From Tabrizicola sp. BL-A-41-H6 (GTDB taxonomy: Bacteria; Pseudomonadota; Alphaproteobacteria; Rhodobacterales; Rhodobacteraceae), in NCBI RefSeq assembly GCF_050632395.1, contig NZ_CP192600.1, forward strand, positions 450,424-514,423: a stretch of DNA of 64,000 nt, given 5' to 3'. Both the position numbers and the translations under genes were made by a program. Position 1 is the stretch's first letter. Every line of letters starts with the position of its first letter. Under the pieces are notes generated by a model. That model made no database searches and was not told where the DNA came from. It saw nothing but the letters and a program-made list of their open reading frames with translations. Positions 1 through 64,000 of the stretch are shown piece by piece.

Positions 1-762
1 CCCCGCCTCGGCGGTGCGGTAGGCTTGCGTCACCATCATGCCGCCAATGCCCACCGCAAGCCCGGTGGCAAGAAAGATCGGCCAATCGCCAATCGGCGGC
101 CAGATCCACGGCCGAAACAGGAACGCCCAGATCGGGTCTTCCGTCGCCAGATGCCCGTCACCGACCCAAAGCCCCATTGCCACGCTGACGATGATGAACC
201 CCGCCTGCACGAAGAACCCCAGGGTCATGGCGCTTTCGGTGCTGCCCATCTGCCGCGCCAGCAGGTTTCCGGCGGCGTAAAGGATGGCCGAACACAGCAC
301 CATGATCGCTGCCGGCTGGATCACCCCGGCACCGGGGCGCAGCATGATGATGACCCCGATCATGCCAAGGATCACCGCCGCCCAGCGACGCGGGCCGACG
401 GTTTCCTTCAAGAACAGCACCGACAGCACGGTGATCGCAATCGGACTGACAAAGGCCACCGCCACCGCATCGGCCAAGGGCAACGCAGCCAGCCCAAGAA
501 AGAAGGTGACATTTGACACCATCACAATCGCCACGCGCAGAAGGTGCGTCCTTGGCCGTCGGGTGCGCAACTGACGAAATCCGGTGCCGCTGAAGCCGAT
601 GAAGCAAAGGATGAAGGTCATCGCCACAAAGGCGCGGATCAAGATCACCTGATGCAGCGCATAGCCGCCCGACAGGAACTTGATCGCAACGTCGTTGACC
701 GAAAAGATGATGGTTCCGCCAGCGGCGAACAGGATGCCCGAAAGGGCCGGATTGCGTGCCAT
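1..762 (-). CDS. DMT/EamA-family transporter; C-terminal end runs off the window
   Basis: Own translation of the minus strand from ATG at 762-760: MARNPALSGILFAAGGTIIFSVNDVAIKFLSGGYALHQVILIRAF..., open to position 1. It has repeated hydrophobic helices typical of EamA. Not in the ORF track because no stop lies inside the window. Confidence 0.75.
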   Translation of the reverse strand, partial: MARNPALSGILFAAGGTIIFSVNDVAIKFLSGGYALHQVILIRAFVAMTFILCFIGFSGTGFRQLRTRRPRTHLLRVAIVMVSNVTFFLGLAALPLADAVAVAFVSPIAITVLSVLFLKETVGPRRWAAVILGMIGVIIMLRPGAGVIQPAAIMVLCSAILYAAGNLLARQMGSTESAMTLGFFVQAGFIIVSVAMGLWVGDGHLATEDPIWAFLFRPWIWPPIGDWPIFLATGLAVGIGGMMVTQAYRTAEAG

Positions 763-890
763 GCCGCCAGATGACCGCGCCGCGCGAGGGCCGTCTGTTC
801 TGGCCGCGACATCGGGCGGCGATCCTGAAAAATAGTTAACAAACCGTAAAGGCGTCTCGCCAAGCCGTTGTTTTTGTTACGGACAGACAA

Positions 891-909
891 GTGTCCCACG
901 GTGGGACAC
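891..909. repeat. Perfect palindrome GTGTCCCAC-G-GTGGGACAC, copy 1 of 3
   Basis: Read directly. 9-bp arms around a central G. It abuts the TAG stop (909-911) of the minus-strand yaiI-like gene. The same core occurs at 48202-48222 and 55357-55375. Confidence 0.9.
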
Positions 910-1364
910 TACCCCCGCCCGGCTCGCAGCACCCGGTCCAGCACATCCAGAAACCGGCTTCGGTCGGCCTTTGAAAACATCTTTCCGCCACCTTGCCGGA
1001 ACGGATCAGCCGACCGCAGGTCCGCCATCAGGTCCCGCGTTGCCAAGGCCATCCCCACATTCACGGCGGTCAATTCCTCGCCATTGTGCTTCACGACCCG
1101 CGCCCCCGCCGCCACGCATTTCGCGGCCAGAGGGATATCTCCCGTCACCACCACATCACCCGGCCCGCAAGCCTCGGCGATCCACTTGTCGGCCTCGTCC
1201 GGCCCGGCGGCCACGAACACGCTTTCGACCAGCGGGTTCTGCGACGGCCTTATGCCCCCGTTCGAAACCAGCACCATCCGCACGCCAAGCCGCGTCGCCA
1301 CCCGCTCCGCCTCGGCTTTCACCGGGCAGGCGTCGGCGTCAATATAGATGCGCCGGTCACTCAT
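909..1364 (-). CDS. YaiI/YqxD family protein (DUF188/UPF0178)
   Basis: 151-aa [19 protein letters not shown]...[11 protein letters not shown], matching the conserved DUF188 pattern. Its start overlaps the downstream gene's stop by 4 nt (ATGA). Confidence 0.85.
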
Positions 1365-1846
1365 GGCGCGGCAAAGACCTGCACCCAGTAGTATCGCAAC
1401 GGATACCGACTACCCCTGAGTGGCCGATCATCCGCCTCGTAGACCACCGCGATCCCCGTCTCGCGCATCCCGCAGTTCAGGATGTTGCGCCTGTGCCCCG
1501 CGCTTTGCAGCCAGCCCCGCACCACCTGCGTCACCGACGATTGCCCCGCCGCGATGTTTTCCGCCGCCGAGCGATAGCTGTAACCCTGCCGCTTGATACG
1601 GCTGCCAAGACGGCTGCCGTCGCGCCCGGCATGGCCAAAGAAATCCTGCTCGGCCATAGCGCGGGCATGGCTTCTGGCCGCCGCGTTCAGTTGCGGGTTC
1701 AGCACCAGCGCCGGACACCCGGCCTGCGCCCGCGCCCCATTGATCGCCGACAGCGTCGCCTCAGCCTGTCCGGCTGCAGCAGGGGCGGCCAATGCCATCA
1801 CCACCGCAACCTCAAGCGTGCAGCGCCGCAGCGTGGAAAGCGACAT
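1361..1846 (-). CDS. Secreted CAP/SCP-domain protein
   Basis: The C-terminal 2/3 of ORF 1361..2014 has the CAP pattern ([18 protein letters not shown]...AENIAAG...[13 protein letters not shown]). Start moved to ATG 1846, giving signal peptide [30 protein letters not shown]. The upstream part of the track ORF overlaps fghA. Confidence 0.78.
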
Positions 1847-2642
1847 GCTCTTCCATGAACGTCGAGACGAAGAAATAGCTGTGGTCATAGCCCTTTTGCA
1901 TCCTGAACGTGCCACCTTGGCGGGTCGTGACCATCGCCTCGGCCAGCGCCTCGGGGCGCAGCTTGTCCAGAAACTGGTCCGCCGTGCCCTGATCCACCAG
2001 CATCGGCCCGTCAAAGCCCCGCTTGCGCATCAGGGTTGTCGCATCATGCGCCGCCCATGTGGACTCGTCCGCGCCAAGATAGGCAAGAAACTGCGGACGC
2101 CCCCAGTCGCTGGCCGTAGGGTTGCAGATCGGCGCGAAGGCCGAGACTGACCGAAAGCGCCCGGGAAAGCTCATCGCGATGGTAAGGGCACCGTGGCCGC
2201 CCATTGAATGGCCGGTGATTGCCTGCGCAGCCTCGGCAACCGGGAAGGCGTTGAACAGCAGGCGCGGCAGTTCCTCGGTCACGTAATCCCACATGCGGAA
2301 ATGCCGCGCCCAGGGCTTTTGCGTGGCGTTGACGTAAAACCCCGCACCCTGACCCAGATCGAAGGCCTCGTGGTTGGCCACGCCTTCGCCGCGCGGGCTG
2401 GTGTCGGGATAGACGACCGCCAGCCCCATCTCGGACGCCCAGCGTTGCGCACCGGCCTTCATCATCGCGTTTTCATGCGTGCAGGTCAGCCCCGACAGAA
2501 ACCACAACAGCGGCACCGGCCCCTCCTCGGCCTGTTCTGGCAGGAACAGGCCAAAGGTCATTTCGCCGCCACAGGTGCTGGACGGGTGGGTGTAGACGCC
2601 CTGAACGCCTCCGAAGGCCCGGCTTTCGGAAATCGTGCGCAT
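1812..2642 (-). CDS. fghA: S-formylglutathione hydrolase (esterase D family)
   Basis: 276 aa with GGVQGVYTHPS, LWFLSGLTCTHEN, the GHSMGGHGAL nucleophile elbow and a C-terminal GYDHSYFF motif. Confidence 0.93.
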   Translation of the reverse strand: MRTISESRAFGGVQGVYTHPSSTCGGEMTFGLFLPEQAEEGPVPLLWFLSGLTCTHENAMMKAGAQRWASEMGLAVVYPDTSPRGEGVANHEAFDLGQGAGFYVNATQKPWARHFRMWDYVTEELPRLLFNAFPVAEAAQAITGHSMGGHGALTIAMSFPGRFRSVSAFAPICNPTASDWGRPQFLAYLGADESTWAAHDATTLMRKRGFDGPMLVDQGTADQFLDKLRPEALAEAMVTTRQGGTFRMQKGYDHSYFFVSTFMEEHVAFHAAALHA

Positions 2643-2927
2643 GTCTGACCTCTCTTCGCTGGATCGCTCCTTCGCCGAATAGGGTGCCGCGTCACCGAGG
2701 TAAAGGGCCGCGCGGCAAGACGATCACACCGGCCCGAAGAAGCTTTGGTTCGGCCCTTGATTTCATGATTTCGTTGTCCATCTTTTGCAAGCGGACCGGG
2801 CCCCTCTGGCGTCGGGCATTAGCCCTGCGTGATGTCGGACCGCATCGAGGAACACTCGATGGCAGCCCGGTCTTTGAATCCTTCCAGCTGTCGTCCTGTG
2901 TCTTGTGGTATGAAAAGGGACATTGGA

Positions 2928-3920
2928 ATGGACTTCCTCTACATCGACTTTCTCAGCAAGCCCGTCTGGATGTGGCTGCTGTTCGTCGGCATCGTCATTG
3001 CGCTCTTGGTCTTCGACCTTGGCGTTCTGAACAAGAAAGACCACGAGATTGGCGTGAACGAAAGCCTGCGGCTTTCGGCGCTGTATATCGCGCTGGGCGT
3101 CGGCTTTTCAGGCTTTGTCTGGTGGCAGATCGGGTTCGAGGAATCGAAGCTGTATCTGACCGCCTTCGTCGTGGAAAAGACGCTCGCGCTCGACAACGTG
3201 TTCGTCATCGCGCTGATCTTCACCTATTTCGCCATCCCCCGCATGTATCAGCACCGCGTACTGTTCTGGGGCATCCTTGGCGTGATCGTGCTGCGCGGCA
3301 TCATGATCGGCCTCGGGGCGACTCTGGTGGCGCAGTATTCTTGGGTTCTCTACATCTTCGCAGTGTTCCTGATCTTCACCGGCATCAAGATGATGTTCAC
3401 CGATGACAAGGAAACCGACATCTCGCAGAACCCGGTGCTGAAGTTCATGAAGCGCCGCATGAACGTGACGGAAAAGCTGCACGGCAACGCGTTCTGGGTG
3501 AAAGAGCAGGATGCCAAGGGCAAGGCTGTCTGGTTCGCCACGCCGCTGTTCCTCGCGCTGGTGCTGGTTGAAATTGCCGACCTCGTGTTCGCGGTAGATT
3601 CGGTGCCTGCGGTGTTTGCGATCACCACCGACCCGTTCATCGTCTACACCTCGAACATCTTCGCGATCCTTGGTCTGCGTGCGCTTTACTTCGCGCTGGC
3701 CGCCGTGCTGCACCGCTTCCACTACCTGAAATATGCGCTGGCCCTGCTTTTGGTGTTCATCGGCTCGAAGATTTTCGTCGCCGATGCGCTGGGGCTGGAG
3801 AAGTTTCCTGCCAACCTGTCGCTTGGTATCACCTTCGCGATCCTTGCCGCGGGCGTGATTTACTCGCTCTGGCGCAGCCGGAACGACGCGCCGGTGGTTG
3901 GCAAGACCGATCAAGACTGA
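2928..3920 (+). CDS. TerC/Alx-family integral membrane protein
   Basis: MDFLYIDFLSKPVWMW...EKTLALDNVFVIALIF...LVEIADLVFAVDSVPAVFAIT, the TerC signature. Start chosen at ATG 2928 (AAGGGA 8 nt upstream). The track ORF starts at 2829. Confidence 0.9.
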   Translation: MDFLYIDFLSKPVWMWLLFVGIVIALLVFDLGVLNKKDHEIGVNESLRLSALYIALGVGFSGFVWWQIGFEESKLYLTAFVVEKTLALDNVFVIALIFTYFAIPRMYQHRVLFWGILGVIVLRGIMIGLGATLVAQYSWVLYIFAVFLIFTGIKMMFTDDKETDISQNPVLKFMKRRMNVTEKLHGNAFWVKEQDAKGKAVWFATPLFLALVLVEIADLVFAVDSVPAVFAITTDPFIVYTSNIFAILGLRALYFALAAVLHRFHYLKYALALLLVFIGSKIFVADALGLEKFPANLSLGITFAILAAGVIYSLWRSRNDAPVVGKTDQD

Positions 3921-3937
3921 CCCTGCCACGCCAAAGA

Positions 3938-3965
3938 AAAACCCCGGTCGCAAGACCGGGGTTTT
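3938..3965. terminator. Bidirectional rho-independent terminator between TerC and the DUF1013 gene
   Basis: AAAACCCCGGTC-GCAA-GACCGGGGTTTT hairpin. T-tracts follow it in both reading directions. Confidence 0.75.
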
Positions 3966-3986
3966 GTCGTTTCAGCGCTGCGCGTC

Positions 3987-4742
3987 TTAGCGGCGGCTGG
4001 GCTGATCGTCTTCGTCATCCTCGTCATCATCACCCTGCGGCAGGTTGAAGAAGCTTTCGGCGTCCGAGAAATCGGTGTTCGCGTCCTTGTCGTCGTCGCC
4101 AAAGACTTCCAGCCCCGACAGCGGCTCCGGCATCTTCGGTTCCGGTGACATGCCCAGCGACTGTTCGGTCGACACCAGTTTGCGGCGCTCGTCATCCGAC
4201 ATCACCGAACCTTCGGACGCCTTCTTGCGGGCCGCGGCCTGCACGGCGGCGTCCAGTTCCGACTGGCGGCAAAGCCCAAGCGCCACCGGGTCGATCGGCG
4301 TGATGTTCGAGATGTTCCAGTGGCTGCGTTCGCGGATCGACTGGATGGTGGGTTTGGTGGTGCCCACCAGCTTGCCGATGGCACCATCGGACAGCTCTGG
4401 GTGGAACTTCACCAGCCACAGGATCGCGGCGGGGCGGTCCTGACGCTTGGACAAGGGCGTATAGCGCGGCCCGCGACGCTTTTCCTCGCCCACGGCGGCA
4501 GCGTTGAACTTCAGCTTCATGCGGTAGATCGGATCTTTCTGCGCACGCTCGATCTCGATCGGGTCAAGCTGGTTGTTGGCGATCGGGTCGAAACCCTTGA
4601 CGCCACCGGCCACGTCACCGTCCGCAATGCCCTGCACCTCAAGCTCGTGCATCCCGCAGAAATCGGCGATCTGGGCAAAGCTGAGGGTCGTGTTGTCCAC
4701 CAGCCAGACGGCAGTGGCTTTGGCCATAAGCGGCTTCGACAT
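3987..4742 (-). CDS. DUF1013-domain protein (TrcR-like cell-cycle regulator family) with acidic C-terminal tail
   Basis: 251 aa. The N-terminal MSKPLMAKATAVWLVDNTTLSFAQIADFCGMHELEVQGIADG and the PRYTPLSKRQDRPAAILWL repeat are typical of alphaproteobacterial DUF1013. The family name is from memory. Confidence 0.78.
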   Translation of the reverse strand: MSKPLMAKATAVWLVDNTTLSFAQIADFCGMHELEVQGIADGDVAGGVKGFDPIANNQLDPIEIERAQKDPIYRMKLKFNAAAVGEEKRRGPRYTPLSKRQDRPAAILWLVKFHPELSDGAIGKLVGTTKPTIQSIRERSHWNISNITPIDPVALGLCRQSELDAAVQAAARKKASEGSVMSDDERRKLVSTEQSLGMSPEPKMPEPLSGLEVFGDDDKDANTDFSDAESFFNLPQGDDDEDDEDDQPSRR

Positions 4743-4867
4743 CGGATCTCTCCTTTACAAATCTCTCCCGGGCCGGGAAAACGGCGGCGGGCGCTGGCCC
4801 GCGAGTTCCACGTTTTCAGGGAATTCACCGCCCATATAGGGCCTTCGCCAAAAAAGGGGAAGCGAAA

Positions 4868-5506
4868 ATGCGGCGGATGCTGTTGGCCCTCGTAGCGGCG
4901 TTGTGGGCCGGACCAGCCCTTGCCGACGGCGAGCGGGCGGGCGACTTCGACTATTATGTCATGTCGCTGTCGTGGTCGTCGGCTTGGTGCGAACTTGAAG
5001 GCGACGCGCGCGACGATCCGCAATGCGATCCGGGGCGCGGGCTGACGTTCGTGCTGCACGGGCTTTGGCCGCAATATGAAGATGGCTGGCCGTCGTGGTG
5101 CCGCACGGCCCAGCGTGACCCCACCCGCGCCGAAACCGCGGCGATGGCCGATATCATGGGCGGGTCAGGGCTTGCCTTCTACCAGTGGAAAAAGCACGGC
5201 CGCTGCGCCGGAGTTGCCGCGCCCGATTACTTCGCCACCGCGCGCCAAGCCTTCGAAAGTATCGCCGTTCCCCCGCTTTTCGGCCGCGTGTCCAAGGATT
5301 TGACCCTGCCCGCATCAGTGATCGAATCGGCGTTTCTGGAAGCGAACCCCGGCATGACGCGCGATCAGGTCACCGTCACTTGCAGCGACGGTCTGATCCA
5401 GGAAGTGCGCATCTGCCTGACGCCCGATCTTGACCCCCGGCGTTGCGGGGCGGACGTGATCCGCGACTGCACGCTGAAAGATGCGGTGCTGGAGGCGGTG
5501 CGCTAG
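4868..5506 (+). CDS. Secreted ribonuclease T2 family protein
   Basis: Signal peptide MRRMLLALVAALWAGPALA, CAS I motif FVLHGLWPQ, CAS II motif YQWKKHGRC. Confidence 0.88.
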   Translation: MRRMLLALVAALWAGPALADGERAGDFDYYVMSLSWSSAWCELEGDARDDPQCDPGRGLTFVLHGLWPQYEDGWPSWCRTAQRDPTRAETAAMADIMGGSGLAFYQWKKHGRCAGVAAPDYFATARQAFESIAVPPLFGRVSKDLTLPASVIESAFLEANPGMTRDQVTVTCSDGLIQEVRICLTPDLDPRRCGADVIRDCTLKDAVLEAVR

Positions 5507-5735
5507 GAAAAGTCGGCGGGATCGCTGGCTGTGAAATACGACGATGCATGGGGAGCATGACAAGCAAGTTTCGTTCAATACCCGGTGCCGGGACAAAGCT
5601 GGGGACTTCGGCCCGGCGAGAAGTCACATTCTGAAATCCGAATCCCGCCTGACGGAAACTTTACCAAAGGCGCGCTTCGGTTGAAGTGAAGAACGCATCA
5701 AAATCGAACCGAACGGTCAAAATTCCGTGCGCTGC

Positions 5736-6728
5736 CTAGTTTTCGACCTTCAGCACGATCTTGCCCACATGGCCGGGCGCCTCGATCCGCCAATGTGCTG
5801 CCGGAGCATCGTTCAGATCGTATTCGCTGTCGTGCACAACCTTCAGGGCGCCATTGGCCAGCATTGGCCAGACATGCGCTTCCACCTCGGCGGCGATGCG
5901 AGCTTTGGCAAGGTCTGACTGCGGGCGCAGCGTGGACCCGGTGATCGTCAGACGCCGCATCATCACTTCGGCAAAGTTGAGCTCGGCCTTGGCGCCTTGC
6001 AGGAAGGCAATCTGCACCAGCCGCCCGTCATCCGCCAGCGCCTTGATGTTCCGCTCGATATAGCCGCCGCCGACCATGTCGAGAATCAGGTTCGCCCCGC
6101 CTTCGGCCTTCAGGGCGGCGGTGAAATCCTCGCTCCGGTAGTTCAGCGCGACCTCGGCGCCCAGATCGGTGCAGACCTTGCATTTTTCATCCGTTCCGGC
6201 GGTGGCGAATACCCGTGCGCCCAGCGCGCGGGCAATCTGGATCGCCGTGGTGCCGATGCCCGACGTGCCGCCATGCACAAGGAAACGCTCCCCCGCCGTC
6301 AGGCCGCCGCGCATCACCACGTTCGACCAGACGGTGAAACAGGTTTCCGGCAGACAGGCGGCATCGCGCATCGACATGCCTGTCGGCACGGGCAACGCAT
6401 GGGCGGCCGGCGTCGCCGCATACTCGGCATACCCGCCCCCCGGCAGCAGTGCGCACACCTTGTCGCCGATCTGCCAGCGGGTGACGCCCGGCCCGACCTC
6501 CACCACCGTGCCGGAACATTCCAGCCCTGGCAGCGGCGAGGCGCTGGGCGGCGGCGCATAGGCCCCGGCCCGTTGCAGCGCATCAGGCCGGTTCACCCCG
6601 GCATAGGCCACGCGGATGATGATCTGGCCATGCCGCGGCACCGGCACCGGCACGGACACCGGTTTCAGAACATCCGGCCCGCCCGGAGCCGAGATTTCCA
6701 TGGCGAGCATGCTGTGCGACAGGGTCAT
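5736..6728 (-). CDS. NAD(P)H:quinone oxidoreductase (MDR/zeta-crystallin, PIG3-like)
   Basis: ISAPGGPDVLKPV...AGVNRPDALQRAGAY...VHGGTSGIGTTAIQIA. Start set at ATG 6728 (AAAGG upstream, 10 nt after the upstream gene's stop). Confidence 0.87.
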   Translation of the reverse strand: MTLSHSMLAMEISAPGGPDVLKPVSVPVPVPRHGQIIIRVAYAGVNRPDALQRAGAYAPPPSASPLPGLECSGTVVEVGPGVTRWQIGDKVCALLPGGGYAEYAATPAAHALPVPTGMSMRDAACLPETCFTVWSNVVMRGGLTAGERFLVHGGTSGIGTTAIQIARALGARVFATAGTDEKCKVCTDLGAEVALNYRSEDFTAALKAEGGANLILDMVGGGYIERNIKALADDGRLVQIAFLQGAKAELNFAEVMMRRLTITGSTLRPQSDLAKARIAAEVEAHVWPMLANGALKVVHDSEYDLNDAPAAHWRIEAPGHVGKIVLKVEN

Positions 6729-6738
6729 CTTCGGCCTT

Positions 6739-7413
6739 TCAGAACAGGTGGCGACCGGGCAGGTCATCCGGCACTTTTGGCGCACGAACCCTTTCCAGAA
6801 TCTTGAAAGGCCCGTTTTTCAGTGCCTTGCCAAGCGGATTTTCCGCCAGACCTGCCTTGAACTTCTCGAACTGCATCACCTGGTCGATGCGGCGGTACAG
6901 AAAATCCCAGCTGGCCTGATGGTCAAGGCTGCCATCGCCCAGCCAATAGAGCACCGTCGCACCATAAACCGCCGTCAGCGTGCCGCGCTTGGTATACCAG
7001 TTCAGGTCGGTCGAGGTGTCGCCCAGCGCCGTCCAGATCTTGTCGGTCGTGCCCCACAAGGCCCGCGCCCCATCGGCCGCGTGCTGCGGCAGGGCGAACA
7101 GCGTGGTGCCCCGACGCACCAGCTCCTTGTCGGCCAATTCCAGCCTTGTCCGCACCGCCAGCGCGATCCGGTCCCGAAACCGCATCGAAGACAGGTCCAT
7201 CGCTGCCAGCCGTGCCACCATCTCCGCATCGCCGCGCGCGTGGTAGGCCAGCGCCAGATCGACGCCGCCCCGTGGATACAGCGCCCGCGCCAGAGCATCG
7301 GGCACGCCGCAGTCGGCAATCGCCGCGCGGAACGTGGTTTCCGACCAGCCGTCAAACGGCACATGCGCCAGCGCCGCGTCCAGAATCCGGTCCTTTTGGG
7401 TCGTCTCGGTCAT
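6739..7413 (-). CDS. COQ9-family protein (rpsU-divergently transcribed protein)
   Basis: MTETTQKDRILDAALAHVPFDGWS...WYTKRGTLTAVYGATVLYWL. It is divergent from rpsU, as the family name implies. GGAGG lies upstream of ATG 7413. Confidence 0.85.
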   Translation of the reverse strand: MTETTQKDRILDAALAHVPFDGWSETTFRAAIADCGVPDALARALYPRGGVDLALAYHARGDAEMVARLAAMDLSSMRFRDRIALAVRTRLELADKELVRRGTTLFALPQHAADGARALWGTTDKIWTALGDTSTDLNWYTKRGTLTAVYGATVLYWLGDGSLDHQASWDFLYRRIDQVMQFEKFKAGLAENPLGKALKNGPFKILERVRAPKVPDDLPGRHLF

Positions 7414-7521
7414 GTCAGCCTCCGTCCTGCCGCGCGGTGGACAAGCCCACCCTTGTTTGATATAGGCCGCGGGCCTGCACAAGTCAGTGCAACTTTAACC
7501 TAGGAAGGTGGTGACAACCAC

Positions 7522-7728
7522 ATGCAGGTCAGCGTCCGCGATAACAACGTCGAACAGGCTCTCCGTGCCCTGAAGAAAAAACTTCAGCGCGAAGGGGTGT
7601 TTCGGGAAATGAAGCTCAAGCAGCATTTCGAGAAGCCCTCCGTCAAGAAAGCACGCGAACAAGCCGAAGCCGTGCGCCGCGCGAGGAAACTCGCCCGGAA
7701 GAAGCTTCAGCGTGAAGGCGGTCTTTAA
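7522..7728 (+). CDS. rpsU: 30S ribosomal protein S21
   Basis: [45 protein letters not shown]..., unmistakable S21. Confidence 0.97.
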
Positions 7729-7768
7729 GACGTCAGCGACACTGGGGTAGCGATACCCGCCCGATCAA

Positions 7769-7795
7769 CCCCCGTCCTTCAGGCCGGGGGTTTTT
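7769..7795 (+). terminator. Rho-independent terminator after rpsU
   Basis: CCCCCG...CGGGGG stem followed by TTTTT. It overlaps the stop of the convergent aquaporin gene. Confidence 0.7.
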
Positions 7796-8445
7796 CATTT
7801 TGCGGGCCGGAACAGCCAGCCCGCCAGCGCCGCCGCGACCGACGCTCCGGCGATCTGTGCCAGCCAGAAGGCGGGCAGATCGACTGGACGGATGCCAGCG
7901 AACGTCTCGGTAAATGCCCTAGCCAACGACACGGCCGGATTGGCAAAGCTGGTCGATGCGGTGAACCAATAGGCCGCCGCGATATAGGCCGCGACCATCA
8001 GCGCCACATTGGCCCGCGCATGGATCGCGCCCAGAATCGTCAGCACCAGCCCAAAGGTCGCCACGCCTTCGGCGATCCACTGCCCGGTGCCGCTGCGCGG
8101 GGTCGTCGATAGCTGCCAGATCGGCAGATCGAACATCGCGTGCGCCAGCAATGTTCCTGCCACGCCGCCAGTGATCTGGGCTGCAACAAAGCCCAGCGCC
8201 AGAATCGGTGCGACCTCGCGCCGGACGGCAAAAACCAGCGTCACGGCGGGGTTGAAATGCGCGCCCGACACCGGGGCGAAAATGGTGATCAACACCAGCA
8301 GCGCCGCCGCCGTGGCGATGGTGTTGGCCAACAGGGCCAGCGCCACATCCGCCGTCAGCCGGTCGGCCATGATGCCTGACCCGACAACGGCGGTGACCAG
8401 AAGCCCAGTGCCAAGGGCCTCGGCCACAAGGCGGCGTGCGGTCAT
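7795..8445 (-). CDS. MIP-family aquaglyceroporin (AqpS-like arsenite channel)
   Basis: Two NPA boxes (HFNPAVTL, FANPAVSLAR). Start ATG 8445 overlaps the arsC stop as ATGA. The upstream part of the track ORF is out of context. Confidence 0.87.
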   Translation of the reverse strand: MTARRLVAEALGTGLLVTAVVGSGIMADRLTADVALALLANTIATAAALLVLITIFAPVSGAHFNPAVTLVFAVRREVAPILALGFVAAQITGGVAGTLLAHAMFDLPIWQLSTTPRSGTGQWIAEGVATFGLVLTILGAIHARANVALMVAAYIAAAYWFTASTSFANPAVSLARAFTETFAGIRPVDLPAFWLAQIAGASVAAALAGWLFRPAK

Positions 8446-8936
8446 TCGGTGCGGCCGATCTCGGACAGCCGCGCCTTCAGGGTCAGTGCGTCCAGCGTGG
8501 CGATGGGCAGGGCGGCGAACGCCTGGATGCGGCGGTTCAACGCCCGGTAGGTCTCTGCGAATGCCAGCGCCTTTGCCGCGTCGCTGCCCTCGACGGCCGC
8601 AGGGTCTGGCAGACCCCAATGCGCGCTGACCGGTTGCCCCGGCCAGTAGGGGCATTCCTCGGCCGCCGCGCTGTCACAGACGGTGAACACGAAATCCAGC
8701 TTCGGGGCGCCGGGGGCTGCGAACTCGTCCCAGCTTTTCGACCGCGCGAAGCTGGTGTCGAACCCTTCGCGTTGCAACAGCGACAGGGCGAACGGGTTCG
8801 GCGCCCCGGTCGGGCGCGATCCTGCGGAATGGCCGATGAAGCGACCCTTGCCTTCACGGTTCATGATCGCTTCGGCCAGTATCGACCGCGCCGAATTGCC
8901 GGTACACAGGAACAGGACGTGAAAAGGGGCGGTCAT
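8442..8936 (-). CDS. arsC: Arsenate reductase, LMW-PTP (thioredoxin-coupled) type
   Basis: MTAPFHVLFLCTGNSARSILAEA (CX5R loop) and VCDSAAAEECP second cysteine pair. GGAG lies upstream of ATG 8936. Confidence 0.9.
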   Translation of the reverse strand: MTAPFHVLFLCTGNSARSILAEAIMNREGKGRFIGHSAGSRPTGAPNPFALSLLQREGFDTSFARSKSWDEFAAPGAPKLDFVFTVCDSAAAEECPYWPGQPVSAHWGLPDPAAVEGSDAAKALAFAETYRALNRRIQAFAALPIATLDALTLKARLSEIGRTE

Positions 8937-8994
8937 CTGGCATCTCCGGTTTGCCAGCGCCGAATGCCAAGACTTTGTAACAGCCCGGTGACGT

Positions 8995-9453
8995 TCAGAC
9001 CGCAAGCGCCGTGGTTTTCACCACCGTGCGAAGCGCAAAGCTTGACTGCATCTGCCGCACACCGGGCAGTCGGCTCAGGAACTGGCGGTGGATGCGGGCG
9101 AAATCCTCGGTATCCTCGGCCATGATCTTCAGCAGGTAATCCGCCGTCCCCGCCATCAGGTGGCACTCCAGCAGATCCGGCACCCGCGCAACCTCGCGCT
9201 CGAAGGCGTCAAGCAGGTCTTCGGCCTGACTTTGCAGGGTGATTTCCACGAACACCGTGGTCAGCCGCCCCATCTTGCGGGCATCCAGCAGCGCAACATA
9301 GCCTGCGATATACCCCTCCTCCTCCAGTCGCTGCACCCGGCGATGGCAGGCTGATGGCGACAGGTTCACCTGTTCGGACAGTTCGGCATTGGTGATCCGC
9401 CCTTCCTTTTGCAGGACTGTCAGGATGCGGCGGTCGGTTGCGTCAAGATCCAT
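8995..9453 (-). CDS. Lrp/AsnC-family transcriptional regulator, divergent from ald
   Basis: The last 152 aa of the 640-aa track ORF read MDLDATDRRILTVLQKEGRITNAELSEQVNLSPSACHRRVQRLEEEGYI... The rest of that ORF is antisense to ald. Confidence 0.9.
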   Translation of the reverse strand: MDLDATDRRILTVLQKEGRITNAELSEQVNLSPSACHRRVQRLEEEGYIAGYVALLDARKMGRLTTVFVEITLQSQAEDLLDAFEREVARVPDLLECHLMAGTADYLLKIMAEDTEDFARIHRQFLSRLPGVRQMQSSFALRTVVKTTALAV

Positions 9454-9603
9454 GTTCGGTGCAAGTTTCTTCGGCTGGATGCGGAAATATCGGCAGAATC
9501 TACGCCATCCAACCCGACCCGTCACCCAGAATTCAAAGCATTTGCGAAGAAACAGGCAAAGACTGACCGCACAAGGGCCGCTTTGGCCCGCAGGGAGACA
9601 GCA

Positions 9604-10722
9604 ATGAAAATCGGTTGCCCGAAGGAAATCAAGCCGCAGGAATTCCGCGTCGGCATGACCCCGGATGCCGCGCGCGAAGCGGTGGCGCATGGCCATTCCG
9701 TGATGATCGAAACCAACGCCGGCACCGGCGCGGGCTTTTCTGACGCCGATTATCAGGCGGCGGGTGCAAAGATCGTCGGCACCGCCGAAGAGGTCTTCGC
9801 CGCCGCCGACATGATCGTCAAGGTCAAGGAACCGCAGGCTGTAGAGCGCAAGCGCCTGCGCGAGGGGCAGGTCTTGTTCACCTACCTCCACCTTGCCCCC
9901 GACCCGGAGCAGACGAAAGACCTTCTGGCCTCGGGCGTCACCGCCATCGCCTACGAGACGGTGACGGATGACCGTGGCGGCCTGCCGCTTCTGGCGCCGA
10001 TGTCCGAGGTTGCGGGCCGTCTGGCGCCGCAGGTCGGGGCGTGGACGCTGCAAAAAGCCAACGGCGGGCGCGGCGTCCTGCTGGGCGGGGTGCCGGGCGT
10101 GTCGCCGGCTAAGGTGCTGGTCATTGGCGGCGGTGTCGTCGGCACCCACGCGGCCAAGGTTGCGGCCGGGATGGGCGCGGATGTCACCGTGCTTGACCGG
10201 TCGATCAACCGCCTGCGCTATCTGGATGACGTGTTCGGGCGCGACTTCAAGAACGCCTACGCCAGCGCCGGCAACACAATCGCGCTTGCCCGCGAGGCCG
10301 ACCTCATCATTGGTGCGGTGCTGATCCCCGGTGCCGCCGCGCCGAAATTGATCAGCCGCGCGCAACTGAAGGAGCTGAAGCCCGGCGCGGCGTTGGTTGA
10401 CGTCGCCATCGACCAGGGTGGCTGCTTCGAGACGTCGCGCGCCACCACCCATCAGGACCCGATCTATGACGTAGACGGGATCATGCACTACTGCGTCGCC
10501 AACATGCCCGGCGCGGTGGCGCGCACCTCGACGCAAGCCTTGGGCAACGCGACAATGCCCTTCCTGCTGGCGCTGGCCGACAAGGGCTGGAAAAAGGCCT
10601 GCGCCGACGACAGGCACCTGCTGGCAGGCCTGAATACCCACAAGGGCAAGCTGACTTATGCCGCCGTCGGCGCGGCGCTTGGCCTGCCGGTAATCTCGGC
10701 CGCCGACGCGCTGGCGCATTGA
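9604..10722 (+). CDS. ald: Alanine dehydrogenase
   Basis: MKIGCPKEIKPQEFRVGMTPDAAREAV...VLVIGGGVVGTHAAKVAAGMGADVTVLD. GGGAGA lies upstream of ATG 9604. Confidence 0.95.
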   Translation: MKIGCPKEIKPQEFRVGMTPDAAREAVAHGHSVMIETNAGTGAGFSDADYQAAGAKIVGTAEEVFAAADMIVKVKEPQAVERKRLREGQVLFTYLHLAPDPEQTKDLLASGVTAIAYETVTDDRGGLPLLAPMSEVAGRLAPQVGAWTLQKANGGRGVLLGGVPGVSPAKVLVIGGGVVGTHAAKVAAGMGADVTVLDRSINRLRYLDDVFGRDFKNAYASAGNTIALAREADLIIGAVLIPGAAAPKLISRAQLKELKPGAALVDVAIDQGGCFETSRATTHQDPIYDVDGIMHYCVANMPGAVARTSTQALGNATMPFLLALADKGWKKACADDRHLLAGLNTHKGKLTYAAVGAALGLPVISAADALAH

Positions 10723-10733
10723 TGTGAACGCAA

Positions 10734-10760
10734 AAGGCCCCCGATGCTGTCGGGGGCCTT
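10734..10760 (-). terminator. Hairpin terminator shared by convergent ald and mscL (T-tract only in the mscL direction)
   Basis: AAGGCCCCCGA-TGCTG-TCGGGGGCCTT. On the minus strand it is followed by TTTTG. Confidence 0.65.
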
Positions 10761-10778
10761 GGCAACGGCGTGTCGCGC

Positions 10779-11198
10779 TTACTTCTTCAGCTGGACGAGG
10801 ATTTCTTTCAGGAGGTCCACTTCGGTCGGCCCGGCAGCAGCAGCCTCGGCTGCTTCCTTGCGTGCGGTCGCCTCTTTCAGCTTGTTCACCGCCTTGACCA
10901 GCAGGAACACCACCCATGCGATGATCAGGAAGTTGATCACCGCCGTGATGAACGCGCCGTAGGCAAAGACTGGCGCGCCAGCCTCTTTCGCCACGGCCAG
11001 CGAGGCCGGGTTGGTGCCGGAAAGGTCGATGAACAGGTTGGAGAAATCAACCCCGCCGGTCAAAAGACCGATCAGCGGATTGATCAGGTCGCCGACGAGC
11101 GAGTTGACGATGGCCGTAAAGGCCGCACCGATGATGATACCGACCGCAAGGTCGACCACATTCCCTTTGGCGATGAACGCCTTGAATTCATTAAGCAT
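10779..11198 (-). CDS. mscL: Large-conductance mechanosensitive channel
   Basis: [44 protein letters not shown], canonical MscL. Confidence 0.95.
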
Positions 11199-11347
11199 TG
11201 CACGGTTCCCTTCGTTCTCTGCCTGGACGGCGGATGTTGTGTGTTGCGTAGCTGCACATAGCCGTGGCGACTATTGCACAGCAGAGTTCGCTGTCGCACG
11301 GGGAATTTTCCCGTATCGTGCCGCAAATCCCACTGGAGGAATGCAAT

Positions 11348-12043
11348 TTGCCAAGCCTTGCCGATTATCCGATCACCCGGAAATGGCCGCCCCGCAATCC
11401 GGACGCGATCCAGCTTTATTCCTTGCCGACGCCGAATGGCGTGAAGGTCTCGATCGCGCTGGAGGAGGTGGGTCTCCCCTACGATGCCCACCTCGTCAAC
11501 TTTGCCACGAACGACCAGACCAGCCCCGAATTCCTCAGCCTCAATCCGAACAATAAGATCCCGGCGATCATAGATCCGCACGGGCCGGGCGGGGTGCCGC
11601 TGGCGCTTTTTGAAAGCGGGGCGATCCTGATCTACATCGCCGAAAAGTCGGGCAAGTTGATGCCCGAGGGCAGCCGCTGGCAGGTGCTGCAATGGCTGAT
11701 GTTCCAGATGGGTGGCATCGGCCCGATGTTCGGCCAGCTTGGCTATTTTCACTACTTTGCCGGGAAAGACATCAGCGACCCTCGCCCAAAGGAGCGCTAC
11801 CGCGCCGAAGTGGAACGGCTTTTGAAGGTGCTGGATGGCGCGCTTGCCGACAAGGTCTGGATTGCCGGCGATTACTCCATTGCCGACATCGCCATCGGGC
11901 CGTGGTTGCGGACCTTGCGTGATTTCTACAAGGCCGCCGACATCGCCGGCTGGGATCACCTGAAGCATGTCCCGGCCTATCTTGACCGGTTCCTTGCCCG
12001 CCCGGCAGTGCAGCGCGGCCTGCTGCAACCACCGCGCGCCTGA
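11348..12043 (+). CDS. Glutathione S-transferase, Nu class (YfcG/YghU-like)
   Basis: YPITRKWPPRNPDAIQLYSLPTPNGVKVSIALEE...NPNNKIPAIIDP...ESGAILIYIAEK. There is no in-frame ATG. TTG 11348 sits 8 nt after GGAGG and fits the usual N-terminus. The track uses GTG 11264. Confidence 0.83.
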   Translation: MPSLADYPITRKWPPRNPDAIQLYSLPTPNGVKVSIALEEVGLPYDAHLVNFATNDQTSPEFLSLNPNNKIPAIIDPHGPGGVPLALFESGAILIYIAEKSGKLMPEGSRWQVLQWLMFQMGGIGPMFGQLGYFHYFAGKDISDPRPKERYRAEVERLLKVLDGALADKVWIAGDYSIADIAIGPWLRTLRDFYKAADIAGWDHLKHVPAYLDRFLARPAVQRGLLQPPRA

Positions 12044-12046
12044 CGC

Positions 12047-13138
12047 TCAGTTCACCAGAAACTCCGCGTGCAGCGCGCCGGCGGCGTTGATGCTTTTCAG
12101 GATGTCGATCATGTCGTGGGGGGCCACGCCCAGCGCGTTCAGTCCGGCCACCACTTCTGCCAGACTGGTGCCGCCCTGCACTTCGGCCAGCCCGCTGCCG
12201 CCCTTGCCGATATCGGTGCGCGTGCGCGGAACCACCACAGTCTCGCCCTCGCTGAACGGGTTCGGTTGCACCACCATCGGGCTTTCCTCGATCCGCAGGG
12301 TCAGGTTGCCCTGCGCCACCGCGACCCGGCTGATCCGCACATCCTGCCCCATGACGATGGTGCCGGACCGCTGGTCGACCACGACCCGGGCCCGCGTTTC
12401 CGGCTCGACCATGATGCCCTCGATCCGGCTGAGGACATGCGCTGGCGACGGCATTCTTGCGGCCGGAATGTCGATGCTGACGGTGCCTGAATCCAGCATA
12501 CGGGCGATGCCACGGCCAAATTCGGCGTTGACCGCGCGTTCGATGCGTTCGGCGGTGGTGAAATCTGCGGTCTTCAAGGCCATCCGCAATTCGGTCAGGC
12601 CGGCGAAATCGAACTCCACCTCGCGTTCCACCCGCGCGCCCGAAGGGATCACCCCGGCGGTCGGCACGCCTTGCACCACGCGCGCCGCGTCGCCCTCTGC
12701 CACCACGCCACCGGCGATGATGGTGCCTTGCGCCACGGCATAGATCTGCCCGTCGGCCCCGTTCAGGGGTGTCATGATCAGTGTGCCGCCAAGCAGGCTT
12801 TTCGCATCCCCGATGGCTGATACGGTCACGTCGATGCGCGCGCCAGACCGGGCAAAGGCCGGCAGCGCCGCCGTCACGAACACCGCCGCCACGTTCTTTG
12901 GCCGGAACTCCTCGCCCGTCACGTTTGCGCCCAGCCGCTCCAGCAGGTTGGCCATGATCTCTTCGGTAAAGGGCGCGTTGCGGATGCCGTCGCCGGTGCC
13001 GTTCAGCCCGACGACCAGCCCGTAGCCCACAAGGTCGTTGCCGCGCACACCGTCGAATTCAACCAGATCCTTGATGCGGATCGGTTCGGCCACCGCCATG
13101 CCGGCGGTCAGCAGGAAGGCAAGGATCAGACGGATCAT
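12047..13138 (-). CDS. flgI: Flagellar P-ring protein
   Basis: Signal peptide, then IRIKDLVEFDGVRGNDLVGYGLVVGLNGTGD. Confidence 0.95.
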   Translation of the reverse strand: MIRLILAFLLTAGMAVAEPIRIKDLVEFDGVRGNDLVGYGLVVGLNGTGDGIRNAPFTEEIMANLLERLGANVTGEEFRPKNVAAVFVTAALPAFARSGARIDVTVSAIGDAKSLLGGTLIMTPLNGADGQIYAVAQGTIIAGGVVAEGDAARVVQGVPTAGVIPSGARVEREVEFDFAGLTELRMALKTADFTTAERIERAVNAEFGRGIARMLDSGTVSIDIPAARMPSPAHVLSRIEGIMVEPETRARVVVDQRSGTIVMGQDVRISRVAVAQGNLTLRIEESPMVVQPNPFSEGETVVVPRTRTDIGKGGSGLAEVQGGTSLAEVVAGLNALGVAPHDMIDILKSINAAGALHAEFLVN

Positions 13139-14136
13139 CGGATATACTCGGCAAGGTTAAGCCGCGAAACGCGGGAGGTGACGAGGTAAAGCGCTTCAAG
13201 CGCCGCCTGTAGTTCCTCAAGGCGCGAGGCAGCCTCGTAGGGATCGACCGTGGCAATACCGCTGCGCGCGATCATGAGCGCGCTGTCTTCGGCGCCGTTA
13301 CGGGTGCTGGCGGTTTCGATCTGCGCTTCGACGATGCCGATGTGCGCCGCAAGGCCGACCCGCGCATCCTCGCTGTTTTGCAGCATCAACCCGGCACGGT
13401 TCGCCAGATCGACGCGGGCGCTGGGCTGCGCATTCATCAGCCCCCGATCCAGCAGCGCGGCCATTGCCAGCCCCGCCAGCGTATCCCGGAACGCAGGGTC
13501 CAGCGCGGTCACGGCCAGATCGGCGCTTTCTCCGGGGGCGATCGGGACCGGCGCCTGTGCCGCCCCGCCCCGGTAGAACGTGCCGTAGCCTGCCGGGTCG
13601 GCGAACCACCCGCGAACGGCGGTCTCGATGGCATCGGATGTGGTCGCGCCGGTCACTGCGGTCTCCAGCGCGCCCAACAATTCTTCCGCGCTGCCAAGCG
13701 GCGAAACTCCGGTCTCGACCCCGGACAGGACCGACCGTCCGGCCACCTGCGTGTTGATCGCCCCAAGTGCGGTATCCAGCCGCGCCCGGGCTTCGGCGGC
13801 GGCGGTGTTGACCTGCGACGGGGTGGTCATGCTGGCCGCCCTCAGGAGCGAGGTCGCGGTGGGCCCCGCAACGCTGGTCAGTGTGGCGAGCGTCGTCTGC
13901 ATTGCGCCCGACAGGAAGCCGGCGTCGGCGGCGGTTGACCGATACGCCGCCAGCCGCCCAAGACTGGCATCAAGCGCCGCAAGCGTGGTCAGGTCGCCCC
14001 GGACGGCGGCCGCAGTGTCGGTCTGGCGGCCGGTCACCACCTCGGTGCTGGCGCGCTGCATGTCGGCCTTCAGCGCGGCGCCCTGCCGTTGCAGGATCGA
14101 GGTCAGGCTGGCGTCGCCGATGCTGATGCGGTTCAT
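13135..14136 (-). CDS. flgL: Flagellar hook-associated protein 3 (FlgL, flagellin-fold)
   Basis: Position after flgK, with a 4-nt overlap on each side. Flagellin-like N and C helices (...LEELQAALEALYLVTSRVSRLNLAEYIR). Confidence 0.8.
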   Translation of the reverse strand: MNRISIGDASLTSILQRQGAALKADMQRASTEVVTGRQTDTAAAVRGDLTTLAALDASLGRLAAYRSTAADAGFLSGAMQTTLATLTSVAGPTATSLLRAASMTTPSQVNTAAAEARARLDTALGAINTQVAGRSVLSGVETGVSPLGSAEELLGALETAVTGATTSDAIETAVRGWFADPAGYGTFYRGGAAQAPVPIAPGESADLAVTALDPAFRDTLAGLAMAALLDRGLMNAQPSARVDLANRAGLMLQNSEDARVGLAAHIGIVEAQIETASTRNGAEDSALMIARSGIATVDPYEAASRLEELQAALEALYLVTSRVSRLNLAEYIR

Positions 14137-15596
14137 GATCCCAGCCCGATCAGCGTGTTGATCATGTCGCTTACCGTCTGGATCACCTTGGCGTTCGCCG
14201 CGTAGTTCTTTTCGATTACCAGCAGCATCTGCATCTCCTGATCGGTATCGACGCCGTCTTGCCTTTCCAGATCAGACAGCGCCGAGAGCCGGGCCGCCGT
14301 GAAGCTGGCCTGACTGTCTGCGCCAAGCCTTCGGGTCGCGGTGTCGGACAGCACGTCTGCCATCAGTCCCGCAAGGCTGCGCGACCCGGCGATGAACCCG
14401 GGCGAGGCAAGCGGGCGCGCCGCCGAAAGCGCCTGACCAAGGCCAACCAGCAGGCTGCCGTTGCCGGGCGGGCCTGCCGTCACAGCACCAAGACCATCGC
14501 GCAGCCGGAAAAGTGCACCGCCCTGTGCGGGATCGACCGCTGCGTTCAGCCGCAGTCGCCCGGCAAGGCCGACCTCGTCCGTCGGCACCAGAGGAAGGCC
14601 CCGGTCGGTGAACAGCCCCGGTGCGCCGGGGGCAAGCGTCGGATCAAGCCCGCTCTGCGAGAAGCGCTCGACCAGATCGCGGGCCACCGCGTCCAGCCGC
14701 CCCTGCGCCGACACGGCCAGATCGTCGCGTATGGCGAACAACGCGGCCAGTTTGCCGCCAAGGATCGGACTACCGATCCCGGCCGTATCGACGGCGCGCC
14801 CGTTCACCGTCAGTCCTGAAAGCGCGCCGCTGGCTTGTGTCATGTCGGGCGTGATCGTGTTGGTGGGCGTAAACCCCAGCACTACCGCGGTGCCATCGAC
14901 CAACGCGACGCCCCCGAGGGTGTAAAGGGCCACCTGGTTCGGGCCGCGCGGCATTTCCCGCAGCGGGACGATCTGGGCGACCCCGTCGATCAGTTTCTGG
15001 CGCTGATCCAACAAGGCGGACACGTCATAACCGGCGGCGGAAAAGCTGCGCAATTCGGTGTTCAGCTCATGGATCTGGCCCAGTGCGCCATTCAGCCGGT
15101 CGACCTCGGTGCCGATGTCGCGGTCGGCGGTGGCGCGGGCCGACTTAATGTCCTGCGAGGCTGTATTCAGCCCCGCGGCAAGGGACTGTGCCGACGCGGC
15201 AACCGCGGCCAGCCGGGCATCGACATCCGGTCGGCCAGACGCCTCGATCAAGGCGCGCTCCAGCGCGGCGATCCGGGCCGGGATCGACCCCGGTTCCTCG
15301 GGCAGGCCGATGGCGTCTTCGACCCTGCCAAGGAAGGTGGCCGTGGTGCTGCGCTCGCCGTCACCGGCCTGCGACAGGCGGCGCTCGTTGATCAGGAACT
15401 GGTCTACATCGCGGCTGATGCCCAGCACGGCCACGCCCTGCCCGGTACCGGCCAGCACCGCTGCGCCCAATTGCACCTCGCGTCGGGCATAGCCCGGCGT
15501 CGTCGCGTTCGCCACGTTCGACGACAGCACCTCCGCCTGACGCGAGGTGGCGCTGAGGCCGCTCAGGGCGCTCGACAGGGCTGAGGTGATGCTCAT
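14133..15596 (-). CDS. flgK: Flagellar hook-associated protein 1
   Basis: MSITSALSSALSGLSATSRQAEVLSSNVANATTPGYARR and a C-terminal flagellar rod/hook-type helix. Confidence 0.9.
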   Translation of the reverse strand: MSITSALSSALSGLSATSRQAEVLSSNVANATTPGYARREVQLGAAVLAGTGQGVAVLGISRDVDQFLINERRLSQAGDGERSTTATFLGRVEDAIGLPEEPGSIPARIAALERALIEASGRPDVDARLAAVAASAQSLAAGLNTASQDIKSARATADRDIGTEVDRLNGALGQIHELNTELRSFSAAGYDVSALLDQRQKLIDGVAQIVPLREMPRGPNQVALYTLGGVALVDGTAVVLGFTPTNTITPDMTQASGALSGLTVNGRAVDTAGIGSPILGGKLAALFAIRDDLAVSAQGRLDAVARDLVERFSQSGLDPTLAPGAPGLFTDRGLPLVPTDEVGLAGRLRLNAAVDPAQGGALFRLRDGLGAVTAGPPGNGSLLVGLGQALSAARPLASPGFIAGSRSLAGLMADVLSDTATRRLGADSQASFTAARLSALSDLERQDGVDTDQEMQMLLVIEKNYAANAKVIQTVSDMINTLIGLGS

Positions 15597-15605
15597 GCCC
15601 TAGGC

Positions 15606-16913
15606 CTAGCGCTTGATGTTCGTGGTTTCCTGCAACATCTCGTCCACCGTCTGGATCACCTTGGCGTTCGAAGAATAGGCCCGCTGCGTCTGGATCAATG
15701 CGGTCAGTTCCGCAGCCACGTCGGTTTTCGACCCTTCGCGCGAATAGCCTTGCACCGATCCGGTCGGCCCGCTGCCCGCATCCCAAAGGAAGAACGACCC
15801 CGATTCCGGCGACACCTGGTAGGTCTGGTTCGACATCGACAGAAGTCCGTTGGGGTTGGGCACGTCGACCAGCGGAATCTGGTAAAGCCGCCGCGTGAAG
15901 CCGGTGTCGTAGGTGGCGTTCACATAACCCTTCTCGTCCACCTCGACGTTCGTCAGGTTGCCGACCGGCGAGCCGTTCTTGGTGATCGAAACCGGTGCGA
16001 AATTGTCTGAAAGCTGCGTCAGGCCGTTCGGATCGCCCAGCCGCCCGACACCCACGCTCATCGGACCGCCGGCGACGATCAGGTCAAGCGTGCCATCGGC
16101 GGCGTTGTAAGCCCCGCCCGACACCACCACGACCGAGGCGAGCGTGCCCCCGGCGCCGCGCGAATCGTCGAAGGTCAGGGTGTATTCACCGATCAGCGCG
16201 TTGGCCGAGGCCGAGTCGCGCACCTGCATTGTCCACTGGTTCGACGATCCGGCCGCCGGGACGATCGGCGTGAACGTGACCTGCAGCGATTCCGACGTGC
16301 CGAGGTTGCCGAAGTATTCCACCGCAAGCGGCTGCGGCGTGGCGGTCGACCCCGCAACCGTCTGGGTCGCGGGCAGGTTGACGCCTAGTGTGATCGCCGT
16401 CGTCGGGTCGCCCGCGGTCTGGTTGGTGTTGATCACGATGGGCACCAGCCCGGTCATCGTATCCCGCGGCAACGACGGGATCGAGCCGTCGGCATCGGCG
16501 GGCCAGCCCATCAGCACAAGGCCCGAATCGGTCTTCAGCACACCTTCGGCATCGGTGCGAAAGCTGCCGGTGCGGGTCATGAACAGGGCCGTGTCGCTGG
16601 TGGCGTTGCCCAGCGACACGTCCTGGATCACCGGCAACATGCCGCGCCCGGCGATCGCGATATCCAGCGCGTTGCCGGTGCCGACCAGATCGCCCCGCTC
16701 TTCGATCAGGCGGGTGGTTGTCGCACGCACACCGCCAGCCGAATACGACCCGGCATTGCGCGAGCTGGTGATGACCATGCTGGTGAAATCGGTCGAGGCC
16801 CGCTTGTAGCCATAGGTGCCGGAGTTCGCGATATTGTCGGAAATCGAGGCGAGGCGGGTCGCATTCGCGTTCAACCCGGCCACGCCCGCGCTGAGCGAGG
16901 AGGAAATTGTCAT
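15606..16913 (-). CDS. flgE: Flagellar hook protein
   Basis: MTISSSLSAGVAGLNANATRLASISDNIANSGTYGYKR...QTQRAYSSNAKVIQTVDEMLQETTNI. Confidence 0.93.
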   Translation of the reverse strand: MTISSSLSAGVAGLNANATRLASISDNIANSGTYGYKRASTDFTSMVITSSRNAGSYSAGGVRATTTRLIEERGDLVGTGNALDIAIAGRGMLPVIQDVSLGNATSDTALFMTRTGSFRTDAEGVLKTDSGLVLMGWPADADGSIPSLPRDTMTGLVPIVINTNQTAGDPTTAITLGVNLPATQTVAGSTATPQPLAVEYFGNLGTSESLQVTFTPIVPAAGSSNQWTMQVRDSASANALIGEYTLTFDDSRGAGGTLASVVVVSGGAYNAADGTLDLIVAGGPMSVGVGRLGDPNGLTQLSDNFAPVSITKNGSPVGNLTNVEVDEKGYVNATYDTGFTRRLYQIPLVDVPNPNGLLSMSNQTYQVSPESGSFFLWDAGSGPTGSVQGYSREGSKTDVAAELTALIQTQRAYSSNAKVIQTVDEMLQETTNIKR

Positions 16914-16971
16914 GGGAAAAGCGCCTTTCTGCTGCTTCGACTCCTGATCAGGCGAAGCTGCACCTGGCGGC

Positions 16972-16986
16972 TTAAGATAGGCCTAA
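16972..16986. promoter_or_regulatory. CtrA-box-like element TTAA-N7-CTAA upstream of flgE
   Basis: TTAAGATAGGCCTAA read directly, about 60-75 nt upstream of the flgE ATG. It has one mismatch to TTAA-N7-TTAA. Confidence 0.3.
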
Positions 16987-17009
16987 CGTCTAAAATCTTA
17001 TGTTTCGCG

Positions 17010-17840
17010 TCACCGGTCCCTCCGCAGCAGGATGATTTCCAGCCGGTTGTTGCGGATTGCCGCCGGGTCCGAGGTGGCAGGTTTGCGGTCGGCAAATCCT
17101 GACACCCGCTGCATCCGATCAGGCGCGATGCCGGCGTCTTCCAGATATGTCCGCATCGCCTGCGCCCGCGCGGCCGACATGTCCCAGACCGGGTTGTCGA
17201 CCAGCGTCACCGGATAGGCGCGCATGTGGCCGTTCACGGCCATTTCGTTCGTGGTCAGGTTCAACACCTCTGACAACAGGTCGGCAATCGCCAGGATCAC
17301 CGGTTCCGGTTCGTTGGCCTCGGTGAACAGCGGCGCCCCTTCGACATCGAAGATCTCGATCACCAGCCCCTCGTCGGTGACGCGGGTGATGACGTGGCGC
17401 AAAAGCTGCTCCATCGTGTTGCTTTCGCCACCCCGAGCCAGCAACGCGCGTTCCACATCCTTAAGCTCGGAGGGCGCGTCGCCTTCGCCAGCGGTGCCGT
17501 CGTCGTTGGCCGCCGTGGCCGATGCGGCGCTTTTGGTTGCGGTGGCACCGGTTCCGCTATGCGCCAGCGTTTGTTCGGAAAACACGGAATCGCCGCCAAA
17601 TGCGCCGTCGCCACCGCCCGAAATGCGGTTCACCGGGATCGTCGGATTGAAGTAATCCGAAATCCCCTTGCGCTGTTTTTCCGTTGTCGCGTTCAACAGC
17701 CACATCAGCAGGAAGAACGCCATCATGGCGGTCACAAAATCGGCATAGGCCACTTTCCACGCCCCACCGTGGTGCCCGCCCGCCTTGATGATCTTCTTCC
17801 GTTTGATGATGACTGGCGCGGCATTCCCAAGCCCTGCCAT
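17010..17840 (-). CDS. motB: Flagellar motor stator protein MotB (OmpA-like C-terminus)
   Basis: WKVAYADFVTAMMAFFLLMWLL plug/TM signature and a C-terminal OmpA-like peptidoglycan-binding region. Start set at ATG 17840. Confidence 0.85.
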   Translation of the reverse strand: MAGLGNAAPVIIKRKKIIKAGGHHGGAWKVAYADFVTAMMAFFLLMWLLNATTEKQRKGISDYFNPTIPVNRISGGGDGAFGGDSVFSEQTLAHSGTGATATKSAASATAANDDGTAGEGDAPSELKDVERALLARGGESNTMEQLLRHVITRVTDEGLVIEIFDVEGAPLFTEANEPEPVILAIADLLSEVLNLTTNEMAVNGHMRAYPVTLVDNPVWDMSAARAQAMRTYLEDAGIAPDRMQRVSGFADRKPATSDPAAIRNNRLEIILLRRDR

Positions 17841-17961
17841 CGTCACACCCAAAACTACCCGAACCAAGGGATAGCAAGTCAGGCTTTAGGCGGCCTTAAC
17901 ACTTAGGGTTTTAGCCAAGTGTCGCAGTTTCGCCGCGATCCGCTCAGGGGGCCGGAGTGCA

Positions 17962-20046
17962 TCAGCCCCCCAGCAAGAGCCTGGTTTCATATGATTTCAG
18001 GGCGGCGCGGCTGGATGGGTAGGTCTGGTGTTCGCCAAGGTCAGGGAACAGCTGAATAAGCTCATCGCGTTGGGCGCGGTCCAGGGCAGACAGCGTGCGG
18101 CCGCCGGGCTGGAAGCTTTCGCTCCACAGCCCGTGGGTGCGGACGATCTGATGGGTCTCGAACATGATATGGACGTAGCCGGTCGGTGCAAGAAGCTGGC
18201 GGATGCCAGGCAGGCCGACGAAATGCATGGCAGGGGCCAGCAGTTCGGGCTCGCCGAAATACAGCTCGCAGCGCGCTCCTGACAGCAGGATCCGATGCTG
18301 CGGTGAAAACGCGGTGTCGCGGTCTGGCATGCCTGGGCCAAGCGCGCCCGCCGTGATCATCACCGGCCGAAGGTGCGCATTCAGCACAAGGTCGGCCAGC
18401 GTCAGATCGCGCCGGCCGACCCAGCGTACCGGCTGCGGACCCATGTCGCGCGTCAGCACCAGATCGCCGGGCCGCAGATCCTCGACCGGCACAGGGCCGT
18501 CGGGCGTGTCGACAAGCGTGCCCAGGGTAAAGCAGGGGATCACGTTTTCGATATCGGTGAAGGCAAGCGTGCCGACCACAGCGCCAAGCGCATCGTAAAA
18601 CGTGACCGTGCCGTTTTCTCTGTTCATCGGGTCATATACGATATCGGTGCGTGACCACCCATAGCCGCCAAGGTCCAGCGTGTCGAAATCGCCAAGGCTG
18701 TCAGTGCCGCCGTTGACGACTTCGCCGAAGGCGGCATCGCCGTCGGCCATGAAGATGTAATCGTTGCCGCTGTCGCCGAACACAGTGTCGACGCCGGCTC
18801 CGCCTTGCAGCGTGTCGTTGCCAAGCCCGCCGTTCAGACTGTCGTTTCCGATGTTGCCGAAAAGCGTGTCGTTGCCTGCATCGCCAAGAAGGATGTCTGC
18901 GCCAGCCCCGCCATCAAGCTGGTCGTTTTCGGTTCCGCCCTCAAGGCGGTCATTGTCATCGCCGCCGAACAGCGTGTCGTTGCCGGCGCCGCCCAGCAGG
19001 GTGTCGGCGCCAGCCTCGCCCGACAAACTGTCACCTTCGGTGCCGCCACTCAGCTGGTCATTGCCAATGCCACCCAAAAGCGTGTCCGTGCCTGCGCCGC
19101 CGACAAGGATATCGTCACCCGCATCGCCGCTCAGCTGGTCATTGTCGTTGCCGCCATCCAGTTGATCGTTGTCGTCGCCGCCCGACAGGGTGTCATTGCC
19201 GGCGTCGCCCAGAAGCGTGTCAGCGCCGGTACCGCCCGACAGCACATCGTTGCCATCGCCACCTTCAAGCCGGTCGGCCCCGGCGTCACCTTGAATCAAA
19301 TCGTTATCGGCACCGCCGAACAGCCGGTCATTGCCGCCTCCACCGAGGATCGTATCGTTGCCAGCGTCGCCAAGGATGCTGTCGGCCCCGTCGACATGAC
19401 CCGAGGCAAGCGGAGGTGTGGTGATCAGGGGCGAGGTTGCAAGATCGGCTGTTCCGGTTATTCCGGGGCCGGCTATCGTGGCGCTGAACGCCGTTTGGCC
19501 AAGATTTTCCCAGTAGTAAAGTTCGACGGAATAGGTCTGGCCAGCCGTCAGACTGACCGTTCCGGTCCGTGCGGTGGCGACCTGGTGGAAATCGTTGTTC
19601 AGGTTGAAGACGATGTTTCCGGCCGCGTCGCGGATGATGATCCGCGATCCGTCATCGGAGGTCGTGCCGAACGTGTAGCTTCCGGTCGAGGTGATGGCGA
19701 CGTTTGACCGATAAACCACGCCAAAGTCATCGCGGTTCGTCGTCGCGCTGGTGCCACCCAGCGTGTTGCGCAGCGCCAGAACGCTAAAATCGTCGACGTA
19801 TCCAGTGCCGACCAGCGCACCCGAGGTGATGAATTGGGTCTGGTTGCTGGCCGAGGTGAAGTCGCGCGTGTAGACGTTGTATTGCCACTGTCCGGCCAGC
19901 GGTGCGTCACCGGAAAGAACGTCGTTGCCCGCGCCGCCGATGATTGTGTCGTTGCCGCCACCACCGCTAAGGCTATCGGTGGTCGCGGTGCCGGTCAGCG
20001 TCTGGTTACCGGCGGTCGCCGGCGTGGTGCTGCTGTTCTCGGCCAT
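17962..20046 (-). CDS. Multidomain protein: N-terminal RTX nonapeptides, PA14-like domain, about 20 RTX GGxGxD repeats, C-terminal Hint (Hint_2/BIL-type) domain
   Basis: PA14-like stretch ...GSYTFGTTSDDGSRIIIRDAAGNIVFN...GQTYSVELYYWENLG. Long run of GGAGNDTL-type nonapeptides. Hint block starting CFTLGTLVDTPDGPVPVEDLRPGDLV...SPQHRIL...THGLWSESFQPG. Start at ATG 20046. Confidence 0.85.
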   Translation of the reverse strand: MAENSSTTPATAGNQTLTGTATTDSLSGGGGNDTIIGGAGNDVLSGDAPLAGQWQYNVYTRDFTSASNQTQFITSGALVGTGYVDDFSVLALRNTLGGTSATTNRDDFGVVYRSNVAITSTGSYTFGTTSDDGSRIIIRDAAGNIVFNLNNDFHQVATARTGTVSLTAGQTYSVELYYWENLGQTAFSATIAGPGITGTADLATSPLITTPPLASGHVDGADSILGDAGNDTILGGGGNDRLFGGADNDLIQGDAGADRLEGGDGNDVLSGGTGADTLLGDAGNDTLSGGDDNDQLDGGNDNDQLSGDAGDDILVGGAGTDTLLGGIGNDQLSGGTEGDSLSGEAGADTLLGGAGNDTLFGGDDNDRLEGGTENDQLDGGAGADILLGDAGNDTLFGNIGNDSLNGGLGNDTLQGGAGVDTVFGDSGNDYIFMADGDAAFGEVVNGGTDSLGDFDTLDLGGYGWSRTDIVYDPMNRENGTVTFYDALGAVVGTLAFTDIENVIPCFTLGTLVDTPDGPVPVEDLRPGDLVLTRDMGPQPVRWVGRRDLTLADLVLNAHLRPVMITAGALGPGMPDRDTAFSPQHRILLSGARCELYFGEPELLAPAMHFVGLPGIRQLLAPTGYVHIMFETHQIVRTHGLWSESFQPGGRTLSALDRAQRDELIQLFPDLGEHQTYPSSRAALKSYETRLLLGG
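18750..19380 (-). repeat. Coding tandem 27-nt periodicity (RTX nonapeptide array)
   Basis: Repeated GxxGxDxL/I codon blocks visible as GTCGTTGCC/GTCATTGCC recurrences on the plus strand. Confidence 0.8.
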
Positions 20047-20167
20047 CGTTACCAACCCTTGATTGCACTTTACCCGGCTCCGCATAATGCAAACGGGCGT
20101 GCCCGGTCACGTGAAAGTTCGCCTTGGCATGGCTTTTCGGGCTCAGTGGTGCCGGATGTGAACGGCC

Positions 20168-21292
20168 TCAGGCGATGCGCCTGCCGTCCCGCCAGACGGC
20201 TTGCAAAGACCAGTCCTCGCCCAGATGGACCATGTCGGCCTTCCTGCCGGGCAGCAGATGGCCGACGTCGTGCTCCCGCCGCAAACACGCGGCGGGCCGC
20301 GAGGTGGCCATCGCCAGCGCCGTAGCAGGCTCAACGCCGGCCTCGGTCACTATCACCTTCAGGGCTTGCGGTAGGCTCAGGTCGGCACCGGCAAGGGTGC
20401 CGTCCTCCAGCGTCAGCCGTCCGTCGCGGCGCAGGATGCGGCGGCCGCCAAGGGTGAACTCCGTCGCGTCAGATCCGGCGGCGGCCATTGCGTCGGATAC
20501 CAGAAAGATGCCCTCCGGCTTGGCCGCCATCGCCACCCGGATGGCAACCGGATCGACATGGATGCCGTCCGCAATCAGCCCGGCGAAGATGTCACTGCTC
20601 AGGACAGCCCCAACCAGCCCGGGCTCGCGGTTCTGCAACCCGCTCATCGCGTTGAAAAGGTGGGTGGCGCAACCGGCCCCCGCCGCAATCGCCGCAAGCG
20701 CGGGCTTGCAGCCGGTATCGCTGTGGCCAAGCGACACGATCACCCCAGCCGCGCGCAACCGGGCGATCTGCTCCAGCGTCACCGCCTCCGGCGCCACCGT
20801 CACCATCAGCGAGGGCAGCGCACGGGCCGCGTCCAGCAGCATCGCCAGATCGCCGTCATCCATCGGCCGGATCAGCCGGGCGTCATGCGCCCCCTTGCGG
20901 CGCGGGTCCAGATGCGGGCCTTCCAGATGCAATCCAAGAAACCCCGGCACTCCCTCACGCGCGGCGGCAATCCCCGCAGCGATCACCGCCTGCGTGGCAG
21001 CCTTGGTATCTGTGATCAGCGTCGGCAGGATGCCCGTCGCGCCCAACCGCGCATGCACCGCGCAAACCTCGCGGATCCTCGCCACATCGGCGGCCGCGTC
21101 GATCATCCGCCCGCCGCCGCCGTTCACCTGCAGGTCCAGCAGCCCCGGCGCAAGGATACCACCGGCCAGCATCACCGTCTCGGCTGGCCCCTCGCTTTCT
21201 GCAACCCGACCCTCCGCCACCCTCAGGCTCGCCCCCTGATGCAGATGCGTGCCGTCGAATACCGCCGCGCCGGTGAACCGAACCGCCATCAT
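20168..21292 (-). CDS. nagA: N-acetylglucosamine-6-phosphate deacetylase
   Basis: GLLDLQVNGGGG...HLEGPHL...SLGHSD...THLFNAMS...DGIHV, the amidohydrolase NagA motifs. Confidence 0.92.
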   Translation of the reverse strand: MMAVRFTGAAVFDGTHLHQGASLRVAEGRVAESEGPAETVMLAGGILAPGLLDLQVNGGGGRMIDAAADVARIREVCAVHARLGATGILPTLITDTKAATQAVIAAGIAAAREGVPGFLGLHLEGPHLDPRRKGAHDARLIRPMDDGDLAMLLDAARALPSLMVTVAPEAVTLEQIARLRAAGVIVSLGHSDTGCKPALAAIAAGAGCATHLFNAMSGLQNREPGLVGAVLSSDIFAGLIADGIHVDPVAIRVAMAAKPEGIFLVSDAMAAAGSDATEFTLGGRRILRRDGRLTLEDGTLAGADLSLPQALKVIVTEAGVEPATALAMATSRPAACLRREHDVGHLLPGRKADMVHLGEDWSLQAVWRDGRRIA

Positions 21293-22314
21293 ACGGTCTC
21301 CGTCACCTTGCGCAGATGCGGCGGCACGTCCGGGTCATAGCCACGCCGCCGCGCCAAAGCCTCGATGAAGGCATAAAACCCCACGCTCAGGGTCAGGGGC
21401 GCCAACAGCGGGTGCAGACCGCCGACCGATGGCAGGCTGACGGCCCCCGCCGCCTCGCCCCCGGTCAGGAACACATCGGCCCCCTGCGCGGCCAGTCGCG
21501 CCGCCGTCGCCTCCAACTGCGGCAGGGCCGCGTCCGCGACCCCCAGCGCCAGTACCGGAAACTGCGCCTGCACGATGGCCGAAGGGCCGTGCAGCACCTC
21601 TGCCGCCGAAAAGCTTTCCGCGTGTAGCCCGCAGGTTTCCTTGAACTTCAGCGCCGCCTCGCTGGCGATGGCAAAGGCCGGACCGCGCCCCAGCACATAC
21701 AGCGACTGCGCCCGCGACAGCCGCGCCGCCAGCGGCGACCAGTCCAGCGCCAGCGCCTGTGCAAAAGCCTCCGGCGCCCCGGCCACCGCAGCCCGCAAGT
21801 CCGCATCCTCCTGCCACTCGGCCAAAAGCGCCAACCCCGCCAGAACCGAGGTCACGAAGGTCTTGGTCGCGGCAACGCTGTGCTCGGTCCCTGCCTGCAA
21901 CGGCAGGCACGCTGCCGAGGCCTGCGCCATCGGGCTGTCGGCATGGTTGGTGATCGCGATGGTCAAGGCCCCGCCCGCCGCTGCCGCCCGGATCATCTCG
22001 ACGATGTCGGGGCTTTGGCCCGACTGCGAAATGCCGATGCAGGCCGCCTTGCCCAGCTTCAGGGGCCGGCGGTAGATCGACGCGATCGACGGCCCGACCG
22101 ACGCGACCGGCACCCCGGCCAGAAGTTCGACCGCATATTTCAGATAGGTCGCTGCATGATCCGACGATCCGCGCGCCACCGTCACCAGCAGGGCCGGGTC
22201 TGCGGCCCGCATCGCGGCGGCGGCATGGGCCACCGCGTCAGCCGAGTGCGACAGGAACCGTGCGGCGGCCTGCGGAATCTCGGCCACCTCGCGTGCCATG
22301 TGCGATTGCGTCAT
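21289..22314 (-). CDS. SIS-domain sugar isomerase/deaminase (NagB-II/GlmS-isomerase-like)
   Basis: ARGSSDHAATYLKY...GISQSGQSPDIV, two SIS modules. 4-nt overlaps with both neighbours. Confidence 0.85.
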   Translation of the reverse strand: MTQSHMAREVAEIPQAAARFLSHSADAVAHAAAAMRAADPALLVTVARGSSDHAATYLKYAVELLAGVPVASVGPSIASIYRRPLKLGKAACIGISQSGQSPDIVEMIRAAAAGGALTIAITNHADSPMAQASAACLPLQAGTEHSVAATKTFVTSVLAGLALLAEWQEDADLRAAVAGAPEAFAQALALDWSPLAARLSRAQSLYVLGRGPAFAIASEAALKFKETCGLHAESFSAAEVLHGPSAIVQAQFPVLALGVADAALPQLEATAARLAAQGADVFLTGGEAAGAVSLPSVGGLHPLLAPLTLSVGFYAFIEALARRRGYDPDVPPHLRKVTETV

Positions 22315-23078
22315 CCGTTGGTCCTTTCACTGTCGGGCGAAAGCTTAAGCTCCACCGCAAAATCATAGGCATCGCCGCGGTAAAGCGACCTCGTGAACTC
22401 CACCACCCGGCCCGAGGGCAAATAGCCGATCCGCTCGATCTTCAGGCCTGCGGCGCCGGGCGTCACGCCCAGCAATTCGGCATCCCGCGCGCCAAGATTA
22501 GCCGCCGAAATCCGCTGAACCGCGCGCACCGGACGGTTGCCAGACGTCTCTAACAAGGCATAAAGCGAGGCATCCACTAGTTCCGGCCGGGGTACCACCT
22601 CGGCCGAAAGCGAGGCCCGCTCGATTGCCAGCGGCACCCCGTCAGACCGCCGCACCCGCTCCAGCCGCGCCACCCGGTCGCCTGCGCCAAGACCCAGCGC
22701 CATCACCTCTTCGGGCGAGGGGGAATGCAGCGCGCGGCTCAGCCAGACCGACTCCACCGATTTCCCGCGCCGCGCCATGTCTTCGGTGAACGAGGTCAGC
22801 AGCGACAGCGCCTGTTCCAGCCGCTCCACCCGTGCCGCGACAAAGGTGCCCGACCCGCGCCGCTGCACCAGTTGCCCCGATGTCACCAGCCCCTCGACCG
22901 CCTTCCTCACGGTGACGCGGCTCAAGCCTGTCATCGCGGCGATGTCGCGCTCGGCGGGCAGGCTGTTGCCGGGGGCCAGTCGGCCATCCTTCATCGCCTC
23001 GACGATGCGGCGTTGCAGTTGCAGGTACAGCGGCCCGCTTCCGGTCAGCGCGTCTGCCGAAAACACGGCCTCCATCAC
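22311..23078 (-). CDS. GntR/HutC-family transcriptional regulator (NagQ/NagR-like) with UTRA domain
   Basis: LPAERDIAAMTGLSRVTVRKAVEGLVTSGQLVQRRGSGTFV wHTH plus a C-terminal UTRA-like region, embedded in the nag operon. Confidence 0.9.
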   Translation of the reverse strand: MMEAVFSADALTGSGPLYLQLQRRIVEAMKDGRLAPGNSLPAERDIAAMTGLSRVTVRKAVEGLVTSGQLVQRRGSGTFVAARVERLEQALSLLTSFTEDMARRGKSVESVWLSRALHSPSPEEVMALGLGAGDRVARLERVRRSDGVPLAIERASLSAEVVPRPELVDASLYALLETSGNRPVRAVQRISAANLGARDAELLGVTPGAAGLKIERIGYLPSGRVVEFTRSLYRGDAYDFAVELKLSPDSERTNG

Positions 23079-23923
23079 GCCGCCTCCCGCGCAAGGATCA
23101 ACGCCCCGTCCAGCGCGCTTCCCAGCGCCGGCGTGATCTGCCAGCGCCCGCTAAACCGCGCGGCGTAACTTGCTCCCAGCCCGCCGATGAACACCACCGG
23201 CACCCGGCCATCGGCCTGCAACAGGTCGATCGCCGCCGCGACATCCGCGACCGCCGCCTCCACCACAGCCGTGGCCGCAGCGTCGGTCGATCCCAGGATG
23301 CGCGGTGCCAGCACCGCGAAATCTGCGGGTCGCGCCGCCAGCGAAAAGCCAACCACGCCTTCCGCTCCGCCATGATCGTCGATCAGCGTTTGCAGGAATG
23401 GTGTCATCGGCTCAAACCCGTCAACCGCGCGCAACGCCTTGGCCAGCACGCGCCGGCCCAGCCACGCACCGCTGCCCTCGTCGCCCAAGGCCAGCCCCCA
23501 ACCACCGATCTGCCGGATCGTGCCGCCGTCCTGACGCGCGAAAACCGATCCCGTGCCCAGCGCCGCCACGATCCCGTCGCCCTGCCGCAAGGCGCCCTTC
23601 ACCGCAGCGATGGCATCGGTTTCGACCCGCGTCCGCGCAAAGGGCAGGGCCAGCTTCAACCGCCCTGCAGCCCCTGCCGCATTCGCACCGGCCAACCCCA
23701 AGCCCGCCACCAGCCGCGCCTCCTCGGCCCCCGCCGAGGCGCTTCCGACTGCGGCCGCAAGCGCCTCCCGCGTTGCAACAAGAATGTTCAGCCGCGCGCC
23801 TTCGGGATCGCTGGCAATGTTGGCAGGCCCGGCGCTCCCTTCGCCCATGATCCGGCCCGCCGCATCCGCGACAGCAGCGCGGCAGCCTGTACCGCCGCCG
23901 TCTATGCCCAGAAACAAGATCAT
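23075..23923 (-). CDS. BadF/BadG/BcrA/BcrD-type ATPase, predicted GlcNAc (or MurNAc) kinase
   Basis: MILFLGIDGGGTGCRAAV...GTGS...GWGLALGDEGSGAWLG. GGAGGA lies upstream of ATG 23923. Confidence 0.83.
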   Translation of the reverse strand: MILFLGIDGGGTGCRAAVADAAGRIMGEGSAGPANIASDPEGARLNILVATREALAAAVGSASAGAEEARLVAGLGLAGANAAGAAGRLKLALPFARTRVETDAIAAVKGALRQGDGIVAALGTGSVFARQDGGTIRQIGGWGLALGDEGSGAWLGRRVLAKALRAVDGFEPMTPFLQTLIDDHGGAEGVVGFSLAARPADFAVLAPRILGSTDAAATAVVEAAVADVAAAIDLLQADGRVPVVFIGGLGASYAARFSGRWQITPALGSALDGALILAREAA

Positions 23924-23943
23924 TCCGAATCCTCCGATGTAAC

Positions 23944-23977
23944 GATACCAAAAGAATACCATTTGGAAAGTGGTATG
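23944..23977. promoter_or_regulatory. Candidate GntR (NagQ-type) operator: GATACCA-N4-AATACCA plus inverted TGGTATG
   Basis: Heptamers read at 23944-50, 23955-61 and 23971-77, 21-54 nt upstream of the kinase ATG. Confidence 0.5.
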
Positions 23978-24033
23978 TTGCGAGTCGTGTATTTACCGCG
24001 CCAAACGCCGTTTGGAAGAAGATGCTTTACAAG

Positions 24034-24051
24034 TGGTATTATTTTGGCATT
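24034..24051. promoter_or_regulatory. Candidate GntR (NagQ-type) operator: TGGTATT-N4-TGGCATT
   Basis: Heptamers at 24034-40 and 24045-51, 25-42 nt upstream of the murQ ATG. This mirrors the arrangement of the site on the other side of the divergent region. Confidence 0.5.
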
Positions 24052-24075
24052 GTCATGAGCAGCAGGAGGAATCAC

Positions 24076-24966
24076 ATGGCCGACCGCCCGACTGAGGCGC
24101 CGCATCCATCGTCCCACGGGTTGCACGCGGTCGCGGCTGGCGTGGCCCTGTCGCGGCTTCTGGCCGCACAAGAGGCCGCGCTGCACGCCGTGCGCCCGGC
24201 CCTCGGAGCGATCGAGGCCGCAGCTGAGGCTTGCGGCACCGCGCTGCGCAACGGCGGTCGCATGGGCTATGCCGGGGCCGGGTCGTCCGGCCTCATGGCG
24301 CTGGCCGATTGCCTTGAACTGGCTGGCACCTTCGGGATCATGCCGCCGCAGACGCCGATGATGTTTGCAGGCGGGGCGCAGGCGCTGTTGCACATGACCG
24401 GCGCGGTCGAGGATGACCCAGCTCTTGCACAAGCCGACTTTGCCGCCTCCCGCATCGGTGCGGGCGATGTGGTGATCTGTGTGTCGGCCTCAGGATCGAC
24501 ACCCTACACGATGGAAATCGTGCGCGCCGCGCAGGCCGTCGGGGCAAGTGTGGTGGGCGTTGCCAATGTGCCCGGCTCGCCCCTGCTGAAGGCTGCCAAC
24601 ATTCCGGTGCTTCTCGACACCGGGCCAGAGGTGGTTGCCGGCTCCACCCGGATGGGTGCGGGGACGGCGCAGAAAGTTGCTCTCAACATGCTGTCGGTGC
24701 TGGTAGGCATCCGGCTTGGACACGTGCATGATGGCTACATGGTCAACGTGATCGCCGACAACGCCAAACTTGCCGACCGCGCCGCCCGGATAGTGGGCGC
24801 CATCGCGGGCGTCGATCGTGACGCGGCTGCGGCGGCACTTGCCCGCGCGGGCGGTGGCGTCAAGCCTGCAATCCTTGTTGCCAAGGGGGCCGATCCGAAG
24901 GCCGCGCGCGCGGCCCTTGCCGCATCGGGCGGGCATCTTGGCCCGGCCTTTCTGACACACGACTGA
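24076..24966 (+). CDS. murQ: N-acetylmuramic acid 6-phosphate etherase
   Basis: SIS fold with GRMGYAGAGSSGLMA...SASGSTPY...VVAGSTRMGAGTAQKVALNMLS. AGGAGGA lies upstream of ATG 24076. Confidence 0.9.
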   Translation: MADRPTEAPHPSSHGLHAVAAGVALSRLLAAQEAALHAVRPALGAIEAAAEACGTALRNGGRMGYAGAGSSGLMALADCLELAGTFGIMPPQTPMMFAGGAQALLHMTGAVEDDPALAQADFAASRIGAGDVVICVSASGSTPYTMEIVRAAQAVGASVVGVANVPGSPLLKAANIPVLLDTGPEVVAGSTRMGAGTAQKVALNMLSVLVGIRLGHVHDGYMVNVIADNAKLADRAARIVGAIAGVDRDAAAAALARAGGGVKPAILVAKGADPKAARAALAASGGHLGPAFLTHD

Positions 24967-25005
24967 AAACCAATCGGGCACAGCCCGCATAACAGGGAGA
25001 CTGCA

Positions 25006-26256
25006 ATGACCAATACCTTCCGTTTCGCCCTTCTGGCCAGCACGCTGCTGGGTGGCATGGCCTCGGCCCAGGACGTCACGCTGACCATCGAAAGCTGGCG
25101 CAACGACGACCTTACCATCTGGCAGGACACCATCATCCCGGCGTTCGAAGCCGCCAATCCCGGCATCAAGGTCGTGTTCGCCCCGACCGCGCCGGCGGAA
25201 TACAACGCTGCGCTGAACTCCAAGCTTGATGCGGGTTCTGCGGGCGATCTGATCACCTGCCGCCCGTTCGACGCCTCGCTCGCGCTCTATCAGGCCGGGC
25301 ATCTGGCCGACCTGTCGGGCCTTGCCTCGATGGCCAACTTCTCGCCCGTCGCAAAGTCCGCCTGGCAGACCGATGACGGCGCAGCCACCTTCTGCGTGCC
25401 GATGGCCTCGGTGATCCACGGCTTCATCTACAACAAGGACGCCTTCGACGCGCTTGGCATCAGTGTGCCGACGACGAACGCCGAATTCTACGCGGCGCTC
25501 GACAAGATCAAGGCCGATGGCACCTACATCCCGATGGCGATGGGCACCAACGACCAGTGGGAAGCCGCGACGATGGGCTACAACAACATCGGACCGAACT
25601 TCTGGAAGGGCGAGGAAGGCCGCCTTGCGCTGATCAAGGGCGAACAGAAGCTGACGGACGAGCCTTGGGTTGCGCCGTTCCGCGAACTGGCAAAGTGGAA
25701 GGATTACCTCGGCGACGGCTTCGAAGCACAGACCTACCCCGACAGCCAGAACCTCTTCACCCTCGGCCGCGCCGCAATCTATCCGGCTGGTTCGTGGGAA
25801 ATCAGTGGCTTCAACACCCAGGCCACCTTCAAGATGGGTGCCTTCCCGCCGCCGGTGCAGGCCGCGGGCGACACCTGCTACATTTCGGACCACACCGACA
25901 TCGCGATCGGCATGAATGCGAAATCTCCGAACGCCGAACAGGCCAAGGTGTTCCTGGAATGGGTCGGTTCGCCGGAGTTTGCCACGCTTTACGCGAACGC
26001 CCTGCCCGGTTTCTTCAGCCTGAACTCCACCCCGGTCGAAATGCAGGATCCGCTGGCGCAGGAATTCGTGTCGTGGCGCGGCAAGTGCCAGTCGACGATC
26101 CGGTCCACCTACCAGATCCTGTCGCGCGGCACGCCGAACCTTGAAAACGAAACGTGGAACGCGTCGGCCAACGTGATCAAGGGCACCGAGACGCCGGAAG
26201 CTGCGGCCAAGCGCCTGCAGGAAGGCCTCGCCTCCTGGTACGAACCGCAGAAGTGA
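25006..26256 (+). CDS. ABC transporter substrate-binding protein (family 1, sugar)
   Basis: Signal peptide MTNTFRFALLASTLLGGMASAQD. 416 aa of typical sugar-SBP size and context. Confidence 0.88.
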   Translation: MTNTFRFALLASTLLGGMASAQDVTLTIESWRNDDLTIWQDTIIPAFEAANPGIKVVFAPTAPAEYNAALNSKLDAGSAGDLITCRPFDASLALYQAGHLADLSGLASMANFSPVAKSAWQTDDGAATFCVPMASVIHGFIYNKDAFDALGISVPTTNAEFYAALDKIKADGTYIPMAMGTNDQWEAATMGYNNIGPNFWKGEEGRLALIKGEQKLTDEPWVAPFRELAKWKDYLGDGFEAQTYPDSQNLFTLGRAAIYPAGSWEISGFNTQATFKMGAFPPPVQAAGDTCYISDHTDIAIGMNAKSPNAEQAKVFLEWVGSPEFATLYANALPGFFSLNSTPVEMQDPLAQEFVSWRGKCQSTIRSTYQILSRGTPNLENETWNASANVIKGTETPEAAAKRLQEGLASWYEPQK

Positions 26257-26271
26257 CCTGACCCGTCGGAA

Positions 26272-26295
26272 CCGGGGGGCTTGCGCGCCCCCCGG
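26272..26295 (+). other. GC-rich intercistronic stem-loop after the SBP gene
   Basis: CCGGGGGGC-TTGCGC-GCCCCCCGG with no T-tract. Consistent with a 3'-stabilising or attenuating hairpin giving SBP excess over the permeases. Confidence 0.45.
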
Positions 26296-26336
26296 ACCCC
26301 CGCGGGATATTTTTCGACAGATGAAAGGGGAGGGAC

Positions 26337-27254
26337 ATGGCTTTCAGAAAGCCCGTGCGCTGGCACATCGCCGTGTTTCTGGCCCCGGCGGTGCTGGTCT
26401 ATACCGCGCTGATGATCGTGCCCCTGTTCGGCACCCTGAACCTTTCCCTGTTCAACAAGGACGGCGACGTGCGCGTCTTCGTCGGCCTTGCGAACTTTGC
26501 CACGCTCTTTGGTGACCCGCGCTGGTCGGACCAGTTCTGGAACGCGCTAGGCAACAACGCGTGGTTCTTCCTCATTCACATGCTGGTGCAGAACCCGGTC
26601 GGTATCGCGCTGGCGGCGATCCTGTCGACGCCAAAGTTGCGCATGGCCGCCTTCTACCGCACCGCGATCTTCATCCCGACGATCCTGAGTTTCGTGATCG
26701 TGGGCTTCGTCTGGAAGCTGATCCTTAGCCCAATCTGGGGCATCGCGCCCGGAATGCTAGATTTCATCGGTCTGAAAAGCCTGTTCGCGCCCTGGCTTGG
26801 CAAGGAAGAATATGCGCTTACCGCACTCGCCCTGATCTCGGTCTGGCAGTTCATCGGCATCCCGATGATGCTGATCTATGCCGCCCTGCTTTCCATCCCC
26901 GACGAGGTGCTTGAGGCGGCCGAGATGGACGGGATCACCGGCTGGTCGCAGTTCTGGAAGATCAAGCTGCCGCTGATCCTGCCCGCCATCGGCATCATCT
27001 CGATCCTGACATTCGTGGGCAACTTCAATGCCTTCGACCTGATCTACGTGGCGCAAGGCGCGCTGGCGGGGCCGGATTTCAGCACGGATATCCTTGGCAC
27101 CTTCCTCTACCGCACGTTCTTTGGCTTCCAGTTGCAACTCGGCGATCCCTACATGGGGTCCGCCATTGCGGGAGCGATGTTCGCGATCATCCTCCTAGGG
27201 GTCTGCGTCTACCTCTTCGGCATCCAGACCCGGCTCAGAAGGTATCAGTTCTGA
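26337..27254 (+). CDS. ABC transporter permease (MalF/UgpA-like)
   Basis: Six-TM pattern and EAA-loop region EAAEMDGITGWSQFWKIKLPL. Confidence 0.9.
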   Translation: MAFRKPVRWHIAVFLAPAVLVYTALMIVPLFGTLNLSLFNKDGDVRVFVGLANFATLFGDPRWSDQFWNALGNNAWFFLIHMLVQNPVGIALAAILSTPKLRMAAFYRTAIFIPTILSFVIVGFVWKLILSPIWGIAPGMLDFIGLKSLFAPWLGKEEYALTALALISVWQFIGIPMMLIYAALLSIPDEVLEAAEMDGITGWSQFWKIKLPLILPAIGIISILTFVGNFNAFDLIYVAQGALAGPDFSTDILGTFLYRTFFGFQLQLGDPYMGSAIAGAMFAIILLGVCVYLFGIQTRLRRYQF

Positions 27255-28090
27255 TGTCCGCCCGCATGTCCCCCGCCCGCACCATCGCAGCCCACGCGGC
27301 GCTGATCACCTACACGCTGATTGCCCTCTTTCCGGTCTTCGTGATCGTCATCAACAGCTTCAAGTCGCGGAAAGCCATTTTTGCCGATCCGCTGGCGCTG
27401 CCCGTGCCAGGTAACTTCGACCTGATCGGCTATGAAACCGTGATGAAACAAGGCGATTTCTTCGCCTACTTCCAGAACTCGATGATCGTGACGGTCGCAT
27501 CGCTGTTCTTCGTGCTGCTGTTCGGGGCGATGGCGGCCTTTGCTCTCAGCGAATACAGGTTCAAGGGCAACACGCTGATGGGCCTTTACCTCGCGCTCGG
27601 CATCATGATCCCGATCCGGCTTGGCACCGTGGCGATCCTGCAGATGATGGTCGCCTCGGGCCTCGTGAATACGCTCACGGCCCTGATCCTCGTTTATACC
27701 GCGCAGGGCCTGCCGCTGGCAGTGTTCATCCTGTCGGAGTTCATGCGCAACGTGTCGGACGATCTGAAGAATGCGGGCCGGATCGACGGGCTGTCGGAAT
27801 ACGCGATCTTCTTCACCCTCGTCCTGCCGCTGGTGCGCCCGGCGATGGCAACCGTCGCGGTCTTCACCATGATCCCGATCTGGAATGACCTGTGGTTCCC
27901 GCTGATCCTTGCCCCGTCAGAGGAGGTGAAGACCATCACCCTTGGCAGCCAGGTCTTCATCGGCCAGTTCGTCACCAACTGGAACGCGGTGCTGGCTGCC
28001 CTCAGCCTCGCCATCGTGCCGGTCCTCGTCATGTATCTGATCTTCTCCCGCCAGCTTATCCGCGGGATCACTGCAGGAGCCGTCAAATGA
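27254..28090 (+). CDS. ABC transporter permease (MalG/UgpE-like)
   Basis: EAA-loop-like NAGRIDGLSEYAIFFTLVLPLVRPA. Its start abuts the upstream stop. Confidence 0.9.
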   Translation: MSARMSPARTIAAHAALITYTLIALFPVFVIVINSFKSRKAIFADPLALPVPGNFDLIGYETVMKQGDFFAYFQNSMIVTVASLFFVLLFGAMAAFALSEYRFKGNTLMGLYLALGIMIPIRLGTVAILQMMVASGLVNTLTALILVYTAQGLPLAVFILSEFMRNVSDDLKNAGRIDGLSEYAIFFTLVLPLVRPAMATVAVFTMIPIWNDLWFPLILAPSEEVKTITLGSQVFIGQFVTNWNAVLAALSLAIVPVLVMYLIFSRQLIRGITAGAVK

Positions 28091-29109
28091 TCCGCGTCTT
28101 GGTTGCAGGTTTGGGCAACATGGGCCGCAGCCATGCGCTTGCCTATCACCGGGATCCGGCCTTCGAACTGGTCGGCCTTGTGAACCGCAGCCTGCCGACG
28201 CTTGACACCGCACTGGCCGGCTACGCCATCACGCCTGACTTCAATGAGGCTCTAAACCGCCTGAAACCCGATCTTGTCTGCGTCTCCACCTACTCCGACA
28301 GCCACGCCGACTATGCCATCGCCGCGATGGAGGCTGGAGCGGATGTGTTCGTCGAAAAGCCGCTTGCCACCACCGTCGCCGATGCGCGCCGGGTGGCAGA
28401 GGCGGCGGCGCGGCTGGGGCGGAAGGTCGTGGTCGGGTATATCCTGCGCCATCACCCCTCGTGGATCAGGCTGATCGAGGAGGCGCGCGCTTTGGGCGGG
28501 CCGTACGTCTTCCGCCTCAACCTCAACCAGCAGTCCACCGGGGCTACGTGGGAGGTGCACAAGGCCCTGATGCAGACCACCTCGCCCATCGTCGATTGCG
28601 GCGTGCATTACGTTGACGTGATGTGCCAGATCACCGACGCCAAACCGGTGGAGGTGCGCGGCATGGGCCTGCGCCTGTCGAACGAGATCGCGCCCGACAT
28701 GTACAACTACGGCCATTTCCAGGTGCTGTTCGATGACGGCTCCCTCGGCTGGTACGAGGCGGGCTGGGGCCCGATGATGTCGGACACCGCGTTTTTCGTG
28801 AAAGACGTGGTCAGCCCGAAAGGTGCCGTGTCGATCAAGATGCCGGAAAGCGTGCGTTCCGACGACGTCGACACCCACACCAAGACGTCGATGCTGCGGA
28901 TCCACCGCGTCGGCCAACCGGATCAGGACCTGAACATGGCCGACGAACCCGGCCATCAGGAATTGTGCGAACGCGAGCAGGCCTTCATGGCCCGCGCCAT
29001 CACCGAAAACATCGACCTCACCCGCCACCTGCAAGACGCGGTGCAGTCGCTTGCCATCTGCCTTGCCGCGGACGAAAGCGTCCGGTCCGGCCAACCAGTG
29101 AAATTGTGA
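28087..29109 (+). CDS. Gfo/Idh/MocA-family oxidoreductase embedded in the ABC operon
   Basis: MIRVLVAGLGNMGRSHA Rossmann N-terminus and VFVEKPLA motif. ATGA overlap with the permease stop. Confidence 0.87.
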   Translation: MIRVLVAGLGNMGRSHALAYHRDPAFELVGLVNRSLPTLDTALAGYAITPDFNEALNRLKPDLVCVSTYSDSHADYAIAAMEAGADVFVEKPLATTVADARRVAEAAARLGRKVVVGYILRHHPSWIRLIEEARALGGPYVFRLNLNQQSTGATWEVHKALMQTTSPIVDCGVHYVDVMCQITDAKPVEVRGMGLRLSNEIAPDMYNYGHFQVLFDDGSLGWYEAGWGPMMSDTAFFVKDVVSPKGAVSIKMPESVRSDDVDTHTKTSMLRIHRVGQPDQDLNMADEPGHQELCEREQAFMARAITENIDLTRHLQDAVQSLAICLAADESVRSGQPVKL

Positions 29110-29115
29110 GGGTGC

Positions 29116-30129
29116 ATGGGCGCGCTTGACCTGAAGGCTGTCACCAAAAGCTTCGGCGCCACCGAGGTCATCAAGGGCATCGACCTTGAGGTGCGGGAGG
29201 GCGAGTTTTGCGTCTTCGTCGGCCCCTCGGGCTGCGGCAAGTCCACCCTGCTTCGCATCATCGCGGGTCTGGAGGATGCGACCTCGGGCGACATCCTGCT
29301 TGATGGCAAGCGCGTCAACGACGTGGCCCCCGCCAAGCGCGAACTGGCGATGGTGTTCCAAAGCTACGCGCTTTACCCGCACCTGTCGGTCCGCGACAAC
29401 ATGGGCCTCGCCTTGAAACAGGCGGGCAAACCCCGGGCCGAGATCACGGCGATGACCGACCGCGCCGCCAAGATGCTGTCGCTCGACGCGCTTCTTGACC
29501 GTCGCCCGGCGGAACTCAGCGGCGGCCAGCGTCAGCGTGTCGCAATCGGCCGCGCCATCGTGCGCACGCCGAAACTCTTTCTGTTCGACGAACCCCTCTC
29601 CAACCTCGACGCCGCCCTGCGCGTCGCCACCCGGATCGAGATCGCCCGCCTGCACCGCGACCTGAAGGCCACGATGATCTACGTCACCCACGACCAGGTC
29701 GAAGCGATGACCCTTGCCGACCGCATCGTTGTCTTGCGCGCGGGCAAGGTGGAGCAGGTCGGCACCCCGATGGAGCTTTACAACAACCCCGCCAACACCT
29801 TCGTCGCGGGCTTCATCGGCAGCCCGCAGATGAACTTCCTTGACGCCGCCGCCCTGGGTCACCCGCCCGGCCAGATCGGCGCGCGGCCCGAACACATCGG
29901 CTTGTCGCGGCAAACCGGCGACCTGTCCGGTCAGGTCAGCCATGTCGAAAAGCTGGGTGGCGAAACGCTGGTCTATGTGCGCAGCGACGTGCATGGCCTG
30001 CTTACCGTGCGGCTGTTCGGTGAACACGATTACGCCGTGTCAGAGACGGTTTTCCTGACCCTGCCCACCGATCGGCTGTTCCATTTCGCCCCTGACGGTC
30101 GCCGCCGCCAACCAACAGCCGTGGTCTAG
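29116..30129 (+). CDS. ABC transporter ATP-binding protein (MalK/UgpC-like)
   Basis: Walker [10 protein letters not shown], signature [14 protein letters not shown], Walker [13 protein letters not shown], plus a C-terminal regulatory domain. Confidence 0.93.
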
Positions 30130-30998
30130 CCGCGCGCGGCGTTCCACGCGGCCAGAACCTGCCCCGCCGCATCGCCCGCCACCACGCCCAGCAACACCGC
30201 GCCCTCCGCCTGCAGGCAAAGGATGCTGTGGCCGCTTACCAGATCGTTGCCCAGAACGGTGCAGACGGGCTCGCCTGCGGCCTGTGTCAGCCGGTCAAGT
30301 TGCTGCATCAGCGCGTCGGCCTCGTCGTTCAGGAAATCCTCAAGCGGCGCGACCATTTCCTCGGGGCCGAACCGGCCCTGTTCCTCGTCGCCCGATCGGA
30401 TCAGCCAGGCGGCCAACCCGTCGCCCATCTGCGCCACGAAGGCTTGAAGGAACCCGACCGTTTCCGGTCCGGCCTCCGCTTCGGGTTCAACGCCATCCCC
30501 CACGCTTTCCACGGCCTCAGCCTCAGCCTCGGCCTCAACCGAGTCGGCACCTTCGTCGTTCAGATCAATTCCCAGATGGTCCGCAAGGCGCGCCACCGGC
30601 AGCCCCACGCTCAGCCCCTCGCTGCGGCCCAGCGGGGCGGCGATCACCCGCAGGGTCGACCCACTTGCCGTCAGCGCGCTGAAAACCCCTGCCAGATCCT
30701 CGCGGTTGGCATCGTCCAGCGCCGGCACGCCAAGGCAGGCCTCCGCGCCGGCAATCCCGCTTGCCGCCGTCACCCGCAGCACCCTGCGCCCCGCCACGTC
30801 CAGCGACAGCGTCGCCCCCGCATCGGTCGAAAACACCAGGGATCGGCCCAGCAGCGTCTCGTTGATCTCGCGCAGCAGCGCAGCCAATGGCGAGGCCATC
30901 CCCGGCCCACCGATCACGCGCAACGCGCCCGGCGCGAACGTCGCCGGGGCCTGCAGCGCCCGAAGTCGGGCCATTACTGGGGTCGTCTTGTCTTTCAA
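30126..30998 (-). CDS. Hypothetical two-domain protein with acidic EAEAEAEA linker, last gene of the FHA/PP2C/GTPase operon; C-terminal half Roadblock/LC7-like by pattern
   Basis: 290-aa ORF with native codon bias. No catalytic motif recognised. Start uncertain (TTG 30998 or ATG 30974). Its stop overlaps the convergent ABC ATPase stop (CTAG). Confidence 0.55.
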
Positions 30999-31028
30999 GT
31001 GCCTTGCCGAACCATTCGCCCAAAGGCG

Positions 31029-31409
31029 TTACGCATTCCCGCTGATGTCGTCCAGCGTGCTGCGAAGTGTCGCGACAAATGCGCCAAGGTCAATGGAGTG
31101 ATCGCATATACAGCAGATCGCGTCGTCAGTCTCGGCCTGCGCACGCAGAAACAGCTTCACGCCCGACCCGTCCACGACCAACGCCCCGTGCGCCGTGCCG
31201 AACGCCTGTTCGGCCAGCGTCGACATCGGTTCGCCAAAACTGGCCGAGGCATCGGCGCACAACTGGTCCAGATGTTCCTGCGTCATGTCCACCGACCCGG
31301 CGCTGCTCAGCACCATGCGCGAGGCAAGGTCGGCATAGGCGATCACCCGCGCCTGCGGATGCGCCGTCGCCACGGATTGCAATGCGTCCTGAACCCCCAC
31401 GGGCATCAT
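31029..31409 (-). CDS. Small (126 aa) hypothetical protein, Roadblock/LC7/MglB-like by size and alternating helix/strand pattern
   Basis: ALQSVATAHPQARVIAYADLASRMVLSSAG...HGALVVDGSGVKLFLRAQAETDDAICCICDHSIDLGAFVATLRSTLDDI. It lies directly downstream of the GTPase genes. Fold assignment is inference only. Confidence 0.55.
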   Translation of the reverse strand: MMPVGVQDALQSVATAHPQARVIAYADLASRMVLSSAGSVDMTQEHLDQLCADASASFGEPMSTLAEQAFGTAHGALVVDGSGVKLFLRAQAETDDAICCICDHSIDLGAFVATLRSTLDDISGNA

Positions 31410-31432
31410 CCTTTAGAATCTGGGCCGCAGCC

Positions 31433-32416
31433 TCAGCCCTTCGATTGCGTCAACGGCGAAGCGGGGCCAGCGGCACCACCGCCATCCTGCGGCGGGGCGC
31501 TGGTACGTTCGGCAAATGGCACCACATTGCCGCCAAGCGCAACCGGCCGTGCCGCATCGGGGCGGGGCTGGCGTGCGCCGGTGGTAGCCACGCGGCGTGG
31601 CATGACCCGCTCGCCCAAAGGCACCGTCTGCCCTGTTTTCACCAGACGAAGCCGGTCGAAATGCGTCGACACAAGGCTCGATTCACCGGCCGATACTGGC
31701 TCGTCGCCGTCTTGCACCTGTTCTTCGTCGGTCAGCGTCGCGTCGCTGTCGGCCAGCCGATTGACCAGATCATACAATGCGTTGGTAAAGGCATAGCCCC
31801 CGCTTGCGACCCATTTCTGCTGGTCATCCCCCGCTGCCATCGCCTGCGTCAGCGAAATCGGGAAGAACTCGGCAAACAGCCCGCGCGTTTCGGTGGCCAC
31901 TCGCTTCAACACGCGCAGCCGGTCAGCCTCGCTGATGATTTTGTCAAAGCGCGTCACCAGCAACATGCTGTGGGCGCGCAATTCCTCGGGGAAGGTCGCC
32001 CAGACGCCGGCTTCCGATTGCCGCCACGCCTGCGTCGCATGGGTGCACCACAGGACGCCATCCGCTAGATGCGCCATCCGTTCCCACACTTCGGGCGCCA
32101 TGCTCGGGTCGGAAATCCCGGGCATGTCGATCAGGTCGCAATATTTCAACATCTCGCTTTTCAGGTAGATGCGCACATGCTCCGTCCCGTCCAGGGACAC
32201 GCTGCCAAGGTCGGCCACGTCCAAAGGTTCGCGCTCGCCATCCAGACGTTGCACATAGGCATCGCCCGCCCCGTAACTTAGCCAGACCGGCGGCAATTGC
32301 GTCGCCGTGACCTTCTCCAACAGCGGACGCGACCCCAGAAGCACGTTGCACAGCGTGCTCTTGCCGGAACTGAATTCGCCCATGATCGCAAGGCGCGGTT
32401 TGCGGTGGTTTGCCAT
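31433..32416 (-). CDS. Dynamin-N-type GTPase (327 aa) with Pro/Gly-rich C-terminal tail
   Basis: G1 GEFSSGKSTLCNVLLG, G3 DMPG, G4 TRFD. Confidence 0.8.
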   Translation of the reverse strand: MANHRKPRLAIMGEFSSGKSTLCNVLLGSRPLLEKVTATQLPPVWLSYGAGDAYVQRLDGEREPLDVADLGSVSLDGTEHVRIYLKSEMLKYCDLIDMPGISDPSMAPEVWERMAHLADGVLWCTHATQAWRQSEAGVWATFPEELRAHSMLLVTRFDKIISEADRLRVLKRVATETRGLFAEFFPISLTQAMAAGDDQQKWVASGGYAFTNALYDLVNRLADSDATLTDEEQVQDGDEPVSAGESSLVSTHFDRLRLVKTGQTVPLGERVMPRRVATTGARQPRPDAARPVALGGNVVPFAERTSAPPQDGGGAAGPASPLTQSKG

Positions 32417-32437
32417 GGCTACTGCTCTTTTCTTCCG

Positions 32438-34510
32438 TCAGTCTGCATAAACGCTCAGCTCGTCCATCACCGTCGCCAAGCCGGCTTGACGGTCTTCCCA
32501 CGCGTTGACGCCGAAAAGCTCCTTCATTTCGGCAATCGACACGTCGGAACTGGCCAGCGCGCTGGTCAGCAGCTCCCGCTGTTCGTGCAGGAAATCCCTC
32601 AGCGTCTTCTGCGTGCGTTCACGGAACAGGCCGATCTGTATGGTCTTGAGATCATTGATGATCGGGTCGGTCTCTGCACGGATCAGCTTGTAGAAATCCT
32701 CGGCAAAGGCCTGATAGCCGCGCCGCCGCTGCCACCAGCCCTTCCACCAGCTGACCTGCAGGTCCAGCGCGATGGTCTGGCCAAGGTTGATCGGCGGCGG
32801 GATGTAGGTCACCACCGGCACCTCGATCTTGAACCCCTCGACCGTGATCGAGAAGGTGCGCCCGTAAAGATCCGCCACCAGCCGCGCGGCATCGCCGTTC
32901 ACCTCGGCGGCGATGGCGTGCATCTTCTTCAGCAGCACCTGATAGCTTGAACTCAGCAGCATCCGCAGCCCCAGCGGGCTGTAGTGCCACATCGCGTCTT
33001 CGCCGTTGTTCTGCAGATGCTCGATCAGCGATGACGTCGCACGCTCCAGAAACCGCTCGTAGGATTGGTCGATCCGGTTGGTGAAATCGGCGCAGGCCAG
33101 ATTGGTGCGCTGCATCAGCCGCTCGGTGCAGTCGGTCTCGATCCGGGTCAGTTCGGCGTCCAGCGCCTCCGGCGTCATGCTGCGGGTCAGCGCGCCTTCC
33201 TGCTCCAGGATGCGCACCTGATCCACCACATCCAGACTCTGCGCCAGGTTCAGCGCCTGCCGAGCCGATTTCTGCAACGTCTCCAGCACCGGGCCTTCGA
33301 ACATCCGCTGCGCCAGCGCCTCGATCAGCGCCGGCACGCCCGACGCCGCCCAGACCAGATGGTCCGCCGTCCACGTATCCACGCGGTCGGCAAAGGCAGA
33401 CCGCGTCCAGTTGATCGCGGCGTTGGTGCTGTCATCCGGCATCTCGTCGATCGTGCCCGACAGCACGGCATTGGCCCACTGCGCGCTGCCGAAGATGATG
33501 TCGATGTTCGCCGGCGCGTTGTTCTTGCCCAGCGTCTCAAGGATCGACCGGTGAATTTCCGGCACTTGCGTCGCCGGGTCGGACAATTCGTCGATCCGGT
33601 TGACGAAGATGATGATCTCTCGCGACGCTCGGTGCGCAATCATGCGGATCAGCGCCATATCCATCGTGGTCAGCGCCTGATGCGCCGACAGCACGACAAT
33701 GCAGGTCCGGCTGTCGCGCACCGCGTTGATGGTGATCTGCTCGCGCATCATGAAGGTGTCGTTCACACCGGGCGTGTCGCGCACGCAAAGCGACGTCGGA
33801 ATATCCGCCCGCTCGATGTAAAGATCCGCCGATTTGGTAATGTCGACAAAGCGGCCCTGATCGTCGGCCTCGATCTCCTCGTCGCCGACGCAGACATAGC
33901 GTTTCAGAAGCGCGTCATCGACCTTGCCATAGCGGTGCTCGGTGCCCAAGAGCATCTCGAACTTGCGGCCCAGCCGGGCGCGCGCCTTCTCGCGCATCGC
34001 CACAACCTGCAAGCGCAGCTTCTCCAGCTCGTCATCCGCCCCGGCCCGCGCCGCCAACTGGCCGATTCGGCCGCCGTTGCTGATCAGCCGGTCCCATTCC
34101 GCCCCGTCAAAGAACTTGAACCTCGCCTTCACGTTCGGGTCCGGGCTGGGCGTGTTGATGTGCAGCGACGTGACCACCGAAGTCCACGGGTTCACGTCCG
34201 TCGGCAACAGCCCCGGCGCGCCGATCATCGCGTTGACCAGCGACGTCTTGCCCGCCTTGATCTGCCCGATCACCGTGACCGAAGGCTCGATTTCCCGCGT
34301 TTGTTGTTGAATTCGCGCAAGTTTTTTCGCCGTCTCCGGGTCGGCAAGGCTCATGAAATCGCCCAGAACGTCCTCAAAGTCCTGAACCGCCTCGGCGATC
34401 CGCGCCAGTCCGGGAAAGGTTCGCCGTATCGGCGAGTCCGCAGCGGGCGCGACCTGCGCGACCTGTTCTGCGTTCACTGCGTCCATCTTCACGACTGCGC
34501 CTCGTCCCAT
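32438..34510 (-). CDS. Bacterial dynamin-like protein (690 aa)
   Basis: G1 GQIKAGKTSLVNAMIG, G3 DTPG, G4 NRID, followed by about 400 aa of predicted helical stalk and a Trp/Arg-rich patch SWWKGWWQRRRG. GAGGG lies 6 nt upstream of ATG 34510. Confidence 0.85.
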   Translation of the reverse strand: MGRGAVVKMDAVNAEQVAQVAPAADSPIRRTFPGLARIAEAVQDFEDVLGDFMSLADPETAKKLARIQQQTREIEPSVTVIGQIKAGKTSLVNAMIGAPGLLPTDVNPWTSVVTSLHINTPSPDPNVKARFKFFDGAEWDRLISNGGRIGQLAARAGADDELEKLRLQVVAMREKARARLGRKFEMLLGTEHRYGKVDDALLKRYVCVGDEEIEADDQGRFVDITKSADLYIERADIPTSLCVRDTPGVNDTFMMREQITINAVRDSRTCIVVLSAHQALTTMDMALIRMIAHRASREIIIFVNRIDELSDPATQVPEIHRSILETLGKNNAPANIDIIFGSAQWANAVLSGTIDEMPDDSTNAAINWTRSAFADRVDTWTADHLVWAASGVPALIEALAQRMFEGPVLETLQKSARQALNLAQSLDVVDQVRILEQEGALTRSMTPEALDAELTRIETDCTERLMQRTNLACADFTNRIDQSYERFLERATSSLIEHLQNNGEDAMWHYSPLGLRMLLSSSYQVLLKKMHAIAAEVNGDAARLVADLYGRTFSITVEGFKIEVPVVTYIPPPINLGQTIALDLQVSWWKGWWQRRRGYQAFAEDFYKLIRAETDPIINDLKTIQIGLFRERTQKTLRDFLHEQRELLTSALASSDVSIAEMKELFGVNAWEDRQAGLATVMDELSVYAD

Positions 34511-34632
34511 TCTTACCCTCGAATTTCTGCTAACAGTGCCACTGGATACAACTACCGGTCAGACAAGCCTTATGTTGGGATAGTGGTGCCAATTGGGCAG
34601 AGTTTAGACGAATCTTCGGAGATCAATCCGCC

Positions 34633-36183
34633 CTAGGCGGCCATCAATGTTTCCAGATCGCGCCGAATCTGCAGAAGCATGGTGATCGCGTCGTCTGCGG
34701 GTGCCGGCCCCTTTTCCAGTTTCATCAGCAGCACCAGATCCTGAATTTCGCCAAGGTCGGTTGCTATTCGGCGGACCGGGCGGGCAGCGGCCTTTCCCAG
34801 GATCGCCGCCACGTCGTCGGTTGTGGCATGGCTCAGGTCAAGGATCTCCTCCACCGGCACGGCCTTCATCCCGGCAACGCTGTCCACCATCCGCGCCGCA
34901 CTGTCCGCAATCACCGCTACCGCCGCTTCGACGATGGCCCGGTCCGCTGGTGACAGCATTTCGCGCATCGTCGCGGCGGGCGGCAACGGGCGCGCTGTCA
35001 CACGGGTCCGCGGGCGCATCGCCTCGCTGTCGCCCTTCGGCACCAGAATAAGCGGCGTCTGCCTTGGCGGGCGCGGCACTTGACGCATTTCGGGCCGCGC
35101 TTCGGCGGCTTCTGTCGGGGATGGGTCAACCGCCGCGATCCTGTCCAGCGTGGAACGCGGCAGGCTTGGCGGCACATAGACCGGCGGTGAAAAGCTGGGC
35201 GGTGCAGACAGCACGCGGCGCAGCAGCGGGCGCGTTTCGGCTCGCACGGGTGCGGCAGGCGTCGGCGGCGCGATCTCGGGCAGCGCGTCCGGCACGGCAA
35301 CCGGCCCGGCAGGCAGCACTGGCACAGGGTCGGCCACGCGCCGCTGTGTGCGCTGCGGCGGCCGGGCATGGCGCAGCAACAGCGCCTCGGCCGTGGCCGC
35401 ATCGGCCTTGTGCGCCATTTCGACGCGCGACTTGATCGCGGAAATCACTGCCGAGGCACCGCTGTCGCGAAACTGCTCGCGGTCGACCGTGCCATCCGGC
35501 AACAGCGCACGCCCCGCCTCCAGCACCGAAATCGGCAACACGCGGCGGAACTCCTGCCCCGCCCGCGCCTCGATCCGTTTTACCACGCCCGCAACCGCGT
35601 CTTGCGAACCGATCAGATCGGTCTTTGTCACCAGAAGAAAACCGTTGTCCTTGGTCTGGTCGGGCAGGGCTTCCCACAGCATCTGCTCGCGCGGCAGGAA
35701 GGCCGTGCTGCACCAGACCACGATATCCGCCCGTTTGCCCGCCCAGGCCATTGCGCGGCGCTGGTCCTGCTCCGACGGGCCGGCCGCCACTTCCAGAAGG
35801 CTGATCACCGACAGCGCCGGAAGATCGCATTCCAGCGTCACCAGTGCGGGCTGCAATTCCACCGTGTCGGCCAGATCAGTGCCGTCGATCACCTCGCTTG
35901 ACCCGTCGGCCAGCGTGCAGATCATCCGCGCCTCACCGCCGCGCTGCACCAGAACCGTCGGCAGGGCCAGATCTTCCGGCACCACCGTCTCTCCGGCCAG
36001 CAAGTTCAGCACCGCCGTCTTGCCCGCGCCTTGCATCCCAAGGATCGCCACCCGCGCCGGGCGTTCCAGCCGTTCAATCAGCCGCTCGGCCGCTTCGGCC
36101 GGCCCTCCAGCAGGCAAATGGCCCCGGTCAAGCGCACGGCCAAGGCGTTCTATGATCGACAGCGTGGGTTCAAGGCTCGACAT
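34633..36183 (-). CDS. Divergent P-loop GTPase (516 aa), paralogous to the 327-aa GTPase, with Pro-rich linker and unknown C-terminal domain
   Basis: G1 GMQGAGKTAVLN and G4 TKTD. The block ADIVVWCSTA...LLVTKTD aligns with ADGVLWCTHA...LLVTRFD of the 327-aa protein. The G3 position reads DLPA/EVAAG rather than DxPG. Confidence 0.7.
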   Translation of the reverse strand: MSSLEPTLSIIERLGRALDRGHLPAGGPAEAAERLIERLERPARVAILGMQGAGKTAVLNLLAGETVVPEDLALPTVLVQRGGEARMICTLADGSSEVIDGTDLADTVELQPALVTLECDLPALSVISLLEVAAGPSEQDQRRAMAWAGKRADIVVWCSTAFLPREQMLWEALPDQTKDNGFLLVTKTDLIGSQDAVAGVVKRIEARAGQEFRRVLPISVLEAGRALLPDGTVDREQFRDSGASAVISAIKSRVEMAHKADAATAEALLLRHARPPQRTQRRVADPVPVLPAGPVAVPDALPEIAPPTPAAPVRAETRPLLRRVLSAPPSFSPPVYVPPSLPRSTLDRIAAVDPSPTEAAEARPEMRQVPRPPRQTPLILVPKGDSEAMRPRTRVTARPLPPAATMREMLSPADRAIVEAAVAVIADSAARMVDSVAGMKAVPVEEILDLSHATTDDVAAILGKAAARPVRRIATDLGEIQDLVLLMKLEKGPAPADDAITMLLQIRRDLETLMAA

Positions 36184-36189
36184 GTAGGC

Positions 36190-37158
36190 TCACTTCCCCG
36201 CCGCAATGCGCTTTGAGCTGGCGTCAGCGTCCTGCCCCGCCTCGATTTCAGGCTTTGCCGGTTGCAGCGGGACGACCGAAGGCTCCGCCATCACCGTCGT
36301 CAGCGACCGTGGCCGGCTAATCGCCTGCGACACCGTCTTCACCCGGGCGCTTCGCGCACTGACCGATGCGTCATTCACCTTGATCACGCAGAACGACACG
36401 TTGTCCTGATCCGGGTCATCCAGCTTGCGGATCTCGTCCAGCAGAACTTCCGCGATCTCGCTGCTGCGTTTTCTCCGCGTCCGCCCCAGCAGCTTTTCGA
36501 TCTGGTCGTTGGTCAGGAACTGCAACCCGTCCGATGCGCAGATCACGATGTCGCCCACCTTCAACTCCATCGGCTTTTCCGGGCAGTCGATCTGCGGAAT
36601 CCGCATCCCCATCAACACCGAGGTCAAGCAGTTGCGGTCCGGATGGTCGGCCCCCACCTTCGGGTCCATCAGTCCGGATTTCACCATGAAATCAATCTGC
36701 GGCGCCATCGAGTGGTCTTCGTTGATCTGCGTCAGCACCCCCGCGCGGTACAAAAACAGCGGCGAATCCCCGACCGAGATCCAGTAAAGCCGGTTTTCCA
36801 GCATCACCGGCACCACCAGCGTCGCCCCCATTCCGGCGGTCTCCGGATGCGTGCGCGCATGTTGCCGCAAGCGGTCGTTGGCGTGGTCGGTGATGTTGCG
36901 CAAGATTTCCGGCGCCCGCGCCTCGAAGGCGTCGGTGTCGGCGTACTGGAACTTCAACTCGCTATAAACTTCCGTCAGCACGATCTTCGACGCCACGTCG
37001 CCCGCCGCATGCCCGCCCATACCGTCGGCCAGCACCACGAACCCCGCATCCGCCCCCACAAGAAAATCGCTGGTGATCGCATCTTCCTGATAGTCCCGCG
37101 CGCCCTGGCTTATCGCCGTGGCCACGTCATAGCGAGGCTCACGCGATCGCCATATCAT
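36190..37158 (-). CDS. PP2C-family Ser/Thr protein phosphatase
   Basis: QEDA...VLADGMGGHAAGDVAS...GATLV...VGDSPLFL...ICASDGL...DNVSFCVIKV. ATG 37158 is preceded by GGGGGAG. It overlaps the FHA gene's end by 20 nt. Confidence 0.9.
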   Translation of the reverse strand: MIWRSREPRYDVATAISQGARDYQEDAITSDFLVGADAGFVVLADGMGGHAAGDVASKIVLTEVYSELKFQYADTDAFEARAPEILRNITDHANDRLRQHARTHPETAGMGATLVVPVMLENRLYWISVGDSPLFLYRAGVLTQINEDHSMAPQIDFMVKSGLMDPKVGADHPDRNCLTSVLMGMRIPQIDCPEKPMELKVGDIVICASDGLQFLTNDQIEKLLGRTRRKRSSEIAEVLLDEIRKLDDPDQDNVSFCVIKVNDASVSARSARVKTVSQAISRPRSLTTVMAEPSVVPLQPAKPEIEAGQDADASSKRIAAGK

Positions 37159-38026
37159 TCGAATCTCCCCCACCCTGCTGCCGCGACCAGTTGAACTCGG
37201 GCGTGCACAGCACCTTCAGCAGCAAAGTGGTTTCCCCGATCTGGATTTCGTCGCCATCCTTCAGCGGCTCGGTGGTCAAAAGCGGGCGTCCGTTCAGTCG
37301 CACAAGGTTCGACTTGCCGCCGTGGCCGATGAAGAACTGATGCTGCGACGCGTCATAGGCGATCGCCGCGTGGTTGCTGCGCGATACCGTCATGTCGCCG
37401 AAATCCAGCCGCACGGTCTGGTCAACGCCGCGCCCGACCATCGACAGGCCCTGCTTCAGCGGGAAACTGGCGCCCCGGCCAGCGCCCGCCTTTACCACCA
37501 GCCAGCCGGTCGGGAACATCACGACCTCGGGCCCCTCGGCAGGCTCCAGCTCCTCCTCCGGCTTCGCTTGCGCCTCGAACAACGGCACGACCGAGGTTTC
37601 CTCCGGCTCGAAACCCAGCATCCGCGTCTTGGTCCGGTTGGCGCGGCCGCGCGGCGCGGGGTCCGCCACAGGCACCGCCGCTTCCGGCTCCGCCGACGTC
37701 GCCCGGCCCCTGCGCTGGCGGGCAGACCGCTCCGGTTCCTCGCCCGGCGCGTCCTCTTCGATGTCCCATATGTTCACCACCGGCGCGCCGCCGTCCTTGA
37801 CGCGCGTCGGGGTCACCGTCTTGGTCAGCACCTCGCTTCGCGCGCCGACCGCATCCGACAGCTTGGGGAAACGGTGCGAATTGACCGTCGCCGTGGCGCC
37901 TGCCCGCAACGCCTCCATCGCCTGCCGCGCGGCCTCCGCCTGCTCGGCCTCGGTTCCGGAAAACGGCGAGGGCGAGGTTGGCCGGCTTTTCGATTTGCGA
38001 CGCAACATCTTTTCAAGAAGGTTCAT
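37139..38026 (-). CDS. FHA-domain protein (disordered N-terminal half, C-terminal FHA)
   Basis: GWLVVKAGAGRGASFPL...MVGRG...VSRSNHAAI...NLVRLNG...GDEIQIGETTLLL. AGGAG lies upstream of ATG 38026. Confidence 0.88.
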   Translation of the reverse strand: MNLLEKMLRRKSKSRPTSPSPFSGTEAEQAEAARQAMEALRAGATATVNSHRFPKLSDAVGARSEVLTKTVTPTRVKDGGAPVVNIWDIEEDAPGEEPERSARQRRGRATSAEPEAAVPVADPAPRGRANRTKTRMLGFEPEETSVVPLFEAQAKPEEELEPAEGPEVVMFPTGWLVVKAGAGRGASFPLKQGLSMVGRGVDQTVRLDFGDMTVSRSNHAAIAYDASQHQFFIGHGGKSNLVRLNGRPLLTTEPLKDGDEIQIGETTLLLKVLCTPEFNWSRQQGGGDSNDMAIA

Positions 38027-38285
38027 CTTACCACTCTCCTGCGCGCTGCCGTCTTGCGGCCTGTCGGGCTACTACAACCTTAACGTGTAAAGCACTGCAA
38101 CCGATTCGCATGGCCCGGCCATGCGTCGCGGGGGTGCGAAAGCCCAATGCCACAAGGGGATTCATGCTTCAGCTCTCATCCGAGGGCGGGTCGGCGCGGC
38201 GTCATGCCCCGCTCTTCGCCCTCTGATTTCCTAAATGGAAACTTTGGCCAAAAAGTGAAGCCATTGAGTTCAATTCTTGGTTCGC

Positions 38286-39290
38286 TCAGTTGACGCGCGC
38301 GACCACGTAATCCGCAAGGTCCGCCAACATGTCGCGCAGCGGATGCTCCGGCACCCGCTCCAGCGCCGCCCGCGCCTTGGCAACCCAAGCCAGCGCATCG
38401 TCCCGCGCCGCCGTCATCGACCCGTGCCGCGCCATGATCGCCTGCGCCTGCGCAAGATCGCCCTCGCGCTGGTCACCCTTTTCGATCACCCGCACCCAGA
38501 AGGCACGTTCCTCGGCGCTTGCCCCGGCCACCGCCTTGATCACCGGCAGCGTCAGCTTCCGCTCGCGGAAATCGTCGCCGGTGTTCTTGCCGATCGCGGC
38601 ATCGGTCCCGCCGTAATCCAAAAGGTCATCGACGATCTGGAACGCCACGCCCAGCGCATCGCCATAGTCGAACAGCGCACGCACCACGGCCTCATCGGCC
38701 CCGGCAATCACGCCGCCCACCTCGGTCGCCGCTGAAAACAGCGCCGCCGTCTTGCCACGCACCACCTGCAGATAGACGCGCTCATCGGTCCGCAGATCCT
38801 GCGCCGCCGTCAGTTGCAGCACCTCGCCCTCGGCAATCGTGGCCGAGGCGTTGGCAAGGATATCCATCACCCGCAGGCTGCCTGTCTCCACCATCAACTG
38901 GAAACTGCGGGAAAAGAGGTAATCGCCCACCAGCACCGAAGACTTGTTGTCCCACAAGAGGTTCGCCGTAGGCCGCCCGCGCCGCCGCTGGCTTTCGTCC
39001 ACCACATCGTCATGCAGCAGCGTCGCGGTGTGAATGAACTCCACCGTAGCCGCCAGATGCACATGATAAGGTCCGTCGTAGCCACAGATCCGTGCCGCCG
39101 CCAGCGTCAGCAACGGACGCAGCCGCTTGCCGCCCGCCTCCACCAGATGCGCTGTCACCTCAGGGATGCGTGGCGCATGTTCCGACGCCATCCGCTCACG
39201 GATCAGCCGGTTCACGGCAATCATGTCCTCGGCCAGCCAATCGGCCAGCCGGTCCTGCGGCCCTTTCGGCTTTTGCACTGCGCCGTCCAT
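38286..39290 (-). CDS. ispB: All-trans polyprenyl (octa/decaprenyl) diphosphate synthase
   Basis: FARM LLHDDVVDESQRRRG and SARM FQIVDDLLDY. Confidence 0.93.
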   Translation of the reverse strand: MDGAVQKPKGPQDRLADWLAEDMIAVNRLIRERMASEHAPRIPEVTAHLVEAGGKRLRPLLTLAAARICGYDGPYHVHLAATVEFIHTATLLHDDVVDESQRRRGRPTANLLWDNKSSVLVGDYLFSRSFQLMVETGSLRVMDILANASATIAEGEVLQLTAAQDLRTDERVYLQVVRGKTAALFSAATEVGGVIAGADEAVVRALFDYGDALGVAFQIVDDLLDYGGTDAAIGKNTGDDFRERKLTLPVIKAVAGASAEERAFWVRVIEKGDQREGDLAQAQAIMARHGSMTAARDDALAWVAKARAALERVPEHPLRDMLADLADYVVARVN

Positions 39291-39347
39291 CCTAACCCTT
39301 CGCCGCTGCCCTTGCCCCCGCTGCGGGGGCGGGGTTTACTCTGTGTC

Positions 39348-39563
39348 ATGAAAGAACTTTTGCGCACGACCGACCCTACGGTAATCGCCTTCGCCACGGC
39401 CCTTCTCGAGGGCGAGGGTATAGCGGTGTTTCCGCTGGACGTCCACATGAGCATCCTTGACGGCAGCCTCGGCATCCTGCCGCAACGCCTGATGGTGGCC
39501 GACCGGGACCATTTCATCGCGCGCGCTGTCCTTGCCGACAACGACATCCCGACAGGCCAGTGA
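39348..39563 (+). CDS. DUF2007-domain small protein
   Basis: MKELLRTTDPTVIAFATALLEGEGIAVFPLDVHMS, 71 aa, in the conserved position next to the methyltransferase. The track ORF is over-extended upstream, antisense to ispB. Confidence 0.72.
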   Translation: MKELLRTTDPTVIAFATALLEGEGIAVFPLDVHMSILDGSLGILPQRLMVADRDHFIARAVLADNDIPTGQ

Positions 39564-40325
39564 ATGTTCGCTGAAAGCGAGCTTTCGGACGACAAGTTCC
39601 TCTGCGGTCGCCTGCGCCTCTTGCAACCCGTCAAAGGCTACCGCGCCGCAACCGACCCCGTTCTTCTCGCCGCCGCCTGCCCCGCGACTTCGGGCCAGTC
39701 GGTGCTTGATCTCGGCTGCGGGGCAGGGGCCGCGTCACTGTGCCTCGGCCACCGCGTTCCCGGCCTCATCCTCACCGGCCTCGAACTGCAACCCGCCTAC
39801 GCTGACCTCGCCCGCCGGAACGCCGCCCGCAACGGCATCGCGATGGATGTGGTCGAGGGCGATCTTGCCAACCTTCCCGCCACCCTCCGCCGCGATTTCG
39901 ACCACGTCATCGCCAACCCGCCCTACTATCCGCCCGGCGGCACCCCCTCGCCGGTCAAATCCCGCGCCACCGCGATGCAAGTTGACGAAACCCCGCTGTC
40001 CCTCTGGGTCGAGGCCGCGTCCCGCCGCCTGCGCCCCGGTGGCTGGCTCACGCTGATCTCCGGCGCCGATACCCTGCCGGACCTTCTCTCGGCGCTTGGC
40101 CCAAAACTTGGCTCCGCCGCAGTGCTGCCGCTGGCCCCGCGCGAGGGCAAACCCGCCCTCCGCATCCTTCTTCACGCCCGCAAGGGCGGCCGCGCTCGGT
40201 TCCGCCTGCTTGCCCCCTTCGTCATCCACCAAGGCACCGCCCACGACGGCGACCGCGAAAGCTATACGCCCGACGCCAACGCCGTCCTGCGTGACGGTGC
40301 CGACCTCTTGGCGGCGTTTCGCTGA
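39564..40325 (+). CDS. SAM-dependent N6-adenine methyltransferase, TrmN6/YfiC-like (NPPY)
   Basis: VLDLGCGAGAASL SAM motif and ANPPYY catalytic motif. Confidence 0.85.
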   Translation: MFAESELSDDKFLCGRLRLLQPVKGYRAATDPVLLAAACPATSGQSVLDLGCGAGAASLCLGHRVPGLILTGLELQPAYADLARRNAARNGIAMDVVEGDLANLPATLRRDFDHVIANPPYYPPGGTPSPVKSRATAMQVDETPLSLWVEAASRRLRPGGWLTLISGADTLPDLLSALGPKLGSAAVLPLAPREGKPALRILLHARKGGRARFRLLAPFVIHQGTAHDGDRESYTPDANAVLRDGADLLAAFR

Positions 40326-40421
40326 ATTCTAATCAGTTCGCTGCACATCCTTGTGAAGAACAGATGACACGACTCGCCCTTTGTGGTGCACTTGACCCGT
40401 GGGCAACCCAGGAGGACGAAC

Positions 40422-40589
40422 ATGACGATGGCTTCGCATCTGACGGAACTGCGCAGGAAACACGACACTCTCTCCGACATGGTCGAACAGGCCCAACGCA
40501 GCCCCGGCACTGATGCCTTGAAGATCGCCGACCTCAAGAAACAGAAGCTCCGCCTCAAGGAAGAAATCACCCGGCTCAGCCAGCACTAG
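40422..40589 (+). CDS. DUF465 (YdcH-like) small protein
   Basis: MTMASHLTELRRKHDTLSDMVEQAQRSPGTDALKIADLKKQKLRLKEEI. AGGAGGA lies upstream of ATG 40422. Confidence 0.8.
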   Translation: MTMASHLTELRRKHDTLSDMVEQAQRSPGTDALKIADLKKQKLRLKEEITRLSQH

Positions 40590-41446
40590 GCTTTCTTGGC
40601 GCTGGCGCGCGCCGCCAGCGCCGCACCTCCGGCGATAAGCACTGCGGCGATGCCAATCGCATAGGACGGCTGGGTGATCCCCGCCGCCACCAGTGCCAAG
40701 GTTGACAGCAGCGGCGCGGCATAGGACGCCACGCCCAGTAGCTGGATGTCACCCCGCTTCATCCCGATATCCCAAGTAAAGAACGCGGCCCCCACTGGCC
40801 CGATCCCCAAGGCCAGCACCGCGCCCCACCCCAGCGCACCCGTGGGCCAGACTGTCTCCTCCAGCGCCAGATGCGCCAGCACTGACAGCCCCGCAGTCGC
40901 CAGGCAAAACACCGTCACGCTTTCGGTCGGCACCGCGCCGAGGCCCCGCGACGCGACCGAATACGCAGCCCAGGTCACCGCGCACAAGAACGCCAGCCCC
41001 AATCCCAGCGCCGACCCCTCGCCCTCGCCTCCCCGCGCCAGCACGATCACCGCCGCCCCCGCAAACGCGACCACCGCGCCAAGGATGTGCTGCCCCGTCA
41101 GCCGCTCTCCCGGCAAAAGCCCTGACAACAGCACGATGAACAGCGGCCAAAGATAGGCGATCAGCCCGGTCTCAGCCGTGGGGGCCAGCCGAAAGGCGGT
41201 GAAATACAGGAAATGATAGCCAAAAAGCCCAATCGTGCCAAAGGCATAAACCTTCCACGACACCGCCTTCAGCACCCCGAATCCGCCCCGAGCCGTCCAC
41301 GCCAGCCCGATCAGTCCGCCCACCGCAAAGCACATCGCGTTCAGCTGAAAGGGTGGCACAGGCGCCGACCCGATGGTGAACAGCGCCAGCAGAGACCACA
41401 TCAGGATCGCCGTAAAACCGATTGCCGTCGCCTTGCTGCGTGTCAT
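40586..41446 (-). CDS. DMT/EamA-family transporter
   Basis: Ten-helix hydrophobic pattern. Start at ATG 41446 (MTRSKATAIGFTAILMWSLLA). The upstream track extension overlaps phaB. Confidence 0.85.
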   Translation of the reverse strand: MTRSKATAIGFTAILMWSLLALFTIGSAPVPPFQLNAMCFAVGGLIGLAWTARGGFGVLKAVSWKVYAFGTIGLFGYHFLYFTAFRLAPTAETGLIAYLWPLFIVLLSGLLPGERLTGQHILGAVVAFAGAAVIVLARGGEGEGSALGLGLAFLCAVTWAAYSVASRGLGAVPTESVTVFCLATAGLSVLAHLALEETVWPTGALGWGAVLALGIGPVGAAFFTWDIGMKRGDIQLLGVASYAAPLLSTLALVAAGITQPSYAIGIAAVLIAGGAALAARASAKKA

Positions 41447-41507
41447 GTGCCCACCTTCGCCCGGAAAGCGGGTGGTGCCCCGGCGCGACCGCCGAGGCAA
41501 GCCCGTG

Positions 41508-42233
41508 TCACACGAAGAACTGCCCGCCGTTCGCGGAAACCGTCGATCCGGTGATGAACCCCGCATCGTCGGACGCCAGGAACACCACGATCCGCGCGAT
41601 TTCCTCCGGTTCGCCCAGACGGCCGACCGGAATCTGCGGGATGATGCGTTCGTTCAGCACCTTCTCGTCGATCGCGCGCACCATTTCCGTGCCGATATAC
41701 CCCGGGCAGATCGCGTTCACCGTGATCCCGGCCCGTGCGCCTTCCTGCGCCAGGGCCTTGGTGAACCCCAGATCCCCAGACTTCGCCGCCGAATAGTTGG
41801 CCTGCCCGGCCTGCCCCTTCTGCCCGTTGATCGAGGAAATGTTGATCACCCGCCCGAACTTCCGGTCCCGCATCCCCGACCACAACGGGTGCGTCATGTT
41901 GAAAAGCCCCGTGAGGTTGGTGTCGATCACCTCTTTCCACTGGCCCGGCGTCATCTTGTGGAACATCGCGTCGCGGGTGATCCCGGCGTTGTTCACCAGC
42001 ACGTCGATCGGCCCCAGATCAGCCTCCACCGATGCAATTCCCGCAGCGCAGGCGTCATATTCCGCCACCGACCACTTGTAGGTCGGGATGCCCGTCGTCT
42101 TGGTGAACGCCGCCGCCGCCTCGTCATTGCCGGCATAGTTGGCCGCCACGGTATAACCCGCCGCCTTCAACGCGATCGAAATCGCCGCCCCGATCCCCCG
42201 TGAGCCACCCGTCACCAGTGCTACGCGCGCCAT
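41508..42233 (-). CDS. phaB: Acetoacetyl-CoA reductase
   Basis: [19 protein letters not shown]...NNAGITRD...YSAAKSG...[20 protein letters not shown]. Confidence 0.95.
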
Positions 42234-42294
42234 TTACCTTCTCCTCCTCAGGTATGCCTTGGTATGCCTTGAAATAGTGTTACTGAAACGAAAT

Positions 42295-42321
42295 CAGGCG
42301 CGCAAGATTATTGCGCGCCTG
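42295..42321 (-). terminator. Palindrome CAGGCGCGCAA-GATTA-TTGCGCGCCTG between phaA and phaB (attenuator/terminator or operator)
   Basis: 11-bp arms read directly. On the minus strand it is followed by the T-rich ATTTCGTTTC. Confidence 0.5.
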
Positions 42322-42344
42322 ACCGAGTCCATCCGCAGGAAAGC

Positions 42345-43520
42345 TCAGGCGCGCTCAAGGCACATGGCAACGCCCATGCCGCCGCCGATGCACAGCGTGG
42401 CCAGCCCCCGCTTGGCATCGCGCCGCGCCATCTCGTGGATCAGCGTGTTCAGGATACGCGCGCCCGACGCGCCGATCGGGTGACCGATGGCAATCGCGCC
42501 GCCGTTCACGTTCACGATGGCCGGGTCCCAGCCCATGTCCTTGTTCACCGCGCAAGCCTGCGCCGCGAACGCCTCGTTCGCCTCAACCAGATCAAGGTCG
42601 CCGACCTTCCAACCCGCCTTGGCCAAGGCCTTGCGGCTGGCATGGATCGGCCCGACCCCCATGATCGACGGGTCAAGCCCCGCCGTCGCATAAGACGCGA
42701 TCCGCACGATCGGCTTCAGACCGCGCTTGGCTGCCTCTTCCTCGGTCATCAGCAGCACCGCCGCCGCGCCGTCATTCAGCCCGGATGCGTTCGCCGCCGT
42801 GACTGACCCGTCCTTGGCAAAGGCGGGCCGCAGCTTGGACATGCTTTCCAGCGTGGCGCCGTGGCGGATGTATTCGTCCTGATCGACGACGATATCGCCC
42901 TTCCGGGTCTTCACCGTGAAGGCGATGATCTCGTCCTTGAACTTGCCGGCCTTCTGCGCGGCTTCGGCCTTGTTCTGGCTGGCCAGCGCGAACTCGTCCT
43001 GCATGTCGCGCGAAATCTGCCACTGGTTGGCTACGTTTTCCGCCGTCTGACCCATGTGATAGCCGTTGAAGGCGTCCCACAATCCGTCCTTGATCATGCT
43101 GTCGACAAAGTTCAGGTCGCCCATCTTCTGCCCGGCGCGCAGGTGCGCCACGTGCGGCGCAAGGCTCATCGATTCCTGACCGCCCGCGATCAGGATGCGC
43201 GCGTCGCCCAGTTGCACGTGCTGCGCGCCCAACGCCACCGCCCGCAGGCCCGAGCCGCAGACCTGGTTCAACGACCAGGCGCTCGCCTCCTTGGGCAGGC
43301 CCGCCTTGATATGCGCCTGACGCGCGGGGTTCTGGCCCTGACCGGCGGTCAGTACTTGCCCCAGGATCGTTTCGTCGACCTCGGCCTTGTCGATCCCGGC
43401 GCGGTCGATCACGCCCTCGATCACGGCTGCGCCCAGATCATGCGCCGGGGTGTTGGCGAACGATCCGTTGAAGCTGCCCACAGCGGTGCGGCCCGCCGAA
43501 ACGATGACGACGTTGGTCAT
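42345..43520 (-). CDS. phaA: Acetyl-CoA acetyltransferase (beta-ketothiolase)
   Basis: [21 protein letters not shown]...[11 protein letters not shown]...[23 protein letters not shown] lies upstream of ATG 43520. Confidence 0.95.
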
Positions 43521-43602
43521 GAAAATTCCCTCCGATGGCGATCTTGCGGCCGGGCCTGATGCCAACCGCGCCTGACGCTTGGCCTACGCGCTAGGCGGAA
43601 GA

Positions 43603-43621
43603 AGCGCAACATTCTTGCGCT
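43603..43621. promoter_or_regulatory. Palindrome AGCGCAA-CATTC-TTGCGCT upstream of phaA
   Basis: Shares the core GCGCAA-N5-TTGCGC with the 42295-42321 element. It lies 84-100 nt upstream of the phaA ATG. Confidence 0.35.
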
Positions 43622-43764
43622 GGGTTTCCGGCCGGGACGCGCAGTTTTGCCCATTTGCCAAACCCGCGCCGCAGCCGCCAGTGCGGTTATCGCTACCATC
43701 GGGCAGGCTCTCACCACTGGCGAATCGGGCCTGAACGCAGCGGCCAACCCGCCCGCCTCGCGTG

Positions 43765-44613
43765 CTACACCTTCGTCCGCCCCTTGCGAAACGCGGCAAA
43801 GTCCGGCGTCACCGTTGGCGCGCCGAAAAGATAGCCCTGCAAGCAGCCGACCCCGGCATCGCGTAGCCAATTCGCCTCGGCGTCCGTCTCCACCGCTTCG
43901 GCCACCAGAAACATCCCCAATTCGCGTGCAATCGCGATGGCCGACCGGACGACCGGCTGGTTTTCAGCATTGCTGTCGATATGGCGGATGAACATTCCGT
44001 CGATCTTGGCAATCTCGAACTGGAAATCGCGCAACAGCCCCAGCGAGGTGCCTGCCGCCCCGAAATCGTCCAGCGAAAACACGATCCCCGCCTCGCGCAT
44101 CTCCGCCATGAACGGCAGCAGCACATCCGGCACCTGCATCGCCGACGCCTCGTTGATCTCAAGGATCAGGCACGCCCCCAGTTCTGGGGCCTGTTTCAGC
44201 GCTTGGCGCAACAGCGCCGTCCAGCGTTTGTAGCCGACCGACCGCGCCGACATGTTCACCGCCACCCGCACGCCGGGATTGCGCTGCAATGTCATCAGCC
44301 CCATCTGCAACGCCGCGCAGTCGATCTCGCGGCCCAGTTCCTGCCGTTCGGTAACGCCCATGAACTCGCGCGCCGGAATAACCCGGTCGCGGCTGTCCAG
44401 TAGCCGGATGAACCCCTCATAGAACCCGATGATCGACGGATCGGCCGCATAGACCGCCGGCTGGAACGCCAGTCTCGTCCGGCGCAGCTTCAACGCCTCC
44501 GCGACCATCGCCAGCGTTTCCCGCTCCGCCGTCCCTGCCGCCACGTCCAGCGGGCTGGCCAGACCAGGCTCCACGTCGAACTTGCTACGCTTCGGATCCT
44601 TCATGAAACTCAT
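43765..44613 (-). CDS. Stand-alone EAL-domain protein (putative c-di-GMP phosphodiesterase)
   Basis: YEGFIRL (EAL position), NMS, EINE, DDFGAAG, KIDG, AEAVET, QGYLF. Start at ATG 44613. Confidence 0.85.
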   Translation of the reverse strand: MSFMKDPKRSKFDVEPGLASPLDVAAGTAERETLAMVAEALKLRRTRLAFQPAVYAADPSIIGFYEGFIRLLDSRDRVIPAREFMGVTERQELGREIDCAALQMGLMTLQRNPGVRVAVNMSARSVGYKRWTALLRQALKQAPELGACLILEINEASAMQVPDVLLPFMAEMREAGIVFSLDDFGAAGTSLGLLRDFQFEIAKIDGMFIRHIDSNAENQPVVRSAIAIARELGMFLVAEAVETDAEANWLRDAGVGCLQGYLFGAPTVTPDFAAFRKGRTKV

Positions 44614-44718
44614 GGGCGGCCCCCTTTCCGTTCCTCGACAGGAATGGACGAAATGCGTAAACACTCCCCTAACATTCGCATTTTGTTCCAATTGTCACGA
44701 ACCGCGAGGCGCGCCCGT

Positions 44719-45300
44719 ATGACCGACGCTTCTTCCCGACGCTGCGCATGGTGCGGCACCGATCCGCTTTACATCCATTACCACGACACCGATTGGGGCG
44801 TGCCCGAACGCGACCCCCGCGCGCTGTGGGAAAAGCTGATCCTCGACGGCTTTCAGGCCGGCCTTTCGTGGATCACCATCCTCAGGAAACGCGAAAACTT
44901 CCGCGCCGCCTTCCACGGCTTTCACCCTGAAACCATCGCCACCTGGGGCGAGGCCGAGATCACTCGCCTCCTCGCCAACCCCGGCATCATCCGCCACCGC
45001 GGCAAGATCGCCGGCACCATCCGCTCGGCCCAAGCCTACCTCCGCATCGAAGGGCGCGAGGGGTTCTCTCCCTACCTCTGGTCCTTCGTCGGCGGCGCAC
45101 CCATCCAGAACCGCTTCACCTCCGCCACGCAGGTTCCAACGCAAACCCCGCAATCCCTCGCCATGTCCAAGGCGCTCAAGGCCGAGGGCTTCACCTTCTG
45201 CGGCCCCACCATCACCTACGCCTTCATGCAGGCCACCGGCATGGTCAATGACCACATGACACACTGTCCCAGCCATTCCCGCGTCGCCGCCCTCGCCTGA
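44719..45300 (+). CDS. tag: DNA-3-methyladenine glycosylase I
   Basis: RCAWCGTDPLYIHYHDTDWGVP...LILDGFQAGLSWITIL...C-terminal HMTHC Zn-site residues. Confidence 0.92.
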   Translation: MTDASSRRCAWCGTDPLYIHYHDTDWGVPERDPRALWEKLILDGFQAGLSWITILRKRENFRAAFHGFHPETIATWGEAEITRLLANPGIIRHRGKIAGTIRSAQAYLRIEGREGFSPYLWSFVGGAPIQNRFTSATQVPTQTPQSLAMSKALKAEGFTFCGPTITYAFMQATGMVNDHMTHCPSHSRVAALA

Positions 45301-45362
45301 CCCCTTGGCCTTTCCGCGCCGCGATATCATATAAGGGGCCACACACCGACAAGAGGGCTGCC

Positions 45363-46265
45363 ATGCTGGGTCTCACTGACACACCGCAACCGCCAACCGA
45401 CCTGATCAAGGACGTCACCGAAGCCACCTTCATGGCCGATGTGATCGAGGCGTCGAAAACCATTCCCGTGATCGTCGATTTCTGGGCCACCTGGTGCGGC
45501 CCCTGCAAGACGCTCGGCCCGATGCTGGAAGCCGCGGTCAAGGGCGCTGGCGGCAAGGTCCGCATGGTCAAGGTCGATGTCGACAAGAACCAGCGCATCG
45601 CAGCGCAGTTGCAGATCCAGTCGATCCCCACCGTCTACGCCTTCTGGCAGGGCCAGCCGGTCGATGGCTTCCAGGGTGCGGTCCCCGGCTCCGAACTGAA
45701 AGCCTTCGTCGACCGCACCGCCGCCCTCGCCGGTGACGGCGGTCTGGCCGAGGCGCTGGAGGCTGCCGAGGCGATGCTTGCCGAAGGTGCCGTCGTCGAT
45801 GCCGCCGAAACCTTCGCCGCCATCCTTGGCGAAGAGCCGGAAAACGCCCAAGCCTACTCCGGCCTCGTGCGCACCCACATCGCCGCCGGCAGCCTTGATC
45901 AGGCCGAGGCGTTCCTTGCCGCCGCCCCCGCCGCCATCGCCAAGGCCAAAGAGCTTGACGCCGCCCGCGCCCAGATCGAACTGGCCAAACAGGCCGCCAA
46001 CGCCGGGCCAGAGGCTGACCTCCGCGCCCTCGTCACCGCCGATCCGGCCAATCATCAGGCCCGCTTCGACCTTGCCGCCGCGCTCCTCGCCGCTGGCAAA
46101 CCGCAAGAGGCCGTCGATGAACTTCTGGAAATCTTCCGCCGCGACCGCGAATGGAACCATGGCGCCGCCAAGACCCAGCTTTTCACCATCTTCGACGCGC
46201 TGAAACCGCAAGATCCCATCGTCCTGAACGGTCGCCGCCGCCTTTCGTCGATGATATTTGCCTGA
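45363..46265 (+). CDS. Thioredoxin-domain plus TPR co-chaperone (YbbN/CnoX-like)
   Basis: VIVDFWATWCGPCKTLGP followed by an Ala-rich TPR-like helical region. Confidence 0.9.
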   Translation: MLGLTDTPQPPTDLIKDVTEATFMADVIEASKTIPVIVDFWATWCGPCKTLGPMLEAAVKGAGGKVRMVKVDVDKNQRIAAQLQIQSIPTVYAFWQGQPVDGFQGAVPGSELKAFVDRTAALAGDGGLAEALEAAEAMLAEGAVVDAAETFAAILGEEPENAQAYSGLVRTHIAAGSLDQAEAFLAAAPAAIAKAKELDAARAQIELAKQAANAGPEADLRALVTADPANHQARFDLAAALLAAGKPQEAVDELLEIFRRDREWNHGAAKTQLFTIFDALKPQDPIVLNGRRRLSSMIFA

Positions 46266-46291
46266 TGGCCCATCCGGCCTAGGTCCATGCC

Positions 46292-46948
46292 ATGATAAAC
46301 GCCGCAGACCTGCCAGACACCATCCCCGTATTCCCGCTTCCGGGTGCACTCATGCTGCCCCGGACGCGGCTTCCCCTTCACATCTTCGAACCGCGTTACC
46401 TTGCGATGATCGAAGACGCGATGAAGACCAAGCATCGCCTGATCGGCATGATCCAGCCGCGCGAAACGCCGGTTTCCGAAAAGCGTGTCGGTGAAAAACG
46501 CCTGCAAGCCATCGGCTGTGGTGGCCGCCTGACCGGGTTCTCCGAAACCGAGGATGGGCGCTACATGATCACCCTCTCCGGCATCTCGCGCTTCCGCGTC
46601 CGCGAAGAGGTGCAGGGTTTCGCCCCCTACCGCCGCTGCCTCGTCGACTGGGCGCCCTTTGCCCGCGACCTCGGCCCGACCGAAGATGACAAGGGCTTCA
46701 AACGCCCCCAGTTCATGGACCTTCTGGGCCGCTACTTCACTGCGATGAACCTCTCCACCGACTGGGACGGCCTGAAAGAGGCCGAGCCGGAGCTTTTGAT
46801 CAACTCCCTCTCCATGCTCTGCCCCTTCTCGCCCGAAGACAAACAGGCGCTATTGGAGGCTCCAACCCTCGACACCCGACGCGAAACCCTCGTCACCCTC
46901 ATCGAATTCGCCCTCCGCGGCGGCGCTGATGAAGAGATCATGCAGTGA
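46292..46948 (+). CDS. Lon N-terminal (LON substrate-binding) domain protein
   Basis: [30 protein letters not shown]. Confidence 0.88.
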
Positions 46949-47130
46949 CCGAAACCCCCGACAAAGCCGACCGCCGGATGCTGGAGGCGCTGGTCTGCCC
47001 CGTCACCCAAGCCGTCCTGACCTATGATGCCGAGCGTCAGGAGCTGGTCTCCAAAGCCGCCCACCTCGCCTTCCCGATCCGCGACGGCATCCCCGTGATG
47101 CTGGTCAGCGAGGCGCGCGAGGTGGAGTGA
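46945..47130 (+). CDS. Trm112/YcaR-family small protein (UPF0434)
   Basis: [47 protein letters not shown]. Confidence 0.88.
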
Positions 47131-47139
47131 GCGTCGCCT

Positions 47140-47745
47140 TCAACCCCGCCAGTCAACCCCCCAGTCAACCATGTGACTGCACCCCGAAAGAACGATGTTC
47201 CCCTCTCCTTCCTGCAGAGGGTAGGGGTAAAGACCGCTGTTCGGTCTGTGCGGGCCGAGTAGAACGTCATACCCGTTCAGCTTCCTGATGTATGAGCTTA
47301 TCGGTGTCCCAAAGGGATCACACGGATCTGTTCGCCCATTTGACCTGACGTAGATCTCAAGCGTTTCTGCGCCCAACAGATGGGCACCCGCCAGCATCCC
47401 GGAGGGTGTCAGCTGCACTCCTCCCACTTCGCTCCAGGCATAGCGGTCGATGTCGTGAAGTTCGATGTATCCCCACAGGATTACCATCCACTCCGCCATC
47501 GCACGGTCCTGCACGCTTTTGCTTGCAAGGAATTGGGCGGCGGATGTGATCCCATGCTTTCCGGTCCAGCCCCCACCATAATCATTATCGAAGGCATCGC
47601 CGTCATAGCGAACGAAGCCAAGGTCGGTCAGGGCGGCCTCGCCGAACTGAAAGGCACCCAGAAAATTGCGGCTGCTTACAGATCGATAATCACCGCCAGA
47701 TTGCATCATCTGCAAAGCCACAATGAATGCTGCCAAAGTATTCAT
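47140..47745 (-). CDS. Hypothetical protein in a lower-GC islet; N-terminus resembles a lysozyme-like/transglycosylase motif with Q in place of the usual E
   Basis: 201-aa ORF. QSGGDYRSVSSRNFLGAFQFGEAALTDLGF resembles the ESGGNY...GxYQFG...L.D.G pattern of phage/SLT-like muramidases. Assignment is weak. Confidence 0.5.
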   Translation of the reverse strand: MNTLAAFIVALQMMQSGGDYRSVSSRNFLGAFQFGEAALTDLGFVRYDGDAFDNDYGGGWTGKHGITSAAQFLASKSVQDRAMAEWMVILWGYIELHDIDRYAWSEVGGVQLTPSGMLAGAHLLGAETLEIYVRSNGRTDPCDPFGTPISSYIRKLNGYDVLLGPHRPNSGLYPYPLQEGEGNIVLSGCSHMVDWGVDWRG

Positions 47746-48201
47746 TCGCGCTCTCTTTGTGTTCTATCGCAAAGCGGCAAGTCTCTTGCGCAAGGGCGAC
47801 GCGTCCTGCGTCTTGAGGGCGCTGCCATTCTGACGGGCAGATTGATTGAATCTAGCCTTTGTCCCAGCAGAAGTTGCTTTTTGGCGTCGCGTGAGTGCCT
47901 CCGCCCAAAAGTTTTCGTCGACACTGCCTGTGTGCCCGATTCTACGCTTCGCGGCCTTGATTTCAATCAATCGAAGCGAGGCAAAGCGGTCAGAGCAACT
48001 GATTTTCGTGGGCGTTTGAAGCTCCTGCCAGCTCGTCTTTCCGGTATCCCGCAGTAACGCCCGAGAGAACCCGGCTCACGATTAAACTACGCTCAGGGAA
48101 GGGGCGGCTTCATCGCAATGGCTGGACCAAATCGCTGTTCTTAAACCTTCCCAAACCCTTAACGTCCACACCTAACCCCTTGTAATCCCACACTCTGCAC
48201 C

Positions 48202-48222
48202 CCTGTCCCACGGTGGGACAGG
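48202..48222. repeat. Perfect palindrome CCTGTCCCAC-G-GTGGGACAGG, copy 2 of 3
   Basis: Read directly. It ends 1 nt before the TGA stop (48224-48226) of the minus-strand ubiH-like gene. Confidence 0.9.
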
Positions 48223-48223
48223 C

Positions 48224-49450
48224 TCACAACGCCTTCCCCTCCAGCAGCCTCGGCACCACCCCCGTCAGCCCCGCCGCCTGCCGGATGAACCGACGCCTCA
48301 GCCACGGCGTCGCCCCCACGATCCCCAGCCCCAGATCCCGCCCCAGCCGCAGGATCGGGTTGTCATTGGAAAACACCCGGTTTACCGCATCCATCCCCAA
48401 AGCCAGCGCCGTCGCATCGAACCGCCGCCACCGCTGATACCCCTCCAGCACCGTCAGCGCCCCGATATCCTCGCCCCGCCGCGCCGCATCGGTCAGCACC
48501 TCCGCCAAGGCCCCCACATCCCGCAGCCCAAGGTTCAGCCCCTGCCCGGCAATCGGGTGCACCCCATGCGCCGCATCGCCCACCAAGGCCACCCGCGGCC
48601 CCACGAACCGCTCCGCCAAGGACAGCGACAGGGGATAGGTGAACCGCGCCCCCGCCAGCGAGATCTCGCCAAGAAAATCCCCGAACCGTGGCCGCAAAGC
48701 CTCCAGATACTCCGCATCCGGCAGCGCCTGGATCGCCGCCGCCGCCGCCTCCGTCTCGCTCCACACGATGCTGGAATGATGCCCGCCCTTCAGCGGCAAG
48801 ATCGCCAGCGGACCCGACGGCATAAAGAACTGGTGCGCGATCCCCCGGTGGTCGCGCTCATGCGCAATCGCCGTCACCAGCGCGGTCTGCCCATAGCCCC
48901 ATCCGGCCCGCGCAATCCCCGCCCGCGCCGCCACGCCCGACCCGCGCCCATCGCACCCGACCAGCAGCTTCGCTCGCAACACCCGGCCCGAGGCCAGCGT
49001 CACCGCCACGCCCTCCGCCGTCACCTCTTGCCCAACCACCGTCTCGCCCGACATCAGCGTCACCGAAGATGCCGCCATCGCCTCAAGGAACGCCGCATAC
49101 AGGAACCGATCCTCCAGCATGAAGCCCATCGGGCCTTCTTCGATCTCGGCATGATCGAAGGTCAGGAAAAACGGCGATGCCCCCATCCCCGCCAACCCGT
49201 CCGAGGCCTTGATCTGCAGGATCGGTTGCGCCTTGTCGGCCACCGATGGCCAGACGCCTATCGCCGTCAGCAGCCGCTTCGACGCGATGGCCAGCGCATA
49301 GGCCCGCCCGTCGAACCCCGCTTCGGCCCGCGCGGGCGCAGGGCGGGCGTCGACCACCACCACCTTGAACCCGGCCCCCGCCAGCGCCAATGCCAAAGCA
49401 GGCCCGTTCAGCCCGCCGCCTGCAATCACGATATTCGCGTCCTGTGTCAT
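48224..49450 (-). CDS. UbiH/UbiF/VisC/COQ6-family FAD-dependent ubiquinone-biosynthesis hydroxylase
   Basis: MTQDANIVIAGGGLNGPALALALAGAGFKVVVVD...LVGDAAHGVHPIAGQGLNLGLRD. Start at ATG 49450. Confidence 0.9.
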   Translation of the reverse strand: MTQDANIVIAGGGLNGPALALALAGAGFKVVVVDARPAPARAEAGFDGRAYALAIASKRLLTAIGVWPSVADKAQPILQIKASDGLAGMGASPFFLTFDHAEIEEGPMGFMLEDRFLYAAFLEAMAASSVTLMSGETVVGQEVTAEGVAVTLASGRVLRAKLLVGCDGRGSGVAARAGIARAGWGYGQTALVTAIAHERDHRGIAHQFFMPSGPLAILPLKGGHHSSIVWSETEAAAAAIQALPDAEYLEALRPRFGDFLGEISLAGARFTYPLSLSLAERFVGPRVALVGDAAHGVHPIAGQGLNLGLRDVGALAEVLTDAARRGEDIGALTVLEGYQRWRRFDATALALGMDAVNRVFSNDNPILRLGRDLGLGIVGATPWLRRRFIRQAAGLTGVVPRLLEGKAL

Positions 49451-49529
49451 GCCCTCAGATATGCCTTCCCGCGCGGGATTGTCCATGCGCCCGCCTGCCG
49501 CTACCCTCGCTGCCAAATGGGGGAATGAC

Positions 49530-50861
49530 ATGAGCGGCACCTGGGCACACATGACGGCTGCGGAACTTGGCCGCGAAATCGGCGCAGGCCGTATCCACCC
49601 CGTCGAACTGGTCGAGGCGATGCTGGACGCCATCGACACCCACCCCCTCGCCCCCCGCATTTACGCCCGCACCACCCCTGACCGCGCACGGGCCGAGGCG
49701 ATGGCCGCTGCCGGCCGCGCCAAATCCGGCCTGCGCCGGGGCGTGCTCGACGGCGTGCCGATCAGCTGGAAAGACCTTTTCGACACTGCCGGCATCGCCA
49801 CCGAGGCAGGCTCGGCCCTCCTCAAGGGCCGCACCCCCAACCGCGATGCGGCCGTCCTTGAAACCGCCACCCATGCGGGCCTCGTCTGCCTCGGCAAGAC
49901 GCACATGGCGGAACTGGCCTTCTCCGGCCTTGGCCTCAACCCGGTCACCGCCACGCCGCCCTGCCTGAACGACGACCGCGCGGTGCCGGGTGGCTCGTCC
50001 TCTGGCGCTGCCGCCTCGGTTGCCTTCGGGCTTGCCCCTGCGGCAATCGGGTCCGACACCGGCGGTTCGGTCCGCATACCCGCCGCGTGGAACGACCTTG
50101 TCGGCCTGAAAACCACGACTGGCAGCCTGCCGCTGACCGGCACTGTGCCCCTATGCGAAAGGTTCGACACCATCGGCCCGCTCGCCCACTCGGTCGAGGA
50201 TTGCAACCTCCTTCTCGCCGCCCTGCATGGCCGCAAGCCCGCCGATCTTGCCGGGGCCAGCCTTGCCGGAACCCGCCTTGCGGTGCTGGAAACCGTGGCA
50301 CTCGATGGCATCCGCGACCGTCCCGCCAAGGGCTTCGACGATGCCACCCAGCGCCTTGCCCGCGCCGGTGCGCAGATCGACCGCATCGTCGTGCCCGAAG
50401 TGGCCGAGGCGCTTGCGCTTGCGGTCACCCTCGTCACCGCCGAGGCTTATGGGATTTGGCGCGAAACCATTGAACGTGCTCCGGAAAAGATGTTCCCGCG
50501 TATCCTTGAACGGTTCCGCTCCGGCGCGCAGTTCACCGCGATGGATTATGTCGCCGGATGGCGTCGCCTGCACCAGTTGCGCGCGATCTGGGCCGAGAAA
50601 ACCGCCCAGTATGACGCGGTGATCCTGCCCACTTCACCGATCCTGCCGCCGGATGCGAACCGGTTGATGACGGACAATGACTACTACGTCACCGAAAACC
50701 TGCTTGCCCTGCGCAACACCCGCATCGGCAACATGCTGGATCTTTGCGTGCTGACGCTGCCCACCTCGCAACCGTCTTGCGGCATCAGCTTCATGGAGGC
50801 GCCGGGGCAGGAAAACCGCCTGCTTCGGCTCGGGTCGGCGGCAGAGCTGGCGCTGCGCTGA
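49530..50861 (+). CDS. Amidase-signature family protein
   Basis: GVPISWKDLFDTAG...PGGSSSGAAASVAFGLAPAAIGSDTGGSVRIPAAWN. Start at ATG 49530 (GGGGGAA upstream). Confidence 0.87.
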   Translation: MSGTWAHMTAAELGREIGAGRIHPVELVEAMLDAIDTHPLAPRIYARTTPDRARAEAMAAAGRAKSGLRRGVLDGVPISWKDLFDTAGIATEAGSALLKGRTPNRDAAVLETATHAGLVCLGKTHMAELAFSGLGLNPVTATPPCLNDDRAVPGGSSSGAAASVAFGLAPAAIGSDTGGSVRIPAAWNDLVGLKTTTGSLPLTGTVPLCERFDTIGPLAHSVEDCNLLLAALHGRKPADLAGASLAGTRLAVLETVALDGIRDRPAKGFDDATQRLARAGAQIDRIVVPEVAEALALAVTLVTAEAYGIWRETIERAPEKMFPRILERFRSGAQFTAMDYVAGWRRLHQLRAIWAEKTAQYDAVILPTSPILPPDANRLMTDNDYYVTENLLALRNTRIGNMLDLCVLTLPTSQPSCGISFMEAPGQENRLLRLGSAAELALR

Positions 50862-51083
50862 AGCGCCAAAGGGCCGCTGTCCGGGTGGTAGCGGCGCGGC
50901 CCGATTTGTGGGCGTGTCAATCGGGGCAGAAGCACCAGCGTACCTTCCCGCCGCTTCCGGGGCCAAAAAGCCACAACCCCGCCGCCCAACCCACTCAGCC
51001 CGATGGGTTTTTCTGGACCCGCGCGCCGTCTCTGGCTATCGTCCGTCCAAACGGGGCGTTACGACCCCGAAATTGAGGCAGTA

Positions 51084-52271
51084 ATGGCGTTTCCTGAGCG
51101 GTTTTCGAACCTGCCAGACTATGCGTTTCCGCGTCTGCGGAAGCTTCTTGACGCGCACCCTCCGGGTGGCGAACCCATTGCCATGACCATTGGCGAGCCG
51201 CGCCATCCGATGCCGGATTTCGTCGGACCGATCCTTGCGGCCAACCTTTCGGGTTTTGCCGTCTACCCGCCAAACGACGGCACGCCCGCACTTCTGACGG
51301 CGATCACAGGATGGATAGCCCGGCGCTACGGCGCGACCCTCCAGCCCGATCAGATCATGGCCCTGAACGGCACCCGAGAAGGCCTCTTCAACGCGGCCGT
51401 AGCACTTTGCCCCGAAACCAAGGCCGGGGAAAAGCCGGTCATCCTGATGCCGAACCCGTTCTATCAGGTCTACGCCGTCGCCGCGCTGACCGTGGGGGCC
51501 GAACCCGTCTACGTCCCGGCCACCGCCGCGACCGGCTTCCTGCCCGATTACGGCTCCCTCCCGAAAGACATTTTAGACCGCACCGCCATCGCCTACATCT
51601 GCTCGCCCGCGAACCCGCAAGGCGCGGTGGCCAGCGCCGATTACCTCGCCGATCTGCTGGCCTTGGCCGAAAAGCACGATTTCCGCGTCTTCGCCGACGA
51701 ATGTTATTCCGAGATCTGGCGTGACACGCCACCCACCGGCCTTCTGACCGTGGCGAAAAACACAGGCGCGGACCCCGAGCGGGCGCTGGTGTTCCACTCG
51801 CTCTCCAAACGCTCCAACCTCCCCGGCCTGCGCTCCGGCTTCGTCGCGGGCGGCCTGCAAAGCATTGCCGAGATCCGCAAGCTCCGCTCCTTCGCCGGTG
51901 CGCCCCTGCCCCTGCCGATCCAGCGCGTGTCCGAAGCGGCTTGGGCCGACGAGGCACACGTCGACGCCTCCCGCGCGCTTTATCAGGAAAAGTTCCACCT
52001 CGCCGATCAGATCTTTGCCGGGATGCAGGGCTACCAGCCTCCCGGCGGTGGCTTTTTCCTCTGGCTGCCGGTCGAGGATGGCGAGACCGCCGCGCTCAGG
52101 CTCTGGCGCGAAACGGGCGTCCGGGTGTTGCCCGGATCGTATCTTTCACGCGATGCCGGGGGCCAGAACCCCGGCAAAGGTTACATCAGGGTCGCCCTCG
52201 TGGCCCCAAAAGAAGAAACGCAGCGCGGGCTGACACAGCTTCGCGACTGCCTCTACGGTCAAGGGACGTAA
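51084..52271 (+). CDS. Class I/II PLP-dependent aminotransferase (DapC-like)
   Basis: MAFPERFSNLPDYAFPRLRKLL...NPQGAV...HSLSKRSNLPGLRSGF (PLP lysine). Confidence 0.86.
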   Translation: MAFPERFSNLPDYAFPRLRKLLDAHPPGGEPIAMTIGEPRHPMPDFVGPILAANLSGFAVYPPNDGTPALLTAITGWIARRYGATLQPDQIMALNGTREGLFNAAVALCPETKAGEKPVILMPNPFYQVYAVAALTVGAEPVYVPATAATGFLPDYGSLPKDILDRTAIAYICSPANPQGAVASADYLADLLALAEKHDFRVFADECYSEIWRDTPPTGLLTVAKNTGADPERALVFHSLSKRSNLPGLRSGFVAGGLQSIAEIRKLRSFAGAPLPLPIQRVSEAAWADEAHVDASRALYQEKFHLADQIFAGMQGYQPPGGGFFLWLPVEDGETAALRLWRETGVRVLPGSYLSRDAGGQNPGKGYIRVALVAPKEETQRGLTQLRDCLYGQGT

Positions 52272-52274
52272 AGA

Positions 52275-55088
52275 ATGGCATCTTATCAGGCACGGCAGCG
52301 CGATCCGCTTCTGGACCAGACCACCCAAGCGATGCTTGAACGCCGGGGACGCGAGCTGTTGGGCATCGCGCTTCTTCTGGTCGGTTTTGCCTTCGTGCTG
52401 GCCTTGGGCAGCTATTCGCCTGACGATCCCGGCTGGATGGTCGCCACCGAAGAACCGGCGCAGAACCTGCTTGGCCGCCTTGGCGCGTCCATCGCTTCGA
52501 CGTTGATCATCATCATCGGCCTTGGCGCCTGGGCGATCCCAACGATCCTCGCGGTCTGGGGTGGTCGGTTCGTGCTGCACCGTGGCGGCGAACGCGCCGT
52601 CAGCCGCGTGGTCTTTGCCGTCATCGCCATCGCCCTCGCCTCGGTCTACGCCGCAACCCTCGTGCCCGGCGCCGACTGGCCGCATTCCTTCGGCCTTGGC
52701 GGGCTCTTTGGCGACACCGTCCTTGGCTCGCTCCTTGGTGTGATGCCCGGCAGCGCCGGTTTCGGCCTGAAACTCCTGTCGCTTTGCGCCTTTGCCGCCG
52801 TCCTCGCCATGCTCCTCTACGTCACCGGCTTCGATATGGCGGAACTCAAGGCGATCTGGCGCTTCCTGTTGGTCGGCTCCGTCGTGGTCTATTCCGCGCT
52901 TCGCACCGCCGTCGGCCTTGGCGCGCGCAGTGCCGTGATTGGCGCCGCCCGCCTTCAAGATCGCGCCCGCAGCCGCGCCCTTGCCGAACCGCCGGTCACC
53001 CCGGCACCGGGCCGCCCGCTTGCCGCCCGGACCACGATGGCCCCCGAACCCCTGCGCGCCGGGTCCGCATGGAACGCGCCCGCCACCCTGCGCGCCGAAC
53101 CGCGCCATTTCGCACCGCCCGCCGATCTGCCCAAGGAAAAGCTGGGCTTCCTCGCCCGGATGCGCCGCGCGGTCGATCCCGAACCGGAACTGATCGAGCC
53201 GCAACTGGCCGACAGCGCCTGGTCCGCCGACCTTCCGTCAGAAGACCGCATCAAGGCCCGCATCTCCGACGTGATCCGCAACCGCGTGCAGCGCAGCCCC
53301 GAACCCGTGCGCTTCGATGCCGCCCGGATGGAGCCGCCGGTGCTGCGTGCGCCCCGCGCCGAACCCCCTGTCACCGCGCGCATCCCCGAACCCGCCCCCG
53401 CCATCGACGACTGGCAGGACGACACCCTTGAAGACACTGCTTGGGACGACGCCGAAGACCTGCCGCAGCGCAGCCTTCACGCCGACCGCCGCCCCGTGGT
53501 GCAACAAACCACCCGCAAGGCCGCCCCGTCGCGTCAGGCGCTGGCCGAAACCCAGCCCGCGCTGCGCTTTGACGATCAGCCCCCGGCCTACGAACTGCCG
53601 CCGCTTGGCCTGTTGTCGAACCCCGCCACCCTCCAGCGCACCCAGCTTTCCAACGAGGCGCTGGAAGAAAACGCGCGCATGCTGGAATCCGTCCTCGACG
53701 ATTACGGCGTGAAGGGAGAGATCACCTCCGTCCGCCCCGGCCCGGTCGTCACCATGTACGAACTGGAACCCGCGCCCGGCCTGAAAGCCAGCCGTGTAAT
53801 CGGCCTTGCCGACGATATCGCCCGCTCGATGTCGGCCCTGTCCGCCCGCGTCTCCACCGTGCCGGGCCGCACCGTCATAGGCATCGAACTCCCGAATGCC
53901 GTGCGCGAAAAGGTCGTCTTGAAGGAAATCCTCTCCGCTCGTGATTTTGGCGACAGCCAGATGCGCCTGCCGCTTGCCTTGGGCAAGGACATCTTCGGTG
54001 ATCCCATCGTCGCCAACCTTGCGAAAATGCCCCACCTTCTGATTGCCGGCACCACCGGCTCGGGCAAATCCGTCGCGATCAACACGATGATCCTGTCGCT
54101 GCTGTATAAACTCAGCCCCGAAGAATGCCGGATGATCATGATCGACCCCAAGATGCTGGAACTCAGCGTCTACGACGGCATCCCGCACCTTCTGTCGCCC
54201 GTCGTCACCGACCCGAAGAAGGCCGTCGTCGCCCTGAAATGGGTCGTGGGCGAGATGGAGGAGCGTTACCGCAAGATGTCCAAGATGGGCGTGCGCAACA
54301 TCGAAGGCTACAACGGCCGCGTCCGCGAAGCCCTTGCCAAGCACGAGATGTTCAAGCGCACCATCCAGACCGGGTTTGACGAGGAAACCGGCGACCCCAT
54401 CTTCGAGACCGAGGAATTCCAGCCCGTCACCATCCCCTACATCGTGGTGATCGTGGACGAGATGGCCGACCTGATGATGGTCGCCGGCAAGGAAATCGAA
54501 GCCTGCATCCAGCGCCTTGCCCAGATGGCCCGCGCCTCGGGCATCCACCTCATCATGGCCACGCAGCGACCGTCCGTCGACGTGATCACCGGCACGATCA
54601 AGGCCAACTTCCCGACCCGGATTTCCTTCCAGGTCACGTCAAAGATCGACAGCCGCACCATCCTTGGCGAACAGGGCGCCGAACAACTCCTTGGCATGGG
54701 CGACATGCTCTACATGGGCAACGGCGCCCGCATCACCCGCATCCACGGCCCCTTCGTATCCGACGAAGAGGTCGAGGAAATCGTCAACCACCTCAAGAGC
54801 TACGGCCCGCCGGTCTACATGTCCGGCGTCGTCGAAAGCGCCGATGACGAGCGTGATAACGAGATCGACCTTGTTCTGGGCCTCGGCAGCGAGGGCGACG
54901 ACACGCTTTACGATCAGGCTGTCGCAATCGTCGCCAAAGACCGCAAGTGCTCGACCAGCTACATCCAGCGCAAGCTTGGCATCGGCTACAACAAGGCCGC
55001 AAGGCTGGTGGAGCAGATGGAAGATCAGGGCGTGGTCACAAAGGCGAACCACGTGGGCAAGCGGGAGATTTTGGTAGAGGAGCGGTGA
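52275..55088 (+). CDS. ftsK: DNA translocase FtsK
   Basis: N-terminal TM helices, a Pro-rich linker, motor [20 protein letters not shown]...[12 protein letters not shown]...[12 protein letters not shown], and a C-terminal gamma wHTH. Confidence 0.96.
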
Positions 55089-55356
55089 GGAGCCACCACT
55101 TGAGGGACAAAAGCCTGCACGCCAATTGTGCGTCTCCCCAACGTGCCGCATTTCGCGCCCAAGATCCCACTTTCGAATAGTCAGCTGAGATCAGGGCGCG
55201 GCTGCCTGCCACCCTGTTGCCCTCCACCTTGCGGCCCCGGGCAATCGGGCAGAGTGACTGTCCACTGGACAGTCCCGTTCCAGCCCTTCGGCGCCTGAAC
55301 GGCCTAACATAGCGTTAAAGTCGATTTTTCATCAAATGAAATCAATGGCTTGAAAA

Positions 55357-55375
55357 GTGTCCCACGGTGGGACAC
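55357..55375. repeat. Perfect palindrome GTGTCCCAC-G-GTGGGACAC, copy 3 of 3
   Basis: Read directly. It abuts the TGA stop (55376-55378) of the minus-strand channel gene. On the minus strand it is followed by TTTTCAAG. Confidence 0.9.
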
Positions 55376-55813
55376 TCACCTTCGCCGCGTCTCAAGCTGG
55401 GCCAGCCGCACCTGCCGCAAGGCCTCGACCAGAAGGGCCGTCAACAGGCCAAAACTCAAGAACCCATTGACCGAGGCCATCGCCGCAAAGATCCGCAGCT
55501 CCTTCGGTGGCACCACATCCCCCAGCCCCAGCGTCGAAAATGCGACCAGCGAAAAATACATCGACTCCTCCAGCGTGGCAAACGCCCCCAGCTGAAACAG
55601 CGCCCACGCCCAGATCCAGACCGCCACCGTGATCAAGGCCAGCACCCACACCCCCACTCCGATCAGCAACAGCAGCAGCTTCGGCCGCTGCGGCGGTGCG
55701 ATCAGCCAAGGGTGCGCCCGCTGGAACACCGCCTCCAGCAAGAACGCCCCCACCGCGGCCACCGTGATGTTGGCCAGCAGCACCCCCGTCCCCAACACGA
55801 TCTGGATCAGCAT
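55376..55813 (-). CDS. Minimal ion-channel protein (Ion_trans_2-like pore, no cytoplasmic domain)
   Basis: Pore helix plus filter [18 protein letters not shown] flanked by TM helices. Start at ATG 55813. Confidence 0.78.
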
Positions 55814-55862
55814 GTCATCCCTTCTGGACACAGGGCTCCCGCGTCCTTATCTGACATCCATC

Positions 55863-56342
55863 ATGGTCGAAAAATCCGATCCCAATTCGAAACTTATCGC
55901 AGAAAACCGCCGGGCGCGCTTTGATTATCACATCGAGGCCGATCTGGAGGCTGGCATTATGCTGCTTGGGTCCGAGGTGAAAAGCCTGCGTCAGGGCGGT
56001 TCCAACATCGCTGAAAGCTACGCGTCCGTCGAGGGGGGGGAGCTGTGGCTGATCAACGGCTACATCGCGCCTTACCTGCAGGCCAAGACTTGGGGCCACG
56101 AGGAACGCCGCCGCCGCAAGCTTCTGGTTTCGCGCAAGGAACTCAGCCGCCTCTGGAACGCCGTCGGACGCGAAGGCATGACCATCGTGCCGATGAAGAT
56201 GTACTTCAACGACAAGGGCATCGTGAAGCTGAAGCTGGGAATAGCCAAGGGCAAGAAGCTTGCCGACAAGCGCGAGACCAGCGCCAAGCGCGACTGGGAT
56301 CGCCAGAAAGCGCGGCTTATGAAGCAGAACAACCAGAACTAA
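55863..56342 (+). CDS. smpB: SsrA-binding protein
   Basis: [33 protein letters not shown]...[12 protein letters not shown]...GKKLADKRE. Confidence 0.95.
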
Positions 56343-56467
56343 TCCGTTGCCAATCACGGAAATGTTGCCGGATGCGCATCAATCTGGCAAGTTTCCGCCT
56401 ACCGGCGCTTAGTCCGGGAAACAGCGGGCCCCCTTAGGGAGGCCTGCGAGCAAGGGAAGGTAATGGT

Positions 56468-56758
56468 ATGGAACTGATAATCCAGATTGTCGCAGGTCTT
56501 CTGGGCGGCAATGCCGCAGGTGCAGCGCTGAAGAACCTCAGCCTTGGCACTGCAGGCAATACAGTAGTTGGCGGTATTGGCGGCGGGCTAGGTGGCATCC
56601 TCATGGGGATGCTTGGCGGGGCGGCACCAGATGCGGCTGCGGCTGCGTCAGGGCTTGACCTGGGTGCGATCATTCAGGCGGTTGCCGGTGGTGGCGTGGG
56701 CGGCGCTGTCTTGACGGCGCTTCTTGGTGTCGTGAAGAAGATGCTGGTCAAAGCCTGA
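56468..56758 (+). CDS. Small glycine-rich (glycine-zipper-like) membrane protein, hypothetical
   Basis: 96 aa, MELIIQIVAGLLGGNAAGAAL...GGIGGGLGGILMGMLGG...AVAGGGVGGAVLTALLG. GGGAAGG lies upstream. Confidence 0.5.
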   Translation: MELIIQIVAGLLGGNAAGAALKNLSLGTAGNTVVGGIGGGLGGILMGMLGGAAPDAAAAASGLDLGAIIQAVAGGGVGGAVLTALLGVVKKMLVKA

Positions 56759-56860
56759 GCAATCAAAGCGGGGCGGATAGGCGCCGCCCCGCGATCCCTT
56801 GCAGGCTTGCTTCGCGCCACCGCTCGCCGGTATACCCCCGGCATACTTCGCGAGGTTGCC

Positions 56861-57730
56861 ATGACGTCTTCCCCCGTCGACGATCCCAAGACACTGGTTT
56901 CCACTGACTGGCTCGCCAAGCATGTGCGCGACCCGGACCTTCGAATACTTGATGCCAGTTGGTATCTTCCCGATGCCGGACGCAACGCGAGGGCGGAGTA
57001 TGAGGCTGCCCACATCCCCGGCGCCCGGTTCTTCGATATCGACGAGATTTCTGACCTGCGTTCAACCCTGCCGCATATGGCGCCGCCACCAGAGAAGTTC
57101 ATCAGCCGTATGCGCGCGATGGGTGTGGGCGACGGACATCAGGTCGTGGTCTATGACGGGGCGGGGTTGTTCAGTGCCGCCCGTGTGTGGTGGCTGTTTC
57201 GCCTGATGGGCAAGACCGACGTGGCCGTGCTTGATGGCGGTTTTCCCAAATGGCGCGCCGAGGGCCGCGAGATCGAGGACATGTCACCGATCGTGAAGGA
57301 CCGCCACATCACGGTCAGCCGCCAAAACCATCTGGTCAAGGACGTGACGCAGGTTGCCCACGCAGCCAAGCTGGGCGAAGCCGAGATCATCGACGCCCGA
57401 TCCGCCCCGCGTTTCCGGGGCGAAGTGCCCGAACCGCGCCCCGGCTTGCGTTCGGGTCACATTCCGGGCGCGAAGAACGTGCCATTTGCCACGGTCTTGA
57501 ATGCTGACGGCACGATGAAAGCCCCAGCCGAGTTGAGGGCCGTGTTCGAGGCGGCGGGGGTCGACCTTGCGAAGCCCGCAGTCACCTCGTGCGGGTCGGG
57601 TGTCACGGCAGCGGTCCTGTCGCTTGCCCTTGAACGGATCGGTCACCGCAACCATGCGCTCTATGACGGCTCTTGGGCCGAGTGGGGCATGTATGACGAC
57701 CTGAAAGTCGAACAGGGCCCGCAGGCCTAG
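56861..57730 (+). CDS. sseA: 3-mercaptopyruvate sulfurtransferase (tandem rhodanese)
   Basis: LVSTDWLAKH...AHIPGARFFDID...and the active-site loop TSCGSGVTAA. Confidence 0.9.
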   Translation: MTSSPVDDPKTLVSTDWLAKHVRDPDLRILDASWYLPDAGRNARAEYEAAHIPGARFFDIDEISDLRSTLPHMAPPPEKFISRMRAMGVGDGHQVVVYDGAGLFSAARVWWLFRLMGKTDVAVLDGGFPKWRAEGREIEDMSPIVKDRHITVSRQNHLVKDVTQVAHAAKLGEAEIIDARSAPRFRGEVPEPRPGLRSGHIPGAKNVPFATVLNADGTMKAPAELRAVFEAAGVDLAKPAVTSCGSGVTAAVLSLALERIGHRNHALYDGSWAEWGMYDDLKVEQGPQA

Positions 57731-57752
57731 GCCTGCTCTACCGGAGTCTGCA

Positions 57753-58928
57753 ATGCTTGAATCCCTCAACCCGCAGCCACAGGACAAGATCCTGCAGCTT
57801 ATCTCGATGTTTCGCGATGACCCCAGGGGCGACAAGATCGACCTGGGCGTCGGCGTCTATAAGGATGCGACCGGGTTGACCCCGGTGATGCGCGCCGTGA
57901 AGACGGCAGAAAAGAAGCTGTGGGAAACCGAGACCACGAAAACCTATACCGGCCTTGCGGGGGAACCTGCCTTCAACGCAGCGATGGTGACGATGATTCT
58001 GGGGTCCGGATATGCTGACCGGGCAGCCTCGGTGGCTACGCCCGGCGGCACCGGGGCGATCCGGCAGGCGCTGGAACTGATCCGGCTGGCCGCGCCGGGG
58101 GCAACGGTCTGGCTATCGAACCCAACGTGGCCAAACCACCCGTCGATCATCAAGTATCTGAAGATGCCGATGGCTGAATACCGCTATTTCGATGTGGCGG
58201 GCGGGGGCATCGATTTTGCCGGGTTGATGGAGGATTTGTCGAATGTGAAGGCTGGCGATGCAGTTCTTCTGCATGGCTGCTGCCACAACCCTACGGGCGC
58301 CAACCTTGACGCCGGTCAATGGGATCAGGTGGCAAGACTATTGACCGATAGGGGCGCCATTCCATTTATCGACCTTGCCTACCAAGGTTTTGGAGACGGC
58401 CTTGAGGAGGACGCCGCAGCGACGCGAATGATCGCAGCCCGGTTTCCAGAGGTGCTGATCGCAGCCTCCTGTTCGAAGAACTTCGGCATTTACCGCGAAC
58501 GCACCGGCGTGCTGATCGCGCTGACCAGCCCTGAGCGACGGGCCACGGTGCAGGGTAACCTCGCCTTTCTGAACCGTCAGAACTATTCGTTTCCGCCTGA
58601 CCATGGCGCGCGGCTGGTGACGATGATCCTTGAAGATGCGGCGCTGACTGCCGAATGGAAGGCCGAGTTGGAGGAGGTGCGGAAGAACATGCTGAACCTG
58701 CGACAGACGCTGGCGGACGAATTGCGCAAGGCGACGAACTCCGACCGGTTCGATTTCGTCGCACGCCATCGTGGGATGTTCAGCCGGCTGGGCCTGACCG
58801 AAGCTCAGGTAGAATTACTGCGGAAAGAGCATGGGATCTACATGGTCTCGGACAGCCGGATCAACATAGCAGGGTTGAATGCCCGCACGCTGCCTATCCT
58901 TGCGAAAGCGATTGCGTCGGTGCTGTGA
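57753..58928 (+). CDS. Aromatic/aspartate aminotransferase (AspC/TyrB subgroup)
   Basis: DKIDLGVGVYKDATG...CCHNPTGANL...SCSKNFGIYRERTG. Confidence 0.92.
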   Translation: MLESLNPQPQDKILQLISMFRDDPRGDKIDLGVGVYKDATGLTPVMRAVKTAEKKLWETETTKTYTGLAGEPAFNAAMVTMILGSGYADRAASVATPGGTGAIRQALELIRLAAPGATVWLSNPTWPNHPSIIKYLKMPMAEYRYFDVAGGGIDFAGLMEDLSNVKAGDAVLLHGCCHNPTGANLDAGQWDQVARLLTDRGAIPFIDLAYQGFGDGLEEDAAATRMIAARFPEVLIAASCSKNFGIYRERTGVLIALTSPERRATVQGNLAFLNRQNYSFPPDHGARLVTMILEDAALTAEWKAELEEVRKNMLNLRQTLADELRKATNSDRFDFVARHRGMFSRLGLTEAQVELLRKEHGIYMVSDSRINIAGLNARTLPILAKAIASVL

Positions 58929-59074
58929 TGATTGCACCGGCCACCGACCGCTTCGGTAACGCCATTGAGCCGGTGGTGCCGCTGGTCATCGGAGCGACTG
59001 GCCGTCGCGATCGGTGGCACGTGCCTGCGCTGATGAATGAGGTTGCCCGCTTTGTGATCGGCCGCTGACACATC

Positions 59075-59950
59075 ATGCTTGCCATAGTCCTTTCCCTTGG
59101 CGCGGCGGCGACGTTTGCCCTTTCGGCAATGCTGATCGACCGGGTGAACGGCCGGGTTGCGATCCTGCAGCTTGCGCGGTGGCAGATGGGGATCGCGTTT
59201 GCCGTGACACTTGTTGTTTCGGCGCTACTTGGCAGTTGGCAGACGGTGGCTGCGTGGCAGTTCGGGTTGCTTGCCGCGTCGTCGGCTGCTGGCATCATGC
59301 TGGCCTCGCTGACCTATTTCGGTGCCATCATGTTTGCCGGGCCGCGCATTTCGGCGCTGCTTTTCACGCTCGCGTCGCCCTTCGCGCTTTTGATGGGGTA
59401 TGTGGCGCTGGGCGAAACGGTATCGGCCGGCCAGGGCGCGGGCATCGCGCTGATCGTTTTCGGCATCATGTTGTCTATCACCGCTCCGGCTGACGCGCAG
59501 GTTGTCGGGCGCAGCGTCCGGCCGTTCTGGCAAGGAATAGCACTTGGTGTCATCACCTCGGTCGGGCAGGCGGCGGGTAGCCTGCTGGCCCGTCCGGCCA
59601 TGGCGGCTGGGGTGGAGCCGGTGACGGCCATGGCGATCCGGTCCGGCCTTGGCTTTGCGTTCTTTCTTGCCCTGATGGTGACTCCAATGGCCCGGCGGGC
59701 GATGCCGCTTGGCCGATCAGAATTGCTGAACATTGGCGGCTCGGCCATCCTTGGCATGTTCATCGGCATGTCATTCCTGATGGCCGCACTTGCGCGCGGG
59801 GATGTCGGCATCGTCTCGACCCTGTCGTCGACCACCCCGATCCTGATCTTGCCGATGCTTTGGGCCACCACGGGCAAGCGGCCCACCGTCGCCGCGTGGG
59901 TTGGCGCGACCCTTGCGGTGGCTGGAACCGCCCTGATCAGCTTCGCCTAG
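59075..59950 (+). CDS. DMT/EamA-family transporter
   Basis: 291 aa, about ten hydrophobic helices, two EamA-like halves. Confidence 0.83.
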   Translation: MLAIVLSLGAAATFALSAMLIDRVNGRVAILQLARWQMGIAFAVTLVVSALLGSWQTVAAWQFGLLAASSAAGIMLASLTYFGAIMFAGPRISALLFTLASPFALLMGYVALGETVSAGQGAGIALIVFGIMLSITAPADAQVVGRSVRPFWQGIALGVITSVGQAAGSLLARPAMAAGVEPVTAMAIRSGLGFAFFLALMVTPMARRAMPLGRSELLNIGGSAILGMFIGMSFLMAALARGDVGIVSTLSSTTPILILPMLWATTGKRPTVAAWVGATLAVAGTALISFA

Positions 59951-60834
59951 CGCCCGGCAAGAACCGCCACGGCCACGCCAGATGCCATGATCATCGCCAT
60001 GCCGATGAGCGCCAGCCCGTCTGGCATGTGCGAAAACACAAGCCAGCCGAGGATCGCCGCCCAGACGATGTGCAGATAATTCACTGGCGCCAGAAGCGAG
60101 GCGGGGGCTTCGCGATAGGCTGCGGTGAACATCAGGTGCCCGACAGTGCCCAGAACGCCCAGAACAACCATCAATCCAGCGTCGAAGGGAGATGGCATCG
60201 CCCCGCCAAGCGACCATGGCAGGAACGCCGCGAAGACCACCGTTCCAACCAGTGCCGTGTGGAACAGCATTGCCATCGTCGTTTCGGTTCGTGTCAGCAT
60301 TCGTGTTAGAAGGTGGTAGACTGTGGCGCAGCCCGCGTTCACGAGACACAGCGCAACGCCAATCGGATCAAGCCCGCTACTCGGCCGCGCGATGATGAGC
60401 ACACCCAGAAAGCTGCAGGTCGCAGCCAGCCAGCCGATCAGGCTTACTTTCTCGCCAAGGATCGGACCAGCCGCCAGCATCACCAGAAACGGTGCGATGT
60501 AGATGATCGCCACGGTTTCACCCACAGGCATCACGCGCAGCGCGAAAACCATGCTTATCGACGCTGCAGCCAGACAGGCACCCCGAAGCACCACGAGCCC
60601 AAGCCGGTTCGTGCGCCAAAGCCCAGTGCCGTGGCGCGGCATCATCACCCCCATCAACAGCACAAGATTCACGGAGTATCGCACCGCAAGCAGCAAGGGC
60701 ACCGCATAGAGCATCGCCAGATGCTTGCTGACCGTATCTGACAGTCCGAACAGGAAGGTTGCCGCCACGACAAGCGCCACCCCCTTGAGCGCGCCTTCAC
60801 TGCGCGGCGACGGGGAGATGGAGGGGCTGGTCAT
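59947..60834 (-). CDS. DMT/EamA-family transporter
   Basis: Start at ATG 60834 (MTSPSISPSPRSEGALKGVALVVAATFLFGLSDTVSKHL). Its stop overlaps the convergent EamA stop (CTAG). Confidence 0.85.
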   Translation of the reverse strand: MTSPSISPSPRSEGALKGVALVVAATFLFGLSDTVSKHLAMLYAVPLLLAVRYSVNLVLLMGVMMPRHGTGLWRTNRLGLVVLRGACLAAASISMVFALRVMPVGETVAIIYIAPFLVMLAAGPILGEKVSLIGWLAATCSFLGVLIIARPSSGLDPIGVALCLVNAGCATVYHLLTRMLTRTETTMAMLFHTALVGTVVFAAFLPWSLGGAMPSPFDAGLMVVLGVLGTVGHLMFTAAYREAPASLLAPVNYLHIVWAAILGWLVFSHMPDGLALIGMAMIMASGVAVAVLAGR

Positions 60835-61011
60835 CTTGGTGGCTTTCGGCTTGGGGGTACACCTTAGCAACGTGCCCGGACGGGTGACAGGGCCATCAGG
60901 AAACAAAAGCGGCCCGTGGGGGGAGGACCCACGGGCCGTTCAGGTAATCTGGCAGGGGGAGGAGATCCCGCCAGGCAGAACCGAGGCCAGCAACGGCCGG
61001 CCCCGGCAAAG

Positions 61012-62379
61012 TCACATGTTGTAAGCGCGCTCGCCATGCGAGGTGAGGTCGAGCCCCTCGCGCTCTTGCTCTTCCTTGACGCGCAGACCCATTACCGCGT
61101 TTACGGCGTAGTACAGGACGGCCGACACCACGCCACACCAGATGATCGTTACCAACACAGCCTGGATCTGGACCATGATCTGTGTGCCCATCGCTGCGCC
61201 GCCGTAACCAATACCGCCCATCGACGGATCGTTGACCACCGCGGTACCGATCGCCCCGATGATGCCGGCGACGCCGTGAATGCCGAAGACGTCAAGGCTG
61301 TCGTCGTAGTTCAGTCTGTGCTTCACGGTCGATACGAAGAAGTAGCAGGCGACAGAGGCAACTGCGCCCAGCACGATCGCACCCACCGGCCCAGCAAAGC
61401 CCGCTGCCGGCGTTACCGCGACCAAACCTGTGACCAGACCCGACACCGCACCCAGCATGGACGCTTTGCCGCGCGCCACGATCTCGACCAGTACCCAGGC
61501 CAGCGTTGCACCGGCAGTGGCCGTGAAGGTGTTTATCATCGCAAGGCCCGCGCCGCCGTTGGCTTCGAGGTTGGAGCCGGCGTTGAAGCCGAACCAGCCC
61601 ACCCACAGCATCGACGCGCCGACCATCGTCAGGGTCATCGAGTGCGGTGCCATGTTGTCTTTGCCGTAGCCGACGCGTTTGCCGATGATCAGGCAGCCAA
61701 CCAGCGCGGCGATACCGGCGTTGATGTGCACCACGGTGCCGCCAGCGAAATCAAGCGCGCCCCAGCCGTAGATCAGCCCGTCCGAATCCCAGACCATGTG
61801 GGCGATCGGGAAGTAGACGATCGTCACCCACAATGCCACGAACACCAGAAGCGAGCCGAACTTGATCCGCTCGGCAAAGGCGCCGACGATCAGGACCGCG
61901 GTGATGCAGGCGAAGGTCATCTGGAACGAGATGAACACGAATTCGGGAATCACGAACCCGGCCGAGAAGGTGGCCGCCATCGATTCCAGCGTAACGCCGG
62001 ACAGGAACGCCTTGCCCAGGCCGCCCCAGTAGGGCGACGGTGCATCCCCAAAGGCCATCGAGTAGCCCCAGAAAACGTAGATCACAATCACCAGTGCGGT
62101 GATAACCGTCGACTGCATCAGCAGCGAGAGCATGTTCTTCGTGCGCACGAGGCCGCCGTAGAACAGCGCCAGACCCGGCAGGATCATGAACAGCACCAGC
62201 ACGGTCGAGATCATCATGAACGCGGTGTCACCCTTGTCCATCACAGGGACGACCTCGGCCACGACATCGGCTGCCGCCTCGGTTGTTTCGGCCGCCGCGT
62301 CCTGTGCCCATGCAGGCAGGCTGGCGAACAGCGACGCTGCCAGCGCGCCCAAGCCAGAATATTTCGCAAGTTTCATCAT
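61012..62379 (-). CDS. amtB: Ammonium transporter
   Basis: Signal peptide MMKLAKYSGLGALAASLFASLPAWAQD, then DKGDTAFMMISTVLVLFM...FAGGTVVHINAGIAAL...HGVAGIIGAIGT. Confidence 0.95.
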   Translation of the reverse strand: MMKLAKYSGLGALAASLFASLPAWAQDAAAETTEAAADVVAEVVPVMDKGDTAFMMISTVLVLFMILPGLALFYGGLVRTKNMLSLLMQSTVITALVIVIYVFWGYSMAFGDAPSPYWGGLGKAFLSGVTLESMAATFSAGFVIPEFVFISFQMTFACITAVLIVGAFAERIKFGSLLVFVALWVTIVYFPIAHMVWDSDGLIYGWGALDFAGGTVVHINAGIAALVGCLIIGKRVGYGKDNMAPHSMTLTMVGASMLWVGWFGFNAGSNLEANGGAGLAMINTFTATAGATLAWVLVEIVARGKASMLGAVSGLVTGLVAVTPAAGFAGPVGAIVLGAVASVACYFFVSTVKHRLNYDDSLDVFGIHGVAGIIGAIGTAVVNDPSMGGIGYGGAAMGTQIMVQIQAVLVTIIWCGVVSAVLYYAVNAVMGLRVKEEQEREGLDLTSHGERAYNM

Positions 62380-62408
62380 GTCAGTGGTTTCCCCTTGCCC
62401 CACGCGCA

Positions 62409-62747
62409 TCACAGCGCATCGTCATCGGTTTCGCCGGTGCGCACCCGCACGGCATGTTGCACGTCGAGGACGAAAATCTTTCCGTCGCCGATCTTGTCGG
62501 TCTTCGCCGTTTTCTGGATGGTGCTGACAACCTGGTCGGCCAAACCGTCGGCAACGACAATTTCCAACCGGACCTTCGGCACGAAATTTACGGCGTATTC
62601 GGCGCCACGGTAGATCTCGGTGTGGCCAGACTGGCTGCCGAACCCCTTGATCTCGGTCACCATCATTCCGCGCACGCCGATGGCTGTCAGCGCTTCGCGG
62701 ACTTCCTCAAGCTTGAACGGTTTGATCGCTGCGATAATGAGCTTCAC
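62409..62747 (-). CDS. glnK: Nitrogen regulatory protein P-II
   Basis: (GTG)KLIIAAIKPFKLEEVREALTAIGVRGMMVTEIKGFGSQSGHTEIYRGAEY (T-loop Tyr). 112 aa, AAGGGGA RBS, upstream of amtB. Confidence 0.95.
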   Translation of the reverse strand: MKLIIAAIKPFKLEEVREALTAIGVRGMMVTEIKGFGSQSGHTEIYRGAEYAVNFVPKVRLEIVVADGLADQVVSTIQKTAKTDKIGDGKIFVLDVQHAVRVRTGETDDDAL

Positions 62748-63014
62748 ATCTTTCCCCTTCTGTCGTTGCGGTCCCCCGAGGGCGCGGGATCTGGATTTGA
62801 TGTGGCAGGGCAACGAGCGGGCAGCACAAGAAAACCGCGGCGAGAATCGGCCGGACGCGGGGCTCAGTTGCACAAATTTTGCACTTTTTGGAGGTGGTGA
62901 CCAAATTTTAAGCGCTGGGTGAACCCGAATCGAGCCGCGCCAATCTGTGCTTTCCCGAAAATCCCGGTTATCCTTGGGCGCAATCAGATCGCGCAAAATG
63001 GCGGGCAGGCGGGC

Positions 63015-64000
63015 ATGGCGGTAAAGAGTGGCGGGCGCAGGCCTTTGGTGGCTGACAGGCGCTATGCGACCAAGGCAACTGCGGGCGGCAGCGGGCCGCG
63101 CAAACCTGCCGAACCGTCCCGCAAGCCGACCCGACAGCGACGTGGGAGGCCACCGCGCAAACATGGGTTTGTCGTTGGCGCGGTTCTGGCGTTGTGGCGG
63201 ATGGTCTGGGCCGTGATCTGGCGACTGGGGGTCGTCAGCGCGCTGATCCTTGCGGGGATAGTGTTCTATTTCTACGCTCAGCTTCCGCCAGTTGCCGACC
63301 TTTTGGATGCAAGGGCGCGTGGGTCAGTCACCATGCTTGACCGCGAGGGCAAGGTGTACGCTTGGCGCGGCGAGACATTCGGGGGCACAATCACAGCCGA
63401 TACCGTTTCGCCCTACTTGCACGACGCCGTGGTGGCAACCGAGGACAAGCGTTTTTACTGGCACTTTGGCATCAGCCCGCGCGGCATCGCCAGCGCTATC
63501 CGCATCAACCTGTCCGAAGGGCGCGGCCCGTTGGAAGGCAACGGCGGTTCCACCATCACCCAGCAGGTTGCCAAGCTGTTGTGCCTGGGGGTTCCCTACG
63601 ATTCGGCGACGTGGAAATCCGAAAAGGAATATGAGGCCGACTGCCGCCGCGGGGGCATTTGGCGCAAGTTGAAGGAAGTACCCTACGCTATGGCGATGGA
63701 GGCGAAGTATTCGAAGGAGGAAATCCTTACGATCTACTTCAACCGCGCCTACCTTGGCGCCGGCGCTCGCGGCTTCGAGGCGGCGGCTCAACGGTACTTC
63801 GGCAAGTCGGCGAACAAGGTGAACATTGCCGAAGCCGCAATGCTGGCGGGCCTTCTCAAGGCTCCCTCCACCTTTGCGCCGACGGCCAGCCTTGAGCGCG
63901 CCCGCGCCCGCGCCAATGTGGTGATAGGGCTGATGGAAGAGCAGGGTTATCTGACCGCCGCCGAGGCGGACGAGGCGCGCGACAAGCCGGCATCGCTGTC
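63015..64000 (+). CDS. Penicillin-binding protein 1A family (GT51 transglycosylase domain); 3' end outside the window
   Basis: Own translation from ATG 63015: a basic cytoplasmic tail, TM VVGAVLALWRMVWAVIW, then ATEDKRFYWHFGISPRGI...GGSTITQQVAKL...RKLKEV..AMAMEAKYSKEEILTIYFNRAYLGAG. Open to position 64000. Confidence 0.88.
   Translation, partial: MAVKSGGRRPLVADRRYATKATAGGSGPRKPAEPSRKPTRQRRGRPPRKHGFVVGAVLALWRMVWAVIWRLGVVSALILAGIVFYFYAQLPPVADLLDARARGSVTMLDREGKVYAWRGETFGGTITADTVSPYLHDAVVATEDKRFYWHFGISPRGIASAIRINLSEGRGPLEGNGGSTITQQVAKLLCLGVPYDSATWKSEKEYEADCRRGGIWRKLKEVPYAMAMEAKYSKEEILTIYFNRAYLGAGARGFEAAAQRYFGKSANKVNIAEAAMLAGLLKAPSTFAPTASLERARARANVVIGLMEEQGYLTAAEADEARDKPASL

Follow-up and report, generated by a model that had tools for sequence, protein, structure and literature searches.

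A conserved seven-gene module of FHA, PP2C, dynamin-like and Roadblock-fold proteins in Rhodobacterales

Seven minus-strand genes at 30126-38026 of the window (the whole 64-kb stretch of DNA that was analysed) make up what is probably a single conserved functional module, which in our sampling is specific to Rhodobacterales. We lean towards a reading in which a phospho-threonine switch, composed of a kinase, an FHA protein and a PP2C phosphatase, controls a multi-subunit dynamin-like membrane machine that includes a Roadblock regulator subunit. Our best guess for the role of the module is that it remodels or repairs membranes in response to a signal or to stress. Full-text literature searching found no paper on this gene combination, in line with the original prediction, which knew of no such system; the module is without a published function and looks like an unstudied membrane-remodelling machine under signal control.

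Layout of the locus

The open reading frame listing of the window agrees exactly with the originally predicted coordinates and junctions of the seven genes (here g1 to g7, in order of transcription), every motif quoted for them is found in the sequence, and the tight head-to-tail packing is evident from the coordinates. The junctions computed from g1 to g7 are a 20-nt overlap followed by gaps of 6, 122, 21, 23 and 30 nt. The features discussed below are:

37139-38026, minus strand: g1, FHA protein of 295 aa (Pfam FHA)
37607-37636, minus strand: basic Thr motif RTKT134RMLGFE of g1, residues 131-140, invariant
36190-37173, minus strand: g2, PP2C-type Ser/Thr phosphatase of 327 aa from a GTG start (Pfam PP2C_2)
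34633-36183, minus strand: g3, dynamin-type G-domain protein of 516 aa (profile-profile match to g5)
34567-34627, minus strand: conserved non-coding block in the 122-nt gap between g3 and g4 (alignment of Tabrizicola-group loci)
34588-34597, minus strand: near-palindrome CCCAATTGGC in the same gap, within the conserved block, which also holds a GANTC site
32438-34510, minus strand: g4, full-length bacterial dynamin-like protein of 690 aa (Pfam Dynamin_N)
32714-32776, minus strand: Trp-rich basic motif TIALDLQVSWWKGWWQRRRGY of g4, residues 579-599, invariant; candidate membrane paddle
31433-32416, minus strand: g5, short dynamin-family GTPase of 327 aa (Pfam Dynamin_N)
31589-31600, minus strand: PRRV motif in the disordered tail of g5, residues 273-276, invariant
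31029-31409, minus strand: g6, predicted Roadblock/LC7-fold protein of 126 aa (AlphaFold2 and Foldseek)
30126-30998, minus strand: g7, unclassified protein of 290 aa (no family match)
29116-30129, plus strand: ABC ATPase gene, convergent to g7 (Pfam ABC_tran and TOBE_2)

Non-coding DNA of 259 nt lies ahead of g1, and at the other end g7 overlaps the convergent ABC ATPase gene by 4 nt. Sugar transport, polyprenyl synthase, thiolase, SDR and EAL genes neighbour the block in the window. The GC content of the block (0.625-0.664) falls within the range across the window (0.60-0.70), so its composition matches the flanks as had been claimed, and the suggestion that the module is resident in its lineage is borne out by the IspB and ABC flanks, which recur throughout the Tabrizicola group. 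Transmembrane helix prediction on all seven proteins returned none, which fits a peripheral, dynamin-like membrane machine.

Protein families and folds

The FHA and PP2C assignments of the original prediction stand on Pfam scores above cut-off, PDB matches and motif conservation. g1 (Pfam FHA, 1.3e-7, 32.3 bits, cut-off 20.7) has an N-terminal half that is disordered, followed by an FHA domain (about residues 172-270), and its C-terminal tail, which is conserved, finishes in ...DMAIA; its nearest solved structures are GarA and OdhI (1e-6). The residues that we take to be its pThr-binding set (G198 R199, S215 R216, H219, N240 and N245) do not vary among 20 sequences. The same is true of T134, whose +3 residue is always Ile or Leu, and g1 is like GarA and OdhI in having a disordered arm with such an invariant Thr before its own FHA domain. 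g2 matches Pfam PP2C_2 (2.5e-8, 34.1 bits, cut-off 24) and NCBIfam Stp1 (4e-40, under the equivalog cut-off), and in the PDB it matches best to "phosphorylated protein phosphatase" entries (e.g. 5f1m and 6ihl, 5e-22), then to PstP, Stp1 (2pk0) and PppA. Across 21 sequences its motifs RDYQEDA, DGMGGH, GDSPL, SDGL and DPDQDN show conservation of 90% or more, and the identity of g2 is about 74%. An alternative ATG start at 37158 had been used originally (36190-37158), and the overlap of g2 with the end of g1 is 20-35 nt depending on the g2 start chosen.

Three dynamin GTPases had been predicted. Two of them, g4 and g5, belong to the family by Pfam, and the third, g3, holds as a paralogue of the short G domain, being dynamin-like in its G domain only and degenerate in switch II. 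In g4 (Dynamin_N, 1.1e-10, 42.3 bits, cut-off 27) the GTPase motifs are intact (G1 GQIKAGKTS at 82, G3 DTPG at 245, G4 NRID at 304), and the best PDB matches are Campylobacter DLP1 (5owv_A, 5e-7) and then Nostoc BDLP (2j68). No other gene of the block is as well conserved (identity 78-85% for g4, 45-75% for the others). Its Trp-rich motif is invariant or almost so throughout the Yoonia group and the Leisingera plasmid, and the Ruegeria copy retains the tryptophans with the surrounding residues substituted (TWWRRWWQRRKGF); from its position and composition, we presume that this loop sits at the membrane-paddle site of Nostoc BDLP. The G domain of g5 (Dynamin_N, 3.8e-9, 37.2 bits, cut-off 27) spans residues 1-225, with G1 GEFSSGKST at 13, G3 DMPG at 97 and G4 TRFD at 155, and its best PDB match is DLP2 (5owv_C, 8e-6). 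In Roseobacter sp. CCS2 the g4 and g5 genes share 4 nt.

g3 scores 16.9 bits against Dynamin_N, under the cut-off of 27, and its N-terminal profile matches the g5 profile at 99.7% with an E of 6e-26 (hhalign); its best PDB match is Campylobacter DLP2 (5owv_C, 6e-9). A DLP2-like G domain (residues 1-270) is followed by a long, disordered and hypervariable Pro/Glu-rich linker, which drives the variation in total length among loci (436-938 aa), and by a C-terminal domain of about 110 aa that is helical and conserved. G1 (GMQGAGKT at 49) and G4 (TKTD at 186) are present, and at 129 an invariant LLEV replaces DxxG. With switch II degenerate in this way, g3 may be catalytically impaired.

Of the two proteins originally described as Roadblock-like partners, g6 keeps that description and g7 does not. 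Sequence searches with g6 of Pfam, NCBIfam, PADLOC and PDB gave no match, and the assignment comes from its AlphaFold2 model (128-sequence alignment, pLDDT 82.5, pTM 0.74), which has the topology alpha-beta-beta-alpha-beta-beta-beta-alpha. The top 50 Foldseek matches listed against the PDB are all Roadblock-fold proteins or Roadblock domains (TM 0.64-0.80, E about 1e-6 to 1e-4) and include MglB, LAMTOR/MP1-p14, the Rag C-terminal domain and Streptomyces and Asgard Roadblock proteins; as modelled, g6 is a Roadblock/LC7 fold. Its family comprises 551 representatives (50% clustering, E ≤ 1e-3). g7 consists of two conserved halves with a variable, acidic linker between them, matched nothing among Pfam, NCBIfam, PADLOC and PDB sequences, and had no similarity to g6 in profile comparison. 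It always comes next after g6, and an HMM finds it in all complete loci. We counted as a further link between the two a metagenomic protein, P0351, in which g6 and g7 are fused (hhalign 98%, E 1e-13); this is a single case on a 2.6-kb contig and could be a frameshift artefact.

Conservation across Rhodobacterales and the linked kinase

Completeness was counted only for loci on contigs with enough flanking sequence. All seven genes are present in 21/21 such Tabrizicola-group loci and, together with a Hanks Ser/Thr kinase directly upstream, in 23/23 loci of a more distant group, mostly Yoonia/Loktanella. Gene order of the seven is unchanged in all 44, so the arrangement is more than chance, and the genes are strictly co-conserved. 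The same eight-gene order is found in three complete metagenome loci of Roseovarius type, in which g6 shares only about 20-25% identity with that of the window, and the partial loci of that metagenome scan, a Seohaeicola-type one included, are consistent with it. At least six different flanks surround the module, and it occurs in three gene orders: in Leisingera it is split into two convergent units, exactly at the g3-g4 junction, and in Ruegeria the order is DLP-DLP-Roadblock-g7-DLP-DLP-kinase-FHA-PP2C. The same parts are still together in these rearranged plasmid copies, the linkage having withstood rearrangement, and one Leisingera strain has two copies of the module.

The original prediction took the system to be one without a kinase. 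A search of the 64-kb window found no kinase gene, but as a property of the system the claim fails: besides the 23 loci above, the kinase is in the cluster in two intermediate lineages, in the three complete Roseovarius-type loci and on the Leisingera and Ruegeria plasmids, and among the lineages examined it is locally absent from the Tabrizicola clade only, the window included. Since all other lineages examined have it in the cluster, the ancestral module had a kinase and the kinase-less state of the window's clade is derived. The kinase spans the membrane with one helix and has an extracytoplasmic region, and in Leisingera and Ruegeria its gene adjoins two solute-binding-protein genes, which supports sensing outside the cytoplasm. 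Because the kinase-less clade retains T134, the FHA pThr-binding residues and the PP2C catalytic motifs, a kinase is presumably required even for loci without a local one.

The non-coding block between g3 and g4 is strongly conserved in 10 Tabrizicola-group loci, most loci of this group carrying a CCCAATT[G/C]GG element about 100 nt ahead of the g4 start, and in the Yoonia group the gap is comparably long (about 160 nt) and contains a conserved block particular to that group. RNA structure in the gap received no support from Rfam or a consensus fold, and we regard the block as a candidate internal promoter or operator. The GANTC in the block is the CcrM methylation motif in alphaproteobacterial cell-cycle control. 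In Leisingera the break between the two transcription units falls at this gap, g3 being grouped with the kinase/FHA/PP2C unit. A conserved gap of 122-160 nt with its own block suggests that there may be two transcripts rather than one operon.

Rival readings and proposed mechanism

An Eleos-like or dynamin-type anti-phage system had been among the original suggestions; here kinase, FHA and PP2C would sense infection, and the dynamin-like proteins would protect or seal the membrane or abort infection. There is precedent in a tandem dynamin pair that protects Bacillus against jumbo phages and in DynA, which delays lysis (Millman et al., preprint, 10.1101/2022.05.11.491447), and the several unrelated contexts, the plasmids and the two copies in one Leisingera strain are typical of accessory functions. 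PADLOC gave partial matches of g4 and g5 to LeoA (1.5e-9) and LeoBC (6.5e-7); these, however, span the P-loop region alone, about 10% of each model, and PADLOC models had no match to g1, g2, g3, g6 or g7 and, among the window neighbours, matched only a generic methyltransferase domain. Some 60% of Eleos cases adjoin known defence systems (10.1101/2022.05.11.491447); the flanks of this module are metabolic in the window and in four other contexts. No relatives were found in IMG/VR viral contigs, and order and neighbours are stable throughout an entire clade, unlike those of fast-turnover defence islands. Given the short matches, metabolic flanks and lack of viral-contig relatives, an Eleos call is unsupported and we consider defence unlikely. 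Less likely again is a housekeeping module, in which dynamin-like proteins would act in cell division, envelope growth or vesicle formation under growth-linked Ser/Thr phosphorylation, much as Streptomyces DynA/DynB act at sporulation septa and with control like that of the actinobacterial FhaA/PstP/PknB cluster. Vertical inheritance with fixed neighbours in the Tabrizicola clade, a composition native to the genome, strong purifying selection (as seen in the identities of g4 and g2) and the conserved GANTC site would all agree with this, but division or cell-wall genes are absent nearby in every context seen, the module is plasmid-borne and in one strain duplicated, and its flanks vary by lineage, which points to an accessory rather than a core role.

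The conserved gap with its own sequence block, the separate convergent transcription units of the Leisingera halves and a Rhodobacter plasmid with four dynamin genes and a histidine kinase, without FHA or PP2C, might instead reflect two independent systems side by side, an FHA/PP2C(/kinase) cassette and a dynamin/Roadblock cassette with common synteny and separate function. We find this improbable: the halves are adjacent in every complete locus examined, across the different contexts and gene orders, g3 travels with the signalling half although it is a paralogue of g5 in the dynamin half, and the Leisingera and Ruegeria rearrangements would have broken a chance synteny. Least probable of all is a polarity or motility switch of MglA/MglB type, with the Roadblock protein as GAP for g3 and g5 and a dynamin-like protein as effector. 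Although g6 matches MglB structures (TM about 0.7) and g3 and g5 are G-domain-only proteins, the G domains are of the dynamin family and not of the Ras/MglA type, g6 has no sequence similarity to MglB, and motility or pilus genes are not consistent neighbours, PilJ-domain genes occurring in one context only.

In the reading that we prefer, a phospho-threonine switch acting on a dynamin-like membrane machine, the signalling unit would consist of the Hanks-type Ser/Thr kinase (locally absent in the window's clade) with g1, g2 and g3, and the effector unit of g4, g5, and g6 with its constant partner g7. The kinase would phosphorylate the conserved Thr of g1, or sites in g3 or g5; the FHA domain would read this mark, whether inside g1 itself, which would turn g1 off in the manner of GarA, or across partner proteins, and g2 would remove it. 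The phospho-state may then set the pairing of the regulatory G domains g3 and g5 with g4, and this pairing would decide the assembly of g4 on the cytoplasmic membrane and GTP-driven fusion, fission or repair. g6, probably with g7, could serve as a Roadblock platform or as a GAP/GEF-like regulator of these G domains, for which the action of MglB on MglA and of Ragulator on the Rag GTPases are models.

Gene block and upstream kinase in Rhodobacterales

The block comprises seven minus-strand genes, here called g1 to g7 in the order of their transcription. The positions predicted for them from the sequence alone were borne out by a listing of open reading frames, from which the gene coordinates below are taken.

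Features of the block (coordinates within the window)
37139-38026, minus strand: g1, Pfam FHA
36190-37173 (GTG start) or 36190-37158 (ATG start), minus strand: g2, Pfam PP2C_2
34633-36183, minus strand: g3 (516 aa), dynamin-family G domain by profile-profile match
34567-34627, minus strand: non-coding block in the gap between g3 and g4, more conserved than the adjacent coding sequence
32438-34510, minus strand: g4 (690 aa), Pfam Dynamin_N
31433-32416, minus strand: g5 (327 aa), Pfam Dynamin_N
31029-31409, minus strand: g6 (126 aa), Roadblock fold by predicted structure
30126-30998, minus strand: g7 (290 aa), without a family match

Recomputed from these coordinates, the junctions are a 20-nt overlap followed by gaps of 6, 122, 21, 23 and 30 nt, in agreement with the original prediction. 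The non-coding stretch upstream of g1 measures 259 nt (about 260 had been estimated), and the convergent gene at the g7 end does encode an ABC ATPase (Pfam ABC_tran and TOBE_2), overlapping g7 by 4 nt. The base composition is also like that of the flanks, as had been noted, with a GC content of 0.625–0.664 in the block and 0.60–0.70 across the window. The genes flanking the block are metabolic. In the source databases the proteins are named merely "dynamin family protein", "FHA domain-containing protein" or "hypothetical protein".

A genome scan with g4 returned 497 related stretches, and the best 80 loci were grouped. Among these 80, one group comprises Tabrizicola, Rhodobacter and Paracoccaceae (g4 identity 73–99%; the Tabrizicola group, to which the window belongs) and the other Yoonia, Loktanella, Cognatiyoonia, Aestuariibius and Roseobacter sp. 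CCS2 (50–53%; the Yoonia group). Genes g1 to g7 are syntenic in both. When the loci with enough flanking sequence were scored with HMMs, the seven genes were complete in 21 of 21 Tabrizicola-group loci and in 23 of 23 others, so that their co-conservation is clear. The genes flanking the block, for IspB upstream and the ABC ATPase downstream, are conserved in the Tabrizicola group only.

The same scoring revealed a difference in gene content. All 21 Tabrizicola-group loci have g1 to g7 without a kinase, whereas all 23 other loci carry, immediately upstream of g1 and on the same strand, a gene for a Hanks-type Ser/Thr kinase of about 750 aa, with a Pkinase domain (5.9e-33), one transmembrane helix (residues 343–367) and a long extracytoplasmic part. 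Two intermediate lineages (g4 identity 59% and 56%) have this eight-gene form too, each with different flanks. A metagenome scan, for which a three-sequence alignment of a sub-clade of distant g6 relatives (about 20–25% identical to the window's g6) served as query, found 14 loci. Three of these are complete, with the order kinase-g1-g2-g3-g4-g5-g6-g7; a cluster look-up assigned their g4 proteins to Roseovarius species and one partial locus to Seohaeicola. The eight-gene form with the kinase is therefore probably ancestral, and the kinase-less form of the window is a derived state of one clade. The lack of a kinase, which the original prediction had taken as a trait of the system, is thus confined to the window's clade, the kinase being present in most lineages. 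A tblastn search of the 64 kb with the CCS2 kinase gave chance matches only. Since T134, a conserved threonine of g1, is kept in the kinase-less clade together with the binding residues of the FHA domain and the catalytic motifs of PP2C, the sequences of this clade imply that a kinase would act in trans.

Phospho-switch and dynamin-family proteins

Both g1 and g2 exceed the Pfam cut-offs of the families to which they had been assigned. The g1 protein scores 32.3 bits against Pfam FHA (cut-off 20.7), and its phosphothreonine-binding residues G198, R199, S215, R216, H219, N240 and N245 (GR, SRxxH, NG) are invariant. Its layout is that of GarA and OdhI, with a disordered N-terminal half before the FHA domain. 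Ahead of this domain lies a basic motif, R-x-x-R-T-K-T134-R-[LMVF]-[IL]-G-F, in which T134 is invariant and the +3 residue is always Ile or Leu, a spacing preferred by many FHA domains. Although g1 is closest in its FHA domain to GarA and OdhI, the switch proteins of Mycobacterium and Corynebacterium, and shares with them the disordered arm carrying a conserved Thr motif, it has roughly double their length and a conserved tail at the C-terminus, and its partner genes encode dynamin-like GTPases instead of enzymes of the TCA cycle. The C-terminus itself (window 37139-37160) is an invariant ...D[VM]AIA-COOH, preceded by conserved C274, F278 and W280.

The g2 protein scores 34.1 bits against Pfam PP2C_2 (cut-off 24). 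The PP2C motifs checked, among them DGMGGH, SDGL and DPDQDN (metal-binding Asp), are at least 90% conserved, and in the PDB the protein best matches phosphatase entries (5f1m, for example), then PstP, Stp1 and PppA. Equivalog-level membership was missed wherever it was tested (OdhI, Stp1, TagH, LeoA and LeoBC): g1 reached 37.8 bits against the OdhI/GarA equivalog NF041660 (cut-off 200) and 13.3 bits against TIGR03354 (VI_FHA; cut-off 120), and g2 reached 137.7 bits (4e-40) against NCBIfam Stp1, under the equivalog cut-off of 230. A Hanks kinase in the membrane, with an FHA protein as adaptor and a PP2C phosphatase as eraser, is also the combination used by the proteobacterial type VI secretion (T6SS) threonine-phosphorylation pathway (PpkA, Fha1 or TagH, and PppA, the last being among the PDB matches of g2), whose three parts control the assembly of a large machine. 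No T6SS genes were present in any genomic context examined (window, other loci and plasmids).

Three dynamin-type GTPases had been proposed. This stands for g4 and g5, which score 42.3 and 37.2 bits against Pfam Dynamin_N (cut-off 27); g3, with merely 16.9 bits, falls under the cut-off and is instead a paralogue with a degenerate G domain. That g3 belongs to the family and is related to g5 follows from the match of its N-terminal profile to the g5 profile (99.7% probability, E 6e-26, 207 columns) and from its best solved relative, Campylobacter DLP2 (5owv_C, 6e-9). In an alignment of 20 g3 orthologues, two conserved domains, an N-terminal one of about 270 aa and a helical C-terminal one of about 110 aa, flank a Pro/Glu-rich linker that is hypervariable. 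Because of it, the total length varies from 436 to 938 aa across loci. In the window (about 34960-35370, minus strand), as in its equivalents in related loci (L003 to L080), the linker is Pro/Glu/Ala-rich, disordered and extremely variable in length; comparable stretches of low complexity, acidic or rich in Pro, are also present in g1, the g2 and g5 tails, the g7 linker and the extracytoplasmic part of the kinase. Within the g3 G domain, the G1 motif GxxxxGK[ST] and the G4 motif TKxD are kept, and an invariant LLEV stands in switch II in place of DxxG. Judged by these motifs, g3 may bind nucleotide and hydrolyse it poorly.

The motifs of the other two GTPases are intact and conserved (GQIKAGKTS, DTPG and NRID in g4; GEFSSGKST, DMPG and TRFD in g5). 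In g5, whose best solved relative is also DLP2 (8e-6), residues 1–225 form the G domain and a disordered tail follows. This tail contains an invariant PRRV (residues 273–276, window 31589-31600) in variable surroundings; both it and the C-terminal D[VM]AIA of g1 look like docking motifs. The most conserved gene of the block is g4 (78–85% identity versus 45–75% for its neighbours). Its closest solved structure is DLP1 (5owv_A, 5e-7), the next being Nostoc BDLP, and it extends for about 380 aa beyond the G domain; g3 and g5 have no conserved region of stalk length. Residues 579–599 of g4 form a Trp-rich, basic motif, TIALDLQxSWWKGWWQRR[RK]GY, which varies little, if at all, through the Yoonia group and in Leisingera; in the Ruegeria copy the tryptophans are retained and residues around them are substituted. 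Nostoc BDLP (693 aa) has its membrane paddle at a similar position, and the WWKGWW loop is a candidate paddle of g4. No transmembrane helices were predicted in any of g1 to g7.

The Roadblock-like protein g6, g7 and the two sub-units of the module

Both small proteins had been described as Roadblock-like partners; the predicted fold supports this for g6, and g7 has no profile similarity to g6. Sequence searches of Pfam, NCBIfam and the PDB with g6 returned nothing meaningful, and neither g6 nor its CCS2 orthologue matched any Pfam family, Robl_LC7 being the one expected, at E <= 0.1. A profile search yielded 489 homologues, and AlphaFold was given an alignment of 128 sequences; an earlier model from eight sequences (pLDDT 46.9) was discarded. 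The resulting model (pLDDT 82.5, pTM 0.74) has the topology alpha-beta-beta-alpha-beta-beta-beta-alpha. In a Foldseek search of the PDB, every one of the best 50 matches listed was a Roadblock-fold protein or a Roadblock domain (TM 0.64–0.80, E about 1e-6 to 1e-4). A Streptomyces Roadblock structure, 3KYE, ranked first, and MglB, MP1/p14 and LAMTOR, the Rag C-terminal domain, and Streptomyces and Asgard Roadblock proteins were also matched. These matches confirm the Roadblock fold of the predicted g6 structure. Four cysteines of g6 (C51, C99, C100 and C102; LC...CCxC) show little or no variation within the Tabrizicola and Yoonia groups, but not so in the wider family. A metal site of the whole family, formed by CCxC and C51, was dropped on account of this restriction to the closer clades; by its distribution the cluster could be a clade-specific redox or metal feature.

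The gene for g7 always lies directly after that for g6. No Pfam match was obtained for 15 g7 homologues, even at E <= 10, and a g7 profile found nothing meaningful among PDB sequences. The idea that g7 is a tandem Roadblock protein finds no support at the level of sequence profiles, since hhalign gave less than 1% to g6 for the whole of g7 and for each half. A 433-aa protein (P0351) on a 2588-nt Logan assembly contig joins a g6-like Roadblock domain (residues 8–124) to a g7-like region (150–407), with 98% probability and E 1e-13. The fusion may be natural, or it may be an artefact caused by a frameshift where two genes overlap by 4 nt. Because both proteins are fused in it, this one case on a short contig suggests that g6 and g7 work together.

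Searches of plasmids with tblastn located the module on 12 Leisingera plasmids and five Ruegeria megaplasmids, in rearranged form. In Leisingera sp. S132 (NZ_CP083558) it consists of two separate units in convergent orientation, g4-g5-g6-g7 and kinase-SBP-SBP-FHA-PP2C-g3. In Ruegeria sp. THAF33 (pTHAF33_a) one strand carries the order hyp-DLP-DLP-Roadblock-like-g7-like-DLP-DLP(g3/g5-like)-kinase-FHA-PP2C-SBP-SBP, where DLP denotes a bacterial dynamin-like protein. On both plasmids, two genes annotated "transporter substrate-binding domain" (SBP) lie beside the kinase, FHA and PP2C genes. By analogy, this hints at a periplasmic ligand-binding protein feeding the kinase, and these Leisingera and Ruegeria neighbourhoods of kinase and solute-binding-protein genes recall the GlnH-GlnX-PknG-GarA pathway. 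A related but different arrangement is found on plasmid NZ_CP023549 of Rhodobacter sp. CZR27 (817-11267), where four consecutive dynamin-family genes are followed by those for a sensor histidine kinase, a DUF6781 protein and an AarF/UbiB-family kinase, and FHA, PP2C and Roadblock genes are missing.

The break point in Leisingera coincides with the gap between g3 and g4, the sole sizeable intergenic gap of the window's block. Its size is conserved, with about 133 nt in Tabrizicola-group loci and some 160 nt in those of the Yoonia group. The conserved non-coding block within it (34567-34627) has a GANTC site as well as the near-palindrome CCCAATTGG, which lies about 100 nt ahead of g4; in the Yoonia group the conserved block is a different one, with a shared TTTCCA...TTATG core. 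The block in the window could be an internal promoter or operator. A scan for sigma-70 promoters and terminators gave nothing above shuffled expectation. An RNA element in the gap was rejected in favour of a DNA-level element: there was no Rfam match, and the consensus fold reached -4 kcal/mol with no covariation. We read the module as two tandem sub-units, one for signalling and one effector, possibly with an internal promoter or operator between them; g3 belongs genetically to the signalling side.

Possible function and comparison with known systems

The observation behind the original prediction is confirmed, and its interpretation is supported in part, with corrections in four respects: the absence of a kinase, the Roadblock nature of both small partners, the nature of the third dynamin, and defence. 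Computationally, the module is conserved, order-wide and uncharacterised. Reading it as one system relies on computational evidence, namely the family or fold of six of its seven proteins, their motifs and a linkage that survives rearrangement. Our tentative proposal is that a receptor Ser/Thr kinase, a GarA-like FHA protein and a PP2C phosphatase gate a three-GTPase dynamin machine. In its most far-reaching form, to which we give somewhat less than an even chance, this would be the first recognised regulated bacterial dynamin system, in which g6 with g7 serves the dynamin-type G domains as GAP, GEF or platform. The target of the kinase would be T134 of g1, or else residues in g3 or g5; its mark would be read by the FHA domain and removed by the PP2C phosphatase. 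Dynamin-family GTPases are activated by G-domain dimerisation, and the phospho-state would control the pairing of the regulatory G domains of g3 and g5 with g4, and this pairing in turn the assembly of g4 on the inner membrane via its Trp-rich loop. The Roadblock protein g6, with g7, would act as a platform or as a GAP/GEF-like regulator. Loosely, the output would be signal- or stress-triggered membrane remodelling or repair, a role that we favour because it best fits the receptor kinase and the solute-binding-protein neighbours.

Full-text searches gave no paper linking DLPs with FHA, PP2C or Roadblock proteins, in keeping with the earlier impression that no such system has been described; they gave no mention of this cluster, nor of a pairing of Roadblock proteins with dynamin-family large GTPases in any organism. 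To our knowledge, no dedicated signalling input is associated with BDLP, DynA, DLP1/2, LeoABC, IniA or DynAB. For the g4/g5 pair, the closest parallel is Campylobacter jejuni DLP1/DLP2 (PDB 5OWV), where a long and a second dynamin-family protein are likewise encoded by adjacent genes and where, among solved structures, g4 is closest to DLP1, and g5 and g3 to DLP2. However, there are three dynamin-family proteins here, g5 and g3 consist of a G domain with disordered or unrelated C-terminal parts and have no DLP2-type stalk, and the Campylobacter system has no kinase, FHA, PP2C, Roadblock or g7 genes. In the Streptomyces conservon (CvnA-D), a sensor kinase and a GTPase share an operon with a Roadblock/LC7 protein, which ranks with MglB and LAMTOR as closest to g6; the conservon's histidine kinase, DUF742 protein and small MglA-like GTPase are all absent from the block in a Pfam search. 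No known relative combines all the parts: these are of familiar kinds, whereas their assembly is undescribed.

Other readings of the module were weighed against the gating of a dynamin machine by a phospho-switch. Had it been an Eleos-like anti-phage system, as the original prediction allowed, its presence on plasmids and its hopping between genomic contexts would be understandable, and LeoABC/Eleos also has tandem dynamin-family genes, one of which can be a G-domain fragment (LeoB). A PADLOC run gave only partial, weak matches of g4 to LeoA (model positions 24–82 of 559) and of g5 to LeoBC (80–167 of 601). They take in no more than the P-loop region, about 10% of each model, and give no positive evidence for defence. 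Metabolic genes flank the module in the window and in four other contexts, g5 relatives were not found in viral contigs, and the window flanks gave no defence-specific PADLOC matches. Eleos adjoins known defence systems in about 60% of cases (10.1101/2022.05.11.491447), whereas the block lies outside defence islands and has five or six further conserved genes; Eleos itself lacks a phospho-signalling or Roadblock component (10.1101/2022.05.11.491447). We consider a defence function improbable.

A housekeeping role in division or the envelope is conceivable, although the module has no linked genes for division or the cell wall and is plasmid-borne in some genera. The split in Leisingera might suggest two independent cassettes; against this, the linkage persists across three gene orders, and g3, a paralogue of g5, travels with the signalling half. 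A polarity switch of the MglA/MglB type, to which the predicted g6 fold and the position of g6 directly after GTPase genes would correspond, as they would to Ragulator/Rag, is unlikely, as the G domains are dynamin-type rather than Ras-like or Rag and there is no sequence similarity to either system.

If the phospho-switch reading is true, Rhodobacterales would provide a genetically tractable model for a dynamin-like membrane remodeller switched by an outside signal. In an abundant, culturable order, a dynamin pair is genetically locked to a writer, reader and eraser of phosphothreonine and to a Roadblock protein, and the module offers testable handles on bacterial dynamin regulation: the candidate phospho-site g1 T134, the candidate paddle WWKGWW of g4, the putative natural pseudo-GTPase g3, and natural variants with and without the kinase. 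As a prokaryotic case of a Roadblock protein beside large GTPases, it also bears on how Roadblock/longin regulators came to be associated with membrane-traffic GTPases.

Some further features of the window were recorded. A gene at 39564-40325 (plus strand) encodes a small methyltransferase (Pfam MTS) that matches PADLOC mad2 (3e-19) in the methyltransferase domain only; it is probably a generic housekeeping enzyme and no defence gene. The 64 kb contain no tRNA genes. The sole Rfam match above threshold in the window is the terC RNA motif (RF03067) at 2788-2847 on the plus strand, with 56.4 bits against a gathering score of 39.9.
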